In this document: positions 1-47,147 of the stretch, in pieces | How the letters are laid out: each line of letters starts with the position of its first letter | Position numbering within the stretch: position 1 is the first letter of the stretch | From: a phage | DNA: 47,147 nt | Sequence record: PZ787336.1 | Reading direction: 5' to 3' (one strand) | Notes under the pieces: model-generated | What the model saw: the letters and a program-made list of their open reading frames with translations, nothing else | The model's database searches: none | Told to the model about the DNA's origin: nothing | Program-made: the position numbers and the translations under genes

Positions 1-584
<584 letters not shown>

Positions 585-585
<1 letters not shown>

Positions 586-2960
586 TATTCGGTTGCTCTC
601 CTGTTGGTGTTGTAGTTTCTTGAGATGGCTTGCCCTATTGGGCCATTTTCCGAAATATCACTCACAATCGTCTCAATTGTTACGCTGCCGTCACCATTAT
701 CTCTGGCGCTGCTGCTAACCTGCGCTGAGCTGTTATTGATAATGCTATTATAAACTACAACGCCACTGCTGCCGCCTGTCAGGTCTTTGTTGCTGATAAC
801 TGAGCCATCGTTACCGGGAATCATATACTGGCGACCGTTGGACGCCTGGAATATTTCAGGCAAGCCATTTTCGCCCACTTCGTACATACTTCCGGCACTA
901 ACAGGGCCACCATTTTTACGCTTGCCAGCAATGCCCATCGCCAGAGCTCCGAGAACGGCACCTACCCCAATTGCAGCTGCCCCGCCGAATGAGCCGATTG
1001 ATGCTACGATTGCTGCAGGAGTCCATGCTGCCGTGGTAGTGGCTGCTGCCGCCGTGGATGCTGCTGTTGTGGTTGCCAGCCCTGCTGTTTGCGCCGCCGT
1101 TGTGGTTGCTGTTGCCGCAACCTGCGCAGTCTGTCCCATAACAGCAGATTTAACCCACTGCACACCCATTTCGACGAAACTATTTACCAGAGAGTTCAGC
1201 ACTGTAGATCCTAGACTGCGCATGGCATCCTGAACGCTCATTGTGCCTGTTAGCAATCCGGTGATGCTATTTGATGCCGTGCTCATTGCAGAATCAAGCG
1301 CCGTACCGAACAATTGCGCCCCGAGGCTTTGCTGCTGCCACTCTGCCCACATGGCGTCCATTCGCTGCTGGCGGTATTGTGCTTCAATTGCTGCGCGAGT
1401 CTGCTCAATCTCCTTGATTTTTTGTGGATATGCTGCGGCGTATGCGTCAAGGTCAGCCATACGTTGCTGGTATTCACTGTCAATGCCAGTCGTTGGCGAC
1501 GCAATAGCGCGCAACCCCTGATATGATTTTTCTATGCGCTGCTTTTCCTTCTCCGCTTCTGCCTGCTCCTTCAGTGCATTCTTCTGGTCCCAAATTTTCG
1601 CAGCGTACTCACCAGCCAGTTTTATTTGCTCCTGAGTGGCAGCTTTGCCAAGCGATTGCTGCGCGTTGAGAATAGCTTGTTCGCGGGAGAGTTCGCTGGT
1701 AGATGTGGCATTAAGCATGGTTTGCTGGCGTAATTTCTCCAGCTTTTCAGCAACTGACTCAGCTTGCCGTTCTTCGGCGCTTTTGCCCTTTCCTTTGCCT
1801 TTCTTGTCTTTGGTTGGTGCTTGTGCAATCTTCAGGTGTTTTGTTGCTTCAGCCTGTTTCTTTGTCTGCTCGTAACCTTCTTTTGAAGCCTTAACGAATC
1901 GCTCGACTTGATCGTTATATTGTTTTTGCTTCTCAATATCATCATCACCGAAAAGCGCATCAACCCCCATTTGTGCCCATGCGCCTGGGTTTAGCTTCGA
2001 GATAACCGTGGCGAGAGATAGAATCTTGTCGCTCGTGCTGGTTGATTTGTCGCCGAGGAAATCAATGTATTTTGCCAGCTGGTCGATAATCTCTACTGCT
2101 GTTTTTGATGCACCAGTGGCATCGTTAACGGCAACCACAAGTTTGGAGAATGAAACTTCAAGAGAACCAACAGCCTGATCCATTGTGCGAGGAAGTTTTT
2201 CAAACTCAGCATTAACGATGCTTGTCCTGTCCTGAATAGCGTTCAGTGCATCCTCTGCTGTCAGTTTGCCATCGAGCATTCTTGCGCGAAGTTCACCCAT
2301 TGAAATGCCAAGCCCAGCCGCTATCTGGCGTGCAAGCTCAGGCATCTGCTCAAGGATGGAGTTGAACTCTTCCGCACGTATTGTGCCGGATGCGATTGAC
2401 TGACCGAACTGGCGCAGGGCGTTAGCCATTTCCTCAGTTGATGACCCGCCGATTCGACCTATTTTTTGCAGGGTATCGGTAAGATTAAGAACCTGAGCAT
2501 TTGTTGCACCAGCCTCTTTCAGTGATGACGTCAATGTCTCCCACAACTTCGTAGTATCACTCAGGCTTGCACCAGTGGTTGAGGCGATATTTGCCAGTGT
2601 GCTGAATGTTTCGTTTGCTGTTTTCGCGTCAGTTGACAGGCGAGCAATCCTTGCCTGAAGTTGAGTCATGTTATCGGCAACCTCAAGGAATCGCTTGCCC
2701 CATTCGATAATCAGTGACACGGATATTGCGCCAGCAAGAGCTGTCATCTGAGTTTTTAAACCAGAAACAGAGCCAGACAGTCCGCCAAATGTTTTGCCAG
2801 TTTTTTTTGCTGCGTTATCAACACCATTAAGTGTATCGGTTGCTGACGCTCCTGATTTAACGAATCGTCCAAATTCATCTCTCGCGCGTTGCGTGCCTTT
2901 TTTTAGCCCCTCAACATCCATCCCGACTTCATAGACGATTCCGCCGACTTCTTCAGCCAT
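585..2960 (-). CDS. tail tape measure protein
   Basis: 791 aa, long alpha-helical/coiled-coil-like sequence, Ala/Thr/Gly-rich hydrophobic C-terminal region; sits between chaperone-like gene and minor tail genes. Confidence 0.9.
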
Positions 2961-3676
2961 TATGTATTCCTCGCTTTTTTCGCTTTGCGTTCAGCCAGTG
3001 CTTTCATGCGCTCGCGGTCTGCTTTGGCCTGATCGTACTCTGCCGCGCGCTCTTCTTTCGTTAACCCTTTCGGCTCTGGGTATTTATTCTTAATCATCAT
3101 CTGAAACTCTGTCATAGACAGGTTTTCTGCCTCATCGCGCGTCATGTCGAAATGCGTGCGTGCTGAGATGATATATTGCGACGCATGAAACTCGTTTGTG
3201 GTTTTTTTGCCCCGCTCCTCCAGACGCTCAGGAACTTTGAGTGGAGACTTGCCAATGATGCCGTGCTGCATCAGATTGCGCGCAATAATAATAATGTCGC
3301 TCACTGGCATGATGCCAGGCACGTATCGCACGCCGCGAGGTGTTGGTTTCCATCCACCAATCAGTACGGAAATATCATCTTCACAGCATGACTGCATAAC
3401 GATATAGGCAGCACTCAGTACGTGCCGACCATACACGGGCTTACTGATGGTCTTCATGACCTGCATCTGTGCGCCAAATGGCAGGTATTCGACGTGCTGC
3501 AACGGCGCAACATAATCAATGCCGTTGAGCTTAGCGTATACCTCGACGATTTCTTTTGGTGTGCCGATTTCATTCATGGCACGGAATGATGGCTTGAAGA
3601 AAAAACTCCTGTCAGAAAGCGAGATGCGCATCTCCCCGATTTCTGTTAGTGGCGTGCGATTGCTCATGTTTTGCAT
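2960..3676 (-). CDS. putative tail assembly chaperone
   Basis: 238 aa ORF directly upstream of the tape measure gene, Lys/Glu-rich C-terminus; position-based. Confidence 0.4.
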   Translation of the reverse strand: MQNMSNRTPLTEIGEMRISLSDRSFFFKPSFRAMNEIGTPKEIVEVYAKLNGIDYVAPLQHVEYLPFGAQMQVMKTISKPVYGRHVLSAAYIVMQSCCEDDISVLIGGWKPTPRGVRYVPGIMPVSDIIIIARNLMQHGIIGKSPLKVPERLEERGKKTTNEFHASQYIISARTHFDMTRDEAENLSMTEFQMMIKNKYPEPKGLTKEERAAEYDQAKADRERMKALAERKAKKARNT

Positions 3677-3693
3677 CCTGAATTTGACTGATG

Positions 3694-3707
3694 TTGATTA
3701 TATCATC
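3694..3707 (-). promoter_or_regulatory. extended -10 promoter (TGATATAAT on minus strand) upstream of the chaperone/tape-measure genes
   Basis: plus-strand ttgattatatcatc = minus TGATATAAT, about 20 nt upstream of the ATG at 3676. Confidence 0.45.
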
Positions 3708-3716
3708 TCAGTGGTG

Positions 3717-3745
3717 TTGACACCTGCGAGGTGGTGATGTAGATT
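3717..3745 (+). promoter_or_regulatory. sigma70-like promoter TTGACA-N17-TAGATT driving the plus-strand Imm island
   Basis: TTGACA at 3717-3722, 17-bp spacer, TAGATT at 3740-3745, 35 nt upstream of the ATG at 3781; member of a repeated promoter family. Confidence 0.5.
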
Positions 3746-3780
3746 CAAATCATCGAAACGATATATGAATGAGGTGAGTT

Positions 3781-3975
3781 ATGGACGTTGTTATTTTGTT
3801 ACTTTTCGCTGGATTGGTTATATTTGCTTATCTTCTCCCGTCATTTGTGGCATTGCAAAGAAAGCACACAAATACGACCGCAATCTGTGTATTGAATATT
3901 CTTGTCGGATGGAGCTTTATTGGATGGGTTGCGGCACTTGTTTGGGCGTTGGTTAACAGTGGCGACAAAAAATGA
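3781..3975 (+). CDS. superinfection immunity protein (Imm family), small membrane protein
   Basis: 64 aa, two predicted transmembrane helices, conserved GWSFIGWVAALVWAL motif typical of the Imm_superinfect family. Confidence 0.75.
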   Translation: MDVVILLLFAGLVIFAYLLPSFVALQRKHTNTTAICVLNILVGWSFIGWVAALVWALVNSGDKK

Positions 3976-4115
3976 ACGAACAAACAAAAGCTGACCTGAT
4001 TTTCTATACTGATTTGTATGTCGATGCTGGTTATGACTACGAAGAAGCTGAACGCATGGCGAAAGACTTGCTTCGTGTGATTGGTGTGATTTTTGATGAG
4101 GATAAGGTGATATGA
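3972..4115 (+). CDS. hypothetical small acidic protein (47 aa)
   Basis: ATG overlaps the stop of the Imm gene (ATGA), ends overlapping the next start; below the ORF-track length cutoff. Confidence 0.35.
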   Translation: MNEQTKADLIFYTDLYVDAGYDYEEAERMAKDLLRVIGVIFDEDKVI

Positions 4116-4471
4116 ACAATTATGAAGAGATTAGTGATTTTGAGATTAATAAGGCGGTGGCACTAATTGTTGGTGCGACATTTAATGATGATGGCGAGCC
4201 GGTTAGATTTGTCGAATGTGATACAGGTGCTTACGCCGACTTTAATGAGATTGAATTTGACCCATGCAATAAACCAGAGGATGCGTGGCCAATTATCACT
4301 GAAAACAAAATCAGCATAATGTTTGATAGCACCGATACGAGATATGAAGGTGAATATCACGAATGGTGTGACGCGATTTCACATTGCCAAAAGTTCGGAA
4401 TTCAGCATCAGTCTAACCCACTCCGCGCCGCCATGATCGTCTTCCTGAAAATGAATGAGGATAAGTTATGA
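4112..4471 (+). CDS. hypothetical phage protein
   Basis: 119 aa ORF translationally coupled to neighbours in the plus-strand island. Confidence 0.55.
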   Translation: MNNYEEISDFEINKAVALIVGATFNDDGEPVRFVECDTGAYADFNEIEFDPCNKPEDAWPIITENKISIMFDSTDTRYEGEYHEWCDAISHCQKFGIQHQSNPLRAAMIVFLKMNEDKL

Positions 4472-4662
4472 GCAAGTGGATTAAGTGTAGTGAGCGAATG
4501 CCAAACGAAGAAGATGTTTTGGTTTATTGCTCAGACACAAAAGAGCAGATGGTTGGATTCCATAAGGGGAAAGGACTATTTCAATTTTTCTATATGAATG
4601 GAGTTGAGGGAGTCTGTGAGCCAACACACTGGATGCCACTACCAGAGCCACCACAAGAATAA
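4468..4662 (+). CDS. DUF551-like phage protein
   Basis: 64 aa with C-terminal HWMPLPEPP motif characteristic of DUF551. Confidence 0.55.
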   Translation: MSKWIKCSERMPNEEDVLVYCSDTKEQMVGFHKGKGLFQFFYMNGVEGVCEPTHWMPLPEPPQE

Positions 4663-4665
4663 AAC

Positions 4666-4689
4666 AAAGCCCCTTTCGGGGCTTTTTCT
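4666..4689. terminator. bidirectional rho-independent terminator
   Basis: aaaGCCCCtttcGGGGCttttt hairpin with A-run before and T-run after, between convergent genes. Confidence 0.7.
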
Positions 4690-5409
4690 TTATCCGGTTA
4701 CAGTGCAAGCTGTACTGATGATGATTTCAGGGTCGGTAGACGAATCCGTGACAGTAACGGTGTACACACCAGCTGTAGGGCTTGCCAGTGATGCGCCTGA
4801 TTCGCCACCAACAACTACGCCATCTTTTCGCCACACATAGGTGTATGGTGATACGCCGCCTTCAACAGCAACAGTTAACGGGCTTCCAGTGCTGCCAGTT
4901 GGCGATAAGTCGGTAGTGAACGCCAGAGGTTCAAGGCTTTCGACGGTAACGCTGTCAGAATCGTAAACCTTAAACTCAAGGCTGCCAGTAACAATGTCGT
5001 TCGTGCCACCTTCGTAGCTGATGCTGGTGATGTTGCAGTACGCGGTAACGATAGTTGCACCAGTTACCTGACGCACCCACAAGGAAGGCTGGCGACGCGC
5101 TTTCAGTTCAGTGGCGTAAATCTCAACCAGACGATGGAAGCCAAATTCATCGCTCGGGTCATTCTTGCGGATTTCAACCTCTGCACTGATGGTCATGTCA
5201 GAGCTGGTAACGAGAGTGGAAACAAAGCCGCCAGCGGTATCCGCTTCCGACGTAGTGGTCTGTGGCGAGTAGTCAACGCCTTTACTGGTGGTTGAGCCTA
5301 AATACTTCCAGTCGCCTGCATCCGGAACTGCGTCGCCGCACCCTTCAGCAAGGAACAGTCGGGTCATGCGACCGACCAGAACGCCTTTATCATTTGCACA
5401 AATAGCCAT
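4690..5409 (-). CDS. major tail protein with C-terminal Ig-like domain
   Basis: 239 aa; Thr/Ser/Gly/Val-rich C-terminal region typical of Ig-like (Big_2) domains on siphovirus tail tube proteins; position in tail module. Confidence 0.8.
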   Translation of the reverse strand: MAICANDKGVLVGRMTRLFLAEGCGDAVPDAGDWKYLGSTTSKGVDYSPQTTTSEADTAGGFVSTLVTSSDMTISAEVEIRKNDPSDEFGFHRLVEIYATELKARRQPSLWVRQVTGATIVTAYCNITSISYEGGTNDIVTGSLEFKVYDSDSVTVESLEPLAFTTDLSPTGSTGSPLTVAVEGGVSPYTYVWRKDGVVVGGESGASLASPTAGVYTVTVTDSSTDPEIIISTACTVTG

Positions 5410-5442
5410 TTCGATCTCCGAATTGTGTTAGCTGCTAACGTG

Positions 5443-5457
5443 GTGATTATATCACAG
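5443..5457 (-). promoter_or_regulatory. extended -10 promoter (TGTGATATAAT on minus strand) for the major tail protein gene
   Basis: plus gtgattatatcac; same 13-mer recurs at 23028-23040. Confidence 0.5.
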
Positions 5458-5460
5458 GTG

Positions 5461-5489
5461 TTGACAGTGATTATTTTGTGGTGTAGATT
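5461..5489 (+). promoter_or_regulatory. sigma70-like promoter TTGACA-N17-TAGATT, divergent from the major tail protein promoter
   Basis: TTGACA 5461-5466, TAGATT 5484-5489; no ORF downstream before the terminator at 6009-6034. Confidence 0.5.
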
Positions 5490-6034
5490 GTATTTCAGAT
5501 AGTTTTCGTGAGCGACTTTGCGGACTTTTTAGAAACTGACCACAAAGATAAATGCAAACGATGATGTTGTTCTGATGGCGGCGTAATAGCCTGTAAGTCA
5601 GCAAGGTCTTCCGATTCCTTGTAAACAAATTCGGCGCACTGGCCCGGTGTGATTAATAATGGGCACGCAACAGGTAAGAGCATTGAGAGGTTCGATTCCT
5701 CTTGGTTATTGAGGCCGCGAGGCGCGCTGGAATTGATCAACCAGTGTGAAATCCAATAGGCATAGGTTCAGTGCTCTTTCCGTTGTGGTGAATGCGCAGG
5801 TCGATGCGCAAGTAAGCAACCGATGGCGAGGTAGTGTATAAGGCGGTCGCTGCAAGCCTTGAACTGAAAATCCCGTCACGCCGGAGTTCGACACCGGCCA
5901 CCATAACACTTAACATTCAGCGTTATCGCAATCATATGTAGGGGTATGTATGGGTTACGGGGCTGGATGTTAAGAAAGCATGCTGGCAATGCTTAAACCA
6001 GCAATAAGGCCGCTTCGTGCGGCTTTATTTATTT
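5490..6034 (+). other. promoter-to-terminator plus-strand locus without ORF; candidate non-coding RNA
   Basis: no plus-strand ORF longer than 17 codons; bounded by promoter and hairpin terminator; contains a tRNA-like T-arm GAGAGGTTCGATTCCTCT. Confidence 0.25.
6009..6034. terminator. rho-independent terminator
   Basis: GCCGCttcgtGCGGC followed by tttatttattt. Confidence 0.6.
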
Positions 6035-6403
6035 CACAACCCGCAAAAGTAACTCATGCACAGGTCTTTTCTCTTCCGTTAACATCGGCCTACCGAGCGG
6101 CGCTTGCAACTGGATGTAGTTAACGCATGAATCAATCGGGTGTGTTTTGATGTATTCGATAATCTCATTGGCCTTCGAATCAACATCAGCAACATTGTAT
6201 TGGCCTTGTTTGCCAACAACATACAGCGAAAAATAGAAGTCACCGCCGAGGCCATCCATAACCTGAGTGCCACCGTTGGATTGCAGAACAATAAATTGCT
6301 CACTTCCATCTCCGGTGTCATTCCAGAACTGCAGCTGCGAAGTCCAGCCATCGTACAATCCTGCATCCTGAAGATATGCATCAACCAGTTCAAGCATATT
6401 CAT
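6029..6403 (-). CDS. putative tail terminator / neck protein
   Basis: 124 aa ORF between head-tail joining genes and major tail protein; position-based. Confidence 0.45.
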   Translation of the reverse strand: MNMLELVDAYLQDAGLYDGWTSQLQFWNDTGDGSEQFIVLQSNGGTQVMDGLGGDFYFSLYVVGKQGQYNVADVDSKANEIIEYIKTHPIDSCVNYIQLQAPLGRPMLTEEKRPVHELLLRVVK

Positions 6404-6801
6404 TAGAGTGTCATCTCCTTCTTAATCACGCTATCAACAAGGTCTTTTGTGCGTTGCGCTGCTTTGGTCAGGAATTGTGGTTCACCACCCGGCGACCAAT
6501 ACGTGCCGTTGCCGTTGCTGCGCGGTTTCCCTGCAAGTTTACCGCTGGCATTGTGGACGTACAGTGCATATTTTGCAGAGTAGCCAACCTTGCCAGTGAT
6601 TCGCGTTCCGCTAACTTCCACGGTATCAAACTGACTGTTAATTAGCGTTGATGTATCAATTGGCGTTAGCGTGGCTGATTCGGTGCGGATGATGTATGTC
6701 GCTGACTTAATTGCACGCACAGCTTTCGTGGCGATTATCTCATCCACAATCTGCGATGTTCTCTCTACGGCCTGTCGGACGCCTCTTAATTTCGCTGGCA
6801 T
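6403..6801 (-). CDS. putative head-tail joining protein (HK97 gp10-like position)
   Basis: 132 aa, translationally coupled in the head-tail connector block. Confidence 0.5.
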   Translation of the reverse strand: MPAKLRGVRQAVERTSQIVDEIIATKAVRAIKSATYIIRTESATLTPIDTSTLINSQFDTVEVSGTRITGKVGYSAKYALYVHNASGKLAGKPRSNGNGTYWSPGGEPQFLTKAAQRTKDLVDSVIKKEMTL

Positions 6802-7148
6802 TATGTCACCAGTGCAAAGTCAGGTGGCTCTGACCTGTTGAAAGTTGAGCCATAGTTAATCACATTCAGAATCTGATTTGCGCCAGCCGCCAGCGGGTCA
6901 GCTTCTGTCACCGTGCCAATCATGATGTAATCACCAACATTAGCGTCAGTGTATTCTGTCCAGAATGTATTTTTCTGCACAATCTCATTGCCTTTCGCAT
7001 CGGTCGATACATCATCGTTAAAGCCATAATCGCACATGATGCTCACTGGCGCGTCAAAAGTTGGCTTGCCGTACTTGTCAGTGCCTCTTTTGTGCCAGAT
7101 GGTGCATGGTTGCGTGTAGCTCCAGTTAGCCAGTGAAGTCATTTGCAT
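6801..7148 (-). CDS. putative head closure / head-tail adaptor protein
   Basis: 115 aa, coupled to neighbours; position-based. Confidence 0.5.
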   Translation of the reverse strand: MQMTSLANWSYTQPCTIWHKRGTDKYGKPTFDAPVSIMCDYGFNDDVSTDAKGNEIVQKNTFWTEYTDANVGDYIMIGTVTEADPLAAGANQILNVINYGSTFNRSEPPDFALVT

Positions 7149-7567
7149 TTACTCCCACGCACAACCGCAAACCACGGCTTGCCGCCGCCGTCCGGGTCTT
7201 CCACTAAATCGCCAGTGCATCCTGCTGTATCCAGTAGTTTCATCTGATTGTATAGCGCCACCCACGGCTTGCTGCCATAAGCGAATGATTGCGATGCGCC
7301 AGATGGTGCGCTCTGACTGGTGACGTAGCGCCCTGCGGTATTTGCGCTAATCAGGATGGAAGCCCACAGCATGATCGCATTTTGCCGGCATTCATCATTG
7401 GGGTAGTTCAGCTCAAGGCATTCACTGATTGATGCCACAAGACACAGAATACCAGACGCATCCGTTGTGGTGATAGTCATTCCACGTGATGCCATCTGGC
7501 TTACTAATTCTTCAGGTGTTGGTGCTGCCATTTTTTTTTGACTCCCGTACCTTCCACCACATTTCAA
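7139..7567 (-). CDS. putative head-tail connector protein
   Basis: 142 aa; likely true start at internal Met (about 7531); position-based. Confidence 0.5.
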   Translation of the reverse strand: MKCGGRYGSQKKMAAPTPEELVSQMASRGMTITTTDASGILCLVASISECLELNYPNDECRQNAIMLWASILISANTAGRYVTSQSAPSGASQSFAYGSKPWVALYNQMKLLDTAGCTGDLVEDPDGGGKPWFAVVRGSKCK

Positions 7568-7796
7568 AGAGGTTCTTTATTACCAGAGACAGGGCGCCGA
7601 GGATTGACGCTACTGCCGCCCACTCTGTCAGACTGTGTGGAATCATAGCCTCAAAATAAGACTGCGTGACAGGCGTTTGCTCTGCAACTTTCAGTCCAAT
7701 ACCAGTACCAATGGAGGCATATCCAGCCTTGTCAATCACCTGCCCCGTCGTCCCGCTTATAACTTGCTCTGCGGCCTGTCTTAGTGTTTCGTTCAT
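7512..7796 (-). CDS. hypothetical protein with C-terminal transmembrane segment
   Basis: 94 aa ORF; hydrophobic stretch AAVASILGALSLVI. Confidence 0.35.
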   Translation of the reverse strand: MNETLRQAAEQVISGTTGQVIDKAGYASIGTGIGLKVAEQTPVTQSYFEAMIPHSLTEWAAVASILGALSLVIKNLFEMWWKVRESKKNGSTNT

Positions 7797-7828
7797 TGCG
7801 AGTCTCGCTGATAATATGTTTCCAGCAC

Positions 7829-8269
7829 TTATAGATTTGAATCAGCGAAAAAACGATGGCAACCACGCCAAGAATAATGTCCAATTTCGCCGCCCCATTT
7901 AAAAGTGATGGAAAGGATGAACAGATGGATGCCGATAATAATAAATGCGTACTGCGCATGAAGCGGCGTTTCTACAGGCGTGATAAATTCCCATACGAAT
8001 GACTCTATCGCAACCAGCCATTCGTAAAGGCTCATCGTCAGCACGCAGAGCGCCATCTTTGTACTTTTACGCAGCGCAATAGCCGGAAACAACCAGACCA
8101 TACACTGCGCAAGGTAATACAGATATTCGGCGGGAAATGAATCAACAAGCACCCATCCAAGATACACAGACATCACCATTGCCGGAATGAACACCAGAAA
8201 CGCAACCATGCCCGTGCAGGCAAATCCAAGCACATACATGATCATGATGGCAACATCTGCGCCGAACAT
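7829..8269 (-). CDS. hypothetical polytopic membrane protein
   Basis: 146 aa, several hydrophobic helices; first larger gene of the minus operon starting near 8388. Confidence 0.5.
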   Translation of the reverse strand: MFGADVAIMIMYVLGFACTGMVAFLVFIPAMVMSVYLGWVLVDSFPAEYLYYLAQCMVWLFPAIALRKSTKMALCVLTMSLYEWLVAIESFVWEFITPVETPLHAQYAFIIIGIHLFILSITFKWGGEIGHYSWRGCHRFFADSNL

Positions 8270-8388
8270 TATTTTTTACCGCGCGATGGTGAACGGGTAG
8301 AGCCGTTTGGCTTCACCACGCCAGTTTTGCCGCCAGTTTTTGTGTTGCCAGTAGCGCGCGAACGAGATGGTGAGTTGGTTGAACCCAT
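8269..8388 (-). CDS. hypothetical small basic Ser/Thr/Lys-rich protein (39 aa)
   Basis: GGAG RBS 8 nt upstream of the ATG; stop overlaps the ATG of the membrane protein (TAATG). Confidence 0.35.
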   Translation of the reverse strand: MGSTNSPSRSRATGNTKTGGKTGVVKPNGSTRSPSRGKK

Positions 8389-8435
8389 GTTTAAATCTCC
8401 TGTTGTTTGATTAGCATGATTTTAGCATATTCCTG

Positions 8436-8464
8436 TTGACGTAGATTGATGTGGCGTTTATAGT
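8436..8464 (+). promoter_or_regulatory. sigma70-like promoter TTGACG-N17-TATAGT for the ParB/methyltransferase island
   Basis: TTGACG 8436-8441 followed directly by tagattga; TATAGT 8459-8464. Confidence 0.5.
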
Positions 8465-8505
8465 TAGTGACGTAGAAACAACAATAAATGTTAGAGGTGA
8501 TGAAG

Positions 8506-9129
8506 ATGAGTAGTAACGCAAAACATTATGATTATTACATGGTTGAAGGTGATGATGTTAAGAAACTAATCGACGCATACGATGACATCAAGAATCGCCG
8601 CAATGAAATTCTCGGTGACGCAATGAAAAAGGTTGGAGCTGTCGCATTTACCACAACGCGCAGTTGGGGCGCTGTTGGCGGTGGCCTGCTTGAGAGTTTT
8701 GCGTGGAGCAATAAATTTGAATTTCCATGCCCTGTAACAATAAAACGTGAAGATTTTTGGGAAGGTCAGCGCGTGGTTATTGTTCGTGGGAAAGGAAACA
8801 CAAAGGATGGTCGTGAATACAACAAAAAGCTGGACGCAGTGATGCGCGAGGCAAACGAGAAATTAAAGTTATTGCCAGAATGGAAGGACTACATTGTTAA
8901 CCATTATGGCATCGCACGTACCGGCATTGGTGAGCAATCTGGTCGCGGATTTGGTTTTGCAATGCTTTCTACTTATGGAGGCAAACACCCGAAAAAGGAT
9001 GATTGTTTGATTTTTGCTGTGCCAAATACAAAAGATGAAGGTCACGGACGGGTAACGATACCTGATAACTTTAAGCAGATAACCTACGGTCAGTTTTACG
9101 ATATTGCTAATTCTGGTGATGAGGATTAA
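8506..9129 (+). CDS. hypothetical protein (207 aa), first gene of an accessory island
   Basis: ATG at 8506 preceded by AGAGGTGA RBS; ORF track gives 8488; no recognised domain. Confidence 0.6.
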   Translation: MSSNAKHYDYYMVEGDDVKKLIDAYDDIKNRRNEILGDAMKKVGAVAFTTTRSWGAVGGGLLESFAWSNKFEFPCPVTIKREDFWEGQRVVIVRGKGNTKDGREYNKKLDAVMREANEKLKLLPEWKDYIVNHYGIARTGIGEQSGRGFGFAMLSTYGGKHPKKDDCLIFAVPNTKDEGHGRVTIPDNFKQITYGQFYDIANSGDED

Positions 9130-9131
9130 TC

Positions 9132-9323
9132 ATGGCAAACATGTCCTACTGTCGATTTCGTAATACAGAGCAAGACTTCAATGATTGTGTTGATGCAATT
9201 GGCAACATTGAGTCTATTGGTGACTTAAGTAATGCAGAACGCAAGTCTGCTGAGCGCCTGTACCATCTTGCTAATGAGTACGTCGCATATTACGAGCAAT
9301 TATTGGAAGAAAGTGGTGAATGA
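9132..9323 (+). CDS. hypothetical small acidic protein
   Basis: 63 aa ORF tightly packed between neighbours. Confidence 0.5.
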   Translation: MANMSYCRFRNTEQDFNDCVDAIGNIESIGDLSNAERKSAERLYHLANEYVAYYEQLLEESGE

Positions 9324-9324
9324 T

Positions 9325-10134
9325 ATGAAAACACTTAGCAAAATCTATTCAGACAAAGAAACGCGCAACGGAATCGCTGTTAACAAAACCTATCTCGTGC
9401 CAGTGGAGCAAATCTATCTGGAGCCGGGATACAACATCCGCGAAGCAGACGAGCAGCATGTGGAGTATTTCGCGCAGTGCTGGGAATCAGGTCAGCCATT
9501 ACCAGCATTAACAGTTATTCCTGATGAGAAGGGAATCCGCATTCTTGATGGTCAGCATCGCTATCTAGGCGCATTGCGTGCCATTGAGCGTGGCGCACCA
9601 ATTGTTCGTATTGAGTGCAAGGATTTCACAGGAGGCGAAGCAGATAAAATCGCCTTCATGGTGTCGTCCAGTCAGGGTAAGCAGCTTGACCCGTTTGAAC
9701 GCGCAAAGGCTTACACGCGACTGAAGGGTTTTGGCTGGACCAACGAGGAAATCGCCAAGAAGGTAGGGCGCTCAGTTTCTGACGTGCAGATGCACCTGTC
9801 ACTGGGTGATGTGCCAGCCGAAGTAAAAGCGCGAATCAGTGCAGGGCAAATCAGCTATGCAAATGCCGTAGCAGTAACTCGCGAACATGGCGATGATGCG
9901 GTTAAAGTTATCGACGAGGCAGTCGAAGAAGCGAAGGCGCAAGGCAAGGATAAGGTAACGGCGAAGGTGCTTAAGTCGAAAAAGATTAAGCCAGTAGACC
10001 GACTGATTGAGTTACTGAAGCCAGCTGACCACGTTATTCTTCCTGCTGGTCATGTAGTGGCAGAGAATGAGGAGTTTATCCAGATTCCTGTTGCTGATAT
10101 TCACGAGGTGATGGCAATTCTGGAGAAGATGTGA
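9325..10134 (+). CDS. ParB-like nuclease domain protein
   Basis: N-terminal ParB/Srx-like region with the GIRILDGQHRYLGA-type motif; start at ATG 9325 directly after the upstream stop. Confidence 0.7.
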   Translation: MKTLSKIYSDKETRNGIAVNKTYLVPVEQIYLEPGYNIREADEQHVEYFAQCWESGQPLPALTVIPDEKGIRILDGQHRYLGALRAIERGAPIVRIECKDFTGGEADKIAFMVSSSQGKQLDPFERAKAYTRLKGFGWTNEEIAKKVGRSVSDVQMHLSLGDVPAEVKARISAGQISYANAVAVTREHGDDAVKVIDEAVEEAKAQGKDKVTAKVLKSKKIKPVDRLIELLKPADHVILPAGHVVAENEEFIQIPVADIHEVMAILEKM

Positions 10135-10931
10135 TGATGGTCCACTATTACAATGAGTGGGACAAGGGCGCAGCGGCATGGCTGCGTGAATTAATTAACA
10201 ATAAACTAATTCCTTACGGATATGTCGATGAACGATCAATCACCGAAGTCACCCCTTCAGACCTGGAAGGATTTACACAGTGTCACTTCTTTGCCGGAAT
10301 CGGAGGGTGGCCCCTTGCACTCCAGCTGGCAGGAATACCAGAAAGCACTCGACTCTGGACAGGATCACCACCTTGCCAGCCGTTTAGCGTTGCCGGTAAG
10401 TCTCTCGGATTTGACGACGATCGACACCTTGCCCCAGCATTTCTCAGGCTCATCAGAGAGTGCAAGCCTGAATTGCTGTTTGGAGAGCAGGTTGCAGCAG
10501 CAATTGGGAAGCACTGGCTCGATTTTGTATTCCTTAACCTGGAAGACAAAGGCTACGCCTGCGGGGCGTCAGTATTGCCAGCTTGCAGCGTCGGCTCTCC
10601 ACAGGAAAGGAAAAGAATCATCTTTGGCGCGAGGATGGGCGACACCAACGGCGCGAGGATGGAAGGATTACGGGAATCTCAGCAAGTCATTTTACAGAAA
10701 GGACGGGAAATTCAGGAACGATACTCTTTATCGCCAGATGTGGCTTCATGTTTATGGGATTCATGGAAACCCAACCATGGAGCAGATAAGGAAACTAGAG
10801 TCATACCAGGCGGATTTTGCGAGGCAACTCATGGGGTATCCGCAAGAGTGGGACGATTGCGCGGTTATGGTAATGCCATAGTTCCACAAGTCGCAGCAGA
10901 ATTCATTAAAGCATTCATGAGGTCCGTTTAA
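10131..10931 (+). CDS. DNA cytosine-5 methyltransferase (orphan); reading frame in the middle part uncertain
   Basis: motifs FAGIGG (I), PPCQPFS (IV), SPQERKRIIF (VIII), GNAIVP (X) in this frame; RQLMGYPQEW (motif IX-like) lies in the overlapping frame 10222..10881. Confidence 0.75.
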   Translation: MMMVHYYNEWDKGAAAWLRELINNKLIPYGYVDERSITEVTPSDLEGFTQCHFFAGIGGWPLALQLAGIPESTRLWTGSPPCQPFSVAGKSLGFDDDRHLAPAFLRLIRECKPELLFGEQVAAAIGKHWLDFVFLNLEDKGYACGASVLPACSVGSPQERKRIIFGARMGDTNGARMEGLRESQQVILQKGREIQERYSLSPDVASCLWDSWKPNHGADKETRVIPGGFCEATHGVSARVGRLRGYGNAIVPQVAAEFIKAFMRSV

Positions 10932-11104
10932 TGACACCAGAACAATTCATTGAAAAACAACTTCGCACCAAGCTGCCTGACATTGACCAGATGGCAATTG
11001 ATGCGGCGATTCAGTATTACAAGCGCAATCAGAGCGCAAAGAAGGGTGGCATTTTTGAAGAATGCCTGAAGGTTGCAAAACAACACATGATTAAGGTGAA
11101 GTGA
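10931..11104 (+). CDS. hypothetical small protein (57 aa)
   Basis: ATG overlaps the methyltransferase stop (TAATGA); coupled to the next ORF. Confidence 0.3.
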   Translation: MTPEQFIEKQLRTKLPDIDQMAIDAAIQYYKRNQSAKKGGIFEECLKVAKQHMIKVK

Positions 11105-11244
11105 TGAAACTAAAAATTAGCAAATTATTACTTGAATCAGCATTAATATTTCAGGGTCGCAATGATGTGCGATATTACCTGAATGGAATCTGCTTCATGC
11201 CTGATGGTCGCATTGCATCAACTGACGGTCATCGCGCGTGGTGA
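11104..11244 (+). CDS. 46-aa ORF resembling a fragment of the DnaN beta sliding clamp
   Basis: NDVRYYLNGICFMPDGRIASTDGHR matches the conserved DnaN stretch QDVRYYLNGMLF...ATDGHRLA; stops after 46 codons, terminator follows. Confidence 0.4.
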   Translation: MKLKISKLLLESALIFQGRNDVRYYLNGICFMPDGRIASTDGHRAW

Positions 11245-11279
11245 ATATGTCGTATCTTACAGCCATAGAAACCCCCAAT

Positions 11280-11306
11280 AAAAAACCCGCATTATGCGGG
11301 TTCAGT
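11280..11306. terminator. rho-independent terminator (strong on minus strand)
   Basis: CCCGCATtATGCGGG hairpin flanked by A6 on plus, which is T6 on minus. Confidence 0.65.
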
Positions 11307-11504
11307 TTACTCTGCTTTCTTTTTCTTTGTCGTCTTTTCCTGCGGGGTTGCGACTTCGAAAGACTTTTCCAGTTCTGGCATGATGCGCAGCTTTGGTAGC
11401 AGATGCTCGGCTGGTTCGGTAATCACCTCGCCAAGCTGCAATTCACGAATCTTGCCTTTCTCTTTAACAAAGATTCCGCGTGCGATGACTTCGTATTTAG
11501 CCAT
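11307..11504 (-). CDS. hypothetical protein downstream of major capsid gene
   Basis: 65 aa ORF, Lys-rich C-terminus, followed by terminator. Confidence 0.4.
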   Translation of the reverse strand: MAKYEVIARGIFVKEKGKIRELQLGEVITEPAEHLLPKLRIMPELEKSFEVATPQEKTTKKKKAE

Positions 11505-11547
11505 TATTCACCTCAAATTCACAAAGGGGCTATTCGCCCCTTTTCGA

Positions 11548-12618
11548 TTACTTCGGAGTTTGCGTACCGTAGCCGTTGAACACTTTTGACTTGCCGGTGA
11601 AATCCTTACGAATTTGCAAACCGAAAGCTGACCACACCATAAAGTTAAAGTTATCGTGCGGATTGTCACGGGCTGCCGCATAGGTGGAAACAGGCTGAGC
11701 AACACGCGGACGGATGTACATGTCGTTGCGAACGTAGCCAACGAAGTGGTTGCCAGTCAGCAGGAAGTTGGTGCCAATCTTGCCGATGCGACCATTGCCG
11801 AACTGCGTGATGTACTGCTCAACTGTGCCGCCTTTGAAGCCAGCCGCATCAGAATACGGACGCATGAAGCTACGACGCACTGCCGGGGAAACCCACAGAG
11901 TCACCTGCTCAAATACGTTCTGCGCATCCAGAATAGCCTGAAAATTCTGATTGAAGAAGGTCACGATTTCGTCTGGCGTTGCGGTTTGCAGGTCGATATT
12001 CAGACCGCCGGAAGCATTCAGGTTAACCTGAACAGTGTTCGGGTGGTTGGTGATACCGTAGCCAGTGTAAACGCCGTTCACGTTCAGAGTCTGGTCGCCA
12101 GTCAGCAGGTATTGCGCCATATCTGAACGCAGGTTGAAGGTGACGTTAGCCTGATCATCCAGCAGCGGGTCGAAACCTTCAGACTGCATACCCAGAAGTT
12201 CTCGCCATTCGCGGCTGTAGCCAGTCTTGAAAATTGGAATTACATCGCCAGTGTAATCGTAGCGAGTTTTATCCAAATCTTCCGGCTCCTGACCAGACAG
12301 AGTGCGAACAACCTTACCAGCATCGGAAGCAATGCGGCTGATTGCCACAGTCTTACCGATATTGATGTTTGCCGCGATACCCATCAGGTCAGCCATCATA
12401 TCCTGACCAGCTTCGTTGCGGAAAACGCGGGTGGTGACGTTATCAACATCGCGCCAGTAATCCTTCGTTACCAGTGCGGTGGCGTTAACACCATAGGTTT
12501 TCGCCAGTTCAGCCTCTGCATTGCAGAATACCTTGCGGTCGATAGTGAGATGTTTCCACTGGTCAGCCACCACTGCGGAGTTGGCTACCAGGTCTTTGGT
12601 AAAAATAATCTTTTCCAT
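11548..12618 (-). CDS. major capsid protein
   Basis: 356 aa ORF following protease-scaffold and decoration-like genes; size and position typical. Confidence 0.7.
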   Translation of the reverse strand: MEKIIFTKDLVANSAVVADQWKHLTIDRKVFCNAEAELAKTYGVNATALVTKDYWRDVDNVTTRVFRNEAGQDMMADLMGIAANINIGKTVAISRIASDAGKVVRTLSGQEPEDLDKTRYDYTGDVIPIFKTGYSREWRELLGMQSEGFDPLLDDQANVTFNLRSDMAQYLLTGDQTLNVNGVYTGYGITNHPNTVQVNLNASGGLNIDLQTATPDEIVTFFNQNFQAILDAQNVFEQVTLWVSPAVRRSFMRPYSDAAGFKGGTVEQYITQFGNGRIGKIGTNFLLTGNHFVGYVRNDMYIRPRVAQPVSTYAAARDNPHDNFNFMVWSAFGLQIRKDFTGKSKVFNGYGTQTPK

Positions 12619-12629
12619 TATTAGATTCC

Positions 12630-13097
12630 TTACGCAGCAGGTCTGGAAGCATTGCCCGCGCGACGAACTGCAACCAGCTCAGCGCCATCAGAGGCAACGG
12701 TATAAGTTTCGTTGGAATAGAACAGGATGTTCTCACCAGTTGCGGCAACTTTCAGCGCACCAGTACCATCACTTGCCAACGGGGTGCCTTTCTTCAGTTC
12801 GGAAGATGCAGCAACCAGTGCGTGATAGGTGACGCCAAATTCACACTGCACAGCCATGCCAGTAGCATTAGCCGGAACAGCTTCAGACACATCACCACCG
12901 CCAATGTAGTTGTGCTGAAGCACGTAAGGGAAACCCTGACCGCCAGCGGTAGCGTGTGCGATGATTTTGTCATCAGCAGTATCGAAGTCAACCAGTGCTC
13001 CCGGCTTCAGCGCTACCTTCATGATGCCTTCGCGAATCTGCGGGTCGTTCTTGCGAGCTGGGCCACCAATGATGGTGCCATAACGGATAGTAGCCAT
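12630..13097 (-). CDS. putative head decoration protein
   Basis: 155 aa Gly/Ala-rich ORF between protease-scaffold and capsid genes. Confidence 0.45.
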
Positions 13098-14509
13098 TAT
13101 TCCGGTGCCTCCATATCAAAATCGTCATCAGCGTGGTTCGGCTGGAAGCCACCCTTCAGCGCGGCAGGCTTGCTGGTCAGCGCATAGGTTTCACGCAGTG
13201 CTTCGCCTTTCAGCGCATTCACGGCGGATTCCGGCAGTTTCAGTTCAGCGATGATAGCAGCACGCATCGCAGTTTCTTCCTGCTCGGTATTCGCCTGCAA
13301 TTGCTCTTTCAGCTTAACATTTTCAGCTTCGATGTCGGTCAGCTTCTGGTTGACAGCTGTCAACGATTCCTGAACCGGCTTGAGGGCATCAGCGAGTGCC
13401 GCCTGTAATTCCTCGTTCGTCATTGAGATTTCCCCTTCAGTTGATTTTACCGGCTCAAGTTCAGTCTTATAAACAGCCTTGACCCGCTCACCGACCAATT
13501 TTACCACATCATCTTCAACGATGTAGAACTGCTGAAAAATCTGGCCTTTGATTTCAAACCCGACACGGTCGTCGTAAACAGCCACAATGTAAGGCCATAC
13601 ATCTTCACCGACTTCAGCTTTCAGAATCTGGCGAATCTGCTCACTGATGTTCTCAAACGACAGGTCTGATTTGTTGGTGATGTAGTTGATGGCTTTGTGT
13701 AGCCACGATTTATAATTAATTTTGTTGGCGCTTTCGTCTGGCACGGTTGAATCCTCAAGATTTACAGTGATGCGTTCGATTTGCTCGCCGTTGGTGGCGA
13801 AGATTCCCACGCCATCTTCTGGAGTTCCGGCCCCCGGCACTCCCGGTGGCAGGATGGCGAGATGATCCCACTCCATGTTGCGTGCAATCCATGTGTATTT
13901 CTTGCCTTTACTTGTGCCTTCCGCAGCTTCGCGGTTGAGCAGCAAGCCAGTGGATACGTGGATTGGCTCAGCGCCTTCTGCGGAGTTCATTAGCGCCTCA
14001 ATGCGACCGAGCAACTCCCGTCCTTTCTCTGAGCGTTCGGCAATGACCTTGTTAACCTTCAGGTCTACCAGCGCCTTGCTACCATCATGGGATGAGTTTT
14101 CAATCCATGCCCCAACACTGAATTGGTTAGCAGCGCGCGTCATGCTTGCGGAGACATATTTACCATCAATCATCGGGTGATTGTATGGCGCAGGCTTACC
14201 ATCAAGGCCGTGATAGCTCTTGCGAATTTCCTCGCCAGGATACAAGCCGTTATTCATCACAACATCGTCAACAACTGGCACGACGTTTTTAATCACGTAG
14301 TGCGGGTCGCCATCAATGATTTGCTCACTGATATTTCTGGCTGAATTGATGGTCGTCAGTACGTTAACCTGCAATTTATTATTCATGTGCTTGAACGCTT
14401 CCACTTCTGTGAGGCGTTTTTTGGCGGCTTCTTCTGTATCGTATTCGCCAAATTGCTGTGAGCCATCTGTCGACTTGACCACCCACTTATCGCCAATCTT
14501 GACAATCAT
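13097..14509 (-). CDS. putative prohead protease / scaffolding fusion protein
   Basis: about 470 aa; C-terminal third is a charged coiled-coil-like scaffold region; ATG at 14509 preceded by GGAGAG; the track ORF extends to 14587 from a TTG. Confidence 0.55.
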
Positions 14510-14511
14510 GG

Positions 14512-14637
14512 TTAACTCTCCACGGTTAGTTTGTGGTCGAATTATAACACAGGGAGATATAGCACCATGAGGCGGTAGCCAGTGCAAACAATGGCGAATT
14601 GGTGAGTGCGTATAGCGTGAGAAAGTAAGTGATAGGG
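14512..14637 (-). CDS. hypothetical small hydrophobic protein (41 aa)
   Basis: AGGAGG RBS 5 nt upstream of the ATG; stop 2 nt before the protease-scaffold ATG. Confidence 0.3.
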
Positions 14638-14703
14638 ATTATATTCATGGGCTACCTCCTGATTAAATGATAGCAGCCCATGATGAACAAAAGATATACG
14701 GAG

Positions 14704-14850
14704 TTAGTCTGAAATCACATCATCCATAAATGCAAGGGCAGCACCTGACAGGCAGAACAGAGCGCCATAGCAAATCATCTGGTATAGAGTGTCAGCATCA
14801 AATACTCTCGCGAATGCGTAGGATGATAATATCCACAGTAATGGAATCAT
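14704..14850 (-). CDS. hypothetical small membrane protein (48 aa)
   Basis: GGAGGGG RBS; hydrophobic sequence; start overlaps upstream stop (ATGA). Confidence 0.3.
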   Translation of the reverse strand: MIPLLWILSSYAFARVFDADTLYQMICYGALFCLSGAALAFMDDVISD

Positions 14851-14960
14851 GCTCTACCCCTCCATGCTCTAATCAATTCTTCTAGGCCAGCAAATAATAA
14901 ATAGCAGAAGAATAAAGTTAAAATCCAGTGGTCAGCGAACCAGTTCAGGAAGTCCATCAT
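14847..14960 (-). CDS. hypothetical small membrane protein (37 aa)
   Basis: start overlaps the stop of the 14957..15283 gene; hydrophobic. Confidence 0.3.
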   Translation of the reverse strand: MMDFLNWFADHWILTLFFCYLLFAGLEELIRAWRGRA

Positions 14961-15283
14961 AACCCAGCCTCCTGTTTTGCGCGGTGAACGTACGACATGA
15001 ACTTGCCAATCGGCATTTCCTTGCGGATTTGCGCCAGTATCGCGCCATGCAAATATCTTTCCTCGCCGTAATACAGCTTATCGAGACGCGTTTTAATAAG
15101 CGCTCGCGTGCGCTTCATATGGTCGCGCGCCTTAAGTGCTTTCTCGTGCCAGACGCGGTCATTCTTCTTATCTGCATATTGCAGTTGACGCTCAACGGTT
15201 TCTATTTCAAACGCCAGTTGCACGTCATAATCTTCAAGTTGAATAATGTCTGCTTTCATGATGTCGTTTAACTGGATAATCAT
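14957..15283 (-). CDS. hypothetical protein
   Basis: 108 aa ORF in a tightly coupled minus-strand operon. Confidence 0.45.
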   Translation of the reverse strand: MIIQLNDIMKADIIQLEDYDVQLAFEIETVERQLQYADKKNDRVWHEKALKARDHMKRTRALIKTRLDKLYYGEERYLHGAILAQIRKEMPIGKFMSYVHRAKQEAGL

Positions 15284-15558
15284 TTTTTTATATTCTCCTC
15301 TAATGCATTGATTATGGATCTGGTCATGATGCCTTCGCCATTTACTGCGACGTGAGCACGAATCTCACTTAATGCCGCTTTAAGGACTCCAACATTCACA
15401 GAGACAATTCTCTGATTTTCTTTATTATTGATTTTCATTCTTTCGTATGCAGTTAACTCTTCCACTATCCAACCCATCTCTTTACGGTTATTGGCAATAA
15501 ACTCATCCGATGTTACAAACAGAGTTCTGCCTGATTTATGCTTAATAGCCCATCTCAT
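15280..15558 (-). CDS. hypothetical protein
   Basis: 92 aa ORF, overlapping start/stop with neighbours. Confidence 0.45.
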   Translation of the reverse strand: MRWAIKHKSGRTLFVTSDEFIANNRKEMGWIVEELTAYERMKINNKENQRIVSVNVGVLKAALSEIRAHVAVNGEGIMTRSIINALEENIKK

Positions 15559-15817
15559 TTAGTACGTCCTCAGCAAGTTTGCGGAACATGATTTGCACTC
15601 TTGCCACTTTGCGCCACTCAGCTTCGGTGAGAATCACATCCTCCTGCTGCGGAATTCCCGACATTTCGCATGGCGGTAATGGCTCATACTCTTGCTTCTT
15701 GCGTTTGGCTTTTCCCATGCTGACCTCTTGCGCTGCGAAGAAGTAAATTAAACAGGTTGCTGACATTAACCTCCTGCTCATGCCATGAGTAACGCCACAG
15801 CTTCTTGTGGTGGTCAT
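15542..15817 (-). CDS. hypothetical protein (start uncertain; may begin at internal Met)
   Basis: ORF begins inside a 19-bp tandem duplication. Confidence 0.4.
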   Translation of the reverse strand: MTTTRSCGVTHGMSRRLMSATCLIYFFAAQEVSMGKAKRKKQEYEPLPPCEMSGIPQQEDVILTEAEWRKVARVQIMFRKLAEDVLNEMGY

Positions 15818-15842
15818 AGCTTCTTGTGGTGGTCATAGCTTC
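15799..15842. repeat. perfect 19-bp tandem direct repeat (agcttcttgtggtggtcat x2 plus partial third copy)
   Basis: two identical adjacent copies at 15799-15817 and 15818-15836 straddling a gene boundary. Confidence 0.6.
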
Positions 15843-16245
15843 GCGTCACATCACCGTTATGAAACATAATGCGGATGCGGCTTTTCACGATGCGATAATC
15901 AATGCCAGTGGTGGTACTGATTTCTTTCACTTCCGCGCCAGCGTTATCAAGCAAATGGCACTTAATAGCATCATCAATACCGGCTGCATCATCAGAGATG
16001 AAATATTTATACTGCCACTTGCCGCCGCGAATCACTGACTTCTCGCGACGAATGAATCCAAGAGCAAGCATCTCATGTAAGCGATGCGTTGTGGTGCTTG
16101 AATGCTTACCTCCGCAATGCTTCTCAATGTATGCGCGCGTTGCTCCGGGGTGATTCATAATCACGCGCATGATTTGTGATTTATAGTCCATAATCACGCT
16201 CCTCTGCTGCCTGATTGAAGTCGTCGGAAGTGTAGAGGTGTCCAC
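15814..16245 (-). CDS. hypothetical protein, possibly truncated by the tandem duplication
   Basis: 143 aa; stop codon lies in the second repeat copy. Confidence 0.45.
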   Translation of the reverse strand: MDTSTLPTTSIRQQRSVIMDYKSQIMRVIMNHPGATRAYIEKHCGGKHSSTTTHRLHEMLALGFIRREKSVIRGGKWQYKYFISDDAAGIDDAIKCHLLDNAGAEVKEISTTTGIDYRIVKSRIRIMFHNGDVTRSYDHHKKL

Positions 16246-16426
16246 CTCTTGTGTTCCATTTCTTCATTGCCGTGGATGCGCAGCAATACGAGTCAGTGCG
16301 GCAAAAACAATCTCCGCACTCAACGTGCAACCATTCGCCGTCATCAATAACACTTACGTCATCACAACCACAAAACGGGCATTCAAGTAATTTCTCATCG
16401 TTCATTAGTAGTGTCATATTGCTCAC
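16181..16426 (-). CDS. Lar-like restriction alleviation protein (zinc-ribbon)
   Basis: 81 aa with CPFCG...C..C pattern and C-terminal KKWNTR, as in Lar-family proteins. Confidence 0.5.
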   Translation of the reverse strand: MSNMTLLMNDEKLLECPFCGCDDVSVIDDGEWLHVECGDCFCRTDSYCCASTAMKKWNTRGGHLYTSDDFNQAAEERDYGL

Positions 16427-16933
16427 CTTTTGTATTCAAAAATTTCCCGTGAACCATCTTTATGAGCCTGTTCCTCTCCTCTTTTGCTTGTGTTATTGAC
16501 GAGAATCTACCTCCATAATAATGCTTGCCATTGGCTGTAATTTGAACCCTCCACCTTTCTCGCGAAGAGTCCCAAACAACATCCTTAACTCCGCTTGTAT
16601 TATTGTTTTTCACGCCTACATTCATAACATTTTGACCTCTTGTGACCAATCTTAGGTTGCTGATGCGATTATCTTTCTTGTTCCCATTTATGTAATCAAT
16701 CTCATATCCGTTTGGTATATCTCCATTGCAAACAATCCACGCCATTCTGTGTGCGTAAAACCTCCCGATGGGGAGTTGAATTCTCCAATACCCATGCGAT
16801 GTAATACCTCCAGCCACCTTCCCTTTCTTTGATTTTCTTGAGAAATATCAATCCATAGAAAGTTTCCTGTATTTTCATCATACTGGAGGAACTTTAAAAT
16901 GCTTTCCTGACTAATGTTGCTCATTTCAACCAT
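16395..16933 (-). CDS. HNH-AP2 homing endonuclease, apparent frameshift
   Basis: N-terminal part (LQYDENTGNFLW...) in ORF 16688..16933, HNH (GYEIDYINGNKKDNRISNLR) and AP2 parts in ORF 16395..16817; frames differ by one base at a short A-run near 16819. Confidence 0.65.
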
Positions 16934-17115
16934 TCTCCCAGATTGTTAAATTTAGGTGTACCCCCAGACCAGTCGATGACATCTCTTTGCTGACTGCGCT
17001 TGCGTTGCAGGCGGTTGCGCACTTCTCGTAACTCGCACTCCAGCCATTCGCGAGTGCGCTCAACTTCATTCAACCTCTGGATTAACGATTCTTCGTACAG
17101 TTCGTCATGCGCCAT
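16921..17115 (-). CDS. hypothetical protein
   Basis: 64 aa ORF in operon. Confidence 0.4.
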   Translation of the reverse strand: MAHDELYEESLIQRLNEVERTREWLECELREVRNRLQRKRSQQRDVIDWSGGTPKFNNLGEWLK

Positions 17116-17175
17116 TTATAATTTCTCCCGTAGAATTTGATAACAACGTGCTCAACGCACAGATAACCTTCATCT

Positions 17176-17373
17176 TCAACCGTTACTGGTTGAACTATAA
17201 ACCACCGCAGATATAAGTTCGTCAGCCTTTTCACGACCCGCAACCTCCGCTTCAAGCGCCAGTGAACACATGGCGGTTTCCACAAACTTAATGGTATCCT
17301 CGCGAACGTTAAGGATTTCCATAACCTCGCGAACTTCCTTCTGGTATCTCGCTGCTATTTCTTTGTATCGCAT
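17176..17373 (-). CDS. hypothetical protein (start at ATG 17373)
   Basis: track ORF starts at a TTG at 17403 inside the promoter region; first ATG is at 17373. Confidence 0.4.
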   Translation of the reverse strand: MRYKEIAARYQKEVREVMEILNVREDTIKFVETAMCSLALEAEVAGREKADELISAVVYSSTSNG

Positions 17374-17384
17374 TTCCACATCAC

Positions 17385-17448
17385 CTTTTCCGTTGTGGTA
17401 CAATCTACGTCAACAAGTATTGACTAAATGATGTAGAAACGTCAAGAT
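17385..17448. promoter_or_regulatory. divergent promoter region (plus TTGACT at 17420-17425; minus-strand TTGACG-TAGATT element at 17401-17413)
   Basis: contains caatctacgtcaa and gatgtagaaacgtcaa, both members of the repeated motif family. Confidence 0.4.
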
Positions 17449-17472
17449 GTTTTTCGAGAAGGAGTAGTAAAT

Positions 17473-17679
17473 ATGCCAAGACCACGACGCGAGCCGATGG
17501 ACATTATCACCAGCATTGTGGAGAAGCGACAACCGCTGACACTCCGTGATGTTCGCTACTTCGCCCGTTGCTATGTGGCGCTGGCTGATATGCCTAAGGA
17601 AGATATGTATGATTTGATTCGGGCCAACTTCAGTGTTGACGAGAATAATAGAGTGACAATGAAAGAGGATGAGAAATGA
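17473..17679 (+). CDS. hypothetical protein
   Basis: 68 aa ORF with GAAGGAG RBS. Confidence 0.45.
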   Translation: MPRPRREPMDIITSIVEKRQPLTLRDVRYFARCYVALADMPKEDMYDLIRANFSVDENNRVTMKEDEK

Positions 17680-18186
17680 GGCATAGGAGAGATGAGCCGA
17701 GTAGGGAGTTTATATTGAGTTACCTTTACTACAATCCACTAACTGGGGAATTTAAATGGCTAAAGACAAGGAATAGGATTGCAGAAAAGGGAGTGTGGCT
17801 GGCTACTTAAAGCCAGATGGATATGTGCAAATAATTCTTTGCGGTAGGGCTTTTCTTGCTCACAGATTGGCATGGATATGCATTCATGGCGCGCCAGCAA
17901 GTGAAATGATTGACCACATAATGGCATTCGCAATGACAACAGGGCGTGCAATTTAAGGGAGGCCAGCAAATTTGAGAATAGCCACAACAAAGCAATGAAC
18001 AAAAACAACACTAGCGGTATCAAGGGGGTTAACTGGAGTTCATCGCACAACAAGTGGCATGCAAGAGTTGGAGTAAATGGCAAAAGATTCACAGTTGGTT
18101 ACTTTTCCGACATAAGAGAAGCAGAAGCAAAAATAAAAGAATTCAGGAGAATGCATCACAATGAGTTCACAAATCACGGGCGATAA
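17676..18186 (+). CDS. HNH-AP2 homing endonuclease, two apparent frameshifts
   Basis: N-terminal YYNPLTGEFKW in frame 1, GYLKPDGYVQI...AHRLAW...IDHI in a second frame, AP2 domain (GIKGVNWSSSHNKWHARVGVNGKRFTVGYF) in ORF 17995..18186; shifts at aaaaggg (17785-17791) and ataatgg (17918-17924). Confidence 0.65.
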
Positions 18187-18463
18187 GCGCCATACTGACG
18201 CAACAGAGCGACTCATCACCGAACGCGGTAGTCGATACGGTAAATTCAAAGACGGCGCTGAAATTATGCAGGAGTTGAAAGATGTGATGCGCGAGGTAGA
18301 TGGCTGGCGCAATCTCACACCAAGTCAACGCGAGGCGCTCGACATGATTCAGCACAAGATTGGGCGCATTCTGAATGGCGACCCGACTTATGATGACAGC
18401 TGGAAAGATATTGCTGGCTATGCAACGTTAATTGTTAATGAACTGAACGGAGAGATTAAATAA
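18161..18463 (+). CDS. hypothetical protein
   Basis: 100 aa ORF. Confidence 0.45.
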   Translation: MSSQITGDKRHTDATERLITERGSRYGKFKDGAEIMQELKDVMREVDGWRNLTPSQREALDMIQHKIGRILNGDPTYDDSWKDIAGYATLIVNELNGEIK

Positions 18464-18738
18464 TGTCTTTTTGCGACATCACAATCGCGCAGCGAAACGC
18501 GAACTTCACCAACATTACTGACACTTCCGCACAACTTGTATCACTGAACAGCGACGGCAGCGCAGTGCTGAAAATCGGCACAGAAACAGCGCAATTCATC
18601 GTGCAGAATCTGTCGCAGGCAAACGCGAAGCAGGTGCTTATTAGCACTGGTAGCGTGCTGTTTCTGGCTGGTAATTACAATGCACCGAATCTTGAGTGCT
18701 CACTGGTGCGGATTGTGGAGGATCATAATGGCGAGTAA
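18463..18738 (+). CDS. hypothetical protein
   Basis: 91 aa ORF coupled to upstream stop. Confidence 0.4.
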   Translation: MSFCDITIAQRNANFTNITDTSAQLVSLNSDGSAVLKIGTETAQFIVQNLSQANAKQVLISTGSVLFLAGNYNAPNLECSLVRIVEDHNGE

Positions 18739-19105
18739 GCCGATTCTTACGGAGGGTAGGCGCGGTAAGTCATGGCTATCCTACCCAAGTCAGTATATGT
18801 ACGATGGCTGGAGAATCGCATTCCCTGCAAAGCATTCCAATGGCAACCCAAGATTGGCTATCCTGTTCAATGAACGTAGCAATGAATGCAGCGGAACGGA
18901 AATTCAAACATTCGATTTGTATCTGCCAGCGAGTGGGAGGATGTATGAAGGGAGTGATGACGAAGCCAGATTTAGGAAGGAAAACTCACCAGCTGCCTAC
19001 ATCGTTACGGATAATCGAGGTAAACGCTATCTGGTGTTTTCTGGTAGCACTGAGCATCAGAATGCAATTATGTTTGGGTACAAGATGGAGGCGCTTTATG
19101 CGTGA
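18728..19105 (+). CDS. hypothetical protein
   Basis: 126 aa from ATG 18728 with GGAGG RBS; the track ORF starts earlier at 18680. Confidence 0.45.
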   Translation: MASKPILTEGRRGKSWLSYPSQYMYDGWRIAFPAKHSNGNPRLAILFNERSNECSGTEIQTFDLYLPASGRMYEGSDDEARFRKENSPAAYIVTDNRGKRYLVFSGSTEHQNAIMFGYKMEALYA

Positions 19106-19130
19106 CATTGGCTACGGAGAAGGTTAAAAC

Positions 19131-19156
19131 AAAGCCCCATCACGGGGCTTTTTTAT
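19131..19156. terminator. bidirectional rho-independent terminator
   Basis: GCCCCatcacGGGGC followed by tttttt, preceded by A-run. Confidence 0.65.
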
Positions 19157-19631
19157 TACGCAGAGAATTATACTGTGCCTCACACGTCAATCCTGCCTCT
19201 CTCGCCCTGTCAGCGTAATCTGCCAGCTGTTGATTTCTTTCGACAGATTTGCGGAGCACGTCTGCAAGCAAAACTCCGGTTTCTGCGGCTGGGTTGCCAA
19301 TGGACTCAGCGGTGGAATATCCGACGAGCTGCTTGCGGATACTGGTGAGTTGTTGCTGCAACCTGCCAGACTTAGCGACAGCATTAACAGCATCATTGCG
19401 CGCAGCATCAATCCTTTGCTGTGCGTCGGCCTGAATCTTTTGCAGTTCTGCATTGCGTCGTTGCTCCTCTTGTTCGTCTGCGGCCTTCTGTTCTGCGACT
19501 GCCTTCGCGTATCCGGCGGCATATTGTTGCTCGCCATAACCGGACACTTTATTTGCCACCCACAACGCGCCAGCGGCAACAATTATAATAATTGCCAGCG
19601 GTCGCCAGTATTTAACGAGAATCGACATCAT
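19140..19631 (-). CDS. Rz: i-spanin (Rz-like)
   Basis: 163 aa, N-terminal transmembrane helix, Ala/Gln/Arg-rich coiled-coil-like periplasmic region; follows endolysin and holin candidate. Confidence 0.65.
   Translation of the reverse strand: MMSILVKYWRPLAIIIIVAAGALWVANKVSGYGEQQYAAGYAKAVAEQKAADEQEEQRRNAELQKIQADAQQRIDAARNDAVNAVAKSGRLQQQLTSIRKQLVGYSTAESIGNPAAETGVLLADVLRKSVERNQQLADYADRAREAGLTCEAQYNSLRNKKAP
19187..19408 (-). CDS. Rz1: o-spanin (Rz1-like lipoprotein) embedded in the Rz gene in another frame
   Basis: MLRAMMLLMLSLSLAGC signal with LAGC lipobox, Pro-rich mature part, fully nested in 19140..19631. Confidence 0.5.
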   Translation of the reverse strand: MLRAMMLLMLSLSLAGCSNNSPVSASSSSDIPPLSPLATQPQKPEFCLQTCSANLSKEINSWQITLTGRERQD

Positions 19632-19851
19632 TGCGCAGCCTCCGGTTTTCCTTCCTCATGCCGTGCATTTTGCCGAGGATGCCGACAAGCATAATTGAGT
19701 AACTCACACCTTTGACCACGATTGGCGGTAGCGCTGCTTTCAGGTCATCCGGCATCATTACCCACACATGCATCATTGCATCAGGCCATAGTTGTAACAG
19801 CGAGCAGAATGAAATCCACGCGGCGAGCAGCCAGTTGCTTAGCTTTTTCAT
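19612..19851 (-). CDS. putative holin (two transmembrane segments, charged C-terminus)
   Basis: 79 aa membrane protein between endolysin and Rz; ATG overlaps the endolysin stop (ATGA). Confidence 0.4.
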   Translation of the reverse strand: MKKLSNWLLAAWISFCSLLQLWPDAMMHVWVMMPDDLKAALPPIVVKGVSYSIMLVGILGKMHGMRKENRRLRNDVDSR

Positions 19852-20311
19852 GCCACAGCTCCGCCAGCCTCTTTGTATACCTGAATCAGCTTATCCAGCT
19901 TCTGCTCATGCTGACCATACCCAGCGCCCGGCAATGAGGCCCAGCGGGAGCGGCATTTATGGATGGCATCAGCAATGCGACCAGCCTCAATATCAGCGGT
20001 GGCCTTGCATTCACGGATTAGCTGCATTGCAATGGCGTCCTGCGATGCGGGGAGAAGTCCGGTAAACGCAATTGCTTTTTGTACGCATCATAAAACTTAG
20101 CCAGTACCTGATAGCGACCGGCGGCGGTGGATTTAATGCCCAGCCTTGGCAGGCTAATCAGCTTGCGCGGGTGGTCGGAATAGTCGGTAAACAGTGAGCC
20201 GCCAACAATCACATCATAACCATGATTATTGGTTTTCTGCCGCCCGTTATCAGTGCCCTCGCTGTACGCCAGCATATCCAGAAACGCCTTCATGTTTTTA
20301 CTAATAGCCAT
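19848..20311 (-). CDS. endolysin, lambda R-like lytic transglycosylase, apparent -1 frameshift
   Basis: N-terminal KAFLDMLAYSEGTDNGRQKTNNHGYDVIVGG...DFSP closely matches lambda R; the C-terminal SQDAIAMQ...WASLPGAGYGQHE continues in another frame after a C4 run (plus 20049-20052). Confidence 0.8.
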
Positions 20312-20579
20312 ACCAGTAAACCTCTTTTTCAGCTTTGCGTTTTGCTTTGTCGCCAGTCTTCTCGCCCCACGCGATGAAATGCGCAACAGCACATGAGAAG
20401 CAGCGGAGGTTGTGCTTCTTCAGAAGCGTTGATTTACGGAACGCGTAAATGCCAATGTCGGTGGCAAGACTTGCCAGCGCGTCGAACTGATTCTGCGTTG
20501 TCTCGGTAGTGATGTAAGGCGATACATCCACGGCATCGGTAATTCCAAACGTCTCCACGCCTCGTTGCGATAGTTTCAT
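20301..20579 (-). CDS. hypothetical protein upstream of endolysin
   Basis: 92 aa with GGAGG RBS; stop overlaps the endolysin ATG; no clear transmembrane helix, so not called holin. Confidence 0.4.
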   Translation of the reverse strand: MKLSQRGVETFGITDAVDVSPYITTETTQNQFDALASLATDIGIYAFRKSTLLKKHNLRCFSCAVAHFIAWGEKTGDKAKRKAEKEVYWYGY

Positions 20580-20605
20580 TCTGCCTCCAGTTCAAATAAT
20601 GATTA

Positions 20606-20616
20606 ATTCTATCACA
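20606..20616 (-). promoter_or_regulatory. extended -10-like promoter (TGTGATAGAAT on minus) for the lysis operon
   Basis: about 20 nt upstream of the ATG at 20579. Confidence 0.4.
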
Positions 20617-20623
20617 ATGACTA

Positions 20624-20654
20624 TTGACGTAGATTGAGTGGTGGTGCATAGTAT
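20624..20654 (+). promoter_or_regulatory. sigma70-like promoter TTGACG...TAGTAT
   Basis: TTGACG 20624-20629 followed by tagattga; TAGTAT 20649-20654; 30 nt upstream of the ATG at 20685. Confidence 0.5.
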
Positions 20655-20684
20655 CTACATCAAATGATGAGTGAGGGAGAAATC

Positions 20685-20828
20685 ATGGCAATAGTCAAAT
20701 TCAAAGAAAGCGGTTGTCGCAGAATGTTCAGCCTTGAGCAAATCAAAATCCGTCCGTGCGGCAAGGTGGTTGCGCCATTTAGTCTGGTGCAGATGCGCGA
20801 AGTTGAGATTGTTGAATATATTAAGTGA
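20685..20828 (+). CDS. hypothetical small protein (47 aa)
   Basis: GAGGGAG RBS; below the track length cutoff. Confidence 0.35.
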   Translation: MAIVKFKESGCRRMFSLEQIKIRPCGKVVAPFSLVQMREVEIVEYIK

Positions 20829-20836
20829 GGTTGGTG

Positions 20837-21088
20837 ATGAAAGAATTTAAAGGAATCCCTGGGTCGTGGCATTACGATGATGAACTTGGTGGGGTCTATA
20901 GTAATGGCGACCAATTCGTGTGCGATGTTACCAATAAGGATGATGCCAACGTCATCGCTGCAGCACCTGAGCTTCTGGAGGCTTTGCAGAAAATGCTCAG
21001 TAAAGCGTATAAGCAAAACTGGAATGACGCATACCCAGAAGTGATTAAATCAGCACAGGATGCAATCAACAAAGCGCTAGGAGAATGA
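20837..21088 (+). CDS. hypothetical protein, paralog of 38762..39043
   Basis: shared EFKG..G(A/S)W, IAAAPELL.ALQ and AINKALG motifs with the second copy. Confidence 0.5.
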   Translation: MKEFKGIPGSWHYDDELGGVYSNGDQFVCDVTNKDDANVIAAAPELLEALQKMLSKAYKQNWNDAYPEVIKSAQDAINKALGE

Positions 21089-21089
21089 A

Positions 21090-21740
21090 ATGAAACTTAT
21101 CGAACTGTTAGTTCAAGAATTACCTAAGCGTGGTGGGTGGAACGAAAACTGGGTGGTGGTTACGCAAGATGCCGACGGCTATTTCTGTTGCTGGCGTTAT
21201 GATGACCCAAGATACAATGGATTTGGCTGGAGACACAGAACAGGAAAGGGTTTAGTTGGATACTGGCGAGTTGATAATGATGTTGTTTTATCATGCGACA
21301 GTACGAAGGCAATGGTAACTAGAAGCCAATACGAATCCGCACTCGCAGCATCACAAAAGCCAACATGGAGCGGCGAAGGCCTACCTCCAGTTGGTGCAAA
21401 AGTAGAATTCTTCATCAATCCAAAGTTAGGATACCGCAATGCCTGGATTCCTGATGCCGGCACTGAAATGGAAGTTGTGGCGCACAAGACAACAACGGAC
21501 GGAAACGATGTTGCTGTTTGCTATTGGGATGAAGGTGGTGCTGGTCGGTCATGCTGCTTCGTACCGGAAAGCCTAAAACCACTACGCACAGAAGCAGAAA
21601 GGAAACATGAGGCCGTACTTGAATCTATCTGTGCGGTATTAGAAATGGTGGCGCAAGATTACAAGCGCGAGGATGGGGCCAAGCTAATTTATGAAGCCAT
21701 CGCAGCAGGCAAAATTCCCGGCGTGAAACTTGATGATTAA
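21090..21740 (+). CDS. hypothetical protein (216 aa)
   Basis: ORF followed by a terminator; no recognised domain. Confidence 0.5.
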   Translation: MKLIELLVQELPKRGGWNENWVVVTQDADGYFCCWRYDDPRYNGFGWRHRTGKGLVGYWRVDNDVVLSCDSTKAMVTRSQYESALAASQKPTWSGEGLPPVGAKVEFFINPKLGYRNAWIPDAGTEMEVVAHKTTTDGNDVAVCYWDEGGAGRSCCFVPESLKPLRTEAERKHEAVLESICAVLEMVAQDYKREDGAKLIYEAIAAGKIPGVKLDD

Positions 21741-21814
21741 AACAATATTCAGCGTCGTAGAGATATTGTGCTATGCGATAATAGTATTTGTTCTGTGCAT
21801 GCTGATAAGATAAA

Positions 21815-21845
21815 ACCAAGCCCTCACTTAGAGGGCTTTTTGTTT
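21815..21845. terminator. bidirectional rho-independent terminator
   Basis: AAGCCCTCacttaGAGGGCTT followed by tttttgttt. Confidence 0.65.
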
Positions 21846-21858
21846 ACCGATTGCCATG

Positions 21859-22946
21859 CTAATTATTCATTATTTCATTCATTAATTCCGGTGAATACTT
21901 TAGCCACTCGGTGCATCCATTGAACCCACTAAGTCCAGCGGACTCATATCTATTATGATAATCGCTCTCCATTGATATTGCATCAACGCCTGAAAGTTTT
22001 ACGTACTTAATCACCTCAAACTCAAATGGCGTACTGCTTCTTAGTTGCATAATGCGTTGCTTTATTTTATTGGTTATCCCCACCTTTATTCCTTTCTCGC
22101 TCATTAGGAAGTAAACATACGATTTCTTATTCTTATCAAATCCTGTTACAGCGCATGATGGACATCCAGAACCTTGTATATGATGTGATGCTCGCTGTAC
22201 GAATACTCCATGGATGGGGCATGTTATTGACACGTTGGAGAGGGAGTTCTTGTAGCCGCACTTATCATAAATGTATTTATCTCCATGGACCGCCATTGAT
22301 TTTCTAGCAAAATCAGCTTCACTATCAGTTTGTGATTTTACTTGCTTGCTCTTACCGCAGGACGGACATCCACATCCAATCAGATGCACTGATGGTTTTT
22401 GCAATAAAACCCCATGAATTTCGCAAAGTATCATTACTTCTTTATTGTTTGCCTCATACTTAACGAGTGAGTAATCATATCTGTCACCATGAATGCCCTT
22501 TGATTTCTCAATAAACAGATCATTGCCAAGAGAATAAGACTTTGCTCTCTTTATGAGTCCGCAGCTAGGGCATCCCTGGCCATGTAAGTGATCTGATGGT
22601 CTTTGTTCAAATTCACCATGTCTTCGACAAACTATTACAACTTTTGATTCGCAATCTTTGTATTTAACTTTCGAGTATTCGTATGTATTAGAATGGATTT
22701 TTTTGCTTTTAATATAAACGATTCTGCATCGCTTCTTTTTGCGTTGCCTCTTCTGATGCACGCACACGCCGGACATCCATTACCAGCTAAATGATTTGAT
22801 GGTGATTGCATAAAATCACCATGCTCGCGACAGGTAATGATGACTTTAGTTTTTGAATTTTTGTAATTAGTCTTTGAATAATCATAACGATCGCCATATC
22901 GACAGATTACTTCAGAGATAAAGCGTGATGTCTTTTCTTTTGACAT
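21859..22946 (-). CDS. homing-endonuclease-like protein with tandem CPxCG zinc-ribbon repeats and C-terminal T5orf172 (GIY-YIG-like) domain, apparent frameshift
   Basis: first repeat unit in ORF 22635..22946, further units and the YVYFLMSEKGIKVGIT...TEW domain in ORF 21859..22776; frames meet at an A7 run (plus T7 at 22698-22704). Confidence 0.6.
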
Positions 22947-23027
22947 GATAACCTCGTGTAGGTTCGTGATGAAGATTGCAGCAGGGCGTCACGTTCACCT
23001 TTTCGACTGGCCGGTCTAGCTGCACTT

Positions 23028-23042
23028 GTGATTATATCACTT
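23028..23042 (-). promoter_or_regulatory. extended -10 promoter (GTGATATAAT on minus strand)
   Basis: identical 13-mer gtgattatatcac to the one at 5443-5455; upstream of the endonuclease-like gene. Confidence 0.45.
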
Positions 23043-23990
23043 CTCGTGCTGTGATTCCCATTTTTCTCTTGCCATCACCATCTTATTAAGAGATGACTCA
23101 AGCATGATTACATTGCCATTTTCATCTAACATGCATGGTGTTTGCGCACAGTGGCAGCGATAGCGATTTCCGTCCTTTGAGTAAAATTCCTCTACATCCT
23201 CCGGGCTAAAAGCGCGTGCGTGTCTGGCTGAGTGCGTGGCGCGGGTGGTTTTTAATAATGCCGACACCCAAAAAAGCGCGCTATTTAGCCCCAAAATAAT
23301 CTTTGATTCCTGAACTTCGTCAGACTGCGACTTACGTAAAATGCCTGTAAGCTCGGTTTGGGCAATATTTTTTGCTCGTGATTCACTTACACCGACGCGC
23401 TTAATGATGTCTGATTCAATATCTCTCGGATTAGAACCAACGGCGATAGCATTCATGATCACTTGAGATAAATCATTTCTCGCCGCGTCACCAATGCCAA
23501 CCCAATCACTGTAAGTGGTGGCATTGGCAATAGATAGACGCTGCAAATATGGCTCCGAGTAAATAATGTCTGCAATTGAACGGCGCTCAGCATAGAGTGG
23601 AGACATAGCTGCCAGTTGTTGTTGCGCCTCGACCGTTCCAGCCGAATAGGCGTCAGCGACATAAATTGACATCCAGAACTGACCTGCATTCATTGGCTGT
23701 GTGTCGTCAAGCAGGATTTCATCAATTAGCTGTTGCAACGCCTCATTGAATTGAGCCGCCCGAGCAGCTGAAAAATCATACCTGTAACCATAGGCATCAA
23801 TGGAGTTAATTGCGGCAACTGGGATTGACCTGAATAAGTCTATGACTGAAGATTTAAGGCGCTTGTATCGCGCCTCAATCTGTTTATTTGCCTTGCTTAG
23901 TCTCCTGTTGGCTCCAACAGGGTCTGTTTTGCTGGTTGGTATTTTCGGACCAACCAGTCTGGCACTAACCTTAAAGATTTTGATTTTCAT
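23037..23990 (-). CDS. head morphogenesis protein (minor head protein, SPP1 gp7 / Mu F-like position)
   Basis: about 318 aa immediately downstream of the portal gene; the track ORF extends to 24065. Confidence 0.6.
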
Positions 23991-25374
23991 CGTCAGGATT
24001 ACCCTCAGTGACGACCTGGATTTCTTCAATCGGCTCCATACCAACCATACCGCGAGCCTCATCAACGGTCAGCAGCGCAGATTGACCAGCATCAAAGAAC
24101 GACTTATTAGCAGTGGCGAGCTTGGACAGCAATTCCGCTTTATCCAGCTCTGAAGGTGCAAGCAGGTCATCCCACTTAACCTTGTAGCCATTTGTCGGTG
24201 CTTTATCGACAATGCCAAACTGAATCATGCGCTCAACGAACATTGAGATAACATAGTCAACCCACGTTTCGCGTCGCTGCTTGGCGGTCATCGCCTCCTG
24301 CATCTTGTCTTCATCGCTCGCAAGGCGTCCGGTTTGCTGACCAAAAATGACGGTGAACGGAAGCGCCATTGATGCAGCGAACTGGTTGGCAGCCACTTCC
24401 CACGTAGGTTTTGGGTCGGCGGGCGTCACAGCGAGCACCTTTGCATCCGCGCCCATTGTGAACATGGCTGCGTCAATCCCGGAGTTCAGCGCCTCAATAT
24501 TCTCATTCATGATATCGGTGAGTTCTTCAATATCGACACCCATAGACTGCGCAAGGCTTGCTGGCGTTACGTTGTCCTTCGTGTAGTTAACAGCCAGTTG
24601 ACGGCTGGCATTCTTCAGGAATCCTTCCGCAGAGCTGCCGGAAACTTTAGCCATGTCGATAAGGCTATTGTAACCAGCACGCAGCATCGGGATGCCGCTG
24701 AACATGCTGCCATCAAAACTACCCTCAGCAAGAATAATGATGCGGTCAGGATGAATCTGCACGGAACGCTCAGGTTTGCCGTCGCTGTCGAAATCTTCCA
24801 CGGCGCTTTCCTGATACTCGTACATCTCAGGCATTCCGTAGTCTTCGCTGGTTTCGTCGTTATTCCATGCGCTAACGCGTAGCTGCTCTTCCCATACCGG
24901 AATAAAGCGAACGATGGATTTATCTTTAATGCGGCGGGTTTTGGTGATGTCTACCGGCTCACTCCATTGCTTGCCATCACGGATTTGCAGGATAACGGCG
25001 GAATAGCGGTTGATGGCATTGCGCTTGTCGGCCTCCTTGATGAATGGATAAGCACGCTTCATCATTTCGTTGATGGACAGCTCCCACGTCGTGGAGTTCT
25101 TGTCATCCTCGCCATCTTCTACCACTTCAGGGTATTTCTGCCAGCATTTATTAATAATGCGGTTAATACCAGCGGCGGCTGCTGGATGTCGCTCGTAGGC
25201 ATAGCGGAACATCTCAGCAGTGATTTCTTGCGGGTATCCCAGCTCCTTCCACATGAACTCACGTTTCTGGTCTAGATTCTTCCCGCCAGCACAAAGCCGC
25301 TGCTGCTGAATAGCCCGGTTATTGTTCGCTACGCGGTCGCGAATATAGGCGTTTAGTGCATCAATTTTGGACAT
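23971..25374 (-). CDS. portal protein
   Basis: 467 aa acidic protein between terminase region and head morphogenesis gene; size and position typical. Confidence 0.7.
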
Positions 25375-25420
25375 ATGTCACCAATAAAAAATCCCTCACG
25401 ATGGAGGGATTATAGCATGG

Positions 25421-25672
25421 TCACTTGTTGCGATTTCGATTTCTGTAGGCCGGATAGAATTTTGACAGAGGCCACACCCAGAATTTCCACAGCATCTCAT
25501 CGTAGCCCGGTAGCGCCTCATGGAATCTCTTGCCTGCTGCGTATCCATTAGGGTCTTCTTCATAGAAGAACTTTATAAACCCAATTCTCGCATCAGCAAC
25601 TGCGTTGTTCCTAACAAGCATATAAGCAATGAACACCATAACGATAAGACCAAAAATCATAACTGCCATCAT
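25421..25672 (-). CDS. hypothetical membrane protein
   Basis: N-terminal transmembrane helix MMAVMIFGLIVMVFIAYML; the track ORF starts at 25717. Confidence 0.4.
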   Translation of the reverse strand: MMAVMIFGLIVMVFIAYMLVRNNAVADARIGFIKFFYEEDPNGYAAGKRFHEALPGYDEMLWKFWVWPLSKFYPAYRNRNRNK

Positions 25673-25679
25673 CACACCT

Positions 25680-25841
25680 CTATTTGAAATATTGATACAG
25701 CAAGCATGGCACAACACCAGTTACCACAGCGAAAAATGAACCAACTATAAAGTGAATCCATCTCGGTTCATTCACTCCGGCAGCCATAGCCCACCAGAAC
25801 ATAAAGTTAAGTGGAATCCAGAACGACCAGAATATAGCCAT
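25680..25841 (-). CDS. hypothetical small membrane protein (53 aa)
   Basis: AAGGTGGAG RBS; Trp/Phe-rich hydrophobic sequence; start overlaps upstream stop. Confidence 0.35.
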   Translation of the reverse strand: MAIFWSFWIPLNFMFWWAMAAGVNEPRWIHFIVGSFFAVVTGVVPCLLYQYFK

Positions 25842-26050
25842 CACTCCACCTTTTCGAATTTATCAAAAATAACAGAAAGATTAAAAGCACCTCTTTCAGT
25901 GATTGACTGAATTTCTTTCACCTGCGCTCTCATGGCATCTTCATATGCACTAACTGCATCAGGTCCAATTGATAATCCGCAGAAACCACCAACGCTCGCC
26001 ACGATTCCTTGTCGCTCAATGTGACCGCAATAAAAATAAACGCTCATCAC
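25841..26050 (-). CDS. hypothetical protein
   Basis: 69 aa ORF coupled to neighbours. Confidence 0.4.
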   Translation of the reverse strand: MMSVYFYCGHIERQGIVASVGGFCGLSIGPDAVSAYEDAMRAQVKEIQSITERGAFNLSVIFDKFEKVE

Positions 26051-26214
26051 TCAATCTCCTCACCGTTAACCCAGCGTTGCAGGACTTCTATTAACTGAGC
26101 GGCTTGGTGTTTGTCAATCCTGACATAATCGCCAGTGAAATCCTGCACGCAAATGGTATCGTAATCCGTGAACGCATTAATCGCCATGCAGTTAACCGTT
26201 TCCTCAATTTTCAT
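26047..26214 (-). CDS. hypothetical small protein (55 aa)
   Basis: GAGGTGA RBS; stop overlaps next ATG (ATGA). Confidence 0.35.
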   Translation of the reverse strand: MKIEETVNCMAINAFTDYDTICVQDFTGDYVRIDKHQAAQLIEVLQRWVNGEEIE

Positions 26215-26222
26215 CGCTCACC

Positions 26223-26630
26223 TCAACAAAGCTCACCATCAGTTATCATCAACAACTTCTGCCATTTAGCCACCGGCCTGCACAGTTCGGCCTTCAGTCT
26301 GCTTAACGAGCCTGTGATATCAGGCCACTCGGTAAAAGGAATAAATCGCACAAACCGGTAATCAGCACCAGACCAGTGCCAGCCTAGCGTGTAATCAACA
26401 TAAGAGCCGTCTGACTGCATATTAATGTAATGTGCTGTTGCGCTATCATCATTAATCATAACTACCTCAACCACTGCGCACGAACTACCATCGCGAGCCT
26501 TGTTCACTGCATTCAGATGACAGGCGTGATTGTACAGGCCAGCGCCATCAATGAATGAGATATCAATCTTTTTGGTGTATTTCTTATCCGCAGCGTCGCG
26601 GATTATTTTCTTTAATTTCGATTTAATCAT
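26223..26630 (-). CDS. hypothetical protein
   Basis: 135 aa ORF. Confidence 0.45.
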   Translation of the reverse strand: MIKSKLKKIIRDAADKKYTKKIDISFIDGAGLYNHACHLNAVNKARDGSSCAVVEVVMINDDSATAHYINMQSDGSYVDYTLGWHWSGADYRFVRFIPFTEWPDITGSLSRLKAELCRPVAKWQKLLMITDGELC

Positions 26631-26859
26631 TGTTGTTAAACCTGTAGTCCCTACGCGCCGCTAAACTGTTTGTTTTATACTCATGGCCGCAATTTCGGCA
26701 TCTGCAAAAGTAATAATTTCCAACCCTCTTTACAGCATCGACGTTTTCCCAAACAATGCCGCCAAGCCCTAAAATGTAGTTACTGATGTTTTCGTTATAG
26801 CACCTGCTACACCTTAAAGACCTCTTCCTTCTACAGCTTCCTCGACCACCCATAATCAC
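26623..26859 (-). CDS. hypothetical Cys-rich (zinc-ribbon-like) protein
   Basis: CxxC ... CxxC pattern (CSRC...CRCRNCG). Confidence 0.4.
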   Translation of the reverse strand: MIMGGRGSCRRKRSLRCSRCYNENISNYILGLGGIVWENVDAVKRVGNYYFCRCRNCGHEYKTNSLAARRDYRFNNND

Positions 26860-26870
26860 CCTCTAAAAAA

Positions 26871-27068
26871 TCAGTTAACCATATAGTAAATATCATCACG
26901 AGCAAACTCATCAGCATCCTCCTGGCATTCAATTGCAACATCTTCATCATAATATGATGCTAACTGCCGCGCCGTAGCTCTGCGCTTTTTCTTGCTATTA
27001 CGCATATCTCTGAATACGCACAGTTCTTTATCATATGCCCGGACCATTCTTTTCATTATGCTTTTCAT
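26871..27068 (-). CDS. hypothetical protein
   Basis: 65 aa ORF. Confidence 0.4.
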   Translation of the reverse strand: MKSIMKRMVRAYDKELCVFRDMRNSKKKRRATARQLASYYDEDVAIECQEDADEFARDDIYYMVN

Positions 27069-27072
27069 GTTT

Positions 27073-27279
27073 TCACCATCTCAAAAAATCATTCTTGCAG
27101 CAGATACCCTTATATCCGCGCTTCTCTTGCAGGTTAACGAAAACATCATCCAGAACGCGCAGCAGAAAATCCTCGTCGATATCATACCGACGGCAAATAA
27201 CCTCATCAGGCACACCAGCTCGCGCCAGTGAATAAACCTGTTCTTTTTCCTCCTGTGTGAATCCTGCATAGCTGCGCAT
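27073..27279 (-). CDS. hypothetical protein
   Basis: 68 aa ORF, first gene after promoter at 27310-27338. Confidence 0.4.
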   Translation of the reverse strand: MRSYAGFTQEEKEQVYSLARAGVPDEVICRRYDIDEDFLLRVLDDVFVNLQEKRGYKGICCKNDFLRW

Positions 27280-27309
27280 AGTGATATCTCCGATAAGCCT
27301 GATGTAGAT

Positions 27310-27338
27310 ATACTATGCGCTCGGTGTAGATTTGTCAA
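27310..27338 (-). promoter_or_regulatory. sigma70-like promoter TTGACA-N17-TAGTAT on minus strand
   Basis: plus tgtcaa 27333-27338 and atacta 27310-27315; immediately downstream of the terminase large subunit stop. Confidence 0.5.
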
Positions 27339-27354
27339 GTGTGGTGATGCAGAT

Positions 27355-28779
27355 TTATCGCCTGCGCCGGATTAGCATTCCGCTACCGCGTTGAACGATA
27401 TGGTCATTGAGCGCGTAACGAACCGCATCCCAGAAGTGGTTGAATGCATCAACAATATCGGTCAGCACATTCCCTGTCAGCTTATCAACTTTGTAACTGT
27501 ACATTGCAGCTTCATTCTGTATTTCCTTGCATCGTTCGTGAATGACAATGCTGTCACAGCCGCGTAACCATGTCACGCCATCCTCAACGCTTCCCGGCCA
27601 TTTTGTGCATGGATGAATGTCAAACCCGGAACGCTTGATGTGACTGATGGTTTCTGGTCGAGCGCAGTCTGCATACCATCGTGCGCGCTTAGCCATCGGG
27701 AATGATTGCTCCATCGCCGCTGGCGTATCGGTAATCTCAAGGCCAACCTTGCCATACTCGCGATTAATATAAATGTTGCGCCGTCCGCCTGGTAACTCTT
27801 TGATGTACACTTCAACCATTGCGGTAGGATCGGTGGAAAACCCGAAGTCCATTCCGAAATATGGACCGTGCCATTCAGGTTTGACTTCGAAGTTATCAAT
27901 GCGCCATTTGCCGCCGAAGACCTGCTCATCACTGCGTTTGTTAAATTTGCCTTCCCATATCCACATGTAGCGGTCGAAATCGACGCGCTTCATTTGCTCC
28001 ATAGCGGATGGCAACGGCGTATCCCAGAACCACGGGTTGTCTGAATAGTTACATTCGATAACCAGAATTTCATCGTTTTCGAATATGCCATCAACCATTT
28101 GTGAGTGGTAGGGAGCAATCCAGTTTTTCCATGTCGGGTCTGTATCTTTGTTGGGGTTAAATGAGCACCACAACTCGGAATTAGCAGTACGGATGGTAGG
28201 CACAAGAATATCCCAGCTTGTCTGGCTGACGTTCTCTGCTTCCTCTACCCAGCCAACGGTAATGCCAGCAAAACCCTTGACTGTAGTCTGGTTGCGATAC
28301 AGCCCCTTGAAGCGAAATTTAGCCTTAGTCTTTTTGTGAGTTATCTCGTTGTTGATAACGCGAAACTCTGCCGATTCTCCCTTGCGGGCTATTTCGTCAA
28401 CAAGCTCCTGATAGCTTGAATCCTCAATGGATTGCTGAATCTCGCGAAAGCAGGCGAAGCGGTCAGGACGAAACCTTGCTCGCTCGGTAAGGATAGTGAT
28501 AATCGTTCTTGTCTTACCTGACCCACGACCACCGTAGACAAACTTGAAACGCTTCGGATAAAGCAGTCGCTCCAGTTTTGCCGGAATAAGGTGGTCGGCA
28601 TGAGTGGTTGCATTGGTTACGTCATCAACGCCAGTAGCGGTCATCCTTAACCGCTTAATGACGTTCTTCTGCATGTCGCAGATTCCAAAGATGGCGGACT
28701 CGGCTACTTCGGTCATTGCATCATCAATCTGCGCTTCCAGCTTTTCGATTGCCAGTGCGGATAGGCGTTTACGAGCCAT
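27355..28779 (-). CDS. terminase large subunit
   Basis: Walker A VYGGRGSGKT, conserved size; ATG at 28779; the track ORF starts at a TTG at 28818. Confidence 0.85.
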   Translation of the reverse strand: MARKRLSALAIEKLEAQIDDAMTEVAESAIFGICDMQKNVIKRLRMTATGVDDVTNATTHADHLIPAKLERLLYPKRFKFVYGGRGSGKTRTIITILTERARFRPDRFACFREIQQSIEDSSYQELVDEIARKGESAEFRVINNEITHKKTKAKFRFKGLYRNQTTVKGFAGITVGWVEEAENVSQTSWDILVPTIRTANSELWCSFNPNKDTDPTWKNWIAPYHSQMVDGIFENDEILVIECNYSDNPWFWDTPLPSAMEQMKRVDFDRYMWIWEGKFNKRSDEQVFGGKWRIDNFEVKPEWHGPYFGMDFGFSTDPTAMVEVYIKELPGGRRNIYINREYGKVGLEITDTPAAMEQSFPMAKRARWYADCARPETISHIKRSGFDIHPCTKWPGSVEDGVTWLRGCDSIVIHERCKEIQNEAAMYSYKVDKLTGNVLTDIVDAFNHFWDAVRYALNDHIVQRGSGMLIRRRR

Positions 28780-28919
28780 ATCGAACACGCCCCCAAGCGA
28801 TAACAAATCCTGATACAAGGAACATAGATGCGAATATGCTACCAGCGAAATCCCCTGATGGCATAATGGCGCTAACCATGCTCATAGCGATAGATGCCAC
28901 AAAACACCACGTAACAACA

Positions 28920-29363
28920 TCACGCATTCTGCTGCTCCAGTAATTTCTCCAGTCGCTCAAGTCGCGCTGCGAGTTCGGTGATTTCCTGAATATCAAGGCC
29001 AGACTTGATAATGTCAGCCATCATCTTGCCGATGTCAGCAGGCACGACGCCAGTGGAGACACCCTTGATGATTGCATCCATTTTCTGAACCGGAGTTCCG
29101 TCAGCAGGGAAGTCAAACTCCACAGGAGGAGCTACAGGCTTAGGAATTGGGTTGAGCCGCAGGAATATCTCTCGAAGCATACCAGTTGCCTGAGCGTCTT
29201 CGCATGTCATGGCCCTATTGATGTAATACGTGACGAATTCAATCTCATTCATCGGTGTATTTGCAGCACGAAGCGCCTCAAGCAGCACTGTGCGATAACT
29301 CTTACCGCGCGGAGGCGGTTGATTTGTAGAGGAAAACTTGTGTTTTGGATTTGGATTCGCCAT
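28920..29363 (-). CDS. terminase small subunit
   Basis: 147 aa ORF immediately upstream of the large subunit, C-terminal coiled-coil-like LERLEKLLEQQ; position-based. Confidence 0.6.
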   Translation of the reverse strand: MANPNPKHKFSSTNQPPPRGKSYRTVLLEALRAANTPMNEIEFVTYYINRAMTCEDAQATGMLREIFLRLNPIPKPVAPPVEFDFPADGTPVQKMDAIIKGVSTGVVPADIGKMMADIIKSGLDIQEITELAARLERLEKLLEQQNA

Positions 29364-29421
29364 GTCTTTTTGTGTTCTTTGAGTAACTCACATACGCTAA
29401 TTTTAACACATAGACGTAGAC

Positions 29422-29447
29422 AAAAAAGAACCCGCACAAGGCGGGTT
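29422..29447 (-). terminator. rho-independent terminator after the HNH gene
   Basis: minus strand AACCCGCCttgtGCGGGTT followed by cttttttg. Confidence 0.5.
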
Positions 29448-29543
29448 AAAGGTTGGGTGATGATATAAGTGAAAGCAATGGTGGTTATGCGTTTATTGTA
29501 CACCATCATTATCGCGCTTGCCAACAGAGCATCATAAACACAT

Positions 29544-30011
29544 TTATTTTTTTTCGTTCTCTTCCTGGTATTTCTCAAACCAGAAAACAACTGGTCTCTC
29601 CACCACGGCGATAAGACCGAAACGCTCTGCAGTGCGGAAATTCATGCTGCTTTTGCGCCCACGAGCAACCTGAAGAGATACCTGCTTCCTGAACATTTCC
29701 AGGGAATAGGAAGTTTTCATCAGATTGCAGGGGGCGCACGCAGGGTAAAGGTTTTCCAGTCGCTCGGCTTCTGGTCGATATAGCTCACCGGTTGCCTTCA
29801 GCTTGAAAATCCCTTTCGCCGCTGCCTTCATGCACTGCTCAGATTTACGTAGCACTGGTTCAACATGGTCTGCATGCCAACCTTTCTCGGGTAGCTCACA
29901 CCCACAATAAGCACAGCGACCACCGAACTTCATGCGTAGCTCTTCGCGTTGTTTTTTTGTTAGCTTCATTTCATCTACCATTTGTATGATTTTTTGTGTA
30001 GCACCATGCAT
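29544..30011 (-). CDS. HNH endonuclease (terminase-associated)
   Basis: CAYCGCEL...WHADHVEPV...CAPCN HNH motif; located directly upstream of the terminase small subunit; the track ORF extends to 30068. Confidence 0.75.
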   Translation of the reverse strand: MHGATQKIIQMVDEMKLTKKQREELRMKFGGRCAYCGCELPEKGWHADHVEPVLRKSEQCMKAAAKGIFKLKATGELYRPEAERLENLYPACAPCNLMKTSYSLEMFRKQVSLQVARGRKSSMNFRTAERFGLIAVVERPVVFWFEKYQEENEKK

Positions 30012-30124
30012 TTTCATTTCGCGTCTGCACATGAACGACTTCAAGCGCGTCAGGGAATGTCTTTGCAACCTTCTCGATGAAATCGTCTAATTCGTGCTGC
30101 TTTGCGAGTTGCCAGACTTTCTGT

Positions 30125-30304
30125 TTAGTGGTTTGCATTAGCATAATCCCTCGTTGAGCACATGTACTTAATGTCGTGCACACCATTGTCAGGAGCAACC
30201 TCAATGTAACTACCTATCTGTACCATCATGTAGTGACATGTCTTCATGCTGTTCCAGTAGCGTTCCCACATGTTCTGCATTGCGTCGCTGATATCGTTAA
30301 ACAT
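30125..30304 (-). CDS. hypothetical protein
   Basis: ATG 30304 overlaps the stop of the upstream small ORF; the track ORF extends to 30355. Confidence 0.35.
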   Translation of the reverse strand: MFNDISDAMQNMWERYWNSMKTCHYMMVQIGSYIEVAPDNGVHDIKYMCSTRDYANANH

Positions 30305-30404
30305 AATGCACAACTCCTGCAATGGCTGCTGCCAGTGCCAGCACATAAACAGCAAGGAAAATTTTAGCGCCAGTGGTGTATCGGCGTCGTTGCTGCCTGG
30401 TCAT
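30297..30404 (-). CDS. hypothetical small membrane protein (35 aa)
   Basis: GGAG RBS; Arg-rich N-terminus then hydrophobic helix. Confidence 0.3.
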   Translation of the reverse strand: MTRQQRRRYTTGAKIFLAVYVLALAAAIAGVVHYV

Positions 30405-30416
30405 AAAAATCTCCTG

Positions 30417-30641
30417 TTAGCTATGTTTAAGAGGCCATAATGCAAACTTCTGCCTAATGGAATTCTCTTTTCTCTTGTGAAGATGAGACTCCTCCATTAC
30501 AACCTCTGATGCTTCATCAAGAAGGTTTGCAAGTTCCATTGGAGTTTTTCTGCTAAGTGCCTCCATGTCCATAATGACTGAGGACAACTCAGCTAGCTTA
30601 TAAGAAATATCACGAAGATATTCGCTTCTTGTTATCATCAA
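30417..30641 (-). CDS. hypothetical protein
   Basis: 74 aa ORF. Confidence 0.4.
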   Translation of the reverse strand: MMITRSEYLRDISYKLAELSSVIMDMEALSRKTPMELANLLDEASEVVMEESHLHKRKENSIRQKFALWPLKHS

Positions 30642-30701
30642 TACATCTCCACTAAAGCGTGCGCCGCATAGAGCGCACTGGTAATTAATATGAACGTGTA
30701 G

Positions 30702-30917
30702 CTATTCACTTTTAGACAGGCTTTCGAATTGATGGTTGGTGGTGTCATTCTCCACCTCAGCAAGCATATCATCAAGAATCTTCCTTGACTCATCAACGAG
30801 TCTGTTAAATCCAGCATCATTAATGACAGGAACTGGCACAAATCCGATGCCTTCTGATGCAAGCGAATTAGCCATTTCAAGAGACTGCCTCAACTCAACT
30901 GGCGATGCTTTGTTCAT
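30702..30917 (-). CDS. hypothetical protein
   Basis: 71 aa; start overlaps the stop of 30914..31309. Confidence 0.4.
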   Translation of the reverse strand: MNKASPVELRQSLEMANSLASEGIGFVPVPVINDAGFNRLVDESRKILDDMLAEVENDTTNHQFESLSKSE

Positions 30918-31309
30918 TGTTTTGCTCCTTGTTCTTCCAGAAAAATACGCATAGCCTCAAGCATCTCTTCTGTGTCATACGGTGACAACTTGTCACGCAG
31001 GATGTGTTCAATGCTGTTAATGAACTTGCGGATTGCTTTGCGTTCAATTTCAGCCAGGAAAGCGTCGGTGGCTGGGGTTTCAGTGAAGTTGTCCTCCCAA
31101 CCGTAGTACTCCTGACGACAGAAGTTATTAAATTCCTTCTCCGACTGTTTAAGCGCCGCATTCTCCGCTGCCAGCTCCGCGCATTTAGTTTCGAGTGCTG
31201 CATAGTCCTTGTATTTAACGAACTGCCCGAGCCTCAGCTCTTCTCCATGCTTAAAATTAAGAATCTCTTTTTCGCCCATAACCAATGTGTATATCTTCAC
31301 TTCACTCAT
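30914..31309 (-). CDS. hypothetical protein
   Basis: 131 aa ORF, coupled to neighbours. Confidence 0.45.
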   Translation of the reverse strand: MSEVKIYTLVMGEKEILNFKHGEELRLGQFVKYKDYAALETKCAELAAENAALKQSEKEFNNFCRQEYYGWEDNFTETPATDAFLAEIERKAIRKFINSIEHILRDKLSPYDTEEMLEAMRIFLEEQGAKQ

Positions 31310-31539
31310 ACCATAACCCCCATTATTTCTTCGTAATAGCCATCTTCTTCAAACTCAATCTTTGCGATTGTGAGTGCATCCTCATCTGTGATGTCAATCG
31401 CTTTGAATTTGCACTTTGCCAGCACGATGCAGCCAGACATGATTAACCACTTATTCCACCAGCGCACTCGCTTGATTGTTTTGATTGCATACATTTTGTT
31501 CTGAACAAACCAGAACTCGTATGTTTTCACTTTTGCCAT
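31306..31539 (-). CDS. hypothetical protein
   Basis: 77 aa ORF. Confidence 0.4.
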   Translation of the reverse strand: MAKVKTYEFWFVQNKMYAIKTIKRVRWWNKWLIMSGCIVLAKCKFKAIDITDEDALTIAKIEFEEDGYYEEIMGVMV

Positions 31540-31575
31540 ATCATCACCATTAAAAATAAAAGCGCTGAATCGATG

Positions 31576-31758
31576 TCAGAACACGACAATCAGCTCATCC
31601 ATTACTCTTCGCTTTCCTTCACCATTAAACACGCGCACAACGCGATTTACGCGGATAGATTCCATTGCATTGCGTGCCTGCTTGCTCATGAAGTTCTGCG
31701 CGCCAACGTGACCGAGTTCCTGCTCCAGTTTCTCGCGACGATAGATAGTCTTTGCCAT
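31576..31758 (-). CDS. hypothetical protein
   Basis: 60 aa ORF. Confidence 0.4.
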   Translation of the reverse strand: MAKTIYRREKLEQELGHVGAQNFMSKQARNAMESIRVNRVVRVFNGEGKRRVMDELIVVF

Positions 31759-31938
31759 TTATTGCACCTCGCAAGAGTTAATGATTGACTTAATGCGACG
31801 GCGATACAGCTGCATGATGTGTTCGTTATGCCAGTTGCTCATCTTATTACTCCTTATACCCTGATTTGGAAACTGCCACTGCGATAATGATGAATGCCAC
31901 GGTAACAAGACTGGCAATAAGTTCGAATGCTGCGCCTG

Positions 31939-32085
31939 TCATTTGCTTAACCCATACGCTGAGATTAAAGCCTGCATTGCTGCGTTCCAGAATGCTTCTG
32001 CAGGAATGCTTTTGTTTGTGCGCTCAACTGCAATGCGTGCCATTGCCTGTGCATCTTCAAATTCTTCACGGTCTTTGATTTTCAT
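31939..32085 (-). CDS. hypothetical small protein, first gene of the leftward early operon
   Basis: about 48 aa, starts about 30 nt downstream of the minus promoter at 32116-32144. Confidence 0.3.
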   Translation of the reverse strand: MKIKDREEFEDAQAMARIAVERTNKSIPAEAFWNAAMQALISAYGLSK

Positions 32086-32115
32086 CTCTTCACTCTCGTT
32101 TGTTCCGATGAGTTC

Positions 32116-32144
32116 AATCTACATCAATGATGATTCTACGTCAA
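32116..32144 (-). promoter_or_regulatory. sigma70-like promoter TTGACG-N17-TAGATT on minus strand
   Basis: plus cgtcaa 32139-32144 and aatcta 32116-32121; adjacent to the iteron region. Confidence 0.5.
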
Positions 32145-32159
32145 CATAAATGCGTTAAA

Positions 32160-32475
32160 AACGTGCTCGTGGGGTAAATTTTTGCCCGTGGGGCAGGTCG
32201 TGGGGAAGGTGGTATGCCCCACGGGAAACCCTTGCGCCATGCGGCTTTTAACATGTTTGGGTAAGTGGGGCAGATTTCATACCCATCCCCTTATAAATAT
32301 ATTCAAATAATCCATTTGTTAATATTATGTTAATTACTATCTATAATATGAATAATAATATTACCCATTACCCCAAATAATAATAATTTTATTATATTAC
32401 ATATACTTAGAGTAAAAGTTCGTGGGGAAGGTGATGTTCCCCACGGCTGCCCCACGTTACCCACGCGAGTCGTAT
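32160..32475. other. putative origin of replication: CGTGGGG/CCCCACG iterons flanking an AT-rich stretch
   Basis: at least 8 copies of the 7-mer in both orientations on either side of a roughly 130-bp AT-rich segment, immediately upstream of the replication protein gene. Confidence 0.55.
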
Positions 32476-32520
32476 TTGATGTTGCATGAATCAATACTTA
32501 TGATATGATTCAATCATAAT

Positions 32521-32760
32521 TTGTTGCTGTTGGAGGCTTTTGTGAAACTTGATAAGTACGGCAAAAAGAATGCAGCTCTTTCTGGGTTGTCGGCGGTTTC
32601 AATAGGTGAGACTGTGATGATTAATTCGAAGAGGTTTGGAGGAATTGCAAACCTGAGGAACGCATTAAACTACTTCATGCGCAGGAATGAAGGCATGAAA
32701 TTCTCAACAAAGGTTGGGTATCCTGACAAAGACATGGTTTACGTAAAAAGGATTTCATGA
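32521..32760 (+). CDS. hypothetical protein preceding the replication protein
   Basis: track ORF; probably starts at an internal GTG after a GGAGG RBS. Confidence 0.4.
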   Translation: MLLLEAFVKLDKYGKKNAALSGLSAVSIGETVMINSKRFGGIANLRNALNYFMRRNEGMKFSTKVGYPDKDMVYVKRIS

Positions 32761-34313
32761 TGATCACAGCGCAAGACATCTTCAACGAAGCAAGGGAGTT
32801 AAAAGTATCTCCGGCTCGCGTTGCCTTCCATCATGGCATGACACCAAGTTCTAACATGTGGCTTGACATCAAGGAAGGAAAGGAGCGCGATGTAACGTAC
32901 TCAGAAACAGAACTGACCAGTGAGCACCGGACTGATTTGCTGTCTCGTTATGCAATCGCTGCAGCTCGCGCAGTTCAGTTCCCAATAAATACATCGTTCA
33001 TGCATTTACTTGGGTGCGTTGCCAGCGCAATGACGAGAAACTTTAGCGTTGAGTATTACCATTCAGAACTTCCAGTCTCTCTTTACGTGGTGACTTCTCA
33101 GCCTCCATCAGCAGGGAAAACAGCCATCAACTCAATGCACATGAATCCGGTGAAGATTGAATATGACAACCTTTCTAAAAAGATGGAAAAGCAAATCATA
33201 AAAATAAATCTTCGCATCGAAGAACTGATGAAGGCATACAAAGAGGCCAGTAATCAGAATGCAAAGGCACTAATCGGAGATGATATTGCTCGCGAAAAGG
33301 AGAAGCTGGAGGAGCTTTATACGATCACATATCCACTGACGGACGCAACTCCGGAGGCTGTTCAGCATCAGGCCATTCATGAAGGTGGTTTTTTTAATCT
33401 GATAAGTGACGAGGCAAGCGTTCTTAACACATGCCTTGGCCTTTCTTACGGAAAAGAAGGTGGAAAGGCAAACGCCGAAGTAATCCTGAAGGGATGGGAT
33501 GGCGGATTCATTGGCTCTGCTCGTGTTGGTCGTGGCGTTTCATCTGGTTACGTGCTTGGAAACATAAGTGTGATTGCGCAGGATGAAAGTATTGATGCCA
33601 TTCTTGCCGCTGGCGACAGGGGGAACGGTCTTTCTGAACGTTTCCTGATGTTGCGAGAGCAATCAATGCTTGGCTATCGCGAACACTGGGACATGGTTAA
33701 TGATTGCCCTGTAAGCAAGCCAATGCCAGACAGCTTGAGGTCGGAATATGCAAGATTTATACATAATGTTGTGTCAGCAGAAAAAACAAAACTGACGCTT
33801 CACAATGACTCAGCAAGAATGATCGGCCTGTTACGAAATCAGTGGGAGAAAAACTTCCTTCCCGGCGGTAAGTGGGACCACGTTCTTCTTCGTGGCGCGA
33901 TGGGTAAAGCTGATAAGCAAATAATACGTCTGGCAGCAATATTTCACGCTGCTGAAAACTGGTGCGATGGAGGAAAGCGTTCAAAGATTATCGGTGAAAA
34001 TGAAATTAGTCGCGCCATCAGTGTTTATGACGCACTGACAAAAACGTTCACTGATGCTGTTGAATCAAATGGGTATGCTGGTGAACGATCTGAGTTTGAT
34101 GTTGTTGCCGAAAAACTACGCTCCGCCGCTCAGAAAGGGAAAAATAGCGTAACGGTGAAGTGGCTTTATGATTCACTTAAAAACGTGCGACCATTCAAAG
34201 GGATACCTAAAATTTATGACCGACTCAGATCAAGTGTATTGCCATCACTTGAAGAGGATGGTTACTGCGTATTTATCGGAAACACTGTTCACATAAATCC
34301 GAGGTTGAAATGA
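32757..34313 (+). CDS. putative replication protein with P-loop (DUF3987-like)
   Basis: 518 aa, P-loop-like SQPPSAGKT, directly downstream of the iteron origin. Confidence 0.55.
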   Translation: MMITAQDIFNEARELKVSPARVAFHHGMTPSSNMWLDIKEGKERDVTYSETELTSEHRTDLLSRYAIAAARAVQFPINTSFMHLLGCVASAMTRNFSVEYYHSELPVSLYVVTSQPPSAGKTAINSMHMNPVKIEYDNLSKKMEKQIIKINLRIEELMKAYKEASNQNAKALIGDDIAREKEKLEELYTITYPLTDATPEAVQHQAIHEGGFFNLISDEASVLNTCLGLSYGKEGGKANAEVILKGWDGGFIGSARVGRGVSSGYVLGNISVIAQDESIDAILAAGDRGNGLSERFLMLREQSMLGYREHWDMVNDCPVSKPMPDSLRSEYARFIHNVVSAEKTKLTLHNDSARMIGLLRNQWEKNFLPGGKWDHVLLRGAMGKADKQIIRLAAIFHAAENWCDGGKRSKIIGENEISRAISVYDALTKTFTDAVESNGYAGERSEFDVVAEKLRSAAQKGKNSVTVKWLYDSLKNVRPFKGIPKIYDRLRSSVLPSLEEDGYCVFIGNTVHINPRLK

Positions 34314-34501
34314 TAACAATATCAGGCGAACTTTGCCGCTCAGAAGGCTCATGGAATTTCAGACCGTATGGTTATTCGACGTGGTTTTTCTGGTCTGGGA
34401 TTAACAAAGTATGGATTCGATCTAATTACCACGTACTTGATGATTACTGGCACAGATTTTCTGTTGGTTATGTTGACATTTCAAAATTGATGATTAAGTG
34501 A
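34310..34501 (+). CDS. hypothetical Trp/Tyr-rich small protein
   Basis: 63 aa ORF. Confidence 0.35.
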   Translation: MITISGELCRSEGSWNFRPYGYSTWFFWSGINKVWIRSNYHVLDDYWHRFSVGYVDISKLMIK

Positions 34502-34511
34502 GGGTAAGGAA

Positions 34512-34769
34512 ATGGATGTAAAAGAGAAGGTTTTGCAGGTGATGCGTTCCCGGGCTGCCCTGCAAGAGAAAGCTCTCGGCGGGGAATATCCATTCAGGAT
34601 AGCAACATGGAATTTGCGGTTGGCAATGGAGAAGGAATTTCCTGATGAAGAATGGCGTTCGGCAGATTTGCGAAAAATTCTTATGGAGCTGGCTAAAGAC
34701 GGAGCGGTATCCAAAGACACCTATGCCAGCCGGATTGGTCAGGCGGTATGGAGACTGGAGGCGCGGTAA
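34512..34769 (+). CDS. hypothetical protein
   Basis: 85 aa ORF. Confidence 0.4.
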   Translation: MDVKEKVLQVMRSRAALQEKALGGEYPFRIATWNLRLAMEKEFPDEEWRSADLRKILMELAKDGAVSKDTYASRIGQAVWRLEAR

Positions 34770-35074
34770 TGGCTAACCTGCAACTTGCTGTCAAAGGTGA
34801 ATACTTCGATGCCATGATTCGCGGAGAGAAAACGGAAGAGTATCGCCTTTTTAATGACTACTGGAAGAAGCGCCTTATTAACTTTAAAGACAGCGGACAG
34901 ATTGGAAGGAAGTACGAAAGGTTAATTATCACAAAAGGATATCCAAAGAAGGACGATAAATCCAGGCGTATTGATATCCCATACGATGGATGGACGGTTA
35001 AGACCATCACCCACCCACACTTCGGTCCTGACCCGGTGGAAGTGTTCGCAATAAAAGTTAACATCAAAGCATAA
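34769..35074 (+). CDS. ASCH-domain-like protein
   Basis: about 100 aa, pattern LAVKGEYFDAMIRGEKTEEYR resembles ASCH/PUA-like domain proteins; the track ORF starts at 34748. Confidence 0.45.
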   Translation: MANLQLAVKGEYFDAMIRGEKTEEYRLFNDYWKKRLINFKDSGQIGRKYERLIITKGYPKKDDKSRRIDIPYDGWTVKTITHPHFGPDPVEVFAIKVNIKA

Positions 35075-35075
35075 C

Positions 35076-35105
35076 AAAAACCCTCCAGTCGGAGGGTTTA
35101 TTTTA
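35076..35105. terminator. bidirectional rho-independent terminator
   Basis: aaaaaCCCTCCagtcGGAGGGtttatttt. Confidence 0.7.
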
Positions 35106-36056
35106 TCTGCTTACTGGCATTTTCTCTATCAGCTCGCCAGCGTCATAAATCTTTCTCCTGATTCTCTTTGCCATCCTTATTGTTTCAGCATCATCAGGAA
35201 GCATCACCGGAAGCCCTGCATTTTCCGCAGCGCAAAGTTCGTCGAATTTATAATTAACTATGCAGCGCAATCTCGCCTTCGTTTCATCGCTAACCGAGCG
35301 CACAACCTCCCACATGTTTTCCGGCGACCAGCAGCACCAGGCATGAGCGCCAGTGAAGTAGTGGCATTTCCACGCATCGGCATAATCAGATACCAGGTAA
35401 ATGAACTTCCCGTTGTCTTCTCCGATTGGGCTTATCGCGCCGCGCGTGAGTTTGCCGTTGATGGCTGAGTCCTTGTTGTATCCTGCGCGGAAAAACGTTC
35501 TGATTGAATCACCATCCATGCCAATGAATGCCACGTTGCACAGTTTCATTGTGTCAGCTCGCATCATCTCAACCGCAATAAGTTCTCCAGATTTGCCTCT
35601 GGTGACGTTAACGTCGCAACCAATACCATTTATCAAAGTCCACTCATTCATCGCGACACGAGTCGTTTTAGCCATGATTGCTGCGACTTCCTGCTCGGTG
35701 ATGAAGTCATCGCTGTGATTTATCTTCGGTAGCTCTTTCCTGATTGCCTCCAGCTTTTCACGCGGGTGCATATTCAGGAATCCACCAAGTGCCTCCAGCG
35801 CTTCAGGAAAGCTCATTCCGGAGAGTTTCATCAGCCAATTCATGCCGCTGCCGGAACCGCACTGATTGCAGATTGCGCCGCCATCGCCTTTTGTTTCGAA
35901 GTTGTCATCAAAGCGATACCTGTCTTTTCCTGAGCATGACGGGCATGGCTGGTGCTTGCCATTGAAAACTCTGCTATCCACATTGACGATAGACATGATG
36001 GCAGCTTGCCAATTTCCGATCATTTTTGGCTCAATGTCTTTCCAGTCGTATCTCAT
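35103..36056 (-). CDS. DNA primase (zinc-finger plus Toprim-like)
   Basis: CPSCSGKDRYRFDD...CNQCG zinc-binding motif typical of phage/plasmid primases; ATG at 36056 with AAGGG RBS; the track ORF extends to 36167. Confidence 0.7.
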   Translation of the reverse strand: MRYDWKDIEPKMIGNWQAAIMSIVNVDSRVFNGKHQPCPSCSGKDRYRFDDNFETKGDGGAICNQCGSGSGMNWLMKLSGMSFPEALEALGGFLNMHPREKLEAIRKELPKINHSDDFITEQEVAAIMAKTTRVAMNEWTLINGIGCDVNVTRGKSGELIAVEMMRADTMKLCNVAFIGMDGDSIRTFFRAGYNKDSAINGKLTRGAISPIGEDNGKFIYLVSDYADAWKCHYFTGAHAWCCWSPENMWEVVRSVSDETKARLRCIVNYKFDELCAAENAGLPVMLPDDAETIRMAKRIRRKIYDAGELIEKMPVSR

Positions 36057-36066
36057 AAATTTACCC

Positions 36067-36094
36067 TTGATTGTTGGTGTAGATTGAGTATAAG
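36067..36094 (+). promoter_or_regulatory. sigma70-like promoter TTGATT-N16-TATAAG
   Basis: contains gtagattga; the divergent minus promoter for the primase uses the gacgtagaaacatcaa element at 36101-36116. Confidence 0.45.
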
Positions 36095-36131
36095 CTAACT
36101 GACGTAGAAACATCAATAAAAGGATATAGCA

Positions 36132-36395
36132 GTGTTCCTTGATAGCATTTTTAAGAGGATTTTTCATGGCAAGCCAATCCCTGTTGCCTTCGGATACCCG
36201 CCACGAAGCAATACATGGCTAACCATATACAGAAGACAGAGAACTGGAGAATGGATTTTTGAGTGGGATGATTTGTTTGCCGATGAGCGACCAGAAGATT
36301 ATCTATGGAATCTTAGTTATATGTATTTTTATAGCGGAATAGATGATGAAACAAAGAAACAAACAATTGAACGTCTTGGTGCGAGGATTTGGTAA
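36132..36395 (+). CDS. hypothetical protein (GTG start)
   Basis: 87 aa ORF; stop overlaps the helicase ATG (TAATG). Confidence 0.4.
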   Translation: MFLDSIFKRIFHGKPIPVAFGYPPRSNTWLTIYRRQRTGEWIFEWDDLFADERPEDYLWNLSYMYFYSGIDDETKKQTIERLGARIW

Positions 36396-38317
36396 TGCAT
36401 AAAATCGACAAAATGATTTCAGAGATTGATATTAATCTGCTGAAATCTTATCTGGATACTGGTGATATCGAGCCAAGACCCTATCAGTGGTTGATATATA
36501 AGTTAACTGGCGATGTGATTCGTCATTATGTTGGCCCAAGCTATGTAACAGCAAGTGTCGGTAGCGGAAAGTCACTGATGATTGCCATGATAGCAAAGCG
36601 TTTTCAGGAGATGGGCTATTCAGGGATGATTTTATCAAGACAGGGCGAAATAGTGGAGCAAGATGCGGAAGAGCTATGGTTGCTTGGTGTTAGAAACTCG
36701 CTATTCAGTGCTTCGTTGGGTAGGAAAAGTTCTACGTACCCAATAATCTGTGGTTCTGAGGGTACTGTTGTAAATGCTTTGTTTGATAAAAAAGATGAGC
36801 ATGGGAATGTTATTGCAAAAGGTGCGCTCTCTGACTTTTGCCCAAGATTCCTGCTGATCGATGAAAATCATATGGTTAATGACATTGATGTTGTTAATAA
36901 TGGTGATACGCAGTATGCAGTGATAATTAATGAGCTAATGAAAAGGTGTAAAGATAAGCATGGCCATGAGTTGAGAATAATAGGTTATACAGGCTCACCG
37001 TTTCGCGGAACTACATCAATAAAAGGCGCTTTCTGGAAGAAAGAGATTATCAACATAGACACCAAGTACATGGTTGAAAACGGTTTTCTTGTTCCAACAA
37101 TTTTTGGTCTTCGTGATGTTGATAGTCTGCATTATGACCTTTCGGATTTTCATGGTTCAGATGTTGATGGTACTCAGGACTTTACCGCCGAGCAGCTCAA
37201 GCAGATGCAGAAAGAAATTCTTGAGCAAGGTACGTTGACGCAGAAAATCATGCTCAAGGTTATGGAGTTGACTAAAAACAGAAACGGCGTACTGATTACA
37301 TGTGCTGGTAAAAAACATTGTCAGGAGGCGGCAAAATACCTACCCGAAGGAAGTTATTCAATAGTTACAGAAGATATGGGGTCAAAAGCCAGAAGGAAGG
37401 CTCTAAAAGATGCATACACCGGGCGTAAAAAATTCACATTCCAGATAGCCGCCCTTACCACTGGCGTAAATATACCGTTATGGGATACGAGCTGCATATT
37501 GCGAAAAATAATGTCGCTAACTCTCCTTGTCCAGCTTCTTGGTCGCGGAATGCGCCTACTGAAGAAAGAGCAAATTGATGCCGGGTATCATAAAGAAGAC
37601 CATCTGGTTCTTGATTTCTCTGGCACGATGTTTGAGCTTGGTCAGCTGTATGAAGACCCGATTCTGGAAGAGGCTGAAGCGCAACGTTCAAAACGCAGTG
37701 GCGAACAAGTTCCGTGTCATACATGTGGAACAATGAACAGCCCATATGCGCGTCGATGCATAGGGAAAGACCCGCTATCTCCAGATGGTCGCTGCGAAGA
37801 ATTTTTCAGTTACATCCGTTGCGGTTTTGATAAGCACGGAATCCGGATTTTTGATGATGGTTGCGGCACTAAAAACGACCCCACTGCGCGCTATTGCAGA
37901 CATTGCGATCACGTGTTGCGCGACCCTAATTCGGCACTGAATGAGCGTGCTTATACAGATAACGAGTGGGCTGATGTTATGGATTTCAAGGTTCAACTAA
38001 CGAAGGACGGAGAGGGGATTTTATATCGCTACTGGATTAACCGTTGTGATGGCAAAGAAGGCTGGGCTAATGAAGTTTTCTACCCTTATGGCGGCGCAAC
38101 TCACATGAAAAACATGTTCAAGGCAAAGGCGGTTTTTCCTCACCTTGATGATAAGTCAATGGCTTGGAAAATACTGAAATGCCAGAACGCCAAGCAATTC
38201 ATGATGTATGCGGGATTAATTAAAGCGCCAAAACGCATAACGCATCGAATTAATGATAAAGGCAGAGACATAATCCACCGCAAAGAATTTAAAGGAGAAC
38301 AAAGTGAAGCAGCTTGA
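36395..38317 (+). CDS. SF2 DEAD/DEAH-box-type helicase with Cys-rich C-terminal region
   Basis: Walker A ASVGSGKS, LLIDENH DExH box, LGRGMR motif VI; several CxxC pairs in the C-terminal third; the track ORF starts at 36389. Confidence 0.8.
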   Translation: MHKIDKMISEIDINLLKSYLDTGDIEPRPYQWLIYKLTGDVIRHYVGPSYVTASVGSGKSLMIAMIAKRFQEMGYSGMILSRQGEIVEQDAEELWLLGVRNSLFSASLGRKSSTYPIICGSEGTVVNALFDKKDEHGNVIAKGALSDFCPRFLLIDENHMVNDIDVVNNGDTQYAVIINELMKRCKDKHGHELRIIGYTGSPFRGTTSIKGAFWKKEIINIDTKYMVENGFLVPTIFGLRDVDSLHYDLSDFHGSDVDGTQDFTAEQLKQMQKEILEQGTLTQKIMLKVMELTKNRNGVLITCAGKKHCQEAAKYLPEGSYSIVTEDMGSKARRKALKDAYTGRKKFTFQIAALTTGVNIPLWDTSCILRKIMSLTLLVQLLGRGMRLLKKEQIDAGYHKEDHLVLDFSGTMFELGQLYEDPILEEAEAQRSKRSGEQVPCHTCGTMNSPYARRCIGKDPLSPDGRCEEFFSYIRCGFDKHGIRIFDDGCGTKNDPTARYCRHCDHVLRDPNSALNERAYTDNEWADVMDFKVQLTKDGEGILYRYWINRCDGKEGWANEVFYPYGGATHMKNMFKAKAVFPHLDDKSMAWKILKCQNAKQFMMYAGLIKAPKRITHRINDKGRDIIHRKEFKGEQSEAA

Positions 38318-38729
38318 TAGCGGCATATGGGTATTTGATAGCGGTTATCGTGGTGAGTGTCCTAAAGAGGAGACTGACCAGATGGGTTACGGAACATGGA
38401 TGCAACACCGCTTCCCTGATGTTCTGTGGTTTCATGTACCCAACGAAACTGGCACATCAAGCAGGGTGCAGTTTGTGCTGAAGCGCCAGAAGATGGGGGT
38501 TAAGGCTGGTATAGGCGACAATGTGATAATGACTCCGGGGGTAAATCACAGTTGTGGGATGATTGAAGCAAAGCGTCGCGATAAAAGCAAAAGCAGGGTG
38601 AGCAAGGAGCAATCGTCCGTGTTAACTGAGATGTGCAGGCTTGGTCATTATGCCGCCATCGCTTACGGTCTTGATGAACTAAAAAAAGCCACACTTTTCT
38701 ATTTTGGCTTGCCTTTCGATGTAGATTGA
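38304..38729 (+). CDS. VRR-NUC domain nuclease
   Basis: 141 aa with GIGDNVIMTPGV...GMIEAKRRD...SKEQ pattern consistent with the VRR-NUC fold; the 3' end runs into the promoter motif. Confidence 0.65.
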   Translation: MKQLDSGIWVFDSGYRGECPKEETDQMGYGTWMQHRFPDVLWFHVPNETGTSSRVQFVLKRQKMGVKAGIGDNVIMTPGVNHSCGMIEAKRRDKSKSRVSKEQSSVLTEMCRLGHYAAIAYGLDELKKATLFYFGLPFDVD

Positions 38730-38737
38730 TGTAGATT
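38709..38737 (+). promoter_or_regulatory. sigma70-like promoter with tandem GTAGATTGA / GTAGATTCA elements
   Basis: TTGCCT 38709-38714, N17, TAGATT 38732-38737; 24 nt upstream of the ATG at 38762. Confidence 0.45.
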
Positions 38738-38761
38738 CAACTGACAATAACAAGTGAGGTA

Positions 38762-39043
38762 ATGAAGATGAGTAACGAATTCAAAGGTACTAAAGGTGCG
38801 TGGAGAGTAGTGGTTGGTGATGACAATTCGCCTGATATTGTAGCTGATGGTGGAGTTGATATTGCCAGCACGCCAACATATAACGGGGATAAAGATGAGC
38901 AGTGGCACAATGCATACCTCATAGCCGCCGCCCCAGAACTCTTGAGTGCTTTGCAAGCATGTCTAGGATGGGTAAATAATGGTATTTCTCGTGACGCACA
39001 TAATCAAGCGATTACAGCAATCAACAAAGCGTTAGGCAAATAA
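38762..39043 (+). CDS. hypothetical protein, paralog of 20837..21088
   Basis: shared motifs EFKGTKGAW, IAAAPELLSALQ, AINKALG. Confidence 0.5.
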   Translation: MKMSNEFKGTKGAWRVVVGDDNSPDIVADGGVDIASTPTYNGDKDEQWHNAYLIAAAPELLSALQACLGWVNNGISRDAHNQAITAINKALGK

Positions 39044-39045
39044 CT

Positions 39046-39984
39046 ATGAAAGTCTACTTCAACAATGAACTCACAAACGAACAGTACCATGCCGACACAG
39101 AGCACATTAATGGTTCTGGATTATGGAATATACTTGACAGATGCCCAGCAGCATGGCGCTACAAAGACGAAGAAGATGAGCAATCAAAAGCTCTTATCTT
39201 CGGAACTGGAAGCCATACTGCACTACTTGAACCTGAGCGTTTCGATGCAGAATATGCGCGAATGCCAACAAAAGAAGATTTTGGTGATGACCTGCTTGTT
39301 ACAGTTAGTGACATGAACTCATGGGCGAAAGAGCGTGGCATTAAAGGACTATCAGGGAAGTCGAAAGCTGAGGTAATCAAAATTATTCAGGCGACTGGCG
39401 AACCAGTGAAAATTTACGATGTCATCCGTGAAGATGCTGAAAAAGCTGCTGCAGGAAAGCAGATGCTGGAAGGTAGTGATTATGACGCAATTCAGCAAAT
39501 GCGTGCTGTAATACACGCAAACAGCTACTACAGCAGCCTTCTTGCTGGCGCTTATGCTGAAGTGTCAATTCTCGGTGAACTTAACGGAGAAAAAGCAAAA
39601 GTTCGTTTTGACTGCCTGACAAAAGGTGGTGACATTATTGACTACAAAACGGCAGTGAGCGCCAAGCCTGAAGAGTTTTTCCGTCATGCTGCGCGACTTG
39701 GCTACTTTATGAAAATGGCTATGCAACACGATATGTTTGTTGCTGCATACGGTTATGCGCCACGCTCTGTTAATCTTCTCGTTCAGGAAAAGAAAGCACC
39801 ATTTATTCCTGCGTTAATTCGCTTGACTGAAGAGCAATTACGCATCGGTCGAATTCAGTTGCATGGCGCTATGGAAATTTACAAGGCGTGCAAAAAAGCC
39901 AATTCGTGGCCCGGTTATTCAATGGGTAATCCTGTCATAGAAATGGAAACGCCTGAATGGTTCAAAAAACAGTTTAATTTATAA
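39046..39984 (+). CDS. PD-(D/E)xK family exonuclease (RecE/YqaJ-like recombination nuclease)
   Basis: 312 aa with D...DIIDYKT-type nuclease motif; lies in a recombination module upstream of the ATPase and SSB genes. Confidence 0.6.
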   Translation: MKVYFNNELTNEQYHADTEHINGSGLWNILDRCPAAWRYKDEEDEQSKALIFGTGSHTALLEPERFDAEYARMPTKEDFGDDLLVTVSDMNSWAKERGIKGLSGKSKAEVIKIIQATGEPVKIYDVIREDAEKAAAGKQMLEGSDYDAIQQMRAVIHANSYYSSLLAGAYAEVSILGELNGEKAKVRFDCLTKGGDIIDYKTAVSAKPEEFFRHAARLGYFMKMAMQHDMFVAAYGYAPRSVNLLVQEKKAPFIPALIRLTEEQLRIGRIQLHGAMEIYKACKKANSWPGYSMGNPVIEMETPEWFKKQFNL

Positions 39985-39992
39985 TTAGTGAG

Positions 39993-41042
39993 GTGATGAA
40001 AATGGGTATTCTCAATATTAAACCAGCAGAGCGTTCAGGTTCTCGTGTAGTCATCGGTATTTCAGGCCAGTCTGGTAGCGGAAAAACATACAGCGCACTT
40101 AAGCTGGCTCGCGGGATGGTTGACTCACCAGAAGAAATCGGATTCCTTGATACTGAAAATGGTCGCGGTCGCCTGTACTCAAACATCCTTGATGGCAAAT
40201 TCCTGCACGCTGATATGTATGCTCCATTCAGCCCGGCCCGTTACCGTCAGGCCATTGAAGAGTTTCAGGCTGCCGGCGTTAAGGTTCTTGTTATTGATTC
40301 AGGTTCGCATGAATGGGAAGGTGAAGGCAGTTGCACGGAGATTGCTGAAAAGCCGCTGCTTAACGGTAAAAAGATGGCTGACTGGAAGCGCGCCAAAGCT
40401 GAACACAAGAAGTTCATGAATGCCATGCTACAAAGCAATATGCATATCATTGTCTGTCTTCGCGCTCGCCAGAAAACTGACTTCGCAAACCCGAAGGAAC
40501 CTGTATCACTTGGGTTACAGCCAGTGTGCGAGAAAGATTTCATGTTCGAGATGACCGTGAGCATGATGATGCACGATGGAGGAAAAATTCAGGAGTTCAC
40601 CAAATTACCAGAAGAGCTACGCCCCATCTTCTTTGAGTCTGGTCGTGAAAGCGTTCGTCATGGCTATATTGGAGAGGCTCATGGTCGAGGACTCATCAAA
40701 TGGGTGGACTCTGGTGTTAAAGTTGACGAAGAGTTTGAATCATGGCGCTCACGACTTCAGCTTTCAGCAGCAAAAGGAATGGAAGGACTGAAGGAAGAGG
40801 CGAAATCAATACCTGATAACCTGAAAGATAAGATTCGTGCAATATGGCCTTCTCTCGCTGCTTCTGCTGCTGAATATGATCGCATTGAGTCTTTTATCAA
40901 TGATGAGCAATTATCTCCTGTGGTAATAACTCCGCAGGATAATTTCGACCCTGCAAAACTGGCTAAACCGCAACCACAACAGCCAGAGCCACAGGAAGAA
41001 ACCAAAACCGAACATAAACCAACTCCAATTGAAGGATTTTAA
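39993..41042 (+). CDS. RecA-like / AAA ATPase (Sak4-like recombination ATPase candidate)
   Basis: Walker A GQSGSGKT and Walker B VLVIDSG; Pro/Gln-rich C-terminal tail. Confidence 0.6.
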   Translation: MMKMGILNIKPAERSGSRVVIGISGQSGSGKTYSALKLARGMVDSPEEIGFLDTENGRGRLYSNILDGKFLHADMYAPFSPARYRQAIEEFQAAGVKVLVIDSGSHEWEGEGSCTEIAEKPLLNGKKMADWKRAKAEHKKFMNAMLQSNMHIIVCLRARQKTDFANPKEPVSLGLQPVCEKDFMFEMTVSMMMHDGGKIQEFTKLPEELRPIFFESGRESVRHGYIGEAHGRGLIKWVDSGVKVDEEFESWRSRLQLSAAKGMEGLKEEAKSIPDNLKDKIRAIWPSLAASAAEYDRIESFINDEQLSPVVITPQDNFDPAKLAKPQPQQPEPQEETKTEHKPTPIEGF

Positions 41043-41045
41043 TAA

Positions 41046-41552
41046 ATGGCACGCGGCGTAAATAAAGTAATTATTGTCGGCACTCTCGGAAACGACCCTG
41101 AAGTTAAATATTCAGCATCAGGCTCTGCAATTGCCAACCTTTCTGTTGCAACATCTGAGCAGTGGAAAGATAAGCAGACAGGAGAAAAGAAAGAACAGAC
41201 CGAGTGGCATCGCGTGGTCATCTTCGGGAAACTTGCTGAGATTGCAGGCGAATACCTTCGCAAAGGTTCTCAGGTTTATATCGAAGGCCAGCTACGCACT
41301 CGTAAGTGGACTGACAGCAACGGCGTGGACAAATACACCACTGAGATTGTCATTCCGCAGATGGGTGGTGTTATGCAGATGCTTGGTGGTAGACGTGATG
41401 ATTCTGATCAGCAACAACCACGCCAGCAATCAGGACAGCAACCTCAAGGTGGATGGGGGACAAATCCGCAACAACAACAGCCACAAAAACAACAAAGCCC
41501 ACAAGGAGGCAATGAGCCGCCGATTGACTTCGACGACGACATTCCGTTCTGA
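41046..41552 (+). CDS. ssb: single-stranded DNA-binding protein
   Basis: OB-fold N-terminal region, Gln/Pro/Gly-rich linker and acidic C-terminal tail DFDDDIPF. Confidence 0.9.
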
Positions 41553-41561
41553 TGATAAAAC

Positions 41562-41586
41562 AAACCCCGCCTGGGCGGGGTTTTAT
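41562..41586. terminator. bidirectional rho-independent terminator
   Basis: aaaCCCCGCCtgGGCGGGGtttt between convergent ssb and tailspike genes. Confidence 0.7.
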
Positions 41587-41620
41587 ACCTTGACTACTGA
41601 TCTAACCGTACTAGTATTAC

Positions 41621-43888
41621 TCACTTAGACATAACAGCTAATGCTTCCTGCATACGCTTAATAGTACGCCGCATCAACGCAGCCTCTAATATCAGTACTT
41701 CCTCGTAACGAATACCGTAGCGGGAACCTGCTGGTGTAATCAGTTTACGAGAGCCATTGGCATCTTCCTCGTATACATCATCCCAACTGTCGAAGCACAG
41801 GAAGCCATAGCGATGTGCATCTATACCGTGACGTTCGAATGCCTCCTTAGCTCGCTGAGCGATGATGCCGAAGTGCCATCTAGCTGAGTCTGCACCCTTC
41901 TCCTCAATTCGGTACAAGTACTGAAATTGCACAAAGTCAACTTCAGACCAAGCATCCAGTAAAGCATCTGAGATAATAAGAGGCTCTGTTTTATCCCTAG
42001 CATCTGAGACAACAGTGAATGCTGATTGAGTAAAACCGCCAGACCATGCTCGACTTGCGGAACCTAATGCGTATGTATCAGTACTATCTGGGGTCATTGC
42101 ATTAGAACCTAACTGCAAATAACCTGTGCTACTGGTGGGAAGACGCACGTTACCGTTGGTGAGTGATACTGCCCGAGAAGTACCATCAGAAGTAAATAGG
42201 CGAACTTGAGAAGAAGTACCCCCACCTACAGCTAATGACACAGCACCATCCCCAAGCATTCTGTACTTATCAGCCGAGGTAAGAACGCCTGACGGAAGTG
42301 ACATGGACTTAATCCGCCATTCGAACCTACCGGACATACTGCCTATGTACTGTCCTAATGCAGGAGCGTGCACTACGTTGCTATTACTGGTGCCGTCAAT
42401 AGTAACTGCACCTTCAATAGTACCAGCAGCACCGAGAAGGTCGTTTCTCCTTCCCGGATGCTTTACCTCTACGAAGTTACGGGTAGAACCTGATTCGAAA
42501 GTAATAACACCTGTAGCACTGTAGCTAGGAAATACAGACGCATAGTTGTTATTAGCTGTATCTATAAAGCGCGCAATTGTAGCAGTTTGAGCTTGCCCTA
42601 AAGAGTTAGTACCATCACATCCTGACATAAGCACATTGCTTATTACGTTATCAGAGCCTTCTACTGTAACACCGTGAGCCTGACTAGCATCAGAGATTGA
42701 GAAATCTACAAGCACATCTGAGATTAAGTTGGCACTACCTTTGCCTGCAACAACCGCTGCATATTTAGGATTATTAGCCACTACCCCATTGATAAGGTTG
42801 TTAGAGGGAGCTATTGACCCTTCTGTACCGTTGTAAGTTACATGCTGGCAGTCTGCCCCTATAACATTGCTGACTATGTTATAACTGGCTGTACCTTTCA
42901 GTTCTACAGCCCCGAACTGAGGGTAGTCCTTAGCAATGACGTTATTTATGAGGGAGTTAACCGAGGAATCAGCAAGTATGCATCCAGCCGCCTTATTAGC
43001 AGCATAGCCGGAGTAGCTACCTCGAATGCCTTTAATCATAAGCCCATCAGAGGGTGCATCATTAGGGTATGTGATTAAACTGAAACCAATGCCCTTAACG
43101 TTTGAGAAATTAACATCACTTATAGTAACATCACTACCACCAGCAAGAGATACCTGCTGCCCTTGAGTGGTATCGGTCGCCTTATTACTTTCTACCGTAA
43201 TATTACTTAAGCGACCTGAGCGTAGATTGTTAAATACTAAGTAGTTACCTGTACTTGAACGGTGACTTAGTACACCACTGCCTCTACCGTCTAAGTTACA
43301 GTAATTACTATTAATACCAGAACTAGAGAATACACCGTCTGATGCTACGACAGCTTTTTGAGAATTTAGTGAAGCAGCTATATTCTCCGTACTATCCGTT
43401 ACACCATCCCCTTTAGCACCCCAGCCTCGAACATCACCCTCATCACGCCATCTTGCCATCTGCAATTCAGGGTAACTGGACGCACCATCCGGGTCTGAAA
43501 TCTGGCTGCGCAGGGCTGCATCACCAACACTCAACCATTTCCCAATTCCAACACCGCCAGCGGATGCAGGAGCTGAACCAGAAGCGACTGTTTTAGGGAA
43601 TTCACCATCCCAGCGGTAATATTCTCCAGTAGCTTCATAGCGCAAAACCTGATTCGGTAACGTCAGCGTCGCTCCATCTTCAAAACTGTCCATTGTGATG
43701 TAGCCATAATTACGGATTGCTTCTTCTGCGGTGTATTGGAATCCAGCAATTGTCCAGCGGCGTACACCGAAGCGATCGGTATAGTAATGTGCATCAGATG
43801 TCACTACCTCGTCGATCTTACCGGCATTAAATTTCAGGTCGCGCGGGTCTTCTGACGGAATTGGTTTATTGGTTGGTGTGGTAGCCAT
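41621..43888 (-). CDS. tailspike / tail fibre protein with C-terminal intramolecular chaperone (peptidase S74-like) domain
   Basis: 755 aa; Gly/Ser/Asn-rich repetitive beta-helix-like middle region; C-terminal ...DARDKTEPL...FDSWDDVYEE... resembles the autoproteolytic chaperone domain of endosialidase-type tailspikes. Confidence 0.8.
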   Translation of the reverse strand: MATTPTNKPIPSEDPRDLKFNAGKIDEVVTSDAHYYTDRFGVRRWTIAGFQYTAEEAIRNYGYITMDSFEDGATLTLPNQVLRYEATGEYYRWDGEFPKTVASGSAPASAGGVGIGKWLSVGDAALRSQISDPDGASSYPELQMARWRDEGDVRGWGAKGDGVTDSTENIAASLNSQKAVVASDGVFSSSGINSNYCNLDGRGSGVLSHRSSTGNYLVFNNLRSGRLSNITVESNKATDTTQGQQVSLAGGSDVTISDVNFSNVKGIGFSLITYPNDAPSDGLMIKGIRGSYSGYAANKAAGCILADSSVNSLINNVIAKDYPQFGAVELKGTASYNIVSNVIGADCQHVTYNGTEGSIAPSNNLINGVVANNPKYAAVVAGKGSANLISDVLVDFSISDASQAHGVTVEGSDNVISNVLMSGCDGTNSLGQAQTATIARFIDTANNNYASVFPSYSATGVITFESGSTRNFVEVKHPGRRNDLLGAAGTIEGAVTIDGTSNSNVVHAPALGQYIGSMSGRFEWRIKSMSLPSGVLTSADKYRMLGDGAVSLAVGGGTSSQVRLFTSDGTSRAVSLTNGNVRLPTSSTGYLQLGSNAMTPDSTDTYALGSASRAWSGGFTQSAFTVVSDARDKTEPLIISDALLDAWSEVDFVQFQYLYRIEEKGADSARWHFGIIAQRAKEAFERHGIDAHRYGFLCFDSWDDVYEEDANGSRKLITPAGSRYGIRYEEVLILEAALMRRTIKRMQEALAVMSK

Positions 43889-43927
43889 TATAATAAATGC
43901 TCCTTTGTGAATTTGATGTATATTGTA

Positions 43928-47147
<3,220 letters not shown>

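What the first reader, a model, noticed from the sequence alone, without database searches (positions are those of the whole stretch)
17676..18186. HNH-AP2 homing endonuclease gene on the plus strand with two apparent frameshifts
Three consecutive overlapping frames carry, in order, the N-terminal YYNPLTGEFKW segment, the HNH core (GYLKPDGYVQI...AHRLAW...IDHI) and the AP2 DNA-binding domain. Restoring one base at aaaaggg and one at ataatgg gives a single protein of about 170 aa. Homing endonuclease genes are mobile elements that often sit inside or between conserved phage genes.
Basis: partly seen in the sequence, partly recalled or inferred. Interest (0 to 1): 0.45.

Follow-up and report, generated by a model that had tools for sequence, protein, structure and literature searches.

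The report
Broken copy of known homing endonuclease
This is a copy of an already annotated selfish phage gene (an HNH-AP2 homing endonuclease) whose reading frame is broken twice in this sequence by single missing bases; it is an ordinary find, and only the original reads can say whether the breaks are real decay or consensus errors.

Summary
Window 17676-18186 (+) holds a 170-codon HNH-AP2 homing endonuclease gene split over three frames. Near-identical phages (vB_Eco_ZCEC08, vB_SenS_ST1UNAM, about 15 other assemblies) carry it as one intact annotated ORF. The window differs from ZCEC08 only by two one-base deletions, A5>A4 after 17788 and TT>T after 17919, the second right after the catalytic His codon.

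The restored protein hits Pfam HNH_3. Its model matches I-HmuI in the N-terminal part and AP2 domains in the C-terminal part. The gene is free-standing, between a 68-aa gene and a DUF6378 gene. Only 3 of 163 related phage records have it, and it is better conserved than its flanks, as expected of a mobile element.

Both deletions are unique to this sequence. They belong to a small set of unique lesions: a second HNH gene (frameshift plus catalytic His>Tyr), a 19-bp duplication in a MarR-like gene, one intergenic deletion, and a frameshift in the only complete endolysin.

Other assemblies carry different frameshifts in this gene, so real decay occurs in the clade. The endolysin break argues for consensus error. 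I put real decay at about 0.5 and artefact at about 0.4. It is already known and of low interest.

The parts
17676..17788 (+). HEG segment 1: native codons 1-38, the N-terminal strands with YYNPLTGEFKW. ATG 17676 overlaps the TGA of the upstream gene (ATGA). As written this frame runs on to a stop at 17808-17810, giving a 44-aa product.
17785..17788 (+). Break 1: an A4 run where every relative has A5. This is a one-base deletion unique to the window.
17789..17919 (+). HEG segment 2: native codons 39-82, the HNH core (GYLKPDGYVQI...AHRLAW...IDH). The catalytic His codon CAC is at 17915-17917.
17919..17920 (+). Break 2: ATTAAT in relatives (ATCAAT in Lewi) reads ATAAT here. It is a one-base deletion unique to the window. 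It lies in the codon after the catalytic His, so the rest of the HNH motif (NGIRNDNRACNLR) is out of frame.
17920..18186 (+). HEG segment 3: native codons 83-170, covering the rest of the HNH motif, a linker and the AP2 DNA-binding domain (about 18013-18150). Stop TAA is at 18184-18186. The longest ORF in this frame starts at ATG 17995 (63 aa, the whole AP2 domain).
17473..17679 (+). Upstream neighbour: a conserved 68-aa early gene (phrog_14963). It marks the left border of the insertion site.
18161..18463 (+). Downstream neighbour: a DUF6378 / phrog_17775 gene. Its start codon and first ~9 codons lie inside the 3' end of the HEG, and it lacks the first ~73 positions of the family profile. The HEG block replaces the 5' part that this gene has in HEG-less relatives. 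It marks the right border of the site (…CTGACGCAACAGAGC).
16395..16924 (-). A second free-standing HNH_3 endonuclease gene, 176 aa when intact in ZCEC08. It is also broken only in the window: a one-base deletion (TT>T) after 16846, plus catalytic His>Tyr (codon 16692-16694, CAC>TAC), which also destroys a GATC site.

Best explanation
The locus is a copy of a known free-standing HNH-AP2 homing endonuclease gene of Jersey-like (Guernseyvirinae-type) enterobacterial siphophages.

How the intact gene is expected to work: it makes a 170-aa enzyme with N-terminal strands and an I-HmuI-like HNH (beta-beta-alpha-metal) nuclease core, joined to a C-terminal AP2 DNA-binding domain. By inference from the family, it cuts or nicks the HEG-less allele of a co-infecting relative, between the 68-aa gene and the DUF6378 gene. 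Recombinational repair then copies the HEG, together with the new 5' end it supplies to the downstream gene, into that genome.

In this genome the copy cannot do so. Two one-base deletions, at codon 38 and at the codon after the catalytic His, leave a 44-aa N-terminal peptide as the only product from the native start. My committed reading is that these are genuine inactivating mutations, that is, a very recent stage of the invasion-fixation-decay cycle of a selfish gene.

Shown: identity, domain architecture, the two lesions and their uniqueness, mobility signatures, and the existence of other broken alleles.
Inferred: the cleavage and homing mechanism, and that the lesions are in the phage DNA rather than only in the consensus.
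For: Identity
- 99.6% nucleotide identity to the annotated HEGs WVQ01302.1 and WEV89072.1.
- HNH_3 at 42.1 bits and PHROG_99 at 3e-64.
- AF2 model with pLDDT 92.6. Its N-terminal part matches I-HmuI 1U3E (prob 1.0, 98 columns). Its C-terminal part matches AP2 domains 7ET4, 7ET5 and 1GCC (prob 0.99-1.0, rmsd 1.3-1.4 A).

Mobility
- Present in 3 of 163 flank-matching phage records.
- Empty site in CHRF_10023.1 and other cargo in Bas81 and ZK22.
- In diverged backgrounds the HEG is 97.3-99.4% identical and the 500-bp flanks 89.6-96.2%.

Genuine decay
- Other assemblies carry different frameshift alleles of this gene. L018 and L019, two separate Salmonella assemblies, share an A3>A2 deletion. L019 adds G5>G6, L020 has T4>T3, and MAG protein P0124 is truncated.
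- Three of the four coding one-base deletions fall in the two HEGs, which make up 2.2% of the genome, and one more is intergenic.
- The neighbouring HEG also has a catalytic His>Tyr substitution, which is not an indel-type error.
- A 19-bp duplication between 6-bp direct repeats, in a MarR-like gene 1.9 kb away, looks like a classical slippage mutation.
- All 21 comparable homopolymers of 6-9 bases have the same length as in relatives. Three of the five deletions are in TT dinucleotides. This is not the profile of length-dependent homopolymer miscalling.
- Frameshifted phage HEGs, including an HNH-AP2 gene split into HNH and AP2 ORFs, are described in ICP1 phages (PMC10448857).
Against: - The same kind of lesion, a unique one-base deletion in a run (G5>G4 at 20049-20052), breaks the lambda-R-type endolysin at codon 88 of 154. 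All 140 related records have the full length there. The protein is a full-length homologue of lambda lysozyme.
- The upstream 92-aa 'lysozyme' is only the C-terminal half of another endolysin type, and no other endolysin turned up. A plaque-forming phage should not carry this break, so at least one lesion of this type is probably a record error.
- The HEG has two indels but no substitution against ZCEC08.
- In the 4.2-kb block 16921-21140 the window has 3 singleton substitutions and 3 singleton deletions. The relatives together have 30 substitutions and 0 indels.
- Four of the five deletions lie within 3.2 kb, which could reflect a locally poor consensus.
- No other public sequence shares the window's deletions.
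Confidence: 0.5

Rival explanations
1. Sequencing or assembly artefact. The phage carries the intact 170-codon HEG, as ZCEC08 and ST1UNAM do. The two missing bases are consensus errors, part of a handful of one-base under-calls in short runs concentrated in a locally poor stretch (about 15.8-20.1 kb) of this circularised assembly.
For: - The endolysin, the only complete one in the genome, is broken by the same kind of unique one-base deletion.
- All five unique one-base events are deletions in runs of two or more identical bases, and there are no unique one-base insertions.
- There are no substitutions in the HEG against ZCEC08.
- The singleton indel-to-substitution ratio is 3:3 in the window and 0:30 in relatives.
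- Three of the deletions share the context ATTA>ATA, which makes up 12% of TT contexts. This hints at a systematic process.
- The window is a circularly closed contig that starts inside a gene, as automated assemblies do.
Against: - Errors spread by sequence content would rarely put 3 of 5 hits in two genes that cover 2.2% of the genome (about 1.6 times the average run density).
- All comparable runs of 6-9 bases are correct.
- No other gene in the remaining ~43 kb is frame-broken.
- The His>Tyr change and the 19-bp duplication are not under-call errors.
- Real broken alleles of this gene exist elsewhere.
Confidence: 0.4
2. Exaptation of the remnant. After the breaks, the 63-aa ORF from ATG 17995 would be expressed as a stand-alone AP2 DNA-binding protein acting as a regulator. 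AP2 and CapR domains of HEG origin are used this way in satellites and in anti-CRISPR repressors.
For: - The ORF 17995-18186 contains the whole AP2 domain (AP2 at 25.6 bits; fold match).
- Precedents for HEG-derived DNA-binding domains used as repressors exist (PMC10448857; bioRxiv 10.64898/2026.02.23.707548).
Against: - There is no obvious Shine-Dalgarno sequence upstream of ATG 17995 (sequence).
- The arrangement is unique to this sequence and shows no sign of selection, since it has no substitutions.
- No gene with this product is on record.
Confidence: 0.04
3. Programmed recoding. The ribosome shifts -1 twice and still makes the full enzyme, as a way of keeping nuclease levels low.
For: At break 1 the reading GAA AAG contains the A_AAG motif, which is known from general knowledge to allow -1 slippage of tRNA-Lys in E. 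coli. A -1 shift there would restore exactly the native ...AEKGSVAG... sequence.
Against: - Break 2 (CAC ATA ATG) has no slippery motif.
- All relatives encode the protein in one frame, so the frameshifts are not conserved.
- Other broken alleles are broken at other places.
Confidence: 0.01

Closest known systems
HNH homing endonuclease WVQ01302.1 of Escherichia phage vB_Eco_ZCEC08 (PP213477) and WEV89072.1 of Salmonella phage vB_SenS_ST1UNAM (OQ469755); protein cluster P0001
   Same: It is the same gene at the same locus with the same neighbours. Nucleotide identity is 99.6% over 1.1 kb, and there are no substitutions against ZCEC08 inside the ORF.
   Different: The window lacks one A of the A5 run and one T of ATTAAT. 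One 170-codon ORF therefore becomes three out-of-frame pieces.
HNH-AP2 homing endonucleases (Magnani, Sjolander and Hake 2004, Plant Cell 16:2265, cited in PMC10448857), including the 'IPA-HNH' genes of Vibrio phage ICP1. ICP1 gp115/gp116 is one such gene split by a frameshift (PMC10448857).
   Same: The architecture is the same: an N-terminal HNH nuclease plus a C-terminal AP2 DNA-binding domain, in a free-standing phage gene. It is variably present and often frameshifted.
   Different: The ICP1 genes reportedly needed HMM-HMM searches to detect their HNH domain, whereas this one hits Pfam HNH_3 directly. Membership of the IPA-HNH profile was not tested here. Host and phage lineage also differ.
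I-HmuI of Bacillus phage SPO1 (PDB 1U3E)
   Same: This is the closest solved structure. The N-terminal strands and the HNH core superpose (Foldseek prob 1.0, 98 columns, rmsd 3.1 A). The motif HRL...DH..G...N...NLR aligns.
   Different: Sequence similarity is marginal (E 0.14). From general knowledge, I-HmuI is intron-encoded, nicks one strand, and has a helical C-terminal DNA-binding part rather than AP2.
Free-standing seg and mob endonuclease genes of T4-like phages (general knowledge)
   Same: They share the lifestyle: inserted between, and overlapping, conserved genes, sporadically distributed, and spread by cutting HEG-less relatives in mixed infection.
   Different: Most of them use a different nuclease family (GIY-YIG), a different DNA-binding module and a different phage lineage.

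Membership tests
HNH endonucleases, Pfam HNH_3 (PF13392) | Score above the Pfam gathering cutoff | tested here: met
   The restored 170-aa protein scores 42.1 bits against a cutoff of 24.8, at residues 61-103. None of the three window ORF pieces reaches the cutoff on its own.
HNH endonucleases, Pfam HNH_3 (PF13392) | Catalytic motif: His general base in 'DH', followed by the conserved Asn residues (DHxxGxxxDNxxxNLR) | tested here: met
   H63, R64, D80, H81, N83, D88, N89, N93, R95 and N102 are invariant in 48 homologues and present in the restored protein. In the window the motif is cut in two by break 2, immediately after DHI.
HNH endonucleases, Pfam HNH_3 (PF13392) | Beta-beta-alpha-metal fold | tested here: met
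   AF2 model with pLDDT 92.6. The best PDB match is I-HmuI 1U3E, prob 1.0.
HNH endonucleases, Pfam HNH_3 (PF13392) | One uninterrupted ORF able to produce the enzyme in this genome | tested here: not met
   There are two one-base deletions, and the product from the native start is 44 aa.
AP2 DNA-binding domain (PF00847) | Score above the Pfam gathering cutoff | tested here: inconclusive
   The score is 23.0 bits for the whole protein and 25.6 bits for the 63-aa piece, against a cutoff of 33.3, with E 1e-4 to 1.5e-5. Many homologues have PF00847 on record.
AP2 DNA-binding domain (PF00847) | Three-stranded sheet packed on one helix, superposable on solved AP2 domains | tested here: met
   Strands 119-122, 127-134 and 137-144 plus helix 147-161. 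Foldseek matches 7ET5, 7ET4 and 1GCC with prob 0.99-1.0 and rmsd 1.3-1.4 A over 43-47 residues.
Free-standing homing endonuclease gene (functional class) | Sporadic presence or absence at one locus among close relatives, with an identifiable empty site | tested here: met
   3 of 163 flank-matching records carry it. The empty site is in CHRF_10023.1, and Bas81 and ZK22 hold other cargo.
Free-standing homing endonuclease gene (functional class) | Element more conserved than its flanks across diverged genomes (recent lateral spread) | tested here: met
   The HEG is 97.3-99.4% identical and the flanks 89.6-96.2% in L003, L015, L018 and L019.
Free-standing homing endonuclease gene (functional class) | Site-specific cleavage of the HEG-less allele and over-inheritance in mixed infection | not testable with these tools
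   This needs enzyme assays and co-infection crosses.
Programmed ribosomal frameshifting | Frameshift sites conserved in relatives, with slippery motifs at each site | tested here: not met
   Relatives have a single ORF. Only site 1 has a slippery-like A_AAG, and site 2 has none.

The most novel reading that the evidence does not exclude
All the unique lesions are real and were selected together. In this reading the genome is a lysis-defective, nuclease-silenced derivative of a normally virulent Jersey-like phage. It would persist without killing its host, for example as a ParB-equipped episome in a carrier-state culture, after knock-outs of host-damaging genes. Those knock-outs would be both HNH endonucleases (one of them also hit at its catalytic His), the only complete endolysin, and a MarR-like regulator. 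Close relatives do turn up as ~47-kb contigs in Salmonella and E. coli isolate assemblies, two of them with this HEG broken.

Against this reading: a T5orf172-type nuclease gene, the holin, the spanin and all structural genes are intact.
Probability: 0.06. Interest if true: 0.55.

Novelty: already known. Interest (0 to 1): 0.14.

Why it matters
It matters little beyond annotation. The three small ORFs at 17676-18186 should be annotated as one disrupted HNH-AP2 homing endonuclease gene, not as three hypothetical proteins. The record should be checked for consensus errors, because an essential lysis gene is broken in the same way.

If the lesions are real, this genome and the other broken alleles found here would give a small natural series for one selfish gene: intact, once-hit and twice-hit copies. 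The hits would be short-run indels with no accompanying substitutions, which bears on how fast homing endonuclease genes decay after fixation.

Tried and rejected
1. Finding the source or a second copy of the broken allele.
- Exact look-ups of the 44-aa and 63-aa fragments, the 140-aa fragment of the second HEG, and the tailspike found nothing on record.
- A 32-mer from the HEG has no exact match in IMG/VR, JGI metagenome or GTDB genome contigs.
- There is no megablast match in complete E. coli genomes or in PLSDB plasmids.

2. Programmed frameshifting. Rejected: the sites are not conserved and site 2 is not slippery.

3. A methylation-site (Dam/Dcm) miscall signature that would have pointed to nanopore-only data. 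The His>Tyr change destroys a GATC. However, GATC and CCWGG are strongly avoided and turn over quickly in all relatives, so this is not diagnostic.

4. A G>A mutagenesis signature. The four unique substitutions near the locus are all G>A on the + strand, but genome-wide the window-specific changes have an ordinary transition-rich spectrum.

5. A length-dependent homopolymer error model. It is poorly supported, because all comparable runs of 6-9 bases are correct.

6. A back-up endolysin.
- The 92-aa 'lysozyme' upstream is only the C-terminal half of a T4L/P22-type enzyme.
- No other lysin was found among the ORFs of the regions without a ZCEC08 match.

7. Further frame breaks elsewhere. None was found with ORFs of three complete relatives.

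Full report
**What is there.**
- The window is a complete, circularly closed genome of 47,147 bp. One gene runs across the two ends.
- It belongs to a Jersey-like enterobacterial siphophage. The closest phage records are Escherichia phage vB_Eco_ZCEC08, Salmonella phage vB_SenS_ST1UNAM and Escherichia phage HC6.
- A 1.1-kb query around the locus matches ZCEC08 and ST1UNAM at 99.6% over 1103 bases against 1101 in the window.
- In both records the region is one annotated 513-nt gene, named 'HNH homing endonuclease' and 'zinc-binding loop region of homing endonuclease'.
- The alignment shows exactly two one-base gaps in the window. They are A5>A4 (run 17785-17788) and ATTAAT>ATAAT (after 17919). 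There are no substitutions against ZCEC08 inside the ORF.

**What the gene is.**
- The restored 170-aa protein hits Pfam HNH_3 at 42.1 bits (cutoff 24.8) and PHROG_99 'HNH endonuclease' at E 3e-64.
- It hits AP2 below Pfam's cutoff, at 23 bits against 33.3.
- A search of the large protein collection gives 277 homologues at E<=1e-10. Most are 155-205 aa, many have both PF13392 and PF00847 on record, and the identical-length cluster P0001 is seen on many phage-sized contigs.
- In an alignment of 48 homologues the HNH residues H63, R64, D80, H81, N83, D88, N89, N93, R95 and N102 are invariant.
- An AlphaFold2 model built on that alignment has mean pLDDT 92.6.
- Against the PDB, its N-terminal two thirds match I-HmuI (1U3E, prob 1.0). 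Its C-terminal third matches solved AP2 domains (7ET5, 7ET4 and 1GCC, prob 0.99-1.0, rmsd 1.3-1.4 A).
- At sequence level I-HmuI is only a marginal hit (E 0.14), but the motif aligns.
- This HNH-plus-AP2 architecture is a described family of homing endonucleases (Magnani et al. 2004, as cited in PMC10448857).

**Where it sits, and evidence that it is mobile.**
- The ATG at 17676 overlaps the stop of a conserved 68-aa gene (ATGA).
- The last 26 nt of the HEG overlap the start of a DUF6378 / phrog_17775 gene at 18161-18463.
- That gene lacks the first ~73 positions of its family profile here.
- In Salmonella phage CHRF_10023.1 the two neighbours abut directly. In Bas81 and ZK22 the downstream gene has a longer, unrelated 5' part or extra cargo.
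- The HEG block therefore replaces the 5' end of the downstream gene and gives it a new start.
- Of 163 phage records that match the flanks, only three carry the HEG.
- In diverged backgrounds (Lewi, L015, L018, L019) the HEG is 97.3-99.4% identical to the window's copy, while the 500-bp flanks are 89.6-96.2%. Recent lateral spread would leave this pattern.
- Its G+C content is 42.3% against 46.5% for the genome.
- Cleavage specificity and homing could not be tested.

**Are the two frameshifts real?**
- Both deletions are unique to the window among ZCEC08, ST1UNAM, Lewi and ten further assemblies.
- They are part of a short list of window-unique lesions found by whole-genome comparison:
  - TT>T after 16846 in a second HNH_3 gene on the minus strand (16395-16924).
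  - The two deletions in the target gene.
  - G5>G4 at 20049-20052 in the endolysin.
  - TT>T after 27308 in the spacer after the large terminase gene.
  - A 19-bp tandem duplication (AGCTTCTTGTGGTGGTCAT twice, 15798-15835) in a MarR-like gene.
- No other gene is frame-broken.

*Arguments for consensus error.*
- The endolysin is a full-length homologue of lambda lysozyme R (E 6e-62 to 1AM7 and 3D3D). It has the full length in all 140 related records.
- It has no back-up. The 92-aa 'lysozyme' upstream matches only residues 69-143 of a T4L/P22-type enzyme.
- A plaque-forming phage should not carry this break.
- All five unique one-base events are deletions in runs.
- The HEG shows two indels and no substitution.
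- In the block 16921-21140 the window has 3 singleton substitutions and 3 singleton deletions. The relatives together have 30 substitutions and no indel.

*Arguments for real mutations.*
- Three of the four coding deletions hit the two HEGs, which make up 2.2% of the genome and have only about 1.6 times the average run density.
- All 21 comparable homopolymers of 6-9 bases are correct, while three of the five deletions are in mere TT dinucleotides.
- The second HEG also has a unique substitution of its catalytic His by Tyr. All six relatives have His there.
- The 19-bp duplication lies between 6-bp direct repeats, the classical footprint of replication slippage.
- Other assemblies carry other frameshift alleles of this same gene:
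  - Two separate Salmonella isolate assemblies share an A3>A2 deletion, and one of them adds G5>G6.
  - A Logan contig has T4>T3.
  - A MAG protein is truncated.
  - In the two Salmonella contigs the endolysin is intact.
- Frameshifted HEGs, including an HNH-AP2 gene split into separate HNH and AP2 ORFs, are reported as typical for ICP1 phages (PMC10448857).

*Weighing.* I put genuine decay of the HEG at about 0.5, possibly with the endolysin lesion being a separate error. I put a pure artefact at about 0.4. The sequence alone cannot settle this. The reads can.

**Leads that went nowhere.**
- The His>Tyr change removes a GATC site. GATC (38 sites against ~180 expected) and CCWGG are avoided and turn over fast in all relatives. 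So the change is neither a clear methylation miscall nor clearly directed at the active site.
- The local G>A bias disappears genome-wide.
- Programmed frameshifting is excluded by the intact ORF in relatives and by the lack of a slippery site at break 2.
- The source of the window could not be found in any collection.

**Verdict.**
- The element is an already annotated, already described kind of selfish gene, here in a disrupted state.
- Novelty is nil and interest is low.
- The practical consequences are two. The locus should be annotated as one disrupted gene. The record should be checked against its reads, because an essential gene is broken in the same manner.

Noticed in passing
window 16395-16924 (-): This is a second free-standing HNH_3 endonuclease gene, 176 aa in ZCEC08 and absent from ST1UNAM and HC6. 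It lies between a Lar-like gene and a 64-aa gene. Only in the window is it broken, by TT>T after 16846. Only in the window is its catalytic His replaced by Tyr (codon 16692-16694), a change that also removes a GATC site.
   Followed up: yes
window 19848-20311 (-), run 20049-20052: The lambda-R-type endolysin (154 aa in 140 relatives) is frameshifted at codon 88 by a one-base deletion (G5>G4 on the + strand). An ATG for residues 96-154 sits 4-6 nt before the stop of the N-terminal fragment. No other complete endolysin was found in the genome.
   Followed up: yes
window 15798-15835, in the gene 15687-16191 (-): A 19-bp tandem duplication (AGCTTCTTGTGGTGGTCAT twice) lies between 6-bp direct repeats and is unique to the window. 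It shifts the frame of a MarR-like regulator (phrog_1687, 162 aa in relatives) at about codon 123.
   Followed up: partly
window 27308: A unique one-base deletion (GATTATA>GATATA) lies in the spacer between the large terminase gene and the next gene. It has the same ATTA>ATA context as the deletions at 16846 and 17919.
   Followed up: partly
window 21859-22776 (-): An intact 305-aa gene with T5orf172/MUG113 (GIY-YIG-like) and zinc-finger-like domains (phrog_681 'endonuclease') sits next to the head-morphogenesis gene. The region has no match in ZCEC08. It is probably a third, different homing endonuclease gene.
   Followed up: partly
window 20304-20582 (-): The 92-aa gene annotated 'lysozyme' or 'endolysin' in relatives matches only the C-terminal half (residues 69-143) of the T4L/P22-type endolysin of phage HC6. 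It looks like a remnant left when the lambda-R-type lysin cassette came in.
   Followed up: partly
whole window: GATC is about five-fold under-represented (38 sites against ~180 expected), and CCWGG is also scarce (25 sites). Both motifs are gained and lost much faster than average sites among the relatives.
   Followed up: partly
whole window; region about 5640-5870: ARAGORN finds no tRNA gene in the window, although ZCEC08 and HC6 annotate a tRNA-Ile at the corresponding place. The window is heavily rearranged there, with many indels against ZCEC08.
   Followed up: no
L018 6747-7838 (Salmonella Derby assembly GCA_044981465.1, contig ABWJWK010000033.1): A related phage contig carries a 363-aa IS605 OrfB/TnpB (Cas12f-like) gene inserted beside the lysis cassette.
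   Followed up: no
L016 2506-3249; L010 1493-1900 and 1976-2515: Other short-read assemblies of relatives also show one-base length differences in accessory early genes. In L016 the second HEG is fused to the Lar-like gene (T4>T3). In L010 a phiTE_015-like gene is split and the MarR-like gene is longer.
   Followed up: no

What the first reader, a model, noticed from the sequence alone, without database searches (positions are those of the whole stretch)
19848..20311. Lambda R-like endolysin gene is broken by an apparent -1 frameshift
The N-terminal 87 aa (MAISKNMKAFLDMLAYSEGTDNGRQKTNNHGYDVIVGG ... DFSP) match lambda R closely, then the frame runs into HRRTPLQCS-stop. The expected continuation SQDAIAMQLIRECKATADIEAGRIADAIHKCRSRWASLPGAGYGQHEQKLDKLIQVYKEAGG is present in full in another frame and ends at a TGA overlapping the next ATG. 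The shift is at a CCCC run. A lytic phage needs this gene, so the break is either an artefact or unusual biology.
Basis: seen in the sequence. Interest (0 to 1): 0.6.

Follow-up and report, generated by a model that had tools for sequence, protein, structure and literature searches.

The report
One-base deletion breaks phage endolysin gene
An ordinary lambda-type endolysin gene of a Skate-like Salmonella/E. coli phage is split here because one C is missing from a CCCCC run; this is most likely a sequence error, or else a very recent null mutation, and not a recoding signal.

Summary
On the minus strand, 20311..19848 holds a lambda-R-type (GH104) endolysin gene of 464 nt. It reads 88 native residues, then 9 out-of-frame residues and a TAA. 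The remaining 66 residues continue in the -1 frame to a TGA that overlaps the holin ATG.

The cause is one missing C in a CCCCC run (codons Ser87-Pro88; plus-strand GGGG 20049-20052). Putting one C back gives a gene that is 465/465 nt identical to phage ST1UNAM, and 154 aa that align end to end with lambda lysozyme.

The C4 allele occurs in none of the collections scanned, and relatives carry the gene in one frame. The run itself is not conserved, because synonymous codons break it. There is no slippery heptamer and no downstream RNA structure. Programmed frameshifting is therefore not supported.

The window carries five more private one-base deletions and a 19-nt tandem duplication. These fragment three homing-endonuclease genes and one conserved gene. 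All lie between 15.8 and 27.3 kb, alongside very few private substitutions.

An error in the record is the best reading (about 0.6). A genuine recent null allele is the main rival (about 0.3), supported by a +1 (C6) allele at the same run in another metagenome. The finding is ordinary and of low interest.

The parts
19848..20311 (-). Lambda-R-type (GH104) endolysin gene as it stands in the window: 464 nt, one base short of the 465 nt seen in relatives
   Evidence: The repaired product aligns with lambda lysozyme PDB 3D3D/1AM7 at E about 7e-62 over residues 3-153. The repaired gene is 465/465 nt identical to ST1UNAM.
20049..20052 (-). C4 run (plus-strand GGGG) where one C of the CCCCC in relatives is missing; codons TCC(Ser87) CCG(Pro88)
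   Evidence: Alignment. Sixteen related loci with identical flanks all have C5. The C4 23-mer and 20-mer have no hit in IMG/VR.
20018..20311 (-). N-terminal ORF of 97 aa: 88 native residues including the catalytic Glu18 in the SEGT motif, then 9 out-of-frame residues and a TAA at 20020-20018
19848..20048 (-). C-terminal part (Ala89-Ala154, 66 aa plus TGA) in the -1 frame; it contains a 59-aa ORF starting at ATG 20027
   Evidence: This half shows many more synonymous than non-synonymous differences among relatives.
19612..19851 (-). Holin-like gene (79 aa, Pfam DUF7940); its ATG overlaps the endolysin TGA as ATGA, so early termination upstream could also lower its expression
   Evidence: annotated as holin in relatives
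19140..19631 (-). Rz-like i-spanin (163 aa, DUF2514) with an embedded o-spanin frame (lipobox LSLAGC) at about 19453..19187
   Evidence: phage Skate annotation
20301..20579 (-). Conserved 92-aa GH24-lysozyme relic upstream of the endolysin; it overlaps the endolysin start by 11 nt
   Evidence: It hits Pfam PF00959 only over profile positions 55-114 of 125. It aligns to the 146-aa lysozyme of phage HC6 with an internal gap of about 50 residues that removes the catalytic core.

Best explanation
The window is a complete, circularly permuted genome of a virulent Skate-like siphophage related to Vi II-E1. Its lysis cassette on the minus strand runs in this order: 92-aa GH24 relic, lambda-R-type endolysin, holin, Rz/Rz1 spanins. 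The endolysin gene is an ordinary member of the lambda lysozyme (GH104, lytic transglycosylase) family. In this record it lacks one C from a CCCCC run formed by the codons TCC-CCC (Ser87-Pro88). As written, translation gives a 97-aa fragment that keeps the catalytic Glu but lacks the C-terminal lobe, so the allele would be null. The loss is not a programmed event. It is a non-programmed one-base deletion found only in this sequence. Most probably it arose when the sequence was determined or assembled, in a stretch of locally poor consensus, and the phage itself carries C5 and a normal 154-aa enzyme. Shown: the deletion, its uniqueness, the identity of the repaired gene and the absence of recoding signals. 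Inferred: that the cause is technical rather than mutational.
For: (1) Relatives have C5 and one 465-nt ORF. All 16 loci sharing the flanking 23-mer have C5.
(2) tblastn finds the repaired protein in one place covering at least 80% of it in 641 of 646 phage records, and every row listed is a single piece. All 49 IMG/VR loci are matched in one frame.
(3) The C4 allele is absent from IMG/VR. Every match in the JGI metagenome scan and the GTDB genome scan spans 24 nt, which means five bases between the flanks. The C5 run was confirmed in all but one of those loci. The 97-aa and 124-aa products are not on record.
(4) Re-inserting one C gives 465/465 nt identity to ST1UNAM. Among relatives, both halves of the gene show many more synonymous than non-synonymous differences.
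(5) The same window has other private frame-breaking lesions. One-base deletions lie at about 16847, 17789, 17920 and 22700, and an intergenic one lies at 27310. A 19-nt tandem duplication lies at 15804-15841.
(6) All six one-base events are deletions in runs of identical bases, and there are no private one-base insertions. In 15.5-21.8 kb there are only 4 private substitutions. That excess of indels looks more like a consensus error than evolution.
(7) A published workflow study reports homopolymer frameshift errors in phage assemblies, including a double error that split one gene into three annotations (PMC10438801). The HNH gene at 17676-18186 shows the same pattern.
(8) The gene is probably needed. 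The only other peptidoglycan-hydrolase-type Pfam domains in the window are the 92-aa relic and an NlpC/P60 domain, presumably in a tail protein. The orthologue is 100% intact in at least 60 of 69 records of phage seszw, which include genome-reduced mutants down to 36 kb (PMC9825161).
Against: The lesions are not spread as uniform random errors would be. All lie in 15.8-27.3 kb. Four of the six coding lesions hit three homing-endonuclease genes, which make up about 4.5% of the genome. None hits the roughly 30 kb of large structural and replication genes. That is the pattern expected if selection had filtered real mutations.

All runs of 6-9 identical bases that could be aligned agree with relatives. 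A generic error that grows with homopolymer length is therefore not seen, and the artefact would have to be regional, for example low coverage of accessory segments.

Broken alleles of this gene occur elsewhere. A JGI metagenome contig and a 100% identical Logan contig carry C6 at the same run. An ENA contig carries a stop at codon 44. A cluster of six distinct C-terminal fragments called as separate genes exists.

No reads are available, so the cause cannot be shown directly.
Confidence: 0.6

Rival explanations
1. This is a genuine, very recent slippage mutation (C5 to C4) in the phage DNA that was sequenced, giving an endolysin-null or strongly hypomorphic genome. Such a genome could persist by complementation in mixed or high-multiplicity populations, as a defective or carrier-state variant, or as a fresh mutation in the sequenced stock. 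The broken homing-endonuclease genes would then be real decay of dispensable selfish genes.
For: Four of the six coding lesions fall in three homing-endonuclease genes and none falls in the large essential genes. The HNH gene at 16924..16395 also has Tyr in place of the His of the motif EIDHINGNK seen in phage ZCEC08 (that this His is the catalytic HNH residue is my reading of the motif, not a tested result). Long homopolymers are called correctly. The same run carries a +1 allele (C6) in JGI metagenome 3300076537 and in Logan SRR10682468, and a nonsense allele exists in ENA ERZ927417. Six distinct C-terminal fragment sequences are on record.
Against: The indel-to-substitution ratio among private differences (five or more indels against 4 substitutions, all one-base events being deletions) is very unlike natural divergence. 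The gene shows no other change against ST1UNAM, so any mutation would be extremely recent. The orthologue appears to be required in seszw, and no substitute endolysin is encoded. The allele is seen nowhere else. The C6 contigs are short (6.7 kb and 0.9 kb), identical to each other and possibly from one sample, and may themselves be low-coverage errors.
Confidence: 0.32
2. This is programmed -1 ribosomal frameshifting, or another recoding event, at C CCC G that restores a full-length endolysin from the two frames.
For: The geometry fits. A -1 slip of the Pro-tRNA from CCG to CCC followed by GCA would give exactly ...DFSP-ASQD..., the wild-type sequence and length.
Against: There is no X XXY YYZ heptamer; the zero-frame codons are TTC TCC CCG CAT. 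The 87 nt downstream fold no better than shuffled sequence (z = +0.30). Among relatives the two-frame layout was seen only in the few broken contigs, and never in the 49 IMG/VR loci or the 641 phage records. The C run is not conserved: relatives use TCC CCA, TCT CCC, TCA CCC, TCT CCT or TCC CCG, always in frame. The variant found elsewhere is +1 (C6), which would need the opposite shift. A text search for endolysin together with programmed ribosomal frameshifting returned nine phage or genome papers. None of their titles or abstract openings concerns recoding of an endolysin, and the full texts were not read.
Confidence: 0.02
3. The enzyme is made as two pieces. Ribosomes that terminate at TAA 20020-20018 re-initiate at ATG 20027 (with AGGA 10 nt upstream), and the resulting 59-aa C-terminal fragment complements the 97-aa N-terminal fragment.
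For: The ATG lies 7 nt upstream of the stop, and a weak Shine-Dalgarno-like AGGA precedes it. The 59-aa ORF is called as a gene in other broken contigs.
Against: Residues 89-95 would be lost. There is no evidence for fragment complementation in GH104 enzymes. The ATG and the AGGA are ordinary coding sequence that is identical in intact relatives. Gene callers report the 59-aa ORF simply because it is open.
Confidence: 0.02
4. The C run is a contingency (phase-variable) tract that switches the endolysin on and off.
For: Both -1 (this window) and +1 (L025/L027) alleles exist at the same run.
Against: The tract is only 5 nt long. It is absent, through synonymous substitution, in most relatives examined (22 of 36 IMG/VR loci). 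About 1200 distinct sequences sit in the cluster led by the 154-aa form, against about 6 fragment sequences.
Confidence: 0.02

Closest known systems
Bacteriophage lambda R lysozyme (lytic transglycosylase, GH104; PDB 1AM7 and 3D3D)
   Same: The repaired 154-aa product aligns over residues 3-153 at E about 7e-62, including the SEGTDNGRQKT segment that holds the catalytic Glu. It is about 66% identical to lambda and HK97 R and about 58% identical to the phage P2 lysin. It sits in a lysis cassette with a holin and Rz/Rz1.
   Different: The gene order is endolysin then holin, rather than S-R-Rz. A 92-aa GH24 relic precedes it. In this record the ORF is interrupted by a one-base deletion.
Endolysin of Salmonella phage vB_SenS_ST1UNAM (WEV89066.1, OQ469755.1 6778-7242) and the orthologues in phages Skate (gp16), ZCEC08 and seszw
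   Same: It is 465/465 nt identical to the ST1UNAM gene once one C is restored, and the neighbouring genes are the same.
   Different: Those records have CCCCC and one ORF. The window has CCCC and two frames.
Frameshift errors at homopolymers in phage genome assemblies (PMC10438801)
   Same: These are one-base indels in runs that split otherwise conserved genes, including a gene split into three pieces by two errors, as seen at window 17676-18186.
   Different: Here the longest runs (T9, T8, A7) are correct and the lesions cluster in 11.5 kb and in accessory genes. A simple error model that depends on run length does not fit genome-wide.
Programmed -1 frameshifting of phage tail-assembly chaperones (lambda G/GT)
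   Same: Two overlapping frames could be joined by a -1 slip.
   Different: In G/GT the slippery heptamer and the two-frame layout are conserved across relatives (established knowledge). Here neither is present.

Membership tests
Lambda-type lysozyme / GH104 lytic transglycosylase (lambda R) | End-to-end sequence similarity to solved lambda lysozyme | tested here: met
No Pfam or NCBIfam model matched. Two of the closely similar proteins on record (cluster 2) are named glycoside hydrolase family 104 protein.
Lambda-type lysozyme / GH104 lytic transglycosylase (lambda R) | Catalytic Glu (lambda E19) in the conserved SEGT segment | tested here: met
   The query AYSEGTDNGRQKT aligns to lambda AWSEGTDNGRQKT. 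That puts Glu18, which lies in the N-terminal fragment, opposite lambda Glu19.
Lambda-type lysozyme / GH104 lytic transglycosylase (lambda R) | A single uninterrupted ORF of about 150-160 aa encoding both lobes | tested here: not met
   The window gene is 464 nt: a 97-aa ORF plus a remainder in the -1 frame. As written it is a disrupted member (pseudogene or error) of the family.
Lambda-type lysozyme / GH104 lytic transglycosylase (lambda R) | Lysis-cassette context (holin and spanins adjacent) | tested here: met
   A holin-like DUF7940 gene and a DUF2514 Rz-like spanin lie immediately downstream. Relatives carry the same annotations.
Lambda-type lysozyme / GH104 lytic transglycosylase (lambda R) | Transglycosylase activity on peptidoglycan | not testable with these tools
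   This needs an enzyme assay.
Programmed -1 ribosomal frameshift site | Slippery heptamer X XXY YYZ in the zero frame | tested here: not met
   The zero-frame codons are GAC TTC TCC CCG CAT. No heptamer of that form spans the junction.
Programmed -1 ribosomal frameshift site | Stimulatory RNA structure downstream | tested here: not met
   The 87 nt downstream have an MFE of -25.3 kcal/mol against a shuffled mean of -26.3, z = +0.30.
Programmed -1 ribosomal frameshift site | Two-frame architecture and slip site conserved in relatives | tested here: not met
   The gene is in one frame in 641 of 646 phage records and in all 49 IMG/VR loci. The run is broken by synonymous codons in 22 of 36 loci examined.
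Phase-variable contingency tract | A long, conserved homopolymer with on and off length variants in populations | tested here: not met
   The run is only C5 and is not conserved. Length variants do exist, C4 here and C6 in L025/L027, but they are rare.

The most novel reading that the evidence does not exclude
The frameshift is real, and the C run of the R-type endolysin is a recurrent slippage site. Skate-like phages would then reach consensus frequency in natural samples with this enzyme switched off: C4 here, C6 in a JGI metagenome, and a nonsense allele in an ENA metagenome. That would imply complementation in mixed infections, a lysis-defective carrier state, or an alternative lysis route, for example one involving the conserved 92-aa GH24 relic.
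Probability: 0.08. Interest if true: 0.45.

Novelty: not a real feature. Interest (0 to 1): 0.1.

Why it matters
The main value is for annotation. The gene should be flagged as a frameshifted or low-quality endolysin and repaired or re-sequenced. It should not be reported as recoding or as a phage without an endolysin. If reads showed the C4 allele and the other lesions to be genuine, the record would describe a lysis-defective variant with decaying homing endonucleases. That would be of modest interest for phage population biology and would count against using this isolate for therapy or biocontrol.

Tried and rejected
- Programmed -1 frameshifting was rejected: no heptamer, no downstream structure, and no conservation of the layout or of the run.
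- A second endolysin elsewhere in the window was looked for. A Pfam scan of 73 further ORFs found only an NlpC/P60 hit, presumably a minor tail protein (the member was not identified), besides the 92-aa relic.
- Tracing the source record failed. There is no match for the C4 23-mer or 20-mer in IMG/VR and no C4 match in JGI metagenomes or GTDB genomes. The 15.5-20.7 kb region has no match in complete E. coli genomes or PLSDB plasmids. The window's 97-aa and 124-aa fragments, its portal protein and its spanin allele are not on record.
- A genome-wide homopolymer-undercall model was rejected, because all alignable runs of 6-9 bases agree with relatives.
- Base composition does not explain where the lesions cluster.
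- I checked by eye whether the deletions sit at Cas9 cut sites, as in the seszw CRISPR genome-reduction mutants. This fits two sites but not the endolysin site, so I dropped it.

Full report
**What is there**

The feature lies on the minus strand. From ATG 20311 the frame reads MAISKNMKAFLDMLAYSEGTDNGRQK...LRLPDFSP (88 residues), then HRRTPLQCS, and stops at TAA 20020-20018. This is a 97-aa ORF.

The -1 frame, re-using G20048, reads ASQDAIAMQLIRECKATADIEAGRIADAIHKCRSRWASLPGAGYGQHEQKLDKLIQVYKEAGGAVA. It stops at TGA 19850-19848, which overlaps the ATG of the next gene as ATGA. The junction is the minus-strand run CCCC, which is plus-strand GGGG at 20049-20052.

**Context**

The window is a whole, circularly permuted genome of 47,147 bp. 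It has no Ns and no terminal repeat, and its two ends abut on the map of the closest relative.

It belongs to the virulent Skate-like siphophages of Salmonella and E. coli that resemble Vi II-E1. The closest records are Salmonella phage vB_SenS_ST1UNAM and Escherichia phage ZCEC08, followed by HC6, Skate and seszw.

The lysis cassette on the minus strand has four parts:
- a 92-aa GH24-like gene at 20579..20301;
- the lambda-R-like gene;
- a 79-aa holin-like gene (DUF7940) at 19851..19612;
- an Rz-like spanin (DUF2514) at 19631..19140, with an embedded o-spanin frame.

**Cause of the break**

Relatives annotate a single 465-nt, 154-aa gene at this position. Alignment shows that they have TTC TCC CCC GCA TCG where the window has TTC TCC CCG CAT CG. 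One C of a C5 run is missing.

Re-inserting it gives a gene that is 465/465 nt identical to ST1UNAM. The product aligns over residues 3-153 with lambda lysozyme (PDB 3D3D and 1AM7, E about 7e-62), including the SEGT segment with the catalytic Glu. Against more distant relatives, both halves of the gene show many more synonymous than non-synonymous differences, for example 27 against 4 for phage Skate. The C-terminal half is therefore functional coding sequence in the family.

**Is the break shared?**

It is not shared. Several searches agree:
- All 16 fetched loci with the same flanks have C5.
- The C4 23-mer and 20-mer have no match in IMG/VR.
- A pattern that allows C4 or C5 gave only 24-nt matches in JGI metagenomes (6 loci) and GTDB genomes (1 locus), that is five bases between the flanks. 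The C5 run was confirmed in all but one of those loci.
- tblastn finds the repaired protein in one place covering at least 80% of it in 641 of 646 phage records, with a single piece in every listed row.
- All 49 IMG/VR loci are matched in one frame.
- The truncated products are not on record among about 15 billion proteins.

**Recoding**

Nothing supports programmed frameshifting.
- There is no X XXY YYZ heptamer.
- The 87 nt downstream fold no better than shuffled sequence (z = +0.30).
- The run itself is an accident of synonymous codon choice. Among 36 IMG/VR relatives, only 14 have TCC CCC. The rest use TCC CCA, TCT CCC, TCA CCC, TCT CCT or TCC CCG, always in frame.

**Is the gene needed?**

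A Pfam scan of 73 further window ORFs found only one other peptidoglycan-hydrolase-type domain. This was an NlpC/P60 hit, presumably a minor tail protein.

The 92-aa gene matches Pfam Phage_lysozyme only over profile positions 55-114 of 125. It aligns to the 146-aa GH24 lysozyme that phage HC6 carries at the same locus, but with an internal gap of about 50 residues. That gap removes the FEG...D...TxGYGHT catalytic core.

In the Skatevirus seszw, CRISPR-based genome reduction removed up to about 10 kb (PMC9825161). The R-like lysin is 100% intact in at least 60 of the 69 seszw records, including the 36-kb mutants. In contrast, the viable mutant seszw_30L carries a one-base deletion in the 92-aa gene. 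From this I infer that the R-like enzyme is the working endolysin and that the allele as written would be null. Early termination could also reduce translation of the holin, whose start is coupled to the endolysin stop through the ATGA overlap.

**Other lesions in the window**

Comparison with relatives shows further private, frame-breaking events:
- A 19-nt tandem duplication, AAGCTATGACCACCACAAG twice (minus strand, 15841..15804), truncates a conserved 162-aa gene.
- A one-base deletion at about 16847 lies in an HNH endonuclease gene (16924..16395). That gene also has Tyr in place of the His of the motif EIDHINGNK seen in ZCEC08.
- Two one-base deletions, A5 to A4 at about 17789 and TT to T at about 17920, split a second HNH gene (17676..18186) into three ORFs.
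- A one-base deletion at about 22700 splits a 362-aa endonuclease gene into ORFs of 103 and 305 aa.
- An intergenic TT-to-T deletion lies at 27310.

All six one-base events, including the endolysin one, are deletions in runs of identical bases. There are no private one-base insertions with conserved flanks. In 15.5-21.8 kb there are only four private substitutions. A six-frame comparison with four complete relatives and with the partial loci fetched up to that point (L001-L018) found no convincing frame break in a long conserved gene elsewhere in the genome.

**Weighing artefact against real mutation**

Four observations favour an artefact:
- The indel-to-substitution ratio and the deletion-only bias are unlike natural divergence and typical of consensus errors. 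A published phage-assembly study describes exactly such errors, including a gene split in three (PMC10438801).
- The endolysin gene has no other change.
- The gene appears to be essential.
- The allele is unique to this record.

Three observations favour a real mutation:
- The lesions cluster in 11.5 kb. Four of the six coding lesions hit homing-endonuclease genes, which are dispensable and make up about 4.5% of the genome. None hits the large essential genes.
- All alignable runs of 6-9 bases are correct. Any technical cause must therefore be regional, for example low coverage of accessory segments in a mixed sample or a patched region, rather than a general homopolymer problem.
- Broken alleles exist elsewhere. 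The 59-aa C-terminal ORF is called as a separate gene in three contigs. Two of them (JGI 3300076537 and Logan SRR10682468) are 100% identical to each other and may come from one sample. Both have C6 at the same run. The third (ENA ERZ927417) has a stop at codon 44. Six distinct fragment sequences are on record, against about 1200 distinct sequences in the cluster led by the 154-aa form.

I put about 0.6 on an error in the record, about 0.3 on a genuine recent null allele, and a few per cent in total on recoding, a split enzyme or phase variation.

**Comparison with what is known, and verdict**

The gene is a member of the lambda R / GH104 family in every respect tested except that its ORF is interrupted. 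It fails every defining feature of a programmed frameshift site. The finding is a correct observation of an ordinary defect, with low interest and no novelty. Only reads or re-sequencing can settle whether the defect lies in the record or in the phage.

Noticed in passing
window 15804-15841 (minus strand), within the gene at about 16245..15684: A 19-nt perfect tandem duplication (AAGCTATGACCACCACAAG twice) is absent from six relatives. It shifts the frame of a conserved 162-aa gene, annotated 'transcription factor' in ST1UNAM, and truncates it to 143 aa. It could be an assembly-join artefact or a real duplication.
   Followed up: partly
window 16395-16924 (minus strand): An HNH homing-endonuclease gene, about 99% identical to ZCEC08 10331-10861, is split into two frames by a one-base deletion (AA to A) at about 16847. 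It also has Tyr where ZCEC08 has the His of EIDHINGNK.
   Followed up: partly
window 17676-18186 (plus strand): A second HNH homing-endonuclease gene is split into three ORFs (44, 53 and 63 aa) by two one-base deletions, A5 to A4 at about 17789 and TT to T at about 17920, relative to ST1UNAM and ZCEC08.
   Followed up: yes
window 21859-22946 (minus strand): A 362-aa endonuclease gene that is intact in phages AB4P2 and 64795_sal3 is split into 103-aa and 305-aa ORFs by a one-base deletion at about 22700. There the relatives' AAAAGAAA or AAAACAA is a pure 7-base run in the window. One ORF in this half of the window hits Pfam T5orf172, MUG113 and DUF723, probably this gene.
   Followed up: partly
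window 20301-20579 (minus strand): The 92-aa 'lysozyme' upstream of the endolysin is an internally deleted GH24 lysozyme. About 50 residues, including the catalytic core, are missing compared with the 146-aa lysozyme that HC6-type relatives carry at this locus instead of the two-gene arrangement. It is still conserved, free of stops and under moderate purifying selection (pN/pS about 0.14-0.33). It tolerates a frameshift in the viable mutant seszw_30L. Its function is unknown.
   Followed up: partly
L025 2715-3180 (JGI 3300076537), L027 (Logan SRR10682468), L026 907-1371 (ENA ERZ927417): Other assemblies of related phages also carry broken R-like endolysin genes. Two contigs that are identical to each other have C6 at the same run. 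One has a stop at codon 44. Six distinct C-terminal fragment sequences are on record.
   Followed up: partly
window 27310: An intergenic one-base deletion (TT to T), relative to five relatives, lies just downstream of a promoter-like TTGACA-17 nt-TAGTAT on the minus strand, upstream of a 68-aa gene. The promoter reading is by eye only.
   Followed up: no
window 25386-25412: Relative to ST1UNAM and ZCEC08, one base is missing from each arm of a terminator-like hairpin (AATCCC[A]TCAC...TGGA[T]GGGATT). This is a compensatory pair and looks like natural variation, in contrast with the isolated coding deletions.
   Followed up: no
window 27355-29363: Relatives have a roughly 170-aa HNH gene next to the large terminase gene. 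Its only tblastn matches in the window (about 40-53% identity) fall on the two broken HNH genes at 16.4-18.2 kb. The terminase region is only partly alignable with ST1UNAM, at about 81% identity. One ORF in the second half of the window (20.7-46.9 kb) has a weak Pfam HNH hit (PF01844); I did not determine which ORF.
   Followed up: no

What the first reader, a model, noticed from the sequence alone, without database searches (positions are those of the whole stretch)
20606..20654. Repeated bidirectional promoter module built around GTAGATTGA and GACGTAGAAAC elements
Near-identical promoter architectures recur at about 3717, 5461, 8436, 17420, 20624, 36067 and 38709 on the plus strand and at 27310, 32116 and 17401 on the minus strand: TTGAC(A/G) -35, a 16-19 bp spacer and TAGATT or TAGTAT -10, with the 9-mer GTAGATTGA or its complement in or next to almost every copy. 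Several copies are back-to-back with a minus-strand promoter. At four sites (3694-3707, 5443-5457, 20606-20616, 23028-23042) the partner is an extended -10 of the form TG-x-GATATAAT or GATAGAAT, whose 13-mer gtgattatatcac is identical at 5443 and 23028. The conserved 9-mer could be the operator of a phage regulator or a specificity element.
Basis: seen in the sequence. Interest (0 to 1): 0.6.

Follow-up and report, generated by a model that had tools for sequence, protein, structure and literature searches.

The report
Shared motif in phage early promoters
A lytic Salmonella/E. coli phage places one conserved 10-14 bp sequence inside nearly all of its strong early promoters, probably as the landing site for a still unidentified phage regulator that helps switch from early to late genes.

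Summary
The repeat is real. GRYGTAGAWW (consensus TTGAYGTAGATTGA) occurs 16 times where about 1 is expected. All copies lie in nine gene-start regions of this E1-like siphophage. Each region holds a strong sigma-70-type promoter for a non-structural operon. At four junctions it sits back-to-back with an extended -10 promoter (TGnTAnAAT, no -35) for a virion or lysis operon.

The motif takes several registers: fused to the -35, forming the -10, just after the -10, or inverted. It always falls within about -36 to +10. Motif bases outside the hexamers are as conserved as the hexamers across Salmonella, E. coli and Klebsiella relatives. Phages sharing only the structural genes lack the motif.

Best reading (about 0.45): an asymmetric operator for a phage-encoded regulator that shuts early promoters. 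This is inferred, not shown. It is truncated here and deleted in phage Akira, which keeps the motif. A ParB-family HTH protein (9325-10134) fits better but is unproven.

Side lead: the promoter at 5461 drives an unannotated tmRNA-like RNA. It has an SsrA-like tag (ANDDVVLMAA) and covarying pseudoknots. It is found in 818 phage records, spanning at least five further families or subfamilies.

The parts
20606..20614 (-). Extended -10 promoter TGATAGAAT (no -35) for the lysis operon that starts at 20579. This is the late partner of the module in the finding.
   Evidence: It is conserved in 13 homologous sequences (R20624). It lies 27 nt upstream of the start codon.
20624..20654 (+). Early promoter of the finding. 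TTGACG (20624-29), then a 19-bp spacer, then TAGTAT (20649-54). The alternative is a 17-bp spacer and CATAGT (20647-52). It drives 20685-21740.
20626..20635 (+). Motif copy GACGTAGATT, fused to the -35 (TTGAC|GTAGATTGA).
   Evidence: Near-invariant in the homologues: all but phage E1, which reads GACGCAGATT.
20652..20661 (-). Inverted motif copy GATGTAGATA, which overlaps and follows the -10 of the + promoter (TAGTAT|CTACATCA).
3697..3705 (-). Extended -10 promoter TGATATAAT for the tail operon that starts at 3667.
   Evidence: Near-invariant in the homologues: one substitution, in phage E1 (R3700).
3717..3745 (+). Early promoter TTGACA-17-TAGATT. The motif GATGTAGATT (3736-45) supplies the -10. 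It drives 3781-4662.
5446..5454 (-). Extended -10 promoter TGATATAAT for the major tail gene that starts at 5409.
   Evidence: TGATATAAT is kept in the Klebsiella clade while its flanks differ (R5460).
5461..5489 (+). Early promoter TTGACA-17-TAGATT. The motif GGTGTAGATT (5480-89) supplies the -10. No ORF lies downstream.
5496..5684 (+). tmRNA-like non-coding RNA transcribed from the 5461 promoter. The tag ORF is 5554-5583 with stops to 5589 (ANDDVVLMAA**). A pseudoknot and a further helix follow it.
8419..8427 (-). Extended -10 promoter TGCTAAAAT for the head-tail operon that starts at 8388.
   Evidence: TGnTAAAAT is conserved in 25 homologues from two clades (R8436).
8436..8464 (+). Early promoter TTGACG-17-TATAGT. 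The motif GACGTAGATT (8438-47) is fused to the -35. It drives 8506-11244, which includes the ParB-like gene.
   Evidence: The first 8 spacer bases, TAGATTGA, are near-invariant (only phage E1 differs) while the next 9 vary.
8469..8478 (+). Motif copy GACGTAGAAA, which starts 4 nt after the -10 in the transcription start region.
   Evidence: Near-invariant in 25 homologues, with one substitution in L032, together with a largely conserved downstream 5'UTR.
17402..17411 (-). Motif copy GACGTAGATT, 3 nt after the -10 of the minus promoter TTGACG(17445-40)-17-CAATAC(17422-17). That promoter drives 17373-14957.
17430..17439 (+). Motif copy GATGTAGAAA inside the shared spacer of two fully overlapping divergent promoters. 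The + promoter is TTGACT(17420-25)-17-CAAGAT(17443-48).
27310..27338 (-). Promoter TTGACA-17-TAGTAT, which drives 27279-25421 and then the portal gene.
   Evidence: R27310.
27301..27332 (+). Two motif copies (27301-10 GATGTAGATA, 27323-32 GGTGTAGATT) inverted relative to the promoter. One lies right after its -10 and one right after its -35. A third, degenerate copy GATGCAGATT is at 27346-55.
   Evidence: The same layout occurs in STGO-35-1, LPSTLL and E1.
32116..32144 (-). Early promoter TTGACG-17-TAGATT made of two motif copies 17 bp apart (32133-42 at the -35, 32116-25 at the -10). It drives 32085-29544.
   Evidence: R32116.
36067..36116 (.). Overlapping divergent promoters. The + promoter is TTGATT-16-TATAAG (helicase operon). 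The - promoter is TTGATG-18-TATACT (primase). Both share motif copies 36076-85 and 36101-10.
38709..38737 (+). Promoter TTGCCT-17-TAGATT with two tandem motif copies 10 bp apart (38718-27, 38728-37). It drives 38762-41552.
   Evidence: R38715.
14541..14549 (-). Extended -10 TGTTATAAT, 32 nt upstream of the capsid operon start at 14509. Same late class, no early partner.
23031..23039 (-). Extended -10 TGATATAAT within GTGATTATATCAC. Late class, no early partner.
25409..25417 (-). Extended -10 TGCTATAAT, 35 nt upstream of the portal gene start at 25374.
29400..29408 (-). Extended -10 TGTTAAAAT, 37 nt upstream of 29363, the ORF preceding the large terminase.
43922..43930 (-). Extended -10 TGATACAAT, 34 nt upstream of the tailspike gene start at 43888.
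9325..10134 (+). ParB/Spo0J-family HTH protein. It is the best remaining candidate for the motif-binding protein, but this is unproven. It is encoded in the operon behind the 8436 module.
15814..16191 (-). A 19-bp tandem duplication at 15799-15842 truncates it here.
   Evidence: It is deleted in Akira.

Best explanation
The window is a lytic E1-like siphophage that uses host RNA polymerase and has two promoter classes.

Class E promoters have a near-consensus -35 (TTGACR) and a TAnnnT -10. They head the non-structural operons: replication, recombination, host takeover, and one RNA gene. Class L promoters are extended -10 promoters (TGnTAnAAT) without a -35. They head the virion and lysis operons.

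Every class E promoter carries one to three copies of an asymmetric 10-14 bp element, TTGAYGTAGATTGA, inside the polymerase footprint (-36 to +10).

I propose that this element is the operator of a phage-encoded DNA-binding protein made from one of these operons. When that protein accumulates, it occupies the -35, -10 and start regions of all class E promoters together and turns them down. Where a class E and a class L promoter are back-to-back and compete for the same 50-70 bp, this would also free the late promoter.

Shown here: the motif exists, is specific to promoters and to this clade, lies in variable registers, and is under selection beyond the hexamers. The two promoter classes are also shown as sequence classes. 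Inferred: promoter activity and timing, protein binding, repression, and the identity of the protein. The ParB-family HTH protein at 9325-10134 is the best candidate, at roughly 0.2.
For: 1. Specificity. There are 16 copies against about 1 expected, all at gene starts.

2. Promoter context. The best sigma-70-like matches in the window coincide with the motif. Proximal copies end 22-36 nt from start codons.

3. Selection beyond RNA polymerase contacts. In orthologous alignments, motif-only columns average 0.934 identity with 75% invariant. Hexamer-only columns average 0.912 with 72.5% invariant. Other intergenic columns average 0.771 with 40% invariant. At 8436, across 25 distinct sequences from two clades, the 8 spacer bases after the -35 vary only in phage E1, while the next 9 spacer bases vary widely.

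4. Variable register and orientation within -36 to +10. The motif is fused to the -35 at 8438, 17402, 20626 and 32133. It supplies the -10 at 3736, 5480, 32116 and 38728. It starts 3-5 nt after the -10 at 8469, 17402 and 36101. It is inverted after the -35 or -10 at 27301, 27323 and 20652, and at the primase promoter. That pattern suits occlusion and not a single polymerase contact.

5. Clade specificity. There are 11-18 copies in each of STGO-35-1, LPSTLL, E1, CF-SP1, Akira, ZX4 and VLCpiS13b. Yersinia phage P400, Cronobacter ENT47670 and Erwinia Eho59 have 0-2, although they share head-tail genes or a ParB homologue and infect related enterobacterial hosts. In IMG/VR fragments the density is 0.38 per kb in clade members and about chance elsewhere.

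6. Late class. Thirteen of 14 TGnTAnAAT matches are on the late strand. Eight lie 27-37 nt upstream of late-gene starts.

7. Candidate protein. The ParB-family protein is present in every motif-positive genome. Its HTH is 100% identical between the Salmonella and Klebsiella clades.
Against: There are no transcription start data, timing data or binding data for any member of this clade. None turned up in the literature searches.

The motif is not palindromic, whereas ParB, KorB and MarR proteins usually bind dyads.

The 12-mer is literally a -35 hexamer (TTGAYG) joined to a -10-like hexamer (TAGATT). Selection for several overlapping promoter registers could therefore mimic an operator.

All copies except those at 27301-27355 point the same way as a nearby operon, as promoter elements would.

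A ParB homologue at 46% identity in Erwinia phage Eho59 comes without the motif.

The sequences compared are related by descent. Some of the conservation is shared ancestry, and promoter cassettes may have spread by recombination.
Confidence: 0.45

Rival explanations
1. The motif is a promoter-intrinsic element. The 12-mer is a -35 hexamer fused to a -10-like hexamer. Copies create several overlapping or tandem sigma-70 promoters, or make extra contacts with polymerase. Conservation then reflects selection for strong, redundant early promoters. No dedicated binding protein is needed.
For: TTGAYG and TAGATT are each used as real hexamers. Two copies 17 bp apart form a complete promoter at 32116-32144 here, at STGO 2098/2115, and in ZX4 and VLCpiS13b. 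Nearly all copies are co-oriented with an operon. Copies that seem inverted here (27301-27355) face a gene in STGO-35-1 and LPSTLL. A -10-like TAGAWW just after the start could cause sigma-dependent pausing (own knowledge of lambda PR').
Against: The same hosts' sigma-70 serves phages that lack the motif (P400). G at -10 position 3 and the GRYG upstream are invariant although sigma-70 does not require them. Copies fused to the -35 have no -35 of their own at the right distance to act as a -10. Copies after the -10 have no usable -35 either: TAGAAA at 8473-78 would need a 22-bp spacer. Spacer bases next to the -35 are not a known polymerase contact, yet they are as conserved as the hexamers.
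Confidence: 0.28
2. The motif is an activator box for middle-mode transcription, in the style of sigma appropriation. A phage factor bound at about -30 would keep these promoters active after -35 recognition is disabled. The extended -10 late promoters would need no such help.
For: Copies fused to the -35 are centred near -30, as T4 MotA boxes are (own knowledge). The late class is independent of the -35, the type that resists AsiA-like inhibition (own knowledge).
Against: Many copies sit at the -10 or at the start site, or are inverted, where an activator would clash with polymerase. The -35 hexamers are near consensus, unlike T4 middle promoters. No MotA-like or AsiA-like family was found among the roughly 40 early proteins scanned.
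Confidence: 0.1
3. The motif is the core of a mobile promoter cassette. Similarity between sites and between phages would reflect recent copying and recombination at module boundaries, not sequence-specific function.
For: Promoter blocks are more conserved than the genes they precede. They are flanked by non-homologous genes in different phages (R8436 and R20624; gene table). Inserted opposite-strand cassettes carry their own copy (STGO gp03, E1 VIP0039).
Against: Within one alignment, variable bases are interspersed between near-invariant motif and hexamer blocks. That pattern indicates purifying selection and not recent copying. The paralogous copies share only the 10-14 bp core.
Confidence: 0.1
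4. The motif is the binding site of a host transcription factor or nucleoid protein that the phage exploits.
For: There is only loose resemblance to DnaA boxes, FNR half-sites, NarL heptamers and H-NS sites. These comparisons are from memory and none matches well.
Against: The motif is absent from unrelated phages of enterobacterial hosts and is confined to one clade. No known enterobacterial factor has this consensus, to my knowledge.
Confidence: 0.04

Closest known systems
Phage P1 C1 repressor operators and mycobacteriophage L5 or L1 gp71 sites ('stoperators') (own knowledge; asymmetric multi-site repressors are also described in PMC1934351; the stoperator comparison is raised for T1-like phages in PMC11447400)
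   Same: Both are asymmetric sites of 13-17 bp present in many copies across a phage genome. Both overlap promoters, and the L5 site contains the -35. Each set is thought to be read by one phage protein that co-regulates many operons.
   Different: Those phages are temperate, and their repressors maintain lysogeny. L5 sites also lie within operons in one orientation and stop elongation. Here the phage is lytic, sites occur only at promoters and in both orientations, and no cognate protein is identified.
RK2 KorB, a ParB-family global repressor, and its OB operators (PMC11790492)
   Same: In both cases a ParB-family HTH protein is encoded in an operon that carries the sites. About a dozen sites lie at promoters of many operons. 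KorB appears among the PDB relatives of the phage protein, and Pfam finds a KorB domain.
   Different: OB is a 13-bp palindrome, whereas this motif is asymmetric. The phage protein has DGQHRY where the ParB CTP-binding signature GERRxR lies, as I recall it. Binding is untested.
T4 middle promoters with MotA boxes (own knowledge)
   Same: Both are phage-specific boxes centred near -30 on promoters that keep a sigma-70 -10. Both belong to a temporal programme run with host polymerase.
   Different: T4 middle promoters lack a -35, and their box has one fixed register. Here the -35 is near consensus and the box also lies at the -10, at the start site, or inverted.
The 21-nt direct repeats aaATAGCACnnnTTGnTAAAA of TLS, T1 and Rtp (PMC11447400)
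   Same: Both are clade-specific repeats found between genes of a virulent siphophage that lacks its own polymerase. The function of each is unknown.
   Different: The sequence is different, and the TLS repeats lie about 76 nt upstream of start codons in the late direction. The TLS repeat was not searched for directly; TATAGCA, the related 7-mer that showed up in the intergenic k-mer list, is not enriched in this window. This phage is not a T1-like Drexlerviridae member.
Divergent early/late switches such as lambda PR/PRM with CI and phi29 A2b-A2c/A3 with p4 (own knowledge)
   Same: In both cases back-to-back promoters of different temporal classes share a short control region with repeated protein sites.
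   Different: In those systems the site geometry relative to the activated promoter is fixed. Here the motif lies from about -31 to -50 relative to the late starts, so direct activation is unlikely and relief of competition is more plausible.

Membership tests
Sigma-70 -35/-10 promoter | A TTGACA-like hexamer, a 16-19 bp spacer, and a TAnnnT hexamer | tested here: met
   3717, 5461, 8436 and 27338(-) each score 10 of 12. 20624, 32144(-) and 36116(-) each score 9 of 12. 17420, 36067 and 38709 are weaker.
Sigma-70 -35/-10 promoter | Placed upstream of, and oriented with, an operon | tested here: met
   All nine modules lie at operon heads in the gene maps of the window and its relatives.
Sigma-70 -35/-10 promoter | A transcription start 5-9 nt downstream of the -10 | not testable with these tools
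   No RNA data were found for this clade in the literature searches.
Extended -10 promoter | TG one base upstream of a good -10, and no -35 needed | tested here: met
   TGnTAnAAT occurs at 3697, 5446, 8419, 14541, 20606, 23031, 25409, 29400 and 43922. All are on the late strand. The element is conserved while its flanks vary.
Asymmetric multi-copy phage operator (P1 C1 or L5 gp71 type) | A non-palindromic site of 10-17 bp in many copies per genome | tested here: met
   There are 16 copies of an asymmetric core with consensus TTGAYGTAGATTGA.
Asymmetric multi-copy phage operator (P1 C1 or L5 gp71 type) | An identified cognate repressor that binds the site | not testable with these tools
   Only candidates are available. 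The ParB-like protein fits the distribution and the MarR-like protein does not.
Asymmetric multi-copy phage operator (P1 C1 or L5 gp71 type) | A temperate phage in which the sites serve immunity | tested here: not met
   No integrase or CI-type repressor is annotated in any clade genome examined.
KorB/ParB operator system | A ParB-family HTH protein is encoded | tested here: met
   Pfam finds HTH_ParB at 3e-11 and KorB at 3e-6. The best PDB relative is Spo0J at 6e-13, and KorB scores 3e-3.
KorB/ParB operator system | A palindromic 13-16 bp site | tested here: not met
   The motif matches its own reverse complement at only 6 of 14 positions, by my own position-by-position comparison of the consensus. 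TGTTTCTACGT, the reverse complement of the 8469 and 36101 copies, differs from a parS half plus centre (TGTTTCACGT) by one inserted T. The parS consensus is recalled from memory.
KorB/ParB operator system | The CTP-binding GERRxR motif | tested here: not met
   The sequence at that position is ILDGQHRYLGA.
T4 MotA-box middle promoter | A box at -30 that replaces the -35, with MotA and AsiA encoded | tested here: not met
   -35 hexamers are present. The box takes several registers. No such family appeared among the roughly 40 early proteins scanned.
Symmetric bidirectional promoter (overlapping -10 elements with starts about 18 bp apart; own knowledge) | -10 hexamers of the two strands overlap | tested here: not met
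   The early and late -10 elements are 29-38 bp apart, for example 20606-11 against 20649-54. At 17417-48 and 36067-116 the promoters overlap fully but have separate -10 elements.
tmRNA (side lead, 5496-5684) | A resume codon GCA, a short tag ORF ending in a hydrophobic residue plus AA or VA, and stop codons | tested here: met
   A 10-codon ORF is conserved with synonymous changes in 14 diverse sequences.
tmRNA (side lead, 5496-5684) | Pseudoknots downstream of the tag | tested here: met
   The model has 24 pairs and 95.8% of cells paired. Eleven pairs show compensatory changes, and no shuffle of 500 matched this. The model includes an H-type pseudoknot.
tmRNA (side lead, 5496-5684) | A tRNA-like domain: acceptor stem with G3-U70, T-arm and CCA end | tested here: not met
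   No consistent acceptor and T-arm was found within 500 nt. ARAGORN at default settings is negative. Rfam tmRNA models score 7-31 bits against gathering scores of 47-84.

The most novel reading that the evidence does not exclude
The GTAGA boxes are half-parS-like operators of the phage's ParB/KorB-family protein. That protein would act as a global repressor of all early promoters and so drive the early-to-late switch of a lytic phage. That would be a use of the ParB fold in phage temporal control that I have not seen reported. Separately, the promoter at 5461 expresses a previously unannotated tmRNA-like RNA that lacks a tRNA-like domain. This RNA is shared by at least six phage groups, lambdoid prophages and plasmids.
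Probability: 0.15. Interest if true: 0.7.

Novelty: new member of a known kind. Interest (0 to 1): 0.42.

Why it matters
If the reading is right, one short sequence marks the whole early regulon of a common group of Salmonella, E. coli and Klebsiella phages. Many of these are being developed for biocontrol. The paired extended -10 class marks the late regulon.

This gives a ready transcription map for about 200 poorly annotated genomes. It also gives a concrete target for finding the regulator, and portable early and late promoter parts.

It would also add a lytic-phage example to the small set of asymmetric, genome-wide phage operators.

The side lead matters more. A structured RNA with an SsrA-like tag is carried unannotated by 818 phage records and by 722 of 5426 complete E. 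coli genomes. This suggests that phages interfere with, or borrow, ribosome rescue.

Tried and rejected
T1-like identity. The first hits suggested a T1-like Drexlerviridae phage. The taxonomy lines of the nearest records place them in Caminolopintovirus, Macdonaldcampvirus, Segzyvirus, Akiravirus and Swiduovirus instead.

TLS/T1 repeat. The TLS/T1 21-nt repeat was not searched for directly. TATAGCA, the related 7-mer from the intergenic k-mer list, is not enriched here.

MarR-like protein as the binder. Rejected as the essential factor.

Small conserved early proteins. Pfam and PHROGs give no DNA-binding family. A single-sequence AlphaFold model of 31576-31758 is one long, low-confidence helix. 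The model of 27073-27279 is a three-helix bundle. Its best PDB matches are LuxR/GerE-type HTH domains, but only at E of 0.12 or worse. Its putative recognition helix is acidic. It is therefore not a convincing candidate.

ParB co-occurrence beyond the clade. Erwinia phage Eho59 has a 46% identical homologue but no motif. This is uninformative.

Scan of IMG/VR for TTGACGTAGATTGA. Hits outside the clade are at chance level.

Host-factor consensus sequences (DnaA, FNR, NarL, H-NS, MetJ, Arc). These were compared from memory only, and none fits.

Literature. No paper holds the motif words other than as unrelated sequences (mostly primers), and I found no transcriptome of this clade. The E1 genome paper is not held in the library.

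Fixed geometry between the motif and late promoters, which direct activation would need. The distances vary, so this was rejected.

A tRNA-like domain for the tmRNA-like RNA. Not found.
Full report
WHAT THE WINDOW IS. The 47,147-bp window is essentially a whole genome of a virulent siphophage of the Salmonella phage Vi II-E1 group. The nearest records are Escherichia phage vB_Eco_ZCEC08 and Salmonella phage vB_SenS_ST1UNAM, at about 95% identity. Related genera are Caminolopintovirus, Macdonaldcampvirus, Segzyvirus, Akiravirus and Swiduovirus. A Klebsiella branch includes ZX4 and VLCpiS13b. Virion and lysis genes lie on the minus strand. They are interrupted by plus-strand cassettes of small non-structural genes. 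The replication and recombination genes form divergent operons.

CHECK OF THE OBSERVATION. GTAGATTGA occurs 5 times against 0.35 expected. GACGTAGAAAC occurs 2 times exactly and 2 times with one mismatch, against 0.43 expected. The words belong to a broader core, GRYGTAGAWW, with 16 copies against 0.98 expected and a shuffle maximum of 5. The 16-column consensus is close to TTGAYGTAGATTGA. Fifteen copies lie in the 9.8% of the window that I call intergenic, and one overlaps the last codons of a gene. GTAGAT and GACGTAGA are the most intergenic-enriched 6-mer and 8-mer. The 13-mer GTGATTATATCAC is identical at 5443 and 23028. Several details need correction. Only about half of the ten sites fit the stated hexamer recipe. 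The exact 9-mer is in five of them.

ANATOMY. The copies fall in nine regions, each at the head of an operon. They are 3668-3780, 5410-5500, 8389-8505, 17374-17472, 20580-20684, 27280-27354, 32086-32160, 36057-36131 and 38690-38761. Most regions hold two copies. The spacings are 10, 17, 22-23, 25 and 31 bp for direct pairs, and 26 and 28 bp for inverted pairs.

The motif takes four kinds of position relative to the best sigma-70 hexamers:
- It is fused to the -35, as TTGAC|GTAGATTGA, or shifted 3-5 nt into the spacer.
- It supplies the -10, as TGRYG|TAGATT.
- It starts 3-5 nt after the -10, across the expected start site, as TGACGTAGAAAC.
- It is inverted directly after the -35 or the -10. This occurs at 27301 and 27323, at 20652, and at the primase promoter on the minus strand at 36116.

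All positions lie within about -36 to +10. The 12-mer is a -35-like hexamer joined to a -10-like hexamer. Two copies 17 bp apart make a complete promoter. This is seen at 32116-32144 here, at STGO-35-1 2098/2115, and in ZX4 and VLCpiS13b.

COMPARATIVE EVIDENCE. Seven related genomes carry 11-18 copies each, at the same junctions. Three phages that share only head-tail genes or a ParB homologue have 0-2 copies. They are Yersinia P400, Cronobacter ENT47670 and Erwinia Eho59. Among 120 IMG/VR fragments that contain one exact 14-mer, clade members carry 0.38 copies per kb. The unrelated fragments show nothing beyond the ascertained hit.

In alignments of the nine regions with 5-25 distinct homologues, I compared three column classes. 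Motif columns outside the hexamers average 0.934 identity to the window, and 75% are invariant. Hexamer-only columns average 0.912, with 72.5% invariant. Remaining intergenic columns average 0.771, with 40% invariant. The clearest case is 8436. There TTGACG plus the next eight bases vary only in phage E1, and TATAGT is invariant in every homologue. The nine spacer bases between them vary widely. These sequences are related by descent, so the numbers overstate independence. Even so, near-invariant blocks interleaved with variable bases indicate purifying selection on bases that sigma-70 is not known to read.

A SECOND PROMOTER CLASS. TGnTAnAAT occurs 14 times, and 13 are on the late strand. Eight lie 27-37 nt upstream of the start codons of tail, head, portal, terminase-region, tailspike and lysis operons. 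The element is kept in the Klebsiella branch while its flanks change. None has a recognisable -35 or a motif copy of its own. At 3700, 5450, 8420 and 20610 it sits back-to-back with a motif promoter, with the -10 elements 29-38 bp apart. The two polymerase footprints would therefore overlap. At 17417-17448 and 36067-36116, two motif promoters overlap fully and fire in opposite directions.

WHO MIGHT BIND. Pfam and PHROGs identify two DNA-binding proteins among the non-structural genes. One is a MarR-like winged-helix protein (15814-16245). The other is a ParB-family HTH protein (true start near 9325).

The MarR-like gene is truncated in this window by a perfect 19-bp tandem duplication at 15799-15842. 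It is only 36-38% identical between clades that share an unchanged motif. It is absent from phage Akira, which keeps 17 copies at the usual places. This makes it a poor candidate.

The ParB-like protein is present in all motif-positive genomes at 80-99% identity. Its HTH is identical between the clades. It is a true homologue of Spo0J, ParB, Noc and KorB. Three points count against it. The motif is asymmetric. The CTP-binding motif is replaced by DGQHRY. A 46% identical homologue in a lambdoid Erwinia phage comes without the motif.

One curiosity may be chance. The reverse complement of the GTAGAAAC variants, TGTTTCTACGT, differs from a parS half plus centre by one inserted base. The parS consensus here is from memory.

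The other conserved small proteins gave nothing convincing.

MECHANISM. I commit to an operator model at about 0.45. The motif promoters are recognised at once by host sigma-70 polymerase. One of their products binds the GTAGA boxes inside the polymerase footprint and turns the whole early set down. Where early and late promoters are back-to-back, this would also relieve competition for the -35-independent late promoter.

The main rival, at about 0.28, is that the word is promoter-intrinsic. It would provide several overlapping registers, or extra polymerase contacts, or a sigma-dependent pause. Its orientation bias and its hexamer-like halves favour this reading. Its clade specificity, its invariant non-contact bases and its multiple registers argue against it.

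Three further readings are less likely. They are an activator box of the MotA type, a recombining promoter cassette, and a host-factor site.

RELATION TO KNOWN SYSTEMS. The closest analogues in how it would work are the asymmetric, genome-wide operators of P1 C1 and of mycobacteriophage L5 or L1. Another is the RK2 KorB regulon. It is not a member of any of these. The phage is lytic, the site is not palindromic, and no cognate protein is shown. The membership table gives the details.

The motif words appear in the searchable literature only as unrelated sequences, mostly primers. The E1 record annotates other repeats but not this one. I therefore rate it a new member of a known kind, a clade-specific regulatory word in phage early promoters. 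It is of moderate interest.

SIDE LEAD THAT DESERVES ITS OWN FOLLOW-UP. The motif promoter at 5461 has no ORF downstream. The transcript would start near 5496. From 5498 to about 5665 it is conserved at 72-98% identity in 818 phage records. These come from E1-like siphophages, Schitoviridae, Ackermannviridae, Ounavirinae (Felix O1, Mooglevirus) and Chaseviridae. It is also found in 722 of 5426 complete E. coli genomes. There it lies in lambdoid prophages between the Q antiterminator and holin genes, and on many plasmids. It is almost always unannotated.

It contains an A-rich stretch followed by GCA AAC GAT ... GCG GCG TAA TAG, which reads ANDDVVLMAA**. The E. coli SsrA tag is ANDENYALAA**. 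The 10-codon frame is kept with synonymous and conservative changes in all 14 diverse sequences aligned. Examples are ANDNVFLAVA, ANDSEVLMAA, ANEEMYLAVA and ANDSEMRMVA.

Downstream lie a helix that closes over the stop codons, an H-type pseudoknot and a further covarying helix. By eye, the loop of that last helix pairs with bases downstream, which would make a second pseudoknot; those pairs were not counted. The model has 24 pairs with 95.8% of cells paired. Eleven pairs have compensatory changes. No shuffle of 500 reached these values, and slid controls pair at 32-52%.

Rfam tmRNA models hit repeatedly but below their gathering scores, at 7-31 bits. ARAGORN finds the RNA only at 70% stringency. 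I could not find a tRNA-like domain. The 2014 tmRNA census lists phage ssrA only in mycobacteriophages and Bacillus phage G (PMC4131195).

In relatives, tRNA genes follow or precede the element. In this window the tRNA-Met has been precisely deleted.

Noticed in passing
window 5496-5684 (+); homologues in L001, L003, L007, L130-L140: An unannotated, structured tmRNA-like RNA lies downstream of the 5461 motif promoter. It has a conserved 10-codon SsrA-like tag (ANDDVVLMAA** here), a helix over the stop codons, an H-type pseudoknot and a further covarying helix. No tRNA-like domain was found. It occurs in 818 phage records from at least six groups and in 722 of 5426 E. coli genomes (prophages and plasmids). 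It scores below Rfam and ARAGORN thresholds.
   Followed up: yes
window 5685-5705 and 5880-5903 (+): Two tRNA-like remnants lie downstream of the tmRNA-like RNA. One is a T-arm-like sequence, GAGAGGTTCGATTCCTCTTGG. The other is a hairpin ending in CCA, GCCGGAGTTCGACACCGGCCACCA. The tRNA-Met present at this spot in STGO-35-1 and Akira is precisely deleted here.
   Followed up: partly
window 32160-32460: Seven CGTGGGG/CCCCACG heptamers lie in both orientations, organised as two roughly 30-bp units 222 bp apart. They sit in the 456-bp gap upstream of the DUF3987 helicase operon. The E1 record annotates equivalent repeats. They are likely origin iterons or a regulatory array.
   Followed up: partly
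window 15799-15842 (-): A perfect 19-bp tandem duplication (AGCTTCTTGTGGTGGTCAT, 2.3 copies) shifts the frame of the MarR-like gene and truncates it. The full-length protein in relatives appears, by eye, to contain two tandem winged-helix-like halves.
   Followed up: yes
window 8479-8505 (+): The 5'UTR after the 8469 motif copy (AACAATAAATGTTAGAGGTGATGA) is nearly invariant across 25 homologues from two clades, although the downstream gene differs. It may be a translational or RNA-level control element.
   Followed up: no
window 17396-17404 (+): This is the only plus-strand extended -10 match (TGGTACAAT). It overlaps the minus-strand motif copy at 17402-11. It could be a third promoter in this very compact divergent region.
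   Followed up: no
window 16395-16625 (-), 17795-17956 and 17995-18186 (+): Short ORFs match only parts of HNH endonuclease families. They look like fragments of decayed homing endonuclease genes.
   Followed up: no
PMC11447400 (TLS phage), not in this window: The 21-nt repeat reported for TLS, T1 and Rtp, aaATAGCACnnnTTGnTAAAA, closely fits the MarA/SoxS/Rob marbox consensus AYnGCACnnWnnRYYAAAY as I recall it from memory. The authors do not mention this.
   Followed up: no

Follow-up and report, generated by a model that had tools for sequence, protein, structure and literature searches.

Two diverged members of the phage protein family PF27050 as probable interchangeable cargo behind conserved promoter-leader modules in a Skatevirus-cluster genome

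The DNA analysed here, a stretch of 47,147 bases (the window), carries two related small genes. The first, copy 1, lies at positions 20837..21088 on the plus strand and encodes a protein of 83 aa with a pI of 4.6; the second, copy 2, lies at 38768..39043 on the plus strand and encodes a protein of 91 aa (93 aa if the start at 38762 is used) with a pI of 4.8. Both open reading frames exist on the plus strand, and the motifs EFKG..G.W, IAAAPELL.ALQ and AINKALG, on which a first-pass annotation had called the two proteins paralogous, were all found in them. The window is an essentially complete genome of a small siphophage of Salmonella and E. coli, and it belongs to a virulent siphophage of the Skatevirus cluster. 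Two compared stretches of 2 kb are 97.0-99.6% identical to Salmonella phage vB_SenS_ST1UNAM (ST1UNAM), 96.7-98.2% identical to Escherichia phage vB_Eco_ZCEC08 (ZCEC08), and about 90% identical to KFS-SE2, 64795_sal3, swi2 and the BASEL isolates Bas77-81, a group which has been placed in the BASEL cluster "Skatevirus" of siphoviruses with genomes of 46-48 kb (PMC11990801).

Copy 1 stands second in a unit of three genes that has its own putative promoter and terminator and is situated between lysis and head genes (locus A). Consensus scanning and pattern searching identified a promoter-like module at 20624..20654 on the plus strand, which can be read as sigma-70-like TTGACG-N19-TAGTAT or N17-CATAGT and is flanked by a GTAGAT / ATCTAC inverted repeat (GTAGAT-N15-ATCTAC). 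The first gene of the unit is a 47-aa ORF (20685..20828, plus strand), which matches phrog_21280 and has no known domain. Copy 1 is followed by a gene of 216 aa (21090..21740, plus strand; phrog_7798), which starts 1 nt past the stop codon of copy 1, has no Pfam domain and is modular in structure. The unit is closed by a bidirectional terminator-like hairpin at 21818..21838, and in the relative Skate a terminator is annotated at the equivalent place; for the promoters and the terminator of both loci described here, the evidence is at the level of consensus. Transcription of the whole unit runs opposite to that of the flanking lysis genes and of the Mu-F-type head gene. In the endolysin region (20018..20579, minus strand) the closest relatives annotate two overlapping genes, encoding a 92-aa 'lysozyme' and a 154-aa 'lysozyme-like' protein, and phage 6947 has a single lysozyme of 146 aa.

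Comparison with relatives showed that Skate, 6947 and metagenomic relatives have an almost unchanged copy of the 41-nt promoter sequence of locus A, ATTGACGTAGATTGAGTGGTGGTGCATAGTATCTACATCAA, and that just past it the sequences diverge at once and the relatives have different first genes. The unit, with a member of the same family in it, was present at locus A in every relative examined, with the allele varying: in some relatives it is 89-100% identical to copy 1, and the alleles of Skate, INT55 and Akira share 58.8% identity with copy 2. A natural in-frame deletion was seen in a public contig of 44,955 bp, where residues 1-55 of copy 1 run directly into the final 76 residues of the product of the 216-aa gene to give a protein of 131 aa (P0064). 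This suggests that copy 1 and the 216-aa gene are both dispensable in at least one natural genome. The 216-aa gene was also considered as a clue to function and was set aside; apart from its lack of a Pfam domain, its longer homologues represent internal domain insertions and not fusions with the small protein. These homologues, 294-308 aa in length, contain an extra middle domain (WIEWGGGECPV ... DIIAYRLH), and all end in IYxAIAAGKIPGVKL.

Copy 2 is the first gene after a promoter at a different place in the genome (locus C). Upstream of it lies a gene of 141 aa (38304..38729, plus strand; phrog_824), which is annotated as 'VRR-NUC domain' in OQ469755 (ST1UNAM) and gave no match in the local copy of Pfam. 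The 3' end of this gene holds the promoter-like module of locus C (38709..38737, plus strand), a sigma-70-like TTGCCT-N17-TAGATT element with a shared extension, TGATGTAGATTCAA, and the site overlaps the stop codon of the gene. Copy 2 is followed on the plus strand by a gene for a PD-(D/E)XK exonuclease (DUF3799 / 'exonuclease VIII'; 39046..39984) and then by genes for an AAA_24 Sak4-like protein (39993..41042) and SSB (41046..41552). As to the start of copy 2, the second ATG at 38768, giving a protein of 91 aa that begins with MSNEFKG, is more likely than the ATG at 38762, the GAGGT ribosome-binding site being spaced 7 nt from the former and just 1 nt from the latter. The 91-aa form is also the version found in public gene calls.

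To the claim of paralogy, the results of alignment, profile search and structure prediction lent clear support. BLASTP aligned copy 1 with copy 2 at 38% identity over about 92 columns (E=3e-10), which is well above chance. The phrog_1273 profile matched both proteins, with E=2.8e-20 for copy 1 (residues 1-83) and E=1.1e-19 for copy 2 (residues 3-93), and AlphaFold2 predicted one topology for the two, with pLDDT values of 90.6 and 83.6, respectively. A housekeeping domain, which would have spoken against the claim, was not found. When all six frames of the window were scanned with a profile built from 143 diverse family members, exactly these two ORFs were recovered (E=1.9e-30 and 1.3e-26), and there was no third family ORF in the window.

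Profile evidence of two kinds indicates that copies 1 and 2 are members of PF27050 / phrog_1273, a very large phage family. The phrog_1273 profile was scored directly, and the assignment to PF27050 rests on precomputed tags, which are attached to the exact copy 1 protein and to the 91-aa form of copy 2 (P0001); all listed homologues in a large protein collection bear the same tag. Both copies are full-length matches that agree with the family in length, in conserved blocks and in predicted fold. The three blocks FKGTPGxW, NAxLIAAAPELLEALQ and AxxAIxKALG are all found in each of them (3/3), and at 83 and 91 aa they are stand-alone single-domain proteins of three strands plus helices, like most of the family (about 85-120 aa). 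They differ from most members in detail: in copy 1 the variable sheet region is the shortest seen (about 23 variable residues, the family median being 41), and copy 2 carries a less common C-terminal variant.

PF27050 (Phage_P22_Y8K6) entered Pfam recently under a placeholder-type name and has no recorded function, and we found no mention of PF27050, of phrog_1273 or of the AAPELLEAL motif in the literature searched. When 1.84 billion cluster representatives were searched with a profile, 78,356 proteins reached E<=1e-3 and 2,489 reached E<=1e-10. Among the 150 matches listed, most are stand-alone proteins of 85-120 aa and a few are tandem doubles. Other members of the family include BTP1_034, mEp213_049 and ST104 ORF18.

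For both copies the predicted fold is a compact single domain, in which three short strands are followed by a helix-Pro-helix element and C-terminal helices. Alignment of the 143 diverse members revealed three conserved blocks, which in copy 1 numbering comprise residues 1-11 (M-x-E-F-K-G-T-P-G-x-W), 35-51 (A-N-A-x-L-I-A-A-A-P-E-L-L-E-A-L-Q) and 73-82 (A-x-x-A-I-x-K-A-L-G), the remainder being variable. Mapped on the model, the N-terminal FKGTPGxW runs into the three-stranded sheet, NAxLIAAAPELLEALQ forms the helix-Pro-helix, with the invariant proline of IAAAPELL at the kink, and AIxKALG ends the C-terminal helix. The conserved residues are mainly hydrophobic or small, and no evident catalytic residues were seen among the conserved positions of the 143-member alignment. 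Members are mostly acidic, with a median pI of 5.1 across the same set. Two segments, the sheet region and the helices past the Pro kink, are hypervariable in both sequence and length; the first of them ranges from 27 to 66 residues in this alignment.

The variable segments are also found in new combinations. The chimeric proteins P0002 and P0003 join an N part of the copy 2 type (66-72% identity) to a C part of the copy 1 type (94-97%); a further 25 proteins have an N part of the copy 2 type with a third type of C part, and 77 combine other N types with a C part of the copy 1 type. Such combinations indicate that the two variable segments recombine independently among family members.

Searches for proteins of known function or structure gave no match. 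Neither protein had a significant match in NCBIfam, in PADLOC or in the local copy of Pfam, which does not contain PF27050; comparison with PDB sequences, using either a single protein or a profile of 53 sequences as query, yielded matches at chance level only; and Foldseek searches of the PDB with the models of both copies found nothing credible and no solved structure. The closest folds found by Foldseek, at probability 1.0 and a TM of up to 0.80, belong to uncharacterised phage proteins in BFVD, among them proteins of Olleya, Brucella and Caulobacter phages. No likeness in sequence or fold was seen to known anti-defence proteins, including the DNA mimics Ocr and ArdA, the RecBCD inhibitors Gam, Abc2 and gp5.9, and others for which Pfam models or solved structures exist.

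A metagenome submitter had given both exact window proteins the name 'Ead/Ea22-like', and we therefore compared the family with those proteins. A Pfam scan of both copies gave no match to PF13935 at E<=1. The PF27050 profile scored 15-19 bits against the N-terminal domain of full-length Ead/Ea22-like proteins (E ~1e-7 for one comparison), compared with a maximum of 5.1 bits among 1000 shuffled control sequences, and hhalign aligned the family with this domain at E=8e-4. In E. coli prophages, the N-terminal domain of full-length Ead/Ea22-like proteins (KATSGVW ... ANAEFIAAANP) follows the same pattern as the family, with K-x-T-x-G-x-W, strands and then NAxFIAAA(N)P, and the two groups are alike in being mosaic, acidic, early accessory proteins. 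We concluded that PF27050 represents the stand-alone form of the Ead/Ea22 N-terminal domain and that the homology is distant. Ea22 itself is a tetrameric protein of 140-200 aa with a central coiled coil and a variable C-terminal domain (PMC10834534). The window proteins have neither, ending 35-40 residues past the shared domain, and because the coiled coil and the C-terminal domain are missing, we rejected the view that they are Ead/Ea22 proteins. The PF27050 gene also differs from Ead/Ea22-like genes in genomic position, even in prophages carrying both. Lambda Ea22 was considered as a relative and discarded; it did not match the family profile and lacks the greater part of the shared segment. 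The Ea22 variants of Stx phages have an N-terminal segment of 63 residues that is absent from lambda Ea22 (PMC10834534).

We then examined the promoter modules. The TTGAC-N18-TAGATT module has three exact occurrences in the window (3717, 5461 and, on the minus strand, 32144), against about 0.02 expected by chance according to our own calculation. The locus C element is one mismatch away from this pattern, and its extended -10 region is common to the three exact copies. It is the full promoter pattern alone that is enriched; the short motif GTAGATTGA, unlike it, was not enriched as a stand-alone repeat (15 found against 10.7 expected, with one mismatch allowed). The earlier statement that each gene stands behind its own copy of the promoter module was correct in that both lie downstream of members of a repeated sigma-70-like module. 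It did not hold in two respects: the promoters are fixed to their loci and are present in relatives that do not have the gene (Bas81, Skate), and copy 1 is not directly behind its promoter but second in an operon, with the 47-aa ORF in between. The 'early' timing ascribed to these promoters is not readable from a sigma-70-like consensus alone.

Two further features of these modules were noted. GTAGAT / ATCTAC hexamers stud the promoter modules at 20629..20655, 8441, 27310..27338 (minus strand), 32114 (minus strand), 36079 and 38721..38739, and a second box, GACGTAGAAACA(A/T)CAATAAA, occurs after the modules at 8470 and 36100; the hexamers and the second box could be operator sites for a phage regulator. 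An exact TTGACA-N17-TAGATT at 5461..5489 (plus strand) has no plus-strand ORF of at least 50 aa within about 600 nt, the ORFs listed there being on the minus strand only, and what this module transcribes may be very small genes, or else an antisense or non-coding RNA.

Among 50,697 phage records, copy 2 was found only in ST1UNAM and ZCEC08. In most relatives, the 2-kb copy 2 query aligns in two pieces with a coverage of 84-86%, and the gap between the pieces is read as the absent copy 2 gene of 0.28 kb. Direct comparison showed that the junction of the VRR-NUC-like and exonuclease genes (window 38729..39046) is empty in Bas81. In HC6 and 6947 the same junction is occupied by an HNH endonuclease gene that has a TTGCAA-N16-TACAAT promoter to itself, and in Skate (37502..37718) by an unrelated 58-aa phrog_7393 gene; for Bas77/79, an HNH is also listed under the match at this junction. 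These comparisons indicate that copy 2 is a presence/absence polymorphism and occupies a slot bounded by the nuclease-like and exonuclease genes. The TTGCCT-N17-TAGATT element with TGATGTAGATTCAA was found also in Bas81, where the site is empty, and in Skate, where the cargo is different. Because the element is shared in this way, the locus C promoter is a resident one, fronting the exonuclease-recombinase-SSB genes and belonging to the locus and not to copy 2, which was placed between the promoter and the exonuclease gene.

A third slot was recognized in Skate, which has two family genes; the second (gene 044, 123 aa) comes first behind a promoter ahead of a ParB-like gene. When the stretch 8436..9129 of the window (plus strand) was compared with Skate 19077..19560, the promoter and leader of this third slot were found in the window too, at 8436, but the gene that comes next is a 213-aa phrog_2260 gene, and the ParB-like gene lies downstream (window 9232..10134) as in Skate. 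The mechanically called start of the 213-aa gene at 8488 (MLEVMKMSS) is probably too early, and a start at MKMSS or MSS suits the ribosome-binding site. Since the leader GAGGTRATGAAGATGAGTA is common to the 213-aa gene and to copy 2, although these first genes are unrelated, conserved leaders together with conserved coding blocks may supply the homology for cassette exchange.

In the first-pass annotation the two genes were described as duplicated and diverged, that is, gene and promoter would have been duplicated inside this genome and the copies would then have drifted apart. The presence in one genome of two homologous genes, each with a related promoter-like module upstream, is in favour of this picture, but the comparisons did not bear it out. 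The variable parts of copy 1 and copy 2 are 26% and 34% identical, and in the conserved blocks most synonymous positions differ; for these reasons the two genes are, as far as their sequences tell, anciently diverged and separately placed members of one family, with no recent duplication. Moreover, the alleles of Skate, INT55 and Akira at the copy 1 locus are nearer to copy 2 than copy 1 is, copy 2 is confined to two phage records with its site empty or holding unrelated genes in close relatives, the locus C promoter is found also in relatives without the gene, and the chimeric alleles point to exchange with an outside pool. These results contradict a duplication within this genome, which we regard as highly improbable. 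Taken together, the comparisons at locus A, at locus C and at the third slot of Skate indicate that the genes are interchangeable cargo behind conserved promoter-leader modules.

To gain a wider view, the surroundings of family genes in other genomes were inspected. The family gene is part of the PL operon in P22-like and lambdoid phages and prophages (BTP1_034, mEp213_049, ST104 ORF18 and four enterobacterial prophages), with N and ral preceding it and cIII, kil, the recombinase and the anti-RecBCD genes following; in prophages it is upstream of erf, recT or rad52. In BTP1 the family members are located between ral and cIII, where P22 has instead gene 17, orf87 and orf78. Two P22 proteins, gp17 (from the same prophage slot) and EaD, were translated as possible relatives and rejected, as no family motifs were seen by eye. 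In three of four prophage contexts (L010-L012, from E. coli and related bacteria) the PF27050 gene is followed by a domainless gene of constant size, 62 aa (6282..6470), with overlapping stop and start, which could be a lineage-specific partner. Across 80 viral loci from IMG/VR, no constant neighbour was found. The genes encountered within four genes of the family member were those for a TraR/DksA-type zinc finger (11 loci, always as the next gene), RecT (11), ParB-like protein (7), methyltransferase (6), YqaJ-type exonuclease (6) and Erf/Rad52 (5).

The two window genes resemble phage morons and the accessory genes of the lambdoid PL operon (ral, abc1/abc2 and P22 gene 17), which are likewise small, dispensable, variable between close relatives and located in fixed slots behind resident promoters, although the window proteins have no relation to Ral, Abc1/Abc2 or gp17 in sequence or fold. 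As in morons, one gene lies in a unit with its own promoter and terminator (locus A) and the other is inserted behind a resident promoter (locus C), both at the level of consensus, and there is presence/absence or replacement among relatives together with signs of dispensability (the copy 2 slot, the locus A alleles and P0064).

On this basis we propose, with low confidence and somewhat short of an even chance, that the proteins are dispensable, non-enzymatic accessory factors in which a scaffold core carries two variable modules that bind a host or defence protein. Transcription of the genes would presumably depend on host RNA polymerase. In the protein, the conserved core would be the scaffold and the two variable surface modules would contact a host protein, or else a defence or competitor protein, and a phage with two different versions would cover two target variants. 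Dispensability is supported by the absence of copy 2 from most relatives and by the natural deletion in P0064. The lack of a constant neighbour in the 80 viral loci argues against an obligate phage partner, and because of this, and of the ral and anti-RecBCD genes found near the gene, the most likely target would be a host or defence protein. The host-takeover or anti-defence function suggested in the first-pass annotation is plausible for both proteins, given their accessory slots and the position of family genes next to ral and anti-RecBCD genes in the PL operon of lambdoid prophages.

Several points speak against a binding role of this kind. None of the searches (Pfam, NCBIfam, PADLOC, PDB sequences and Foldseek against the PDB) matched a known anti-defence or defence family. 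It could also be that the functional site, for one universal target, is formed by the conserved N-terminus and central helix, with the variable parts being tolerated drift, and the frequent recombination and replication neighbours suit a role in DNA metabolism equally well. In addition, BASEL Skatevirus phages have been reported to show marked sensitivity to restriction-modification systems and to Old (PMC11990801); therefore the family gives no obvious broad protection against these.

The main rival explanation is that the protein is an accessory factor of phage DNA metabolism, which would modulate either the phage's own recombination and replication machinery (exonuclease, Sak4-like protein, Erf or RecT annealing proteins, SSB, ParB-like protein) or host RecBCD. 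Copy 2 stands directly ahead of the exonuclease-AAA_24-SSB genes, the second copy of Skate stands directly ahead of the ParB-like gene, and both the neighbours counted in the 80 viral loci and the prophage genes upstream of erf, recT or rad52 fit with such a role. Furthermore, the relative Bas81 is restricted by a retron reported to sense inhibition of RecBCD together with Red-type recombination (bioRxiv 10.64898/2026.04.27.721009). On the other hand, no single neighbour of this sort occurs in more than about 14% of the 80 loci, copy 1 has none, the same exonuclease operon runs without copy 2 in most relatives, prophages with the family gene also carry a dedicated anti-RecBCD gene, and direct binding of DNA by so acidic a protein is unlikely. 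We consider this explanation unlikely on balance.

It is less probable still, in our estimation, that the gene is a largely neutral passenger, a cassette spreading by means of the homology of promoter-leader and coding blocks with little benefit to the phage. The presence/absence polymorphism, the several alternative cargo genes in the slots, the HNH homing endonuclease at the same site in relatives and the leader GAGGTRATGAAGATGAGTA in front of unrelated first genes would all be expected of a passenger. But the ORFs are intact, three blocks are strongly conserved over tens of thousands of lineages, which points to purifying selection on the protein, and a locus A member is kept in all relatives examined.

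A regulatory role, either in the lysis-lysogeny decision as for lambda Ea22 or as a DNA-binding regulator of GTAGAT-containing promoters, is very improbable: the distant homology to the Ead/Ea22-like N-terminal domain, the report that Ea22 favours lysogeny (PMC7093339, PMC10834534) and the GTAGAT repeats around promoters are outweighed by the lack of an integrase or repressor in the inspected parts of the window and of the Skate record, by the absence from the window proteins of the Ea22 coiled coil and C-terminal domain, with the lambda Ea22 that was studied being itself without most of the shared domain, and by the acidic pI and lack of a DNA-binding motif, the acidity being the reason why the promoter-binding variant was dropped.

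If the binder reading, with its scaffold core and two variable modules, is extended to the family as a whole, PF27050 would be among the largest unstudied families of modular phage binders, in which a scaffold presents two shuffled specificity cassettes from promoter-proximal slots and neutralises variable targets in immunity or takeover, the Ead/Ea22 proteins being oligomeric, extended versions. We offer this wider proposal as a speculation that is rather unlikely to be right in full.

The analysis turns two 'hypothetical' genes of the window into named members of a catalogued family, and it explains their layout by swappable cargo slots behind fixed promoter-leader modules in place of a duplicated promoter-gene unit. 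The arrangement of both genes is typical of mosaic phage genomes and will appear ordinary to a phage specialist. The family itself is distinguished by its spread over tens of thousands of lineages, by a confidently predicted fold without a solved match, by its link to Ead/Ea22 and by its mosaic of two cassettes. Since it is large, is not mentioned in the literature searched, has an N-terminal link to Ead/Ea22 and is of mosaic design, PF27050 is a reasonable, though not urgent, candidate for functional screening, and the BASEL Skatevirus isolates and the P22-like phage BTP1 are tractable phages in which the family may be studied.

What the first reader, a model, noticed from the sequence alone, without database searches (positions are those of the whole stretch)
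21859..22946. Repeat-rich zinc-ribbon protein with C-terminal T5orf172 (GIY-YIG-like) domain, split at an A7 run
Four tandem units of about 45 aa with the pattern G-D-R-Y-D-Y-S ... H-G-x-F ... G-x-G-C-P-x-C are followed by a C-terminal YVYFLMSEKGIKVGIT ... TEW domain resembling T5orf172. Unit 1 is in ORF 22635..22946 and the rest in ORF 21859..22776. Adding one A to the A7 run at 22698-22704 gives FILKAKKIHSNTYEYS, which matches the linker pattern of the other units (FIEKSKGIHGDRYDYS). The gene is driven by its own extended -10 promoter and followed by a terminator, like a self-contained mobile cassette.
Basis: partly seen in the sequence, partly recalled or inferred. Interest (0 to 1): 0.5.

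Follow-up and report, generated by a model that had tools for sequence, protein, structure and literature searches.

The report
Frameshifted phage homing endonuclease gene
This is an ordinary selfish "homing endonuclease" gene of a known phage family (zinc-finger repeats plus a T5orf172/GIY-YIG nuclease), broken in this genome by a one-base loss; related phages carry it intact.

Summary
On the minus strand, ORFs 22946..22635 (103 aa) and 22776..21859 (305 aa) are two pieces of one gene. Restoring one base at the A7 run (22698-22704) gives a 362-aa protein with four tandem zinc-finger units of exactly 68 aa (C-x2-H ... C-x2-C; Pfam DUF723/DUF4379) and a C-terminal T5orf172/MUG113 domain. That domain models with a GIY-YIG nuclease fold and keeps the conserved Arg and Glu. 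This architecture is the T5orf172 homing-endonuclease family already described in phages (Barth et al. 2023).

Five deposited phage genomes (six database records) and one metagenome contig carry an intact 1089-nt orthologue (95-97% nt identity). They read AAAAACAA, AAAAGAAA or CAAAACAA where the window reads AAAAAAA. The split is therefore a lineage-specific one-base loss, either a recent mutation or an assembly error, and not a conserved recoding site.

The gene lies between the Mu-F-like head-morphogenesis gene and a bidirectional terminator. That site is empty in most relatives and holds different endonuclease genes in others. The TGATATAAT promoter-like motif and leader travel with the insert. 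The terminator belongs to the backbone.

Verdict: a new, probably decayed, member of a known kind. Low interest.

The parts
21859..22946 (-). Whole frameshifted T5orf172 homing-endonuclease gene (1088 nt; intact orthologues are 1089 nt)
   Evidence: PHROG 681 'endonuclease' E 3.6e-81
22635..22946 (-). ORF1, 103 aa: zinc-finger unit 1 plus the start of unit 2, then 21 out-of-frame residues. It has a GAGG ribosome-binding site 5 nt upstream of the ATG.
21859..22776 (-). ORF2, 305 aa: the rest of unit 2, units 3-4 and the T5orf172 domain. No Shine-Dalgarno-like sequence precedes any candidate start.
22698..22704 (-). A7 run at the frameshift point (codon 83). Zero-frame reading is GCA AAA AAA TCC, which is the A_AAA_AAA register. 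Orthologues have 8 nt here, interrupted by C or G.
22731..22934 (-). Zinc-finger unit 1 (aa 5-72; C39-x2-H42 ... C58-x2-C61)
22528..22730 (-). Zinc-finger unit 2 (aa 73-140 of the repaired protein); contains the frameshift
22324..22527 (-). Zinc-finger unit 3 (aa 141-208); carries the window-specific F181L change in the conserved H-G-x-F motif
22120..22323 (-). Zinc-finger unit 4 (aa 209-276)
21862..22119 (-). T5orf172/MUG113 (GIY-YIG fold) nuclease domain, aa 277-362. Y279, K288, G290, R298, E327, G344 and E347 are invariant in the alignment.
23031..23039 (-). TGATATAAT, an extended -10-like motif overlapping the head-morphogenesis stop codon (TGA, 23037-23039)
   Evidence: function not tested
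22947..23030 (-). Leader of about 84 nt. It is shared at >92% identity by three different endonuclease genes at this site and is absent from empty sites. It is not unusually structured.
21824..21856 (-). Leftover 3' end of the ancestral head-morphogenesis gene (W-Q-S-V-N-K-K-P-S-K-stop), now stranded downstream of the endonuclease stop codon
21818..21838 (.). Bidirectional intrinsic-terminator-like hairpin. It belongs to the backbone, not the insert.
23037..23990 (-). Mu-F-like head-morphogenesis gene (context). Its last ~60 nt differ from the allele of the gene-less phage Lewi.

Best explanation
The region is a free-standing homing-endonuclease gene of the T5orf172 branch of the GIY-YIG superfamily.

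Inferred mechanism for the intact protein: the four tandem 68-aa zinc-finger modules bind a long DNA site, and the C-terminal GIY-YIG-fold domain cuts nearby. The target is most likely the endonuclease-free allele at the 3' end of the head-morphogenesis gene. Recombinational repair from an endonuclease-carrying co-infecting genome then copies the gene and its flanks into the cut genome.

Shown here: the gene sits in a known insertion hot spot, between the head-morphogenesis gene and a backbone terminator, and exactly at a mosaic junction of the genome. In this genome one base has been lost in codon 83. Translation from the only good ribosome-binding site therefore ends after 103 aa, giving one zinc finger and no nuclease.

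My reading is that the copy is a recently inactivated allele (about 0.6) or an uncorrected assembly error (about 0.3). It is not a conserved programmed frameshift. The confidence given (0.85) is for the identity of the gene as a disrupted-as-written T5orf172 homing-endonuclease gene, not for the choice between mutation and error.
For: - Family: Pfam DUF723/DUF4379 plus T5orf172/MUG113, all above the curated cut-offs; PHROG 681 'endonuclease' at 3.6e-81.
- Conserved residues: Y279, K288-x-G290, R298 and E347 are invariant.
- Architecture: four exact 68-aa repeats, as described for T5orf172 homing endonucleases in PMC10448857. Nuclease activity of a T5orf172 domain, dependent on the equivalent Glu, was shown for ICP1 Odn in PMC8263062.
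- Intact relatives: 1089-nt orthologues in five phages and one ENA contig. A 112-member protein cluster is mostly 362 aa.
- Insertion site: empty in HC6, Lewi and most relatives, and occupied by an HNH-type and a second T5orf172-type gene in others.
- Mosaic junction: the 98% HC6-like block ends exactly at the endonuclease stop codon.
- Frameshift: the window has 12 nt where orthologues have 13. ORF2 has no ribosome-binding site.
- Other decayed or rearranged alleles exist in the same cluster.
Against: - No cleavage, binding or homing was tested here. Barth et al. themselves state that homing by T5orf172 genes has not been verified experimentally.
- The target site is inferred only from position and from the diverged 3' end of the head-morphogenesis gene.
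- Reads are not available, so a real mutation cannot be told from an assembly error.
- The window copy shows little further decay (16 synonymous against 6 non-synonymous unique codons). That fits either a very recent loss or an error.
Confidence: 0.85

Rival explanations
1. Assembly or sequencing error. The phage really carries an intact 1089-nt gene, and one base was dropped in a low-complexity A-rich stretch.
For: All five sequenced phage orthologues and the ENA contig are intact. The window copy has no other lesion, its unique changes are mostly synonymous (16 against 6), and all catalytic and zinc-ligand residues are kept. The exact 103-aa and 305-aa products are found in no other assembly.
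Against: Known alleles have an interrupted run (AAAAACAA and similar), so a simple homopolymer-length miscount works only if an unobserved A8 (Lys83) allele exists. The window differs from the closest intact allele by four further amino-acid changes, all downstream of the frameshift. One of them, F181L, is in the conserved H-G-x-F motif. Another frameshifted allele (78 aa) is seen on four contigs in the same cluster, so real decay does occur.
Confidence: 0.3
2. Functional recoding. A -1 ribosomal slip on A_AAA_AAA, or polymerase stuttering on A7, makes some full-length nuclease, while the main product is a short one-finger DNA-binding protein.
For: The run is in the exact X_XXY_YYZ register (GCA AAA AAA TCC), and a -1 shift restores the frame and the 68-aa repeat spacing. 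From general knowledge, Lys-codon heptamers of this kind are slippery in enterobacteria (dnaX and IS elements use A_AAA_AAG).
Against: The site is not conserved: none of five phage orthologues, the ENA contig or 14 cluster members has the run. There is no downstream structure (z +0.36) and no upstream Shine-Dalgarno-like stimulator. Any read-through would be incidental and low.
Confidence: 0.06
3. Two genuine separate genes: a small zinc-finger protein and a three-finger nuclease.
For: Both are open reading frames with ATG starts.
Against: ORF2's start lies 142 nt inside ORF1 and has no ribosome-binding site. The first 25 or so residues of ORF2 and the last 21 of ORF1 are out-of-frame readings of unit 1 and unit 2. 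Orthologues are single ORFs.
Confidence: 0.03
4. The intact family member is not a homing element. It would instead be a domesticated nuclease or regulator, for example anti-satellite like ICP1 Odn or a repressor like PLE CapR.
For: T5orf172 and zinc-finger modules have been co-opted in that way in ICP1/PLE.
Against: The gene shows patchy presence and absence at one site beside an essential gene, different endonuclease types swap at that site, it sits at a mosaic junction, and decayed alleles exist. These are the signatures of a selfish element, not of a retained function.
Confidence: 0.08

Closest known systems
T5orf172 homing-endonuclease genes with repeated CapR/DUF723/DUF4379 zinc-finger DNA-binding domains (Barth, Dunham & Seed 2023, PMC10448857)
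   Same: The domain order is the same: an N-terminal array of zinc-finger repeats followed by a C-terminal T5orf172 domain. The gene sits beside an essential morphogenesis gene and at the boundary of an exchanged genome block. Intragenic repeat recombination occurs (P0131 lacks exactly one 68-aa unit), and frameshifted copies exist.
   Different: The host phage group is Jersey/Skate-like siphophages of Salmonella and E. coli rather than ICP1. The fingers are the C-x2-H ... C-x2-C (DUF723/DUF4379) type rather than CapR's CxxC...CxC. This copy is broken.
Orthologous 'endonuclease' / 'GIY-YIG nuclease family protein' of Salmonella phages 64795_sal3 (YP_009322202.1), ZBSTP8, PSH-1, gmqsjt-1 and 'Acinetobacter' phage AB4P2
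   Same: 95-97% nucleotide identity, the same insertion site, and the same promoter-like motif and leader.
   Different: They are intact 362-aa ORFs with an interrupted A-run. The window lacks one base and has F181L, R218M and a few other unique changes.
ICP1 Odn (Gp88), a T5orf172 nuclease shown to cut DNA, inactivated by E180A (PMC8263062)
   Same: T5orf172 domain with the conserved Arg and Glu; Glu347 in 'TEW' is the corresponding invariant residue here.
   Different: Odn uses a RepA_N DNA-binding domain and targets a satellite origin. It has no zinc-finger array.
T4 I-TevI and the Seg proteins (classical GIY-YIG homing endonucleases)
   Different: The domain order is reversed (nuclease N-terminal in I-TevI). 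Its DNA-binding modules are a helix-turn-helix and a minor-groove helix, not tandem zinc fingers. Sequence similarity is undetectable by phmmer against PDB.

Membership tests
T5orf172 / MUG113 (Pfam PF10544 / PF13455, GIY-YIG clan) | Profile match above the curated gathering score | tested here: met
   MUG113 38.8 bits (cut-off 22.3) and T5orf172 29.3 bits (cut-off 20) at aa 277-361. The same match is seen with the unrepaired ORF2.
GIY-YIG nuclease superfamily | GIY-YIG alpha/beta fold | tested here: met
GIY-YIG nuclease superfamily | Conserved catalytic Arg and Glu and the two Tyr/Gly motifs | tested here: met
   Y279 (YVY), K288-V-G290, R298 and E347 (TEW) are invariant across 10 homologues. 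Their equivalence to I-TevI R27/E75 and Odn E180 is inferred from motif order, not from a structural superposition of residues.
GIY-YIG nuclease superfamily | Metal-dependent DNA cleavage | not testable with these tools
   Needs purified protein.
T5orf172 homing-endonuclease genes (sensu Barth et al. 2023) | DNA-binding region made of one or more CapR/DUF723/DUF4379 zinc-finger domains | tested here: met
   DUF723 29.7 bits and DUF4379 25.1 bits, both above cut-off. Four 68-aa units each carry C-x2-H ... C-x2-C.
T5orf172 homing-endonuclease genes (sensu Barth et al. 2023) | Sporadic presence at a fixed site next to an essential gene in otherwise related genomes | tested here: met
   Of 88 phage records matching the region, 6 have this gene and 3 have other endonuclease genes. 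The two other loci inspected (HC6, Lewi) are empty, and the rest match only the flanks. The neighbour is the Mu-F head-morphogenesis gene.
T5orf172 homing-endonuclease genes (sensu Barth et al. 2023) | Biased transmission (homing) into the empty allele | not testable with these tools
   Not shown for any member, according to PMC10448857.
Functional (intact) gene | Uninterrupted reading frame | tested here: not met
   1088 nt against 1089 nt; the frame breaks at codon 83.
Programmed -1 frameshift / slippage site | Slippery heptamer in the X_XXY_YYZ register | tested here: met
   GCA AAA AAA TCC.
Programmed -1 frameshift / slippage site | Conservation of the site and of the two-frame arrangement in orthologues | tested here: not met
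   All orthologues are in one frame with AAAAACAA / AAAAGAAA / CAAAACAA. Cluster members have T/A/S/E/V at this codon.
Programmed -1 frameshift / slippage site | Downstream stimulatory structure or upstream Shine-Dalgarno-like element | tested here: not met
   The 70 nt downstream fold at -6.0 kcal/mol, z +0.36 against shuffles. There is no SD-like sequence in the 25 nt upstream.

The most novel reading that the evidence does not exclude
The one-base-short allele might be a newly arisen attenuation switch rather than a dead gene. Most ribosomes would make a 103-aa one-finger DNA-binding fragment, which could act as a CapR-like repressor or as a protector of the target site. Occasional -1 slippage on A_AAA_AAA, or polymerase stuttering, would yield trace full-length nuclease. 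A related point: the frameshift lies in codon 83, which occupies the one repeat position that varies in all four zinc-finger units among near-identical alleles (residues 15/83/151/219). That position could be a specificity-determining residue of a modular DNA-recognition code.
Probability: 0.05. Interest if true: 0.5.

Novelty: new member of a known kind. Interest (0 to 1): 0.2.

Why it matters
The main value is for annotation. The two ORFs should be annotated as one disrupted T5orf172 homing-endonuclease gene, not as two hypothetical proteins, and the A7 run should be checked in the reads.

The locus is also a tidy natural example of the life cycle of a selfish nuclease gene in Jersey/Skate-like phages:
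- one hot spot behind the head-morphogenesis gene is empty in most genomes;
- it is filled by at least three different endonuclease genes that share a promoter-like motif and leader;
- the gene sits exactly at a recombination junction;
- allelic variants include a frameshift, a second frameshift and a clean one-repeat deletion.

The repeat position that varies in all four zinc-finger units is a cheap lead for anyone studying how these arrays read DNA.

Tried and rejected
- Exact look-ups of the 103-aa and 305-aa products in public assemblies found nothing.
- Pattern scans across the frameshift site found nothing in IMG/VR or in JGI metagenomes. Megablast against complete E. coli genomes found nothing.
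- A sequence search of the PDB gave no hit.
- Foldseek with the full-length beads-on-a-string model (pTM 0.31) was uninformative, apart from a weak hit to the UPF0213 protein BH0048 (1zg2). A domain-only model was needed.
- A second homologue search with the nuclease domain alone returned only three proteins.
- Rfam found nothing in the window and ARAGORN found no tRNA genes.
- The shared leader is not more stable than shuffled sequence (z -0.12). I therefore dropped the idea of a conserved regulatory RNA, although a 5-bp hairpin can cover the GAGG.
- The sigma-70 scan did not call the promoter because there is no good -35 element.
- I considered and rejected a conserved programmed frameshift, two independent genes, and a terminator carried by the cassette.

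Full report
**What is in the sequence**

On the minus strand, ORF 22946..22635 (103 aa) overlaps ORF 22776..21859 (305 aa) in another frame. The only run of seven A in the gene is at 22698-22704, in the context GCAAAAAAATCC. Inserting one base there joins the two ORFs into a 362-aa protein reading ...ESFILKAKKIHSNTYEYS....

After this repair the C-x2-H motifs lie at residues 39, 107, 175 and 243, and the C-x2-C motifs at 58, 126, 194 and 262. That makes four tandem units with a period of exactly 68 aa. The units are 42-54% identical pairwise, with BLASTP E values of 1e-17 to 6e-21. The exact restoration of the 68-aa spacing is itself strong evidence that a single base is missing.

**What the protein is**

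- Pfam places DUF723 and DUF4379 ('probable treble-clef zinc finger') on the repeats. It places MUG113 (38.8 bits, cut-off 22.3) and T5orf172 (29.3 bits, cut-off 20) on residues 277-361.
- PHROGs gives family 681, 'endonuclease', at E 3.6e-81.
- In an alignment with nine homologues, Y279, K288, G290, R298, E327, G344 and E347 are invariant. These form the Y-x-Y ... K-x-G ... R ... T-E-W pattern of T5orf172 domains.
- The full-length model has well-predicted beads but no fixed arrangement (pTM 0.31), and it was not useful for Foldseek.

**What is known about this kind of protein**

Barth, Dunham and Seed (PMC10448857) describe exactly this architecture. In their set, T5orf172 genes are putative homing endonucleases, and 87% carry one or more CapR/DUF723/DUF4379-type zinc-finger DNA-binding domains, often repeated. 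These genes cluster beside essential genes, mark boundaries of genetic exchange, undergo recombination between their internal repeats, and are sometimes found frameshifted.

A T5orf172 domain has been shown to cut DNA in ICP1 Odn, and an E180A change at the conserved Glu abolishes cutting (PMC8263062). Barth et al. state that homing itself has not been demonstrated for the family.

A tblastn search with the repaired protein finds homologues in 738 phage records at 1816 places, often several per genome. The kind is therefore known and common.

**The frameshift**

Five deposited phage genomes carry an intact 1089-nt orthologue at 95-97% nucleotide identity: ZBSTP8, PSH-1, AB4P2, 64795_sal3 (two database records) and gmqsjt-1. 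So does one ENA metagenome contig. The orthologues are annotated 'endonuclease' or 'hypothetical protein'. The protein cluster has 112 members, and those listed are mostly 362 aa.

At the critical spot they read GCAAAAACAATCC, GCAAAAGAAATCC or GCCAAAACAATCC (13 nt). The window reads GCAAAAAAATCC (12 nt). The A7 run is therefore not ancestral. It was produced by loss of the interrupting base, or by a change to A followed by loss of one A.

Because the zero frame reads GCA AAA AAA TCC, the run happens to be in the classical A_AAA_AAA register, and a -1 slip would restore the frame. Three things argue against a programmed event:
- the 70 nt downstream are no more structured than shuffled sequence (z +0.36);
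- there is no upstream Shine-Dalgarno-like element;
- no orthologue has the site.

ORF2 has no Shine-Dalgarno-like sequence before any candidate start codon, whereas ORF1 has GAGG at the proper distance. As written, the locus should therefore yield mainly a 103-aa fragment with one zinc finger.

**Real mutation or error?**

This cannot be settled without reads.

For an error:
- there is no other lesion;
- all zinc ligands and catalytic residues are kept;
- window-specific codon changes are mostly synonymous (16 against 6).

For a real, recent loss:
- the known alleles are not homopolymers at this spot;
- compared with the closest intact allele (P0125, 357/362 identical), the window has four further amino-acid changes, all downstream of the break, including F181L in the otherwise invariant H-G-x-F motif;
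- the same cluster contains another frameshifted allele (P0128, 78 aa, one A lost from an A5 run about 30 nt upstream, seen on four contigs) and an allele lacking exactly one 68-aa repeat (P0131).

I put the odds at roughly 0.6 real, 0.3 error and below 0.1 functional slippage.

**Genomic setting**

The window is a Jersey/Skate-like siphophage genome of Salmonella/E. coli phages. The gene lies directly downstream of the Mu-F-like head-morphogenesis gene (23037-23990) and the portal gene.

*Site occupancy.*
- The two other loci inspected, HC6 and Lewi, are empty at this site, and most relatives match only the flanks. In the empty loci the head-morphogenesis stop codon sits inside the terminator hairpin.
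- In PJN025 and SEzh_1 the site holds a gene with one related zinc finger and, by motif, an HNH-type C-terminus (H-I-D-H...; Pfam finds no domain in the PJN025 protein).
- In ZK22 it holds a three-finger T5orf172 gene only 37% identical to this one.

*What travels with the insert.* All occupied sites share the same diverged last ~60 nt of the head-morphogenesis gene. They also share the TGATATAAT motif overlapping its stop codon and an ~84-nt leader, at more than 92% identity up to about the start codon. The empty site aligned (Lewi) has none of this.

*What belongs to the backbone.* Downstream of the endonuclease stop codon lies a stranded copy of the ancestral head-morphogenesis 3' end (TGGCAATCGGTAAACAAAAAGCCCTCTAAGTGA, coding W-Q-S-V-N-K-K-P-S-K-stop), fused to the terminator. 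The HNH-type insert keeps a shorter remnant, so the inserts have different 3' junctions. The terminator is therefore backbone, and the promoter-like motif and leader go with the insert.

*Promoter-like motifs.* TGNTATAAT occurs five times in the window, all on the minus strand, against about two expected on both strands together.

*Mosaic junction.* A block 98% identical to the gene-less E. coli phage HC6 runs from 20676 to 21859 and stops exactly at the endonuclease stop codon. From 21687 to 24798 the window follows ZBSTP8-type Salmonella phages instead, and the HC6 head-morphogenesis gene is barely alignable. The endonuclease gene thus sits on a mosaic junction, as Barth et al. describe.

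**Mechanism**

*Shown:*
- domain content, fold and conserved residues;
- the repeat structure;
- presence/absence and replacement polymorphism at one site;
- the one-base deficit.

*Inferred from the family and from GIY-YIG homing endonucleases in general:*
- the zinc-finger array binds a long asymmetric site and the tethered nuclease cuts nearby;
- the natural target is the empty allele around the 3' end of the head-morphogenesis gene;
- the diverged 3' end in carriers gives self-immunity;
- repair from a carrier genome copies the gene together with its flanks.

In this genome the drive is probably switched off.

**A side observation**

Among 17 distinct alleles that are at least 94% identical, 28 positions in the zinc-finger region vary. 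One repeat position, the residue two before the His of I-H-G-D, varies in all four units: residues 15, 83, 151 and 219. Residue 83 takes T, A, S, E or V, plus the K implied by the window's repaired reading. By permutation, the chance that any register varies in all four units is about 0.005. The frameshift lies in this same codon 83. This may mark a specificity-determining position, or simply an unconstrained one.

**Verdict**

The thing itself is a broken copy of a known, already annotated family of phage homing-endonuclease genes. It is a new member of a known kind and of low interest, beyond correcting the annotation and serving as a clean illustration of turnover at an endonuclease hot spot.

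Noticed in passing
window 21859/21860 (junction); blocks 20676-21859 and 21687-24798: A block 98% identical to E. coli phage HC6 ends exactly at the endonuclease stop codon. Beyond it the window follows ZBSTP8-type Salmonella phages, and HC6's head-morphogenesis gene is barely alignable. The endonuclease gene therefore marks a recombination junction.
   Followed up: partly
repaired protein residues 15, 83, 151, 219 (window codons 22902-22904, the 2-nt remnant at ~22699-22700 within the A7 run, 22495-22497, 22291-22293): The same repeat position varies in all four zinc-finger units among alleles at least 94% identical. Residue 83 takes five residues, or six with the window's implied Lys. Permutation P is about 0.005. 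The frameshift is in this codon. It may be a specificity-determining residue.
   Followed up: partly
protein cluster of P0001 (P0131, P0128): P0131 (294 aa) lacks exactly one 68-aa repeat; the junction lies in C-R-E/H-G between units 1 and 2. P0128 (78 aa) is another frameshifted allele, with one A lost from an A5 run about 30 nt upstream of the window's site. Their DNA could not be fetched.
   Followed up: partly
L007 1248-2312, L009 1165-2268, L008 1158-2063 (same site in phages PJN025, SEzh_1, ZK22): Different endonuclease genes occupy the same site: one zinc finger plus an HNH-type C-terminus (by motif), and a three-finger T5orf172 gene 37% identical. They share the TGATATAAT motif and the ~84-nt leader with the window but have different 3' junctions.
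   Followed up: partly
window 3697-3705, 5446-5454, 14541-14549, 23031-23039, 25409-25417: All five exact TGNTATAAT motifs are on the minus strand, against about two expected on both strands together. The one at 25409-25417 lies just upstream of the portal gene start.
   Followed up: no
window 29544-30068 (-): A 174-aa ORF with an HNH endonuclease motif (PF01844, 25.4 bits against a cut-off of 21.4). It is a second nuclease-type gene in the window.
   Followed up: partly
L002 (OR544125.1): A record deposited as 'Acinetobacter phage vB_AbaM_AB4P2' is about 96% identical to these Salmonella/E. coli siphophages across the region and carries the intact orthologue. The host or morphotype label looks doubtful.
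   Followed up: no
window 22935-22965 (-): A 5-bp hairpin (AACCU/AGGUU) can sequester the GAGG ribosome-binding site of the endonuclease gene. The leader as a whole is not more stable than shuffled sequence.
   Followed up: partly

What the first reader, a model, noticed from the sequence alone, without database searches (positions are those of the whole stretch)
29971..32085. Leftward early operon of about a dozen small ORFs of unknown function next to the origin
From the promoter at 32116-32144 a run of tightly coupled small ORFs (27 to 131 aa, several with overlapping stop/start codons, two with single transmembrane helices) leads into the HNH and terminase genes. None has a recognisable domain. 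The first genes expressed by lytic phages are enriched for host-takeover and anti-defence proteins.
Basis: inference. Interest (0 to 1): 0.45.

Follow-up and report, generated by a model that had tools for sequence, protein, structure and literature searches.

The report
Phage early operon carrying Stp homologue
This is a real but ordinary phage operon of eleven tiny exchangeable "accessory" genes, and it is not featureless: one gene is a relative of the T4 peptide Stp, which disarms type IC restriction enzymes, and another is a relative of lambda Orf63.

Summary
The ORF run is real. Eleven small genes (27-131 aa) plus an HNH gene lie on the minus strand, 94.6% coding. Most have Shine-Dalgarno-like sequences, six junctions overlap, and two products are single-helix membrane peptides. 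Every gene with orthologues shows purifying selection (pN/pS 0.13-0.45). The promoter hexamers at 32144-32116 are conserved in relatives while the spacer varies.

First, recognisable domains exist. o03 (31842-31759) is a T4 Stp homologue (PF08133, above gathering). o07 is 51% identical to lambda Orf63 (PDB 8DSB). o04 is DUF7540 and o11 is DUF7334. Second, the operon does not simply run into the terminase genes. A conserved intrinsic terminator (29447-29420) precedes terS, and the HNH gene is a sporadic insertion inside the 3' end of o11.

The window is a ~47 kb siphovirus close to Escherichia phage HC6 (Caminolopintovirus group). The operon is its cassette-built accessory region. Stp is present, replaced or absent at one precise slot. 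The o06-o07 module shares 95-98% identical DNA with lambdoid prophages. Only o04 and o11 persist in the more distant clade.

The most likely function is early host-takeover and anti-defence, with Stp blocking type IC restriction. There are no expression data. Verdict: new member of a known kind, modest interest.

The parts
32116..32144 (-). Leftward promoter P_L, TTGACG-17 nt-TAGATT
   Evidence: The consensus scan gives 9/12. Both hexamers are invariant with a variable spacer in 10 of the 11 close relatives aligned (L014 has TAGTTT). The distant clade has TTGACG-17-TATAGT at the same place.
31939..32085 (-). o01, 48 aa, first gene of the operon, function unknown
   Evidence: phrog_2180 at 8e-23. 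pN/pS 0.30. Replaced by other genes in some relatives.
31847..31942 (-). o02, 31-aa single-helix membrane peptide, ATGA overlap with o01
   Evidence: phrog_35977 at 5.5e-23. Hydropathy peak 2.64. pN/pS 0.16.
31759..31842 (-). o03, 27-aa Stp homologue (predicted type IC restriction inhibitor and PrrC trigger), [27 protein letters not shown]
   Evidence: PF08133 at 34.2 bits against a cutoff of 25. phrog_6763 at 8.2e-12. 12/19 identical to T4 Stp over residues 1-19. AAGGAG 8 nt upstream. pN/pS 0.23. Presence/absence cassette in relatives.
31576..31758 (-). o04, 60 aa, DUF7540; core gene of the phage group, function unknown
31306..31539 (-). o05, 77 aa, function unknown
   Evidence: phrog_10786 at 1.4e-43. 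pN/pS 0.17. An orthologue was screened as UDP0029. No PDB relative.
30914..31309 (-). o06, 131 aa, mosaic protein of the Ead/Ea22-like assemblage (weak bZIP-like match at residues 34-64)
   Evidence: phrog_614 at 5.8e-28, phrog_492 and phrog_368. Its middle and C-terminal DNA is 95-98% identical to lambdoid prophages. No pairwise similarity to lambda Ea22.
30702..30917 (-). o07, 71 aa, lambda Orf63 homologue (DUF1382)
   Evidence: PF07131 at 84.7 bits. PDB 8DSB at E 2.6e-10. 51% identity to lambda Orf63 over 61 residues, E 7e-19.
30417..30638 (-). o08, 73 aa, orphan in a hypervariable slot
   Evidence: No PHROG, Pfam or NCBIfam family. Found only in HC6 and ST1UNAM. pN/pS 0.25 from one comparison. 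The exhaustive HMMER search gave only a spurious repeat hit.
30297..30404 (-). o09, 35-aa single-helix membrane peptide with a basic N-terminus
   Evidence: phrog_9340 at 8.2e-17. Hydropathy peak 2.42 and pI 11.0. pN/pS 0.45.
30125..30304 (-). o10, 59 aa, function unknown
   Evidence: phrog_5407 at 9.8e-24. pN/pS 0.19. No PDB relative.
29971..30144 (-). o11, 57 aa, DUF7334; core gene, last gene of the ancestral operon, with its 3' end rewritten by the HNH insertion
   Evidence: PF24022 at 113.4 bits. Kept in both clades. Alignment. The AF2 model is poor, pLDDT 57.
29544..29981 (-). HNH endonuclease gene, a sporadic insertion (free-standing homing-type)
   Evidence: PF01844 at 25.7 bits against a cutoff of 21.4. 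phrog_2118 at 2.2e-58. Present only in the window, HC6 and ST1UNAM among the relatives' loci sampled.
29493..29531 (-). Remnant of the ancestral o11 3' end, displaced downstream of the HNH insertion
   Evidence: It translates to CSVGKRDNDGVQ*, matching the consensus o11 tail CYAGKRDNDGVQ. The DNA alignment shows the junctions.
29420..29447 (-). Intrinsic terminator ending the operon: AACCCGC-CTTGT-GCGGGTT followed by CTTTTTTG
   Evidence: Terminator scan. The fold is -10.7 kcal/mol. Stem and T-run are conserved in both clades, with CTTGT or TTCG loops.
32168..32456 (.). Upstream control/origin-like region: seven CCCCACG boxes, two 25-bp palindromes CGTGGGG-N11-CCCCACG (32199-32223 and 32421-32445), and an AT-rich core
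   Evidence: 7 of the 8 genomic boxes lie here, against 2.6 expected genome-wide. The palindrome pattern occurs in 0 of 100 shuffles. Conserved in the close clade.

Best explanation
The stretch is one leftward transcription unit. Host sigma-70 RNA polymerase would start at P_L (32144-32116), beside the divergent replication-gene promoter and an iteron-like box cluster. It would read eleven translationally coupled small genes and stop at a conserved intrinsic terminator (29447-29420) just before terS.

The unit is the phage's accessory (host-takeover/anti-defence) region. It is built from cassettes that are swapped, lost or gained at short conserved junctions.

The one cassette whose mechanism can be named is o03, a 27-aa homologue of T4 Stp. 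By analogy, it would bind the type IC restriction-modification complex (EcoprrI/EcoR124I type) and block cleavage of the unmodified incoming genome. The genome carries type IC target sites at chance frequency. In hosts whose type IC enzyme is guarded by PrrC, the same binding would release the tRNA-Lys anticodon nuclease. This phage has no Pnk or Rnl1 to repair the damage, so such hosts should abort the infection. That trade-off would explain why the Stp cassette is present, replaced or absent among near-identical relatives.

o07 is a lambda Orf63 homologue, and o06 is a mosaic of lambdoid prophage accessory genes recently acquired by recombination. o04 (DUF7540) and o11 (DUF7334) are the only genes kept across the wider phage group, so they are probably needed by the phage itself. 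The HNH gene is a selfish insertion into the 3' end of o11.

Shown here: gene reality, family memberships, mosaicism, and conservation of promoter and terminator. Inferred: early timing, Stp activity, and the trade-off.
For: - Anatomy.
- Coding selection.
- Promoter footprint.
- Terminator conserved in both clades.
- Stp membership: PF08133 at 34.2 bits against a cutoff of 25; phrog_6763 at 8e-12; tblastn hits the stp genes of hundreds of T-even phages at 63% identity over residues 1-19; T4 Stp sequence verified. The functional part of Stp is the N-proximal 18 residues, and loss-of-function mutations cluster at residues 4-14. Removing 8 C-terminal codons reduces both activities only moderately. 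Stp inhibits type IC but not type IA enzymes (PMC3014915).
- Cassette polymorphism at the Stp slot.
- No Pnk or Rnl1: T4 PseT best E 0.96 and RnlA best E 1.3 in the window, while the same PseT query finds homologues in two Drexlerviridae loci.
- Type IC sites at chance frequency, 10, 15 and 22 sites. The recognition sequences come from my own knowledge.
- Orf63 homology.
- Prophage-derived o06 DNA.
- Core versus accessory pattern.
- HNH insertion.
- Independent choice of o04 and o05 orthologues as accessory genes.
- No integrase or repressor annotated in the relative STGO-35-1.
Against: - There is no transcript or proteome evidence, so 'early' is positional inference. P_L is only a 9/12 consensus match.
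- Only one of the eleven genes has a mechanism-level homologue. The function of Orf63 is itself unknown.
- The window Stp differs from T4 Stp at 7 of the first 19 residues and has an unrelated C-terminus. Neither activity nor specificity has been tested.
- Stp is dispensable: it is absent from 5 of the 11 distinct close-clade relatives compared.
- The prevalence of type IC and PrrC systems in this phage's hosts was not examined.
- No PADLOC, PDB or NCBIfam signal for the other genes.
- The o05 orthologue UDP0029 has no noted phenotype in the published screen.
Confidence: 0.7

Rival explanations
1. Part of the operon serves superinfection exclusion or general host-physiology modulation rather than counter-defence. 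The two membrane peptides (o02, o09) and o04 would protect the infected cell against other phages or change its growth state.
For: In the Silas et al. screen log, the o04 orthologue UDP0079 (57 of 60 residues identical to o04, as read from the two sequences) repeatedly 'enhances both uninfected and infected'. It also 'looks like an SE hit', and a 'massive SE hit' in ECOR21 with T2, across many hosts and phages. Small membrane peptides in early regions are classic exclusion factors (own knowledge, for example T4 Imm). In T4, stp sits next to the membrane protein gene ac.
Against: The notes are labelled preliminary, and the gene is not discussed in that paper's text. Enrichment in uninfected cultures too suggests a construct or growth artefact. 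o04 is a core gene with a nearly invariant N-terminal 24 residues, which is unusual for an exclusion moron. PADLOC gives no hit.
Confidence: 0.2
2. The promoter-distal genes (o11 and HNH) belong functionally to the DNA-packaging module. This would resemble HK97-type phages, where an HNH endonuclease works with terminase. On this view the operon really does lead into terS/terL as one unit.
For: o11 lies immediately upstream of terS in every relative, in both clades. The HNH gene is adjacent to terS/terL. HNH-terminase cooperation is established in HK97-like cos phages (own knowledge).
Against: The HNH gene is present in only 3 genomes of the group and is inserted inside the o11 3' end, leaving a remnant. 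A conserved intrinsic terminator separates o11/HNH from terS, and an extended -10-like element follows it in every terS allele. terS alleles are swapped independently of o11.
Confidence: 0.12
3. o04 (DUF7540) is a small DNA-binding regulator that recognises the CCCCACG boxes. It would control the divergent early promoters or the origin, so the operon would be partly autoregulatory rather than host-directed.
Confidence: 0.08
4. The small ORFs are chance reading frames or decaying remnants with no function.
For: Several are very short (27-35 aa). o08 has no family anywhere. Annotators of related genomes miss or mis-call some of them.
Against: 94.6% coding density with Shine-Dalgarno-like motifs and coupled starts. 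pN/pS of 0.13-0.45 for all ten ORFs that could be tested. Family matches for ten of the eleven.
Confidence: 0.02

Closest known systems
T4 Stp (gene stp; Pfam PF08133, anticodon nuclease activator family)
   Same: A peptide of 26-27 aa. The N-terminal motif MSN-HNEH-MQ-YR is conserved, 12 of the first 19 residues are identical, and the profile score is above the Pfam gathering threshold. Both lie in runs of small genes (for T4), which in T4 are early or delayed-early by own knowledge and PMC3014915.
   Different: It sits in a ~47 kb siphovirus rather than a T-even myovirus. The C-terminal third is unrelated ([12 protein letters not shown] versus [10 protein letters not shown]). The T4 partners Pnk and Rnl1 are absent. 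It is a presence/absence cassette among close relatives. Its activity is untested.
Lambda exo-xis region genes (orf63/DUF1382, ea22) and the P22 ea genes
   Same: o07 is 51% identical to lambda Orf63 and matches its solved structure 8DSB. Lambda Orf63 also sits in a block of small non-essential genes transcribed from an early leftward promoter (PMC10869804). Relatives carry an 'EaE protein' in the same slot. o06 shares near-identical DNA with lambdoid prophage accessory genes.
   Different: The host genome appears to be a virulent phage, whereas the Orf63 paper calls the family unique to temperate phages. o06 has no detectable similarity to lambda Ea22 itself. The gene order and neighbours differ from lambda.
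Phage 'accessory regions' as defined by Silas et al. (bioRxiv 10.1101/2023.04.06.535777)
   Same: A block of variable small genes lies between conserved anchors. Orthologues of o04 and o05 from the same operon of Shigella phage DS8 were chosen there as accessory genes UDP0079 and UDP0029.
   Different: That study did not report a function for either gene. The Stp homologue in DS8 is unannotated, and that study's Stp control was the T4 gene.
T7 class I early genes (Ocr, gp0.3)
   Same: The working model is the same: a sigma-70 promoter drives small genes, including a type I restriction inhibitor (own knowledge).
   Different: There is no sequence relationship. Ocr is a DNA mimic acting on type I and III enzymes, whereas Stp is a short peptide specific to type IC (PMC3014915). 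Whether this operon enters the cell first is unknown.
Free-standing HNH homing endonucleases of phages (for example T4 mobE, I-TevIII)
   Same: It has the HNH motif and a sporadic distribution. It is inserted into a conserved gene with the target's 3' end left as a remnant.
   Different: Cleavage specificity and mobility are untested. It matches only the C-terminal part (positions 160-276 of 301) of the PHROG 2118 profile.

Membership tests
Stp / anticodon nuclease activator family (PF08133) | Free-standing peptide of about 26-29 residues | tested here: met
   27 codons from ATG to TAA at 31842-31759, with AAGGAG 8 nt upstream.
Stp / anticodon nuclease activator family (PF08133) | Profile match above the curated threshold | tested here: met
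   PF08133 at 34.2 bits against a gathering score of 25, E 2.3e-8. phrog_6763 at E 8.2e-12. No NCBIfam hit.
Stp / anticodon nuclease activator family (PF08133) | Conservation of the N-proximal 18 residues, especially 4-14 where loss-of-function mutations cluster | tested here: met
   T4 is [19 protein letters not shown] and the window is [19 protein letters not shown]. 12 of 19 are identical, and 8 of 11 within residues 4-14, the rest being F>W, V>I and F>L. The functional region is taken from PMC3014915.
Stp / anticodon nuclease activator family (PF08133) | Inhibits type IC restriction (EcoprrI, EcoR124I) and activates latent PrrC | not testable with these tools
   This needs restriction-alleviation and tRNA-Lys cleavage assays.
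T4-type Stp/PrrC/tRNA-repair circuit | The phage also encodes polynucleotide kinase-phosphatase and RNA ligase 1 to repair tRNA-Lys | tested here: not met
   tblastn of T4 PseT and RnlA against the window gives best E 0.96 and 1.3. As a positive control, PseT finds homologues in the Lg3 and SP-126 loci at 6e-8 and 1e-6.
Lambda Orf63 / DUF1382 (PF07131) | Profile match and full-length similarity to lambda Orf63 | tested here: met
   PF07131 at 84.7 bits against a cutoff of 27. 51% identity over 61 residues, E 7e-19. PDB 8DSB at E 2.6e-10.
Lambda Orf63 / DUF1382 (PF07131) | [quoted passage not shown] | not tested
The phenotype needs experiments (PMC10869804).
Ead/Ea22-like proteins | Detectable similarity to lambda Ea22 | tested here: not met
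   BLASTP of o06 against lambda Ea22 gives best E 26. phmmer found no PDB relative at E <= 0.1, although a lambda Ea22 CTD structure has been published (PMC10834534).
Ead/Ea22-like proteins | Membership of the mosaic assemblage annotated as Ead/Ea22-like (central coiled coil, variable ends) | tested here: inconclusive
   phrog_614, 492 and 368 match, but all are 'unknown function'. There is a weak bZIP-like match at residues 34-64. A relative's gene is annotated Ead/Ea22-like. In APEC O1 the matching DNA covers hypothetical genes interleaved with ead/Ea22-like ones.
Sigma-70 early operon | Host-type promoter upstream and intrinsic terminator downstream, both conserved | tested here: met
   Promoter. 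Terminator.
Sigma-70 early operon | Transcribed in the first minutes of infection | not testable with these tools
   No transcriptome of this phage group was found.
Free-standing HNH homing endonuclease | HNH motif, sporadic distribution, and insertion that interrupts a conserved sequence | tested here: met
   PF01844 at 25.7 bits against a cutoff of 21.4. phrog_2118 at 2.2e-58. Present in 3 genomes of the group only. The o11 tail remnant CSVGKRDNDGVQ* lies downstream of it.
HK97-type terminase-associated HNH | Conserved, obligatory partner of terminase in all members of the phage group | tested here: not met
   Absent from every other relative's locus sampled, including phages with the same terS allele, for example L008.

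The most novel reading that the evidence does not exclude
Two readings remain open.

(1) DUF7540 (o04) is the invariant core gene next to the Stp slot. It may be a new broadly acting host-modulating or exclusion factor. Its 57/60-identical (95%) orthologue repeatedly raised barcode abundance in uninfected and infected cultures, and it looked like a superinfection-exclusion hit against T2, T6, P1 and T3 in several wild E. coli strains, in the raw notes of a published screen.

(2) In siphoviruses with unmodified DNA and no tRNA repair, Stp would act in its primary role as an anti-restriction peptide. The present/replaced/absent polymorphism at its slot would then be the footprint of selection by PrrC-type guards.
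Probability: 0.25. Interest if true: 0.55.

Novelty: new member of a known kind. Interest (0 to 1): 0.3.

Why it matters
- It corrects the annotation. A known anti-restriction peptide gene lies unannotated in HC6 and in most of the related records listed. The same is true of the T1-like (Drexlerviridae) phages examined, which are used or proposed for biocontrol.
- It gives a concrete, cheap test of Stp function outside T-even phages. In T4 the role of Stp is odd, because T4 DNA is already protected by modification.
- A siphovirus that carries Stp without Pnk or Rnl1 would be a natural probe for PrrC-type guard systems.
- The cassette slot and the two core DUF genes are defined targets for anti-defence and host-takeover screens.
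- Otherwise this is the expected kind of accessory region.

Tried and rejected
I used tblastn against the phage collection instead.
- PADLOC gave no hit for any of the ten operon proteins scanned; o03 (Stp) was not included.
- NCBIfam gave nothing above noise.
- PDB sequence searches gave nothing for o04, o05, o06, o10 or o11.
- Rfam gave only a sub-threshold Trp_leader match that merely covers the terminator hairpin.
- The AF2 model of o11 was poor (pLDDT 57), so no fold search was run on it.
- The afdb50 fold library was unavailable.
- The BFVD fold search for o04 found only its own family.
- The exhaustive HMMER search for o08 returned one spurious tandem-repeat protein.
- I considered that the promoter-like site at 29524-29495 plus the terminator might form a lambda pR'/tR'-like late antitermination unit. 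I rejected this because the '-10' is the conserved last codons of ancestral o11 (GVQ/DVQ-stop) and the '-35' is also o11 coding sequence.
- I considered that o06 carries a Lar-like restriction-alleviation domain (phrog_3592, E 0.0017). I rejected this as too weak a match; by my own reading of the sequence it also lacks cysteine pairs of the kind expected in a Lar-type zinc-binding site (own knowledge).
- The literature search found no paper on Stp outside T-even phages and no transcriptome for this phage group.


Full report
IDENTITY OF THE WINDOW

Megablast of 29500-32600 finds 192 phage records. The best are Escherichia phage HC6, phage 6947 and HC8A, at 97% identity over 83% of the query. 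Next come Salmonella phages ST1UNAM and STGO-35-1 (genus Caminolopintovirus) and the seszw phages. The fully annotated relative STGO-35-1 is a 47.5 kb siphovirus. It has terminase, portal, capsid, tail, lysis, DUF3987 helicase, primase, exonuclease/annealing and SSB genes, interspersed with islands of small genes. No integrase or repressor is annotated. The window (47,147 bp) is therefore essentially a whole genome of this group.

CHECK OF THE OBSERVATION

On the minus strand between 32085 and 29971 there are eleven ATG-initiated ORFs:
- o01, 48 aa
- o02, 31 aa
- o03, 27 aa
- o04, 60 aa
- o05, 77 aa
- o06, 131 aa
- o07, 71 aa
- o08, 73 aa
- o09, 35 aa
- o10, 59 aa
- o11, 57 aa

An HNH gene follows (29981-29544), then terS (29363-28920) and terL (28818-27355).

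Three junctions are ATGA overlaps, three more overlap by 8, 20 and 11 nt, and most starts have AGGAG/GAGG-type motifs upstream. Only o02 and o09 have a 19-residue Kyte-Doolittle peak above 2.4, so 'two single transmembrane helices' is right.

These are genes, not chance frames. Ten of the eleven match PHROG or Pfam families. In comparisons with orthologues from 33 related loci, every ORF that has gap-free orthologues (all but o06) shows an excess of synonymous change. pN/pS is 0.13-0.45, including 0.16, 0.23 and 0.45 for the 31-, 27- and 35-aa genes. These sums are window-versus-relative pairs and are not phylogenetically independent.

PROMOTER AND END OF THE OPERON

The scan as a whole is not enriched over shuffles. 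An alignment of the region from eleven close relatives shows both hexamers invariant while the spacer varies at several positions; one relative has TAGTTT. Two members of the more distant clade have TTGACG-17-TATAGT at the same place. That is the footprint expected of a working promoter.

At the other end, a hairpin AACCCGC-CTTGT-GCGGGTT followed by CTTTTTTG lies at 29447-29420, between the HNH stop and the terS start. Its stem and T-run are conserved in both clades, with the loop either CTTGT or TTCG. About 12 nt after the T-run, every terS allele is preceded by an extended -10-like element TGnTAnnAT. In the window this is TGTTAAAAT at 29408-29400.

The operon is therefore physically contiguous with terS/terL but most likely a separate transcription unit. 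This corrects 'leads into the ... terminase genes'.

WHAT THE GENES ARE

The statement 'none has a recognisable domain' does not hold.

o03 ([27 protein letters not shown]) is a Stp homologue.
- It matches Pfam PF08133, the anticodon nuclease activator (Stp) family, at 34.2 bits against a gathering score of 25. [quoted passage not shown]
- tblastn of the peptide against 50,697 phage records finds 793 records. These include the annotated stp genes of T-even phages at 63% identity over residues 1-19.
- T4 Stp read from NC_000866 is [26 protein letters not shown]. That gives 12 of 19 identical residues. Eight of eleven are identical within residues 4-14, and the other three are conservative changes.
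- According to the T4 review PMC3014915, the N-proximal 18 residues carry the function. Loss-of-function mutations cluster at residues 4-14, and removing 8 C-terminal codons reduces both activities only moderately. Stp inhibits the type IC enzymes EcoprrI and EcoR124I but not type IA enzymes. By acting on EcoprrI it unmasks the associated anticodon nuclease PrrC, and T4 then repairs tRNA-Lys with Pnk and Rnl1.
- The divergent C-terminus of o03 is therefore compatible with retained function.

o07 is a lambda Orf63 homologue. It matches DUF1382 at 84.7 bits and the NMR structure 8DSB at E 2.6e-10. It is 51% identical to lambda Orf63 over 61 residues. Orf63 is a dimeric, 'pro-lytic' exo-xis-region protein whose molecular target is unknown (PMC10869804).

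o04 is DUF7540 and o11 is DUF7334.

o06 matches PHROGs 614, 492 and 368. A relative's counterpart is annotated Ead/Ea22-like. It has no pairwise similarity to lambda Ea22 itself (E 26), so I leave that membership open.

o01, o02, o05, o09 and o10 belong to PHROGs of unknown function.

o08 has no family at all. An exhaustive HMMER search returned only a spurious repeat protein.

COMPARATIVE ANATOMY

tblastn of all operon proteins against 33 loci gives the following picture. The loci comprise three GenBank relatives plus 29 IMG/VR loci anchored on the helicase.
- In the close clade (helicase at least 98% identical), o01, o02, o04, o05, o09, o10 and o11 are usually kept.
- o08 and the HNH gene occur only in the window, HC6 and ST1UNAM.
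- The o06-o07 module is replaced by other genes, for example 'EaE protein' in HC6 and ST1UNAM.
- In the distant clade (helicase 86-88% identical), only o04 and o11 survive, at about 50-55% identity.
- Homologues of o04 and o11 in a 5.8-billion-protein collection sit mainly on phage-sized contigs where the contig is long enough to judge. This means they are restricted to this phage group.

The slot between o02 and o04 is a clean cassette site:
- Stp alone in the window, HC6, STGO-35-1, DS8, C1 and L010.
- Stp plus an acidic 52-aa gene in ST1UNAM.
- The 52-aa gene alone in L008 and L009.
- Nothing, a gap of 6-9 nt, in L011, L013 and L014.
- In all cases the slot is bounded by the same short junction sequences.

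The middle and 3' parts of o06 are 95-98% identical at the DNA level to lambdoid prophages and P1-like plasmids in 223 of 5,426 complete E. coli genomes, and to Stx-converting phages. No record holds the whole o06-o07 module. The operon is thus a recombination hotspot that exchanges genes with temperate phages.

THE HNH GENE

In relatives without the HNH gene, o11 ends ...CYAGKRDNDGVQ-stop and the terminator follows directly. In the window, homology to those relatives breaks after ...GCATGGTGCTA. It resumes about 0.5 kb later at TGGCAAGCGCGATAATGATGGTGTACAATAA, which translates to CSVGKRDNDGVQ* (29531-29493). The inserted segment gives o11 a new tail (TKNHTNGR) and carries the HNH ORF, whose ATG overlaps the new o11 stop.

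With its sporadic distribution, this identifies a free-standing homing-type endonuclease. It is not a terminase cofactor of the HK97 kind.

HOW IT MOST LIKELY WORKS

On injection, host RNA polymerase would use P_L, and the eleven genes would be translated as a coupled set. This step is inferred.

The step with a named mechanism is o03. The genome shows no avoidance of type IC targets. GAA-N6-RTCG, CCA-N7-RTGC and TCA-N7-RTTC occur 10, 15 and 22 times, against 12, 17 and 17 expected. The recognition sequences come from my own knowledge. No DNA hypermodification genes are annotated in the relative. An unmodified genome entering a type IC host should therefore be cut unless the enzyme is blocked, which is what Stp does in T4.

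The window has no homologue of T4 PseT (best E 0.96) or RnlA (best E 1.3). The same PseT query detects phosphatase-domain homologues in two T1-like phages that also carry Stp-like peptides. On a prr+ host this phage should therefore trigger PrrC and be unable to repair the damage. I propose, as inference, that this cost-benefit balance underlies the present/replaced/absent polymorphism of the Stp cassette.

For the other genes I can only commit to the class: host-directed accessory functions, with o04 and o11 probably needed by the phage itself because they alone are conserved across the group.

LEADS ON o04

Orthologues of o04 and o05 from the same operon of Shigella phage DS8 were synthesised as UDP0079 and UDP0029 in the accessory-gene screen of Silas et al.. 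The o04 orthologue UDP0079 matches o04 at 57 of 60 residues, as read from the sequences. The 'preliminary notes' in their experimental log say repeatedly that UDP79 'enhances both U and I'. They also say it 'looks like an SE hit', once a 'massive SE hit', in MG1655 and several ECOR strains with lambda, T2, T3, T4, T6 and P1. The gene is not discussed in the paper.

This is suggestive of an effect on host physiology or phage sensitivity. It could equally be a construct artefact.

SURROUNDINGS

Seven of the eight CCCCACG boxes in the genome lie at 32168-32456. Four are just upstream of P_L and three just upstream of a rightward promoter-like site (32476-32504). They include two 25-bp palindromes CGTGGGG-N11-CCCCACG and flank an AT-rich core. 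The boxes are conserved in the close clade, and the cumulative GC-skew minimum is at about 32 kb. An origin flanked by divergent early promoters is a reasonable reading of 'next to the origin', but the boxes could instead be operator sites.

COMPARISON WITH WHAT IS KNOWN, AND NOVELTY

The region works like other early accessory blocks: the T4 ndd-stp-ac neighbourhood, the lambda exo-xis region, the P22 ea genes, and T7 class I. It contains bona fide members of two described families, Stp and Orf63.

Stp homologues outside T-even phages are occasionally labelled by annotation pipelines (ST1UNAM and STGO-35-1). They are usually not called as genes, and I found no paper about them.

Minor new points are:
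- the siphoviral Stp subtype, shared with Drexlerviridae, where it reads [26 protein letters not shown]
- its occurrence without tRNA repair genes
- an Orf63 homologue in an apparently virulent phage

Overall this is a new member of a known kind. It is useful for annotation and offers a cheap experimental test, but it would not surprise a specialist.

Noticed in passing
window 32168-32456: Seven of the eight genomic CCCCACG boxes lie here. They include two 25-bp palindromes CGTGGGG-N11-CCCCACG at 32199-32223 and 32421-32445. The boxes flank an AT-rich core between the divergent leftward and rightward promoters, and the arrangement is conserved in close relatives. It could be origin iterons or operator sites.
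   Followed up: partly
window 29493-29981: The HNH gene is inserted inside the 3' end of o11. The ancestral o11 tail survives downstream as CSVGKRDNDGVQ* at 29531-29493. The insertion is found only in the window, HC6 and ST1UNAM.
   Followed up: yes
window 29400-29408: An extended -10-like element (TGTTAAAAT) lies about 12 nt after the terminator T-run. It is conserved as TGnTAnnAT upstream of all three terS alleles in relatives, so it is a candidate terS/terL promoter.
   Followed up: partly
L001 (ST1UNAM), L008, L009: slot between the o02 and o04 orthologues: An acidic 52-aa gene (MSNKPIQPTEEMIEAGI...YQAHTEK) occupies the Stp slot, either with Stp or instead of it. It has only weak PHROG matches (phrog_9004 at 1e-5). 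It may be an alternative counter-defence cassette.
   Followed up: partly
L001:3292-3471 (ST1UNAM): The annotated 59-aa 'anticodon nuclease activator family protein' fuses the N-terminus of the o02 membrane peptide, in another frame, with Stp. The real Stp start is the internal ATG. In HC6, DS8 and many other relatives the Stp gene is not annotated at all.
   Followed up: yes
L035 (Tunavirus Lg3) 3001-3072; L036 (Tlsvirus FSL SP-126) 3001-3072: Unannotated 26-aa Stp-like peptides occur in T1-like Drexlerviridae. A homologue of the T4 PseT phosphatase domain lies 2.2 kb (Lg3) and 0.6 kb (SP-126) downstream, at E 6e-8 and 1e-6. This suggests an Stp-Pnk linkage outside T-even phages.
   Followed up: partly
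window 31576-31758 (o04) and the Silas et al. supplement: The screen log repeatedly notes that the o04 orthologue UDP79 'enhances both uninfected and infected' and 'looks like an SE hit' in many host-phage pairs. The phenotype was never followed up in the paper.
   Followed up: partly
window 28920-29363 (terS) compared with loci L001-L031: terS occurs as at least three alleles among the relatives, seen as three distinct 5' ends. Protein identity to the window's terS is either 91-100% or only about 46-55%. Both classes occur among phages whose helicase is 98-100% identical, so the packaging specificity module is also swapped.
   Followed up: no
window 30702-30917 (o07): This is a lambda Orf63 homologue in a phage group with no annotated integrase or repressor. 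The Orf63 structure paper states that the family is unique to temperate phages.
   Followed up: partly
whole window: ARAGORN finds no tRNA gene, whereas the relative STGO-35-1 is annotated with a tRNA-Met.
   Followed up: no
window 30639-30701: The 63-nt gap between o07 and o08 contains a GC-rich inverted repeat, GTGCGC-TCTATGCG-GCGCAC, at a module junction (read from the sequence). It was not reported by the terminator scan and has no Rfam match.
   Followed up: no
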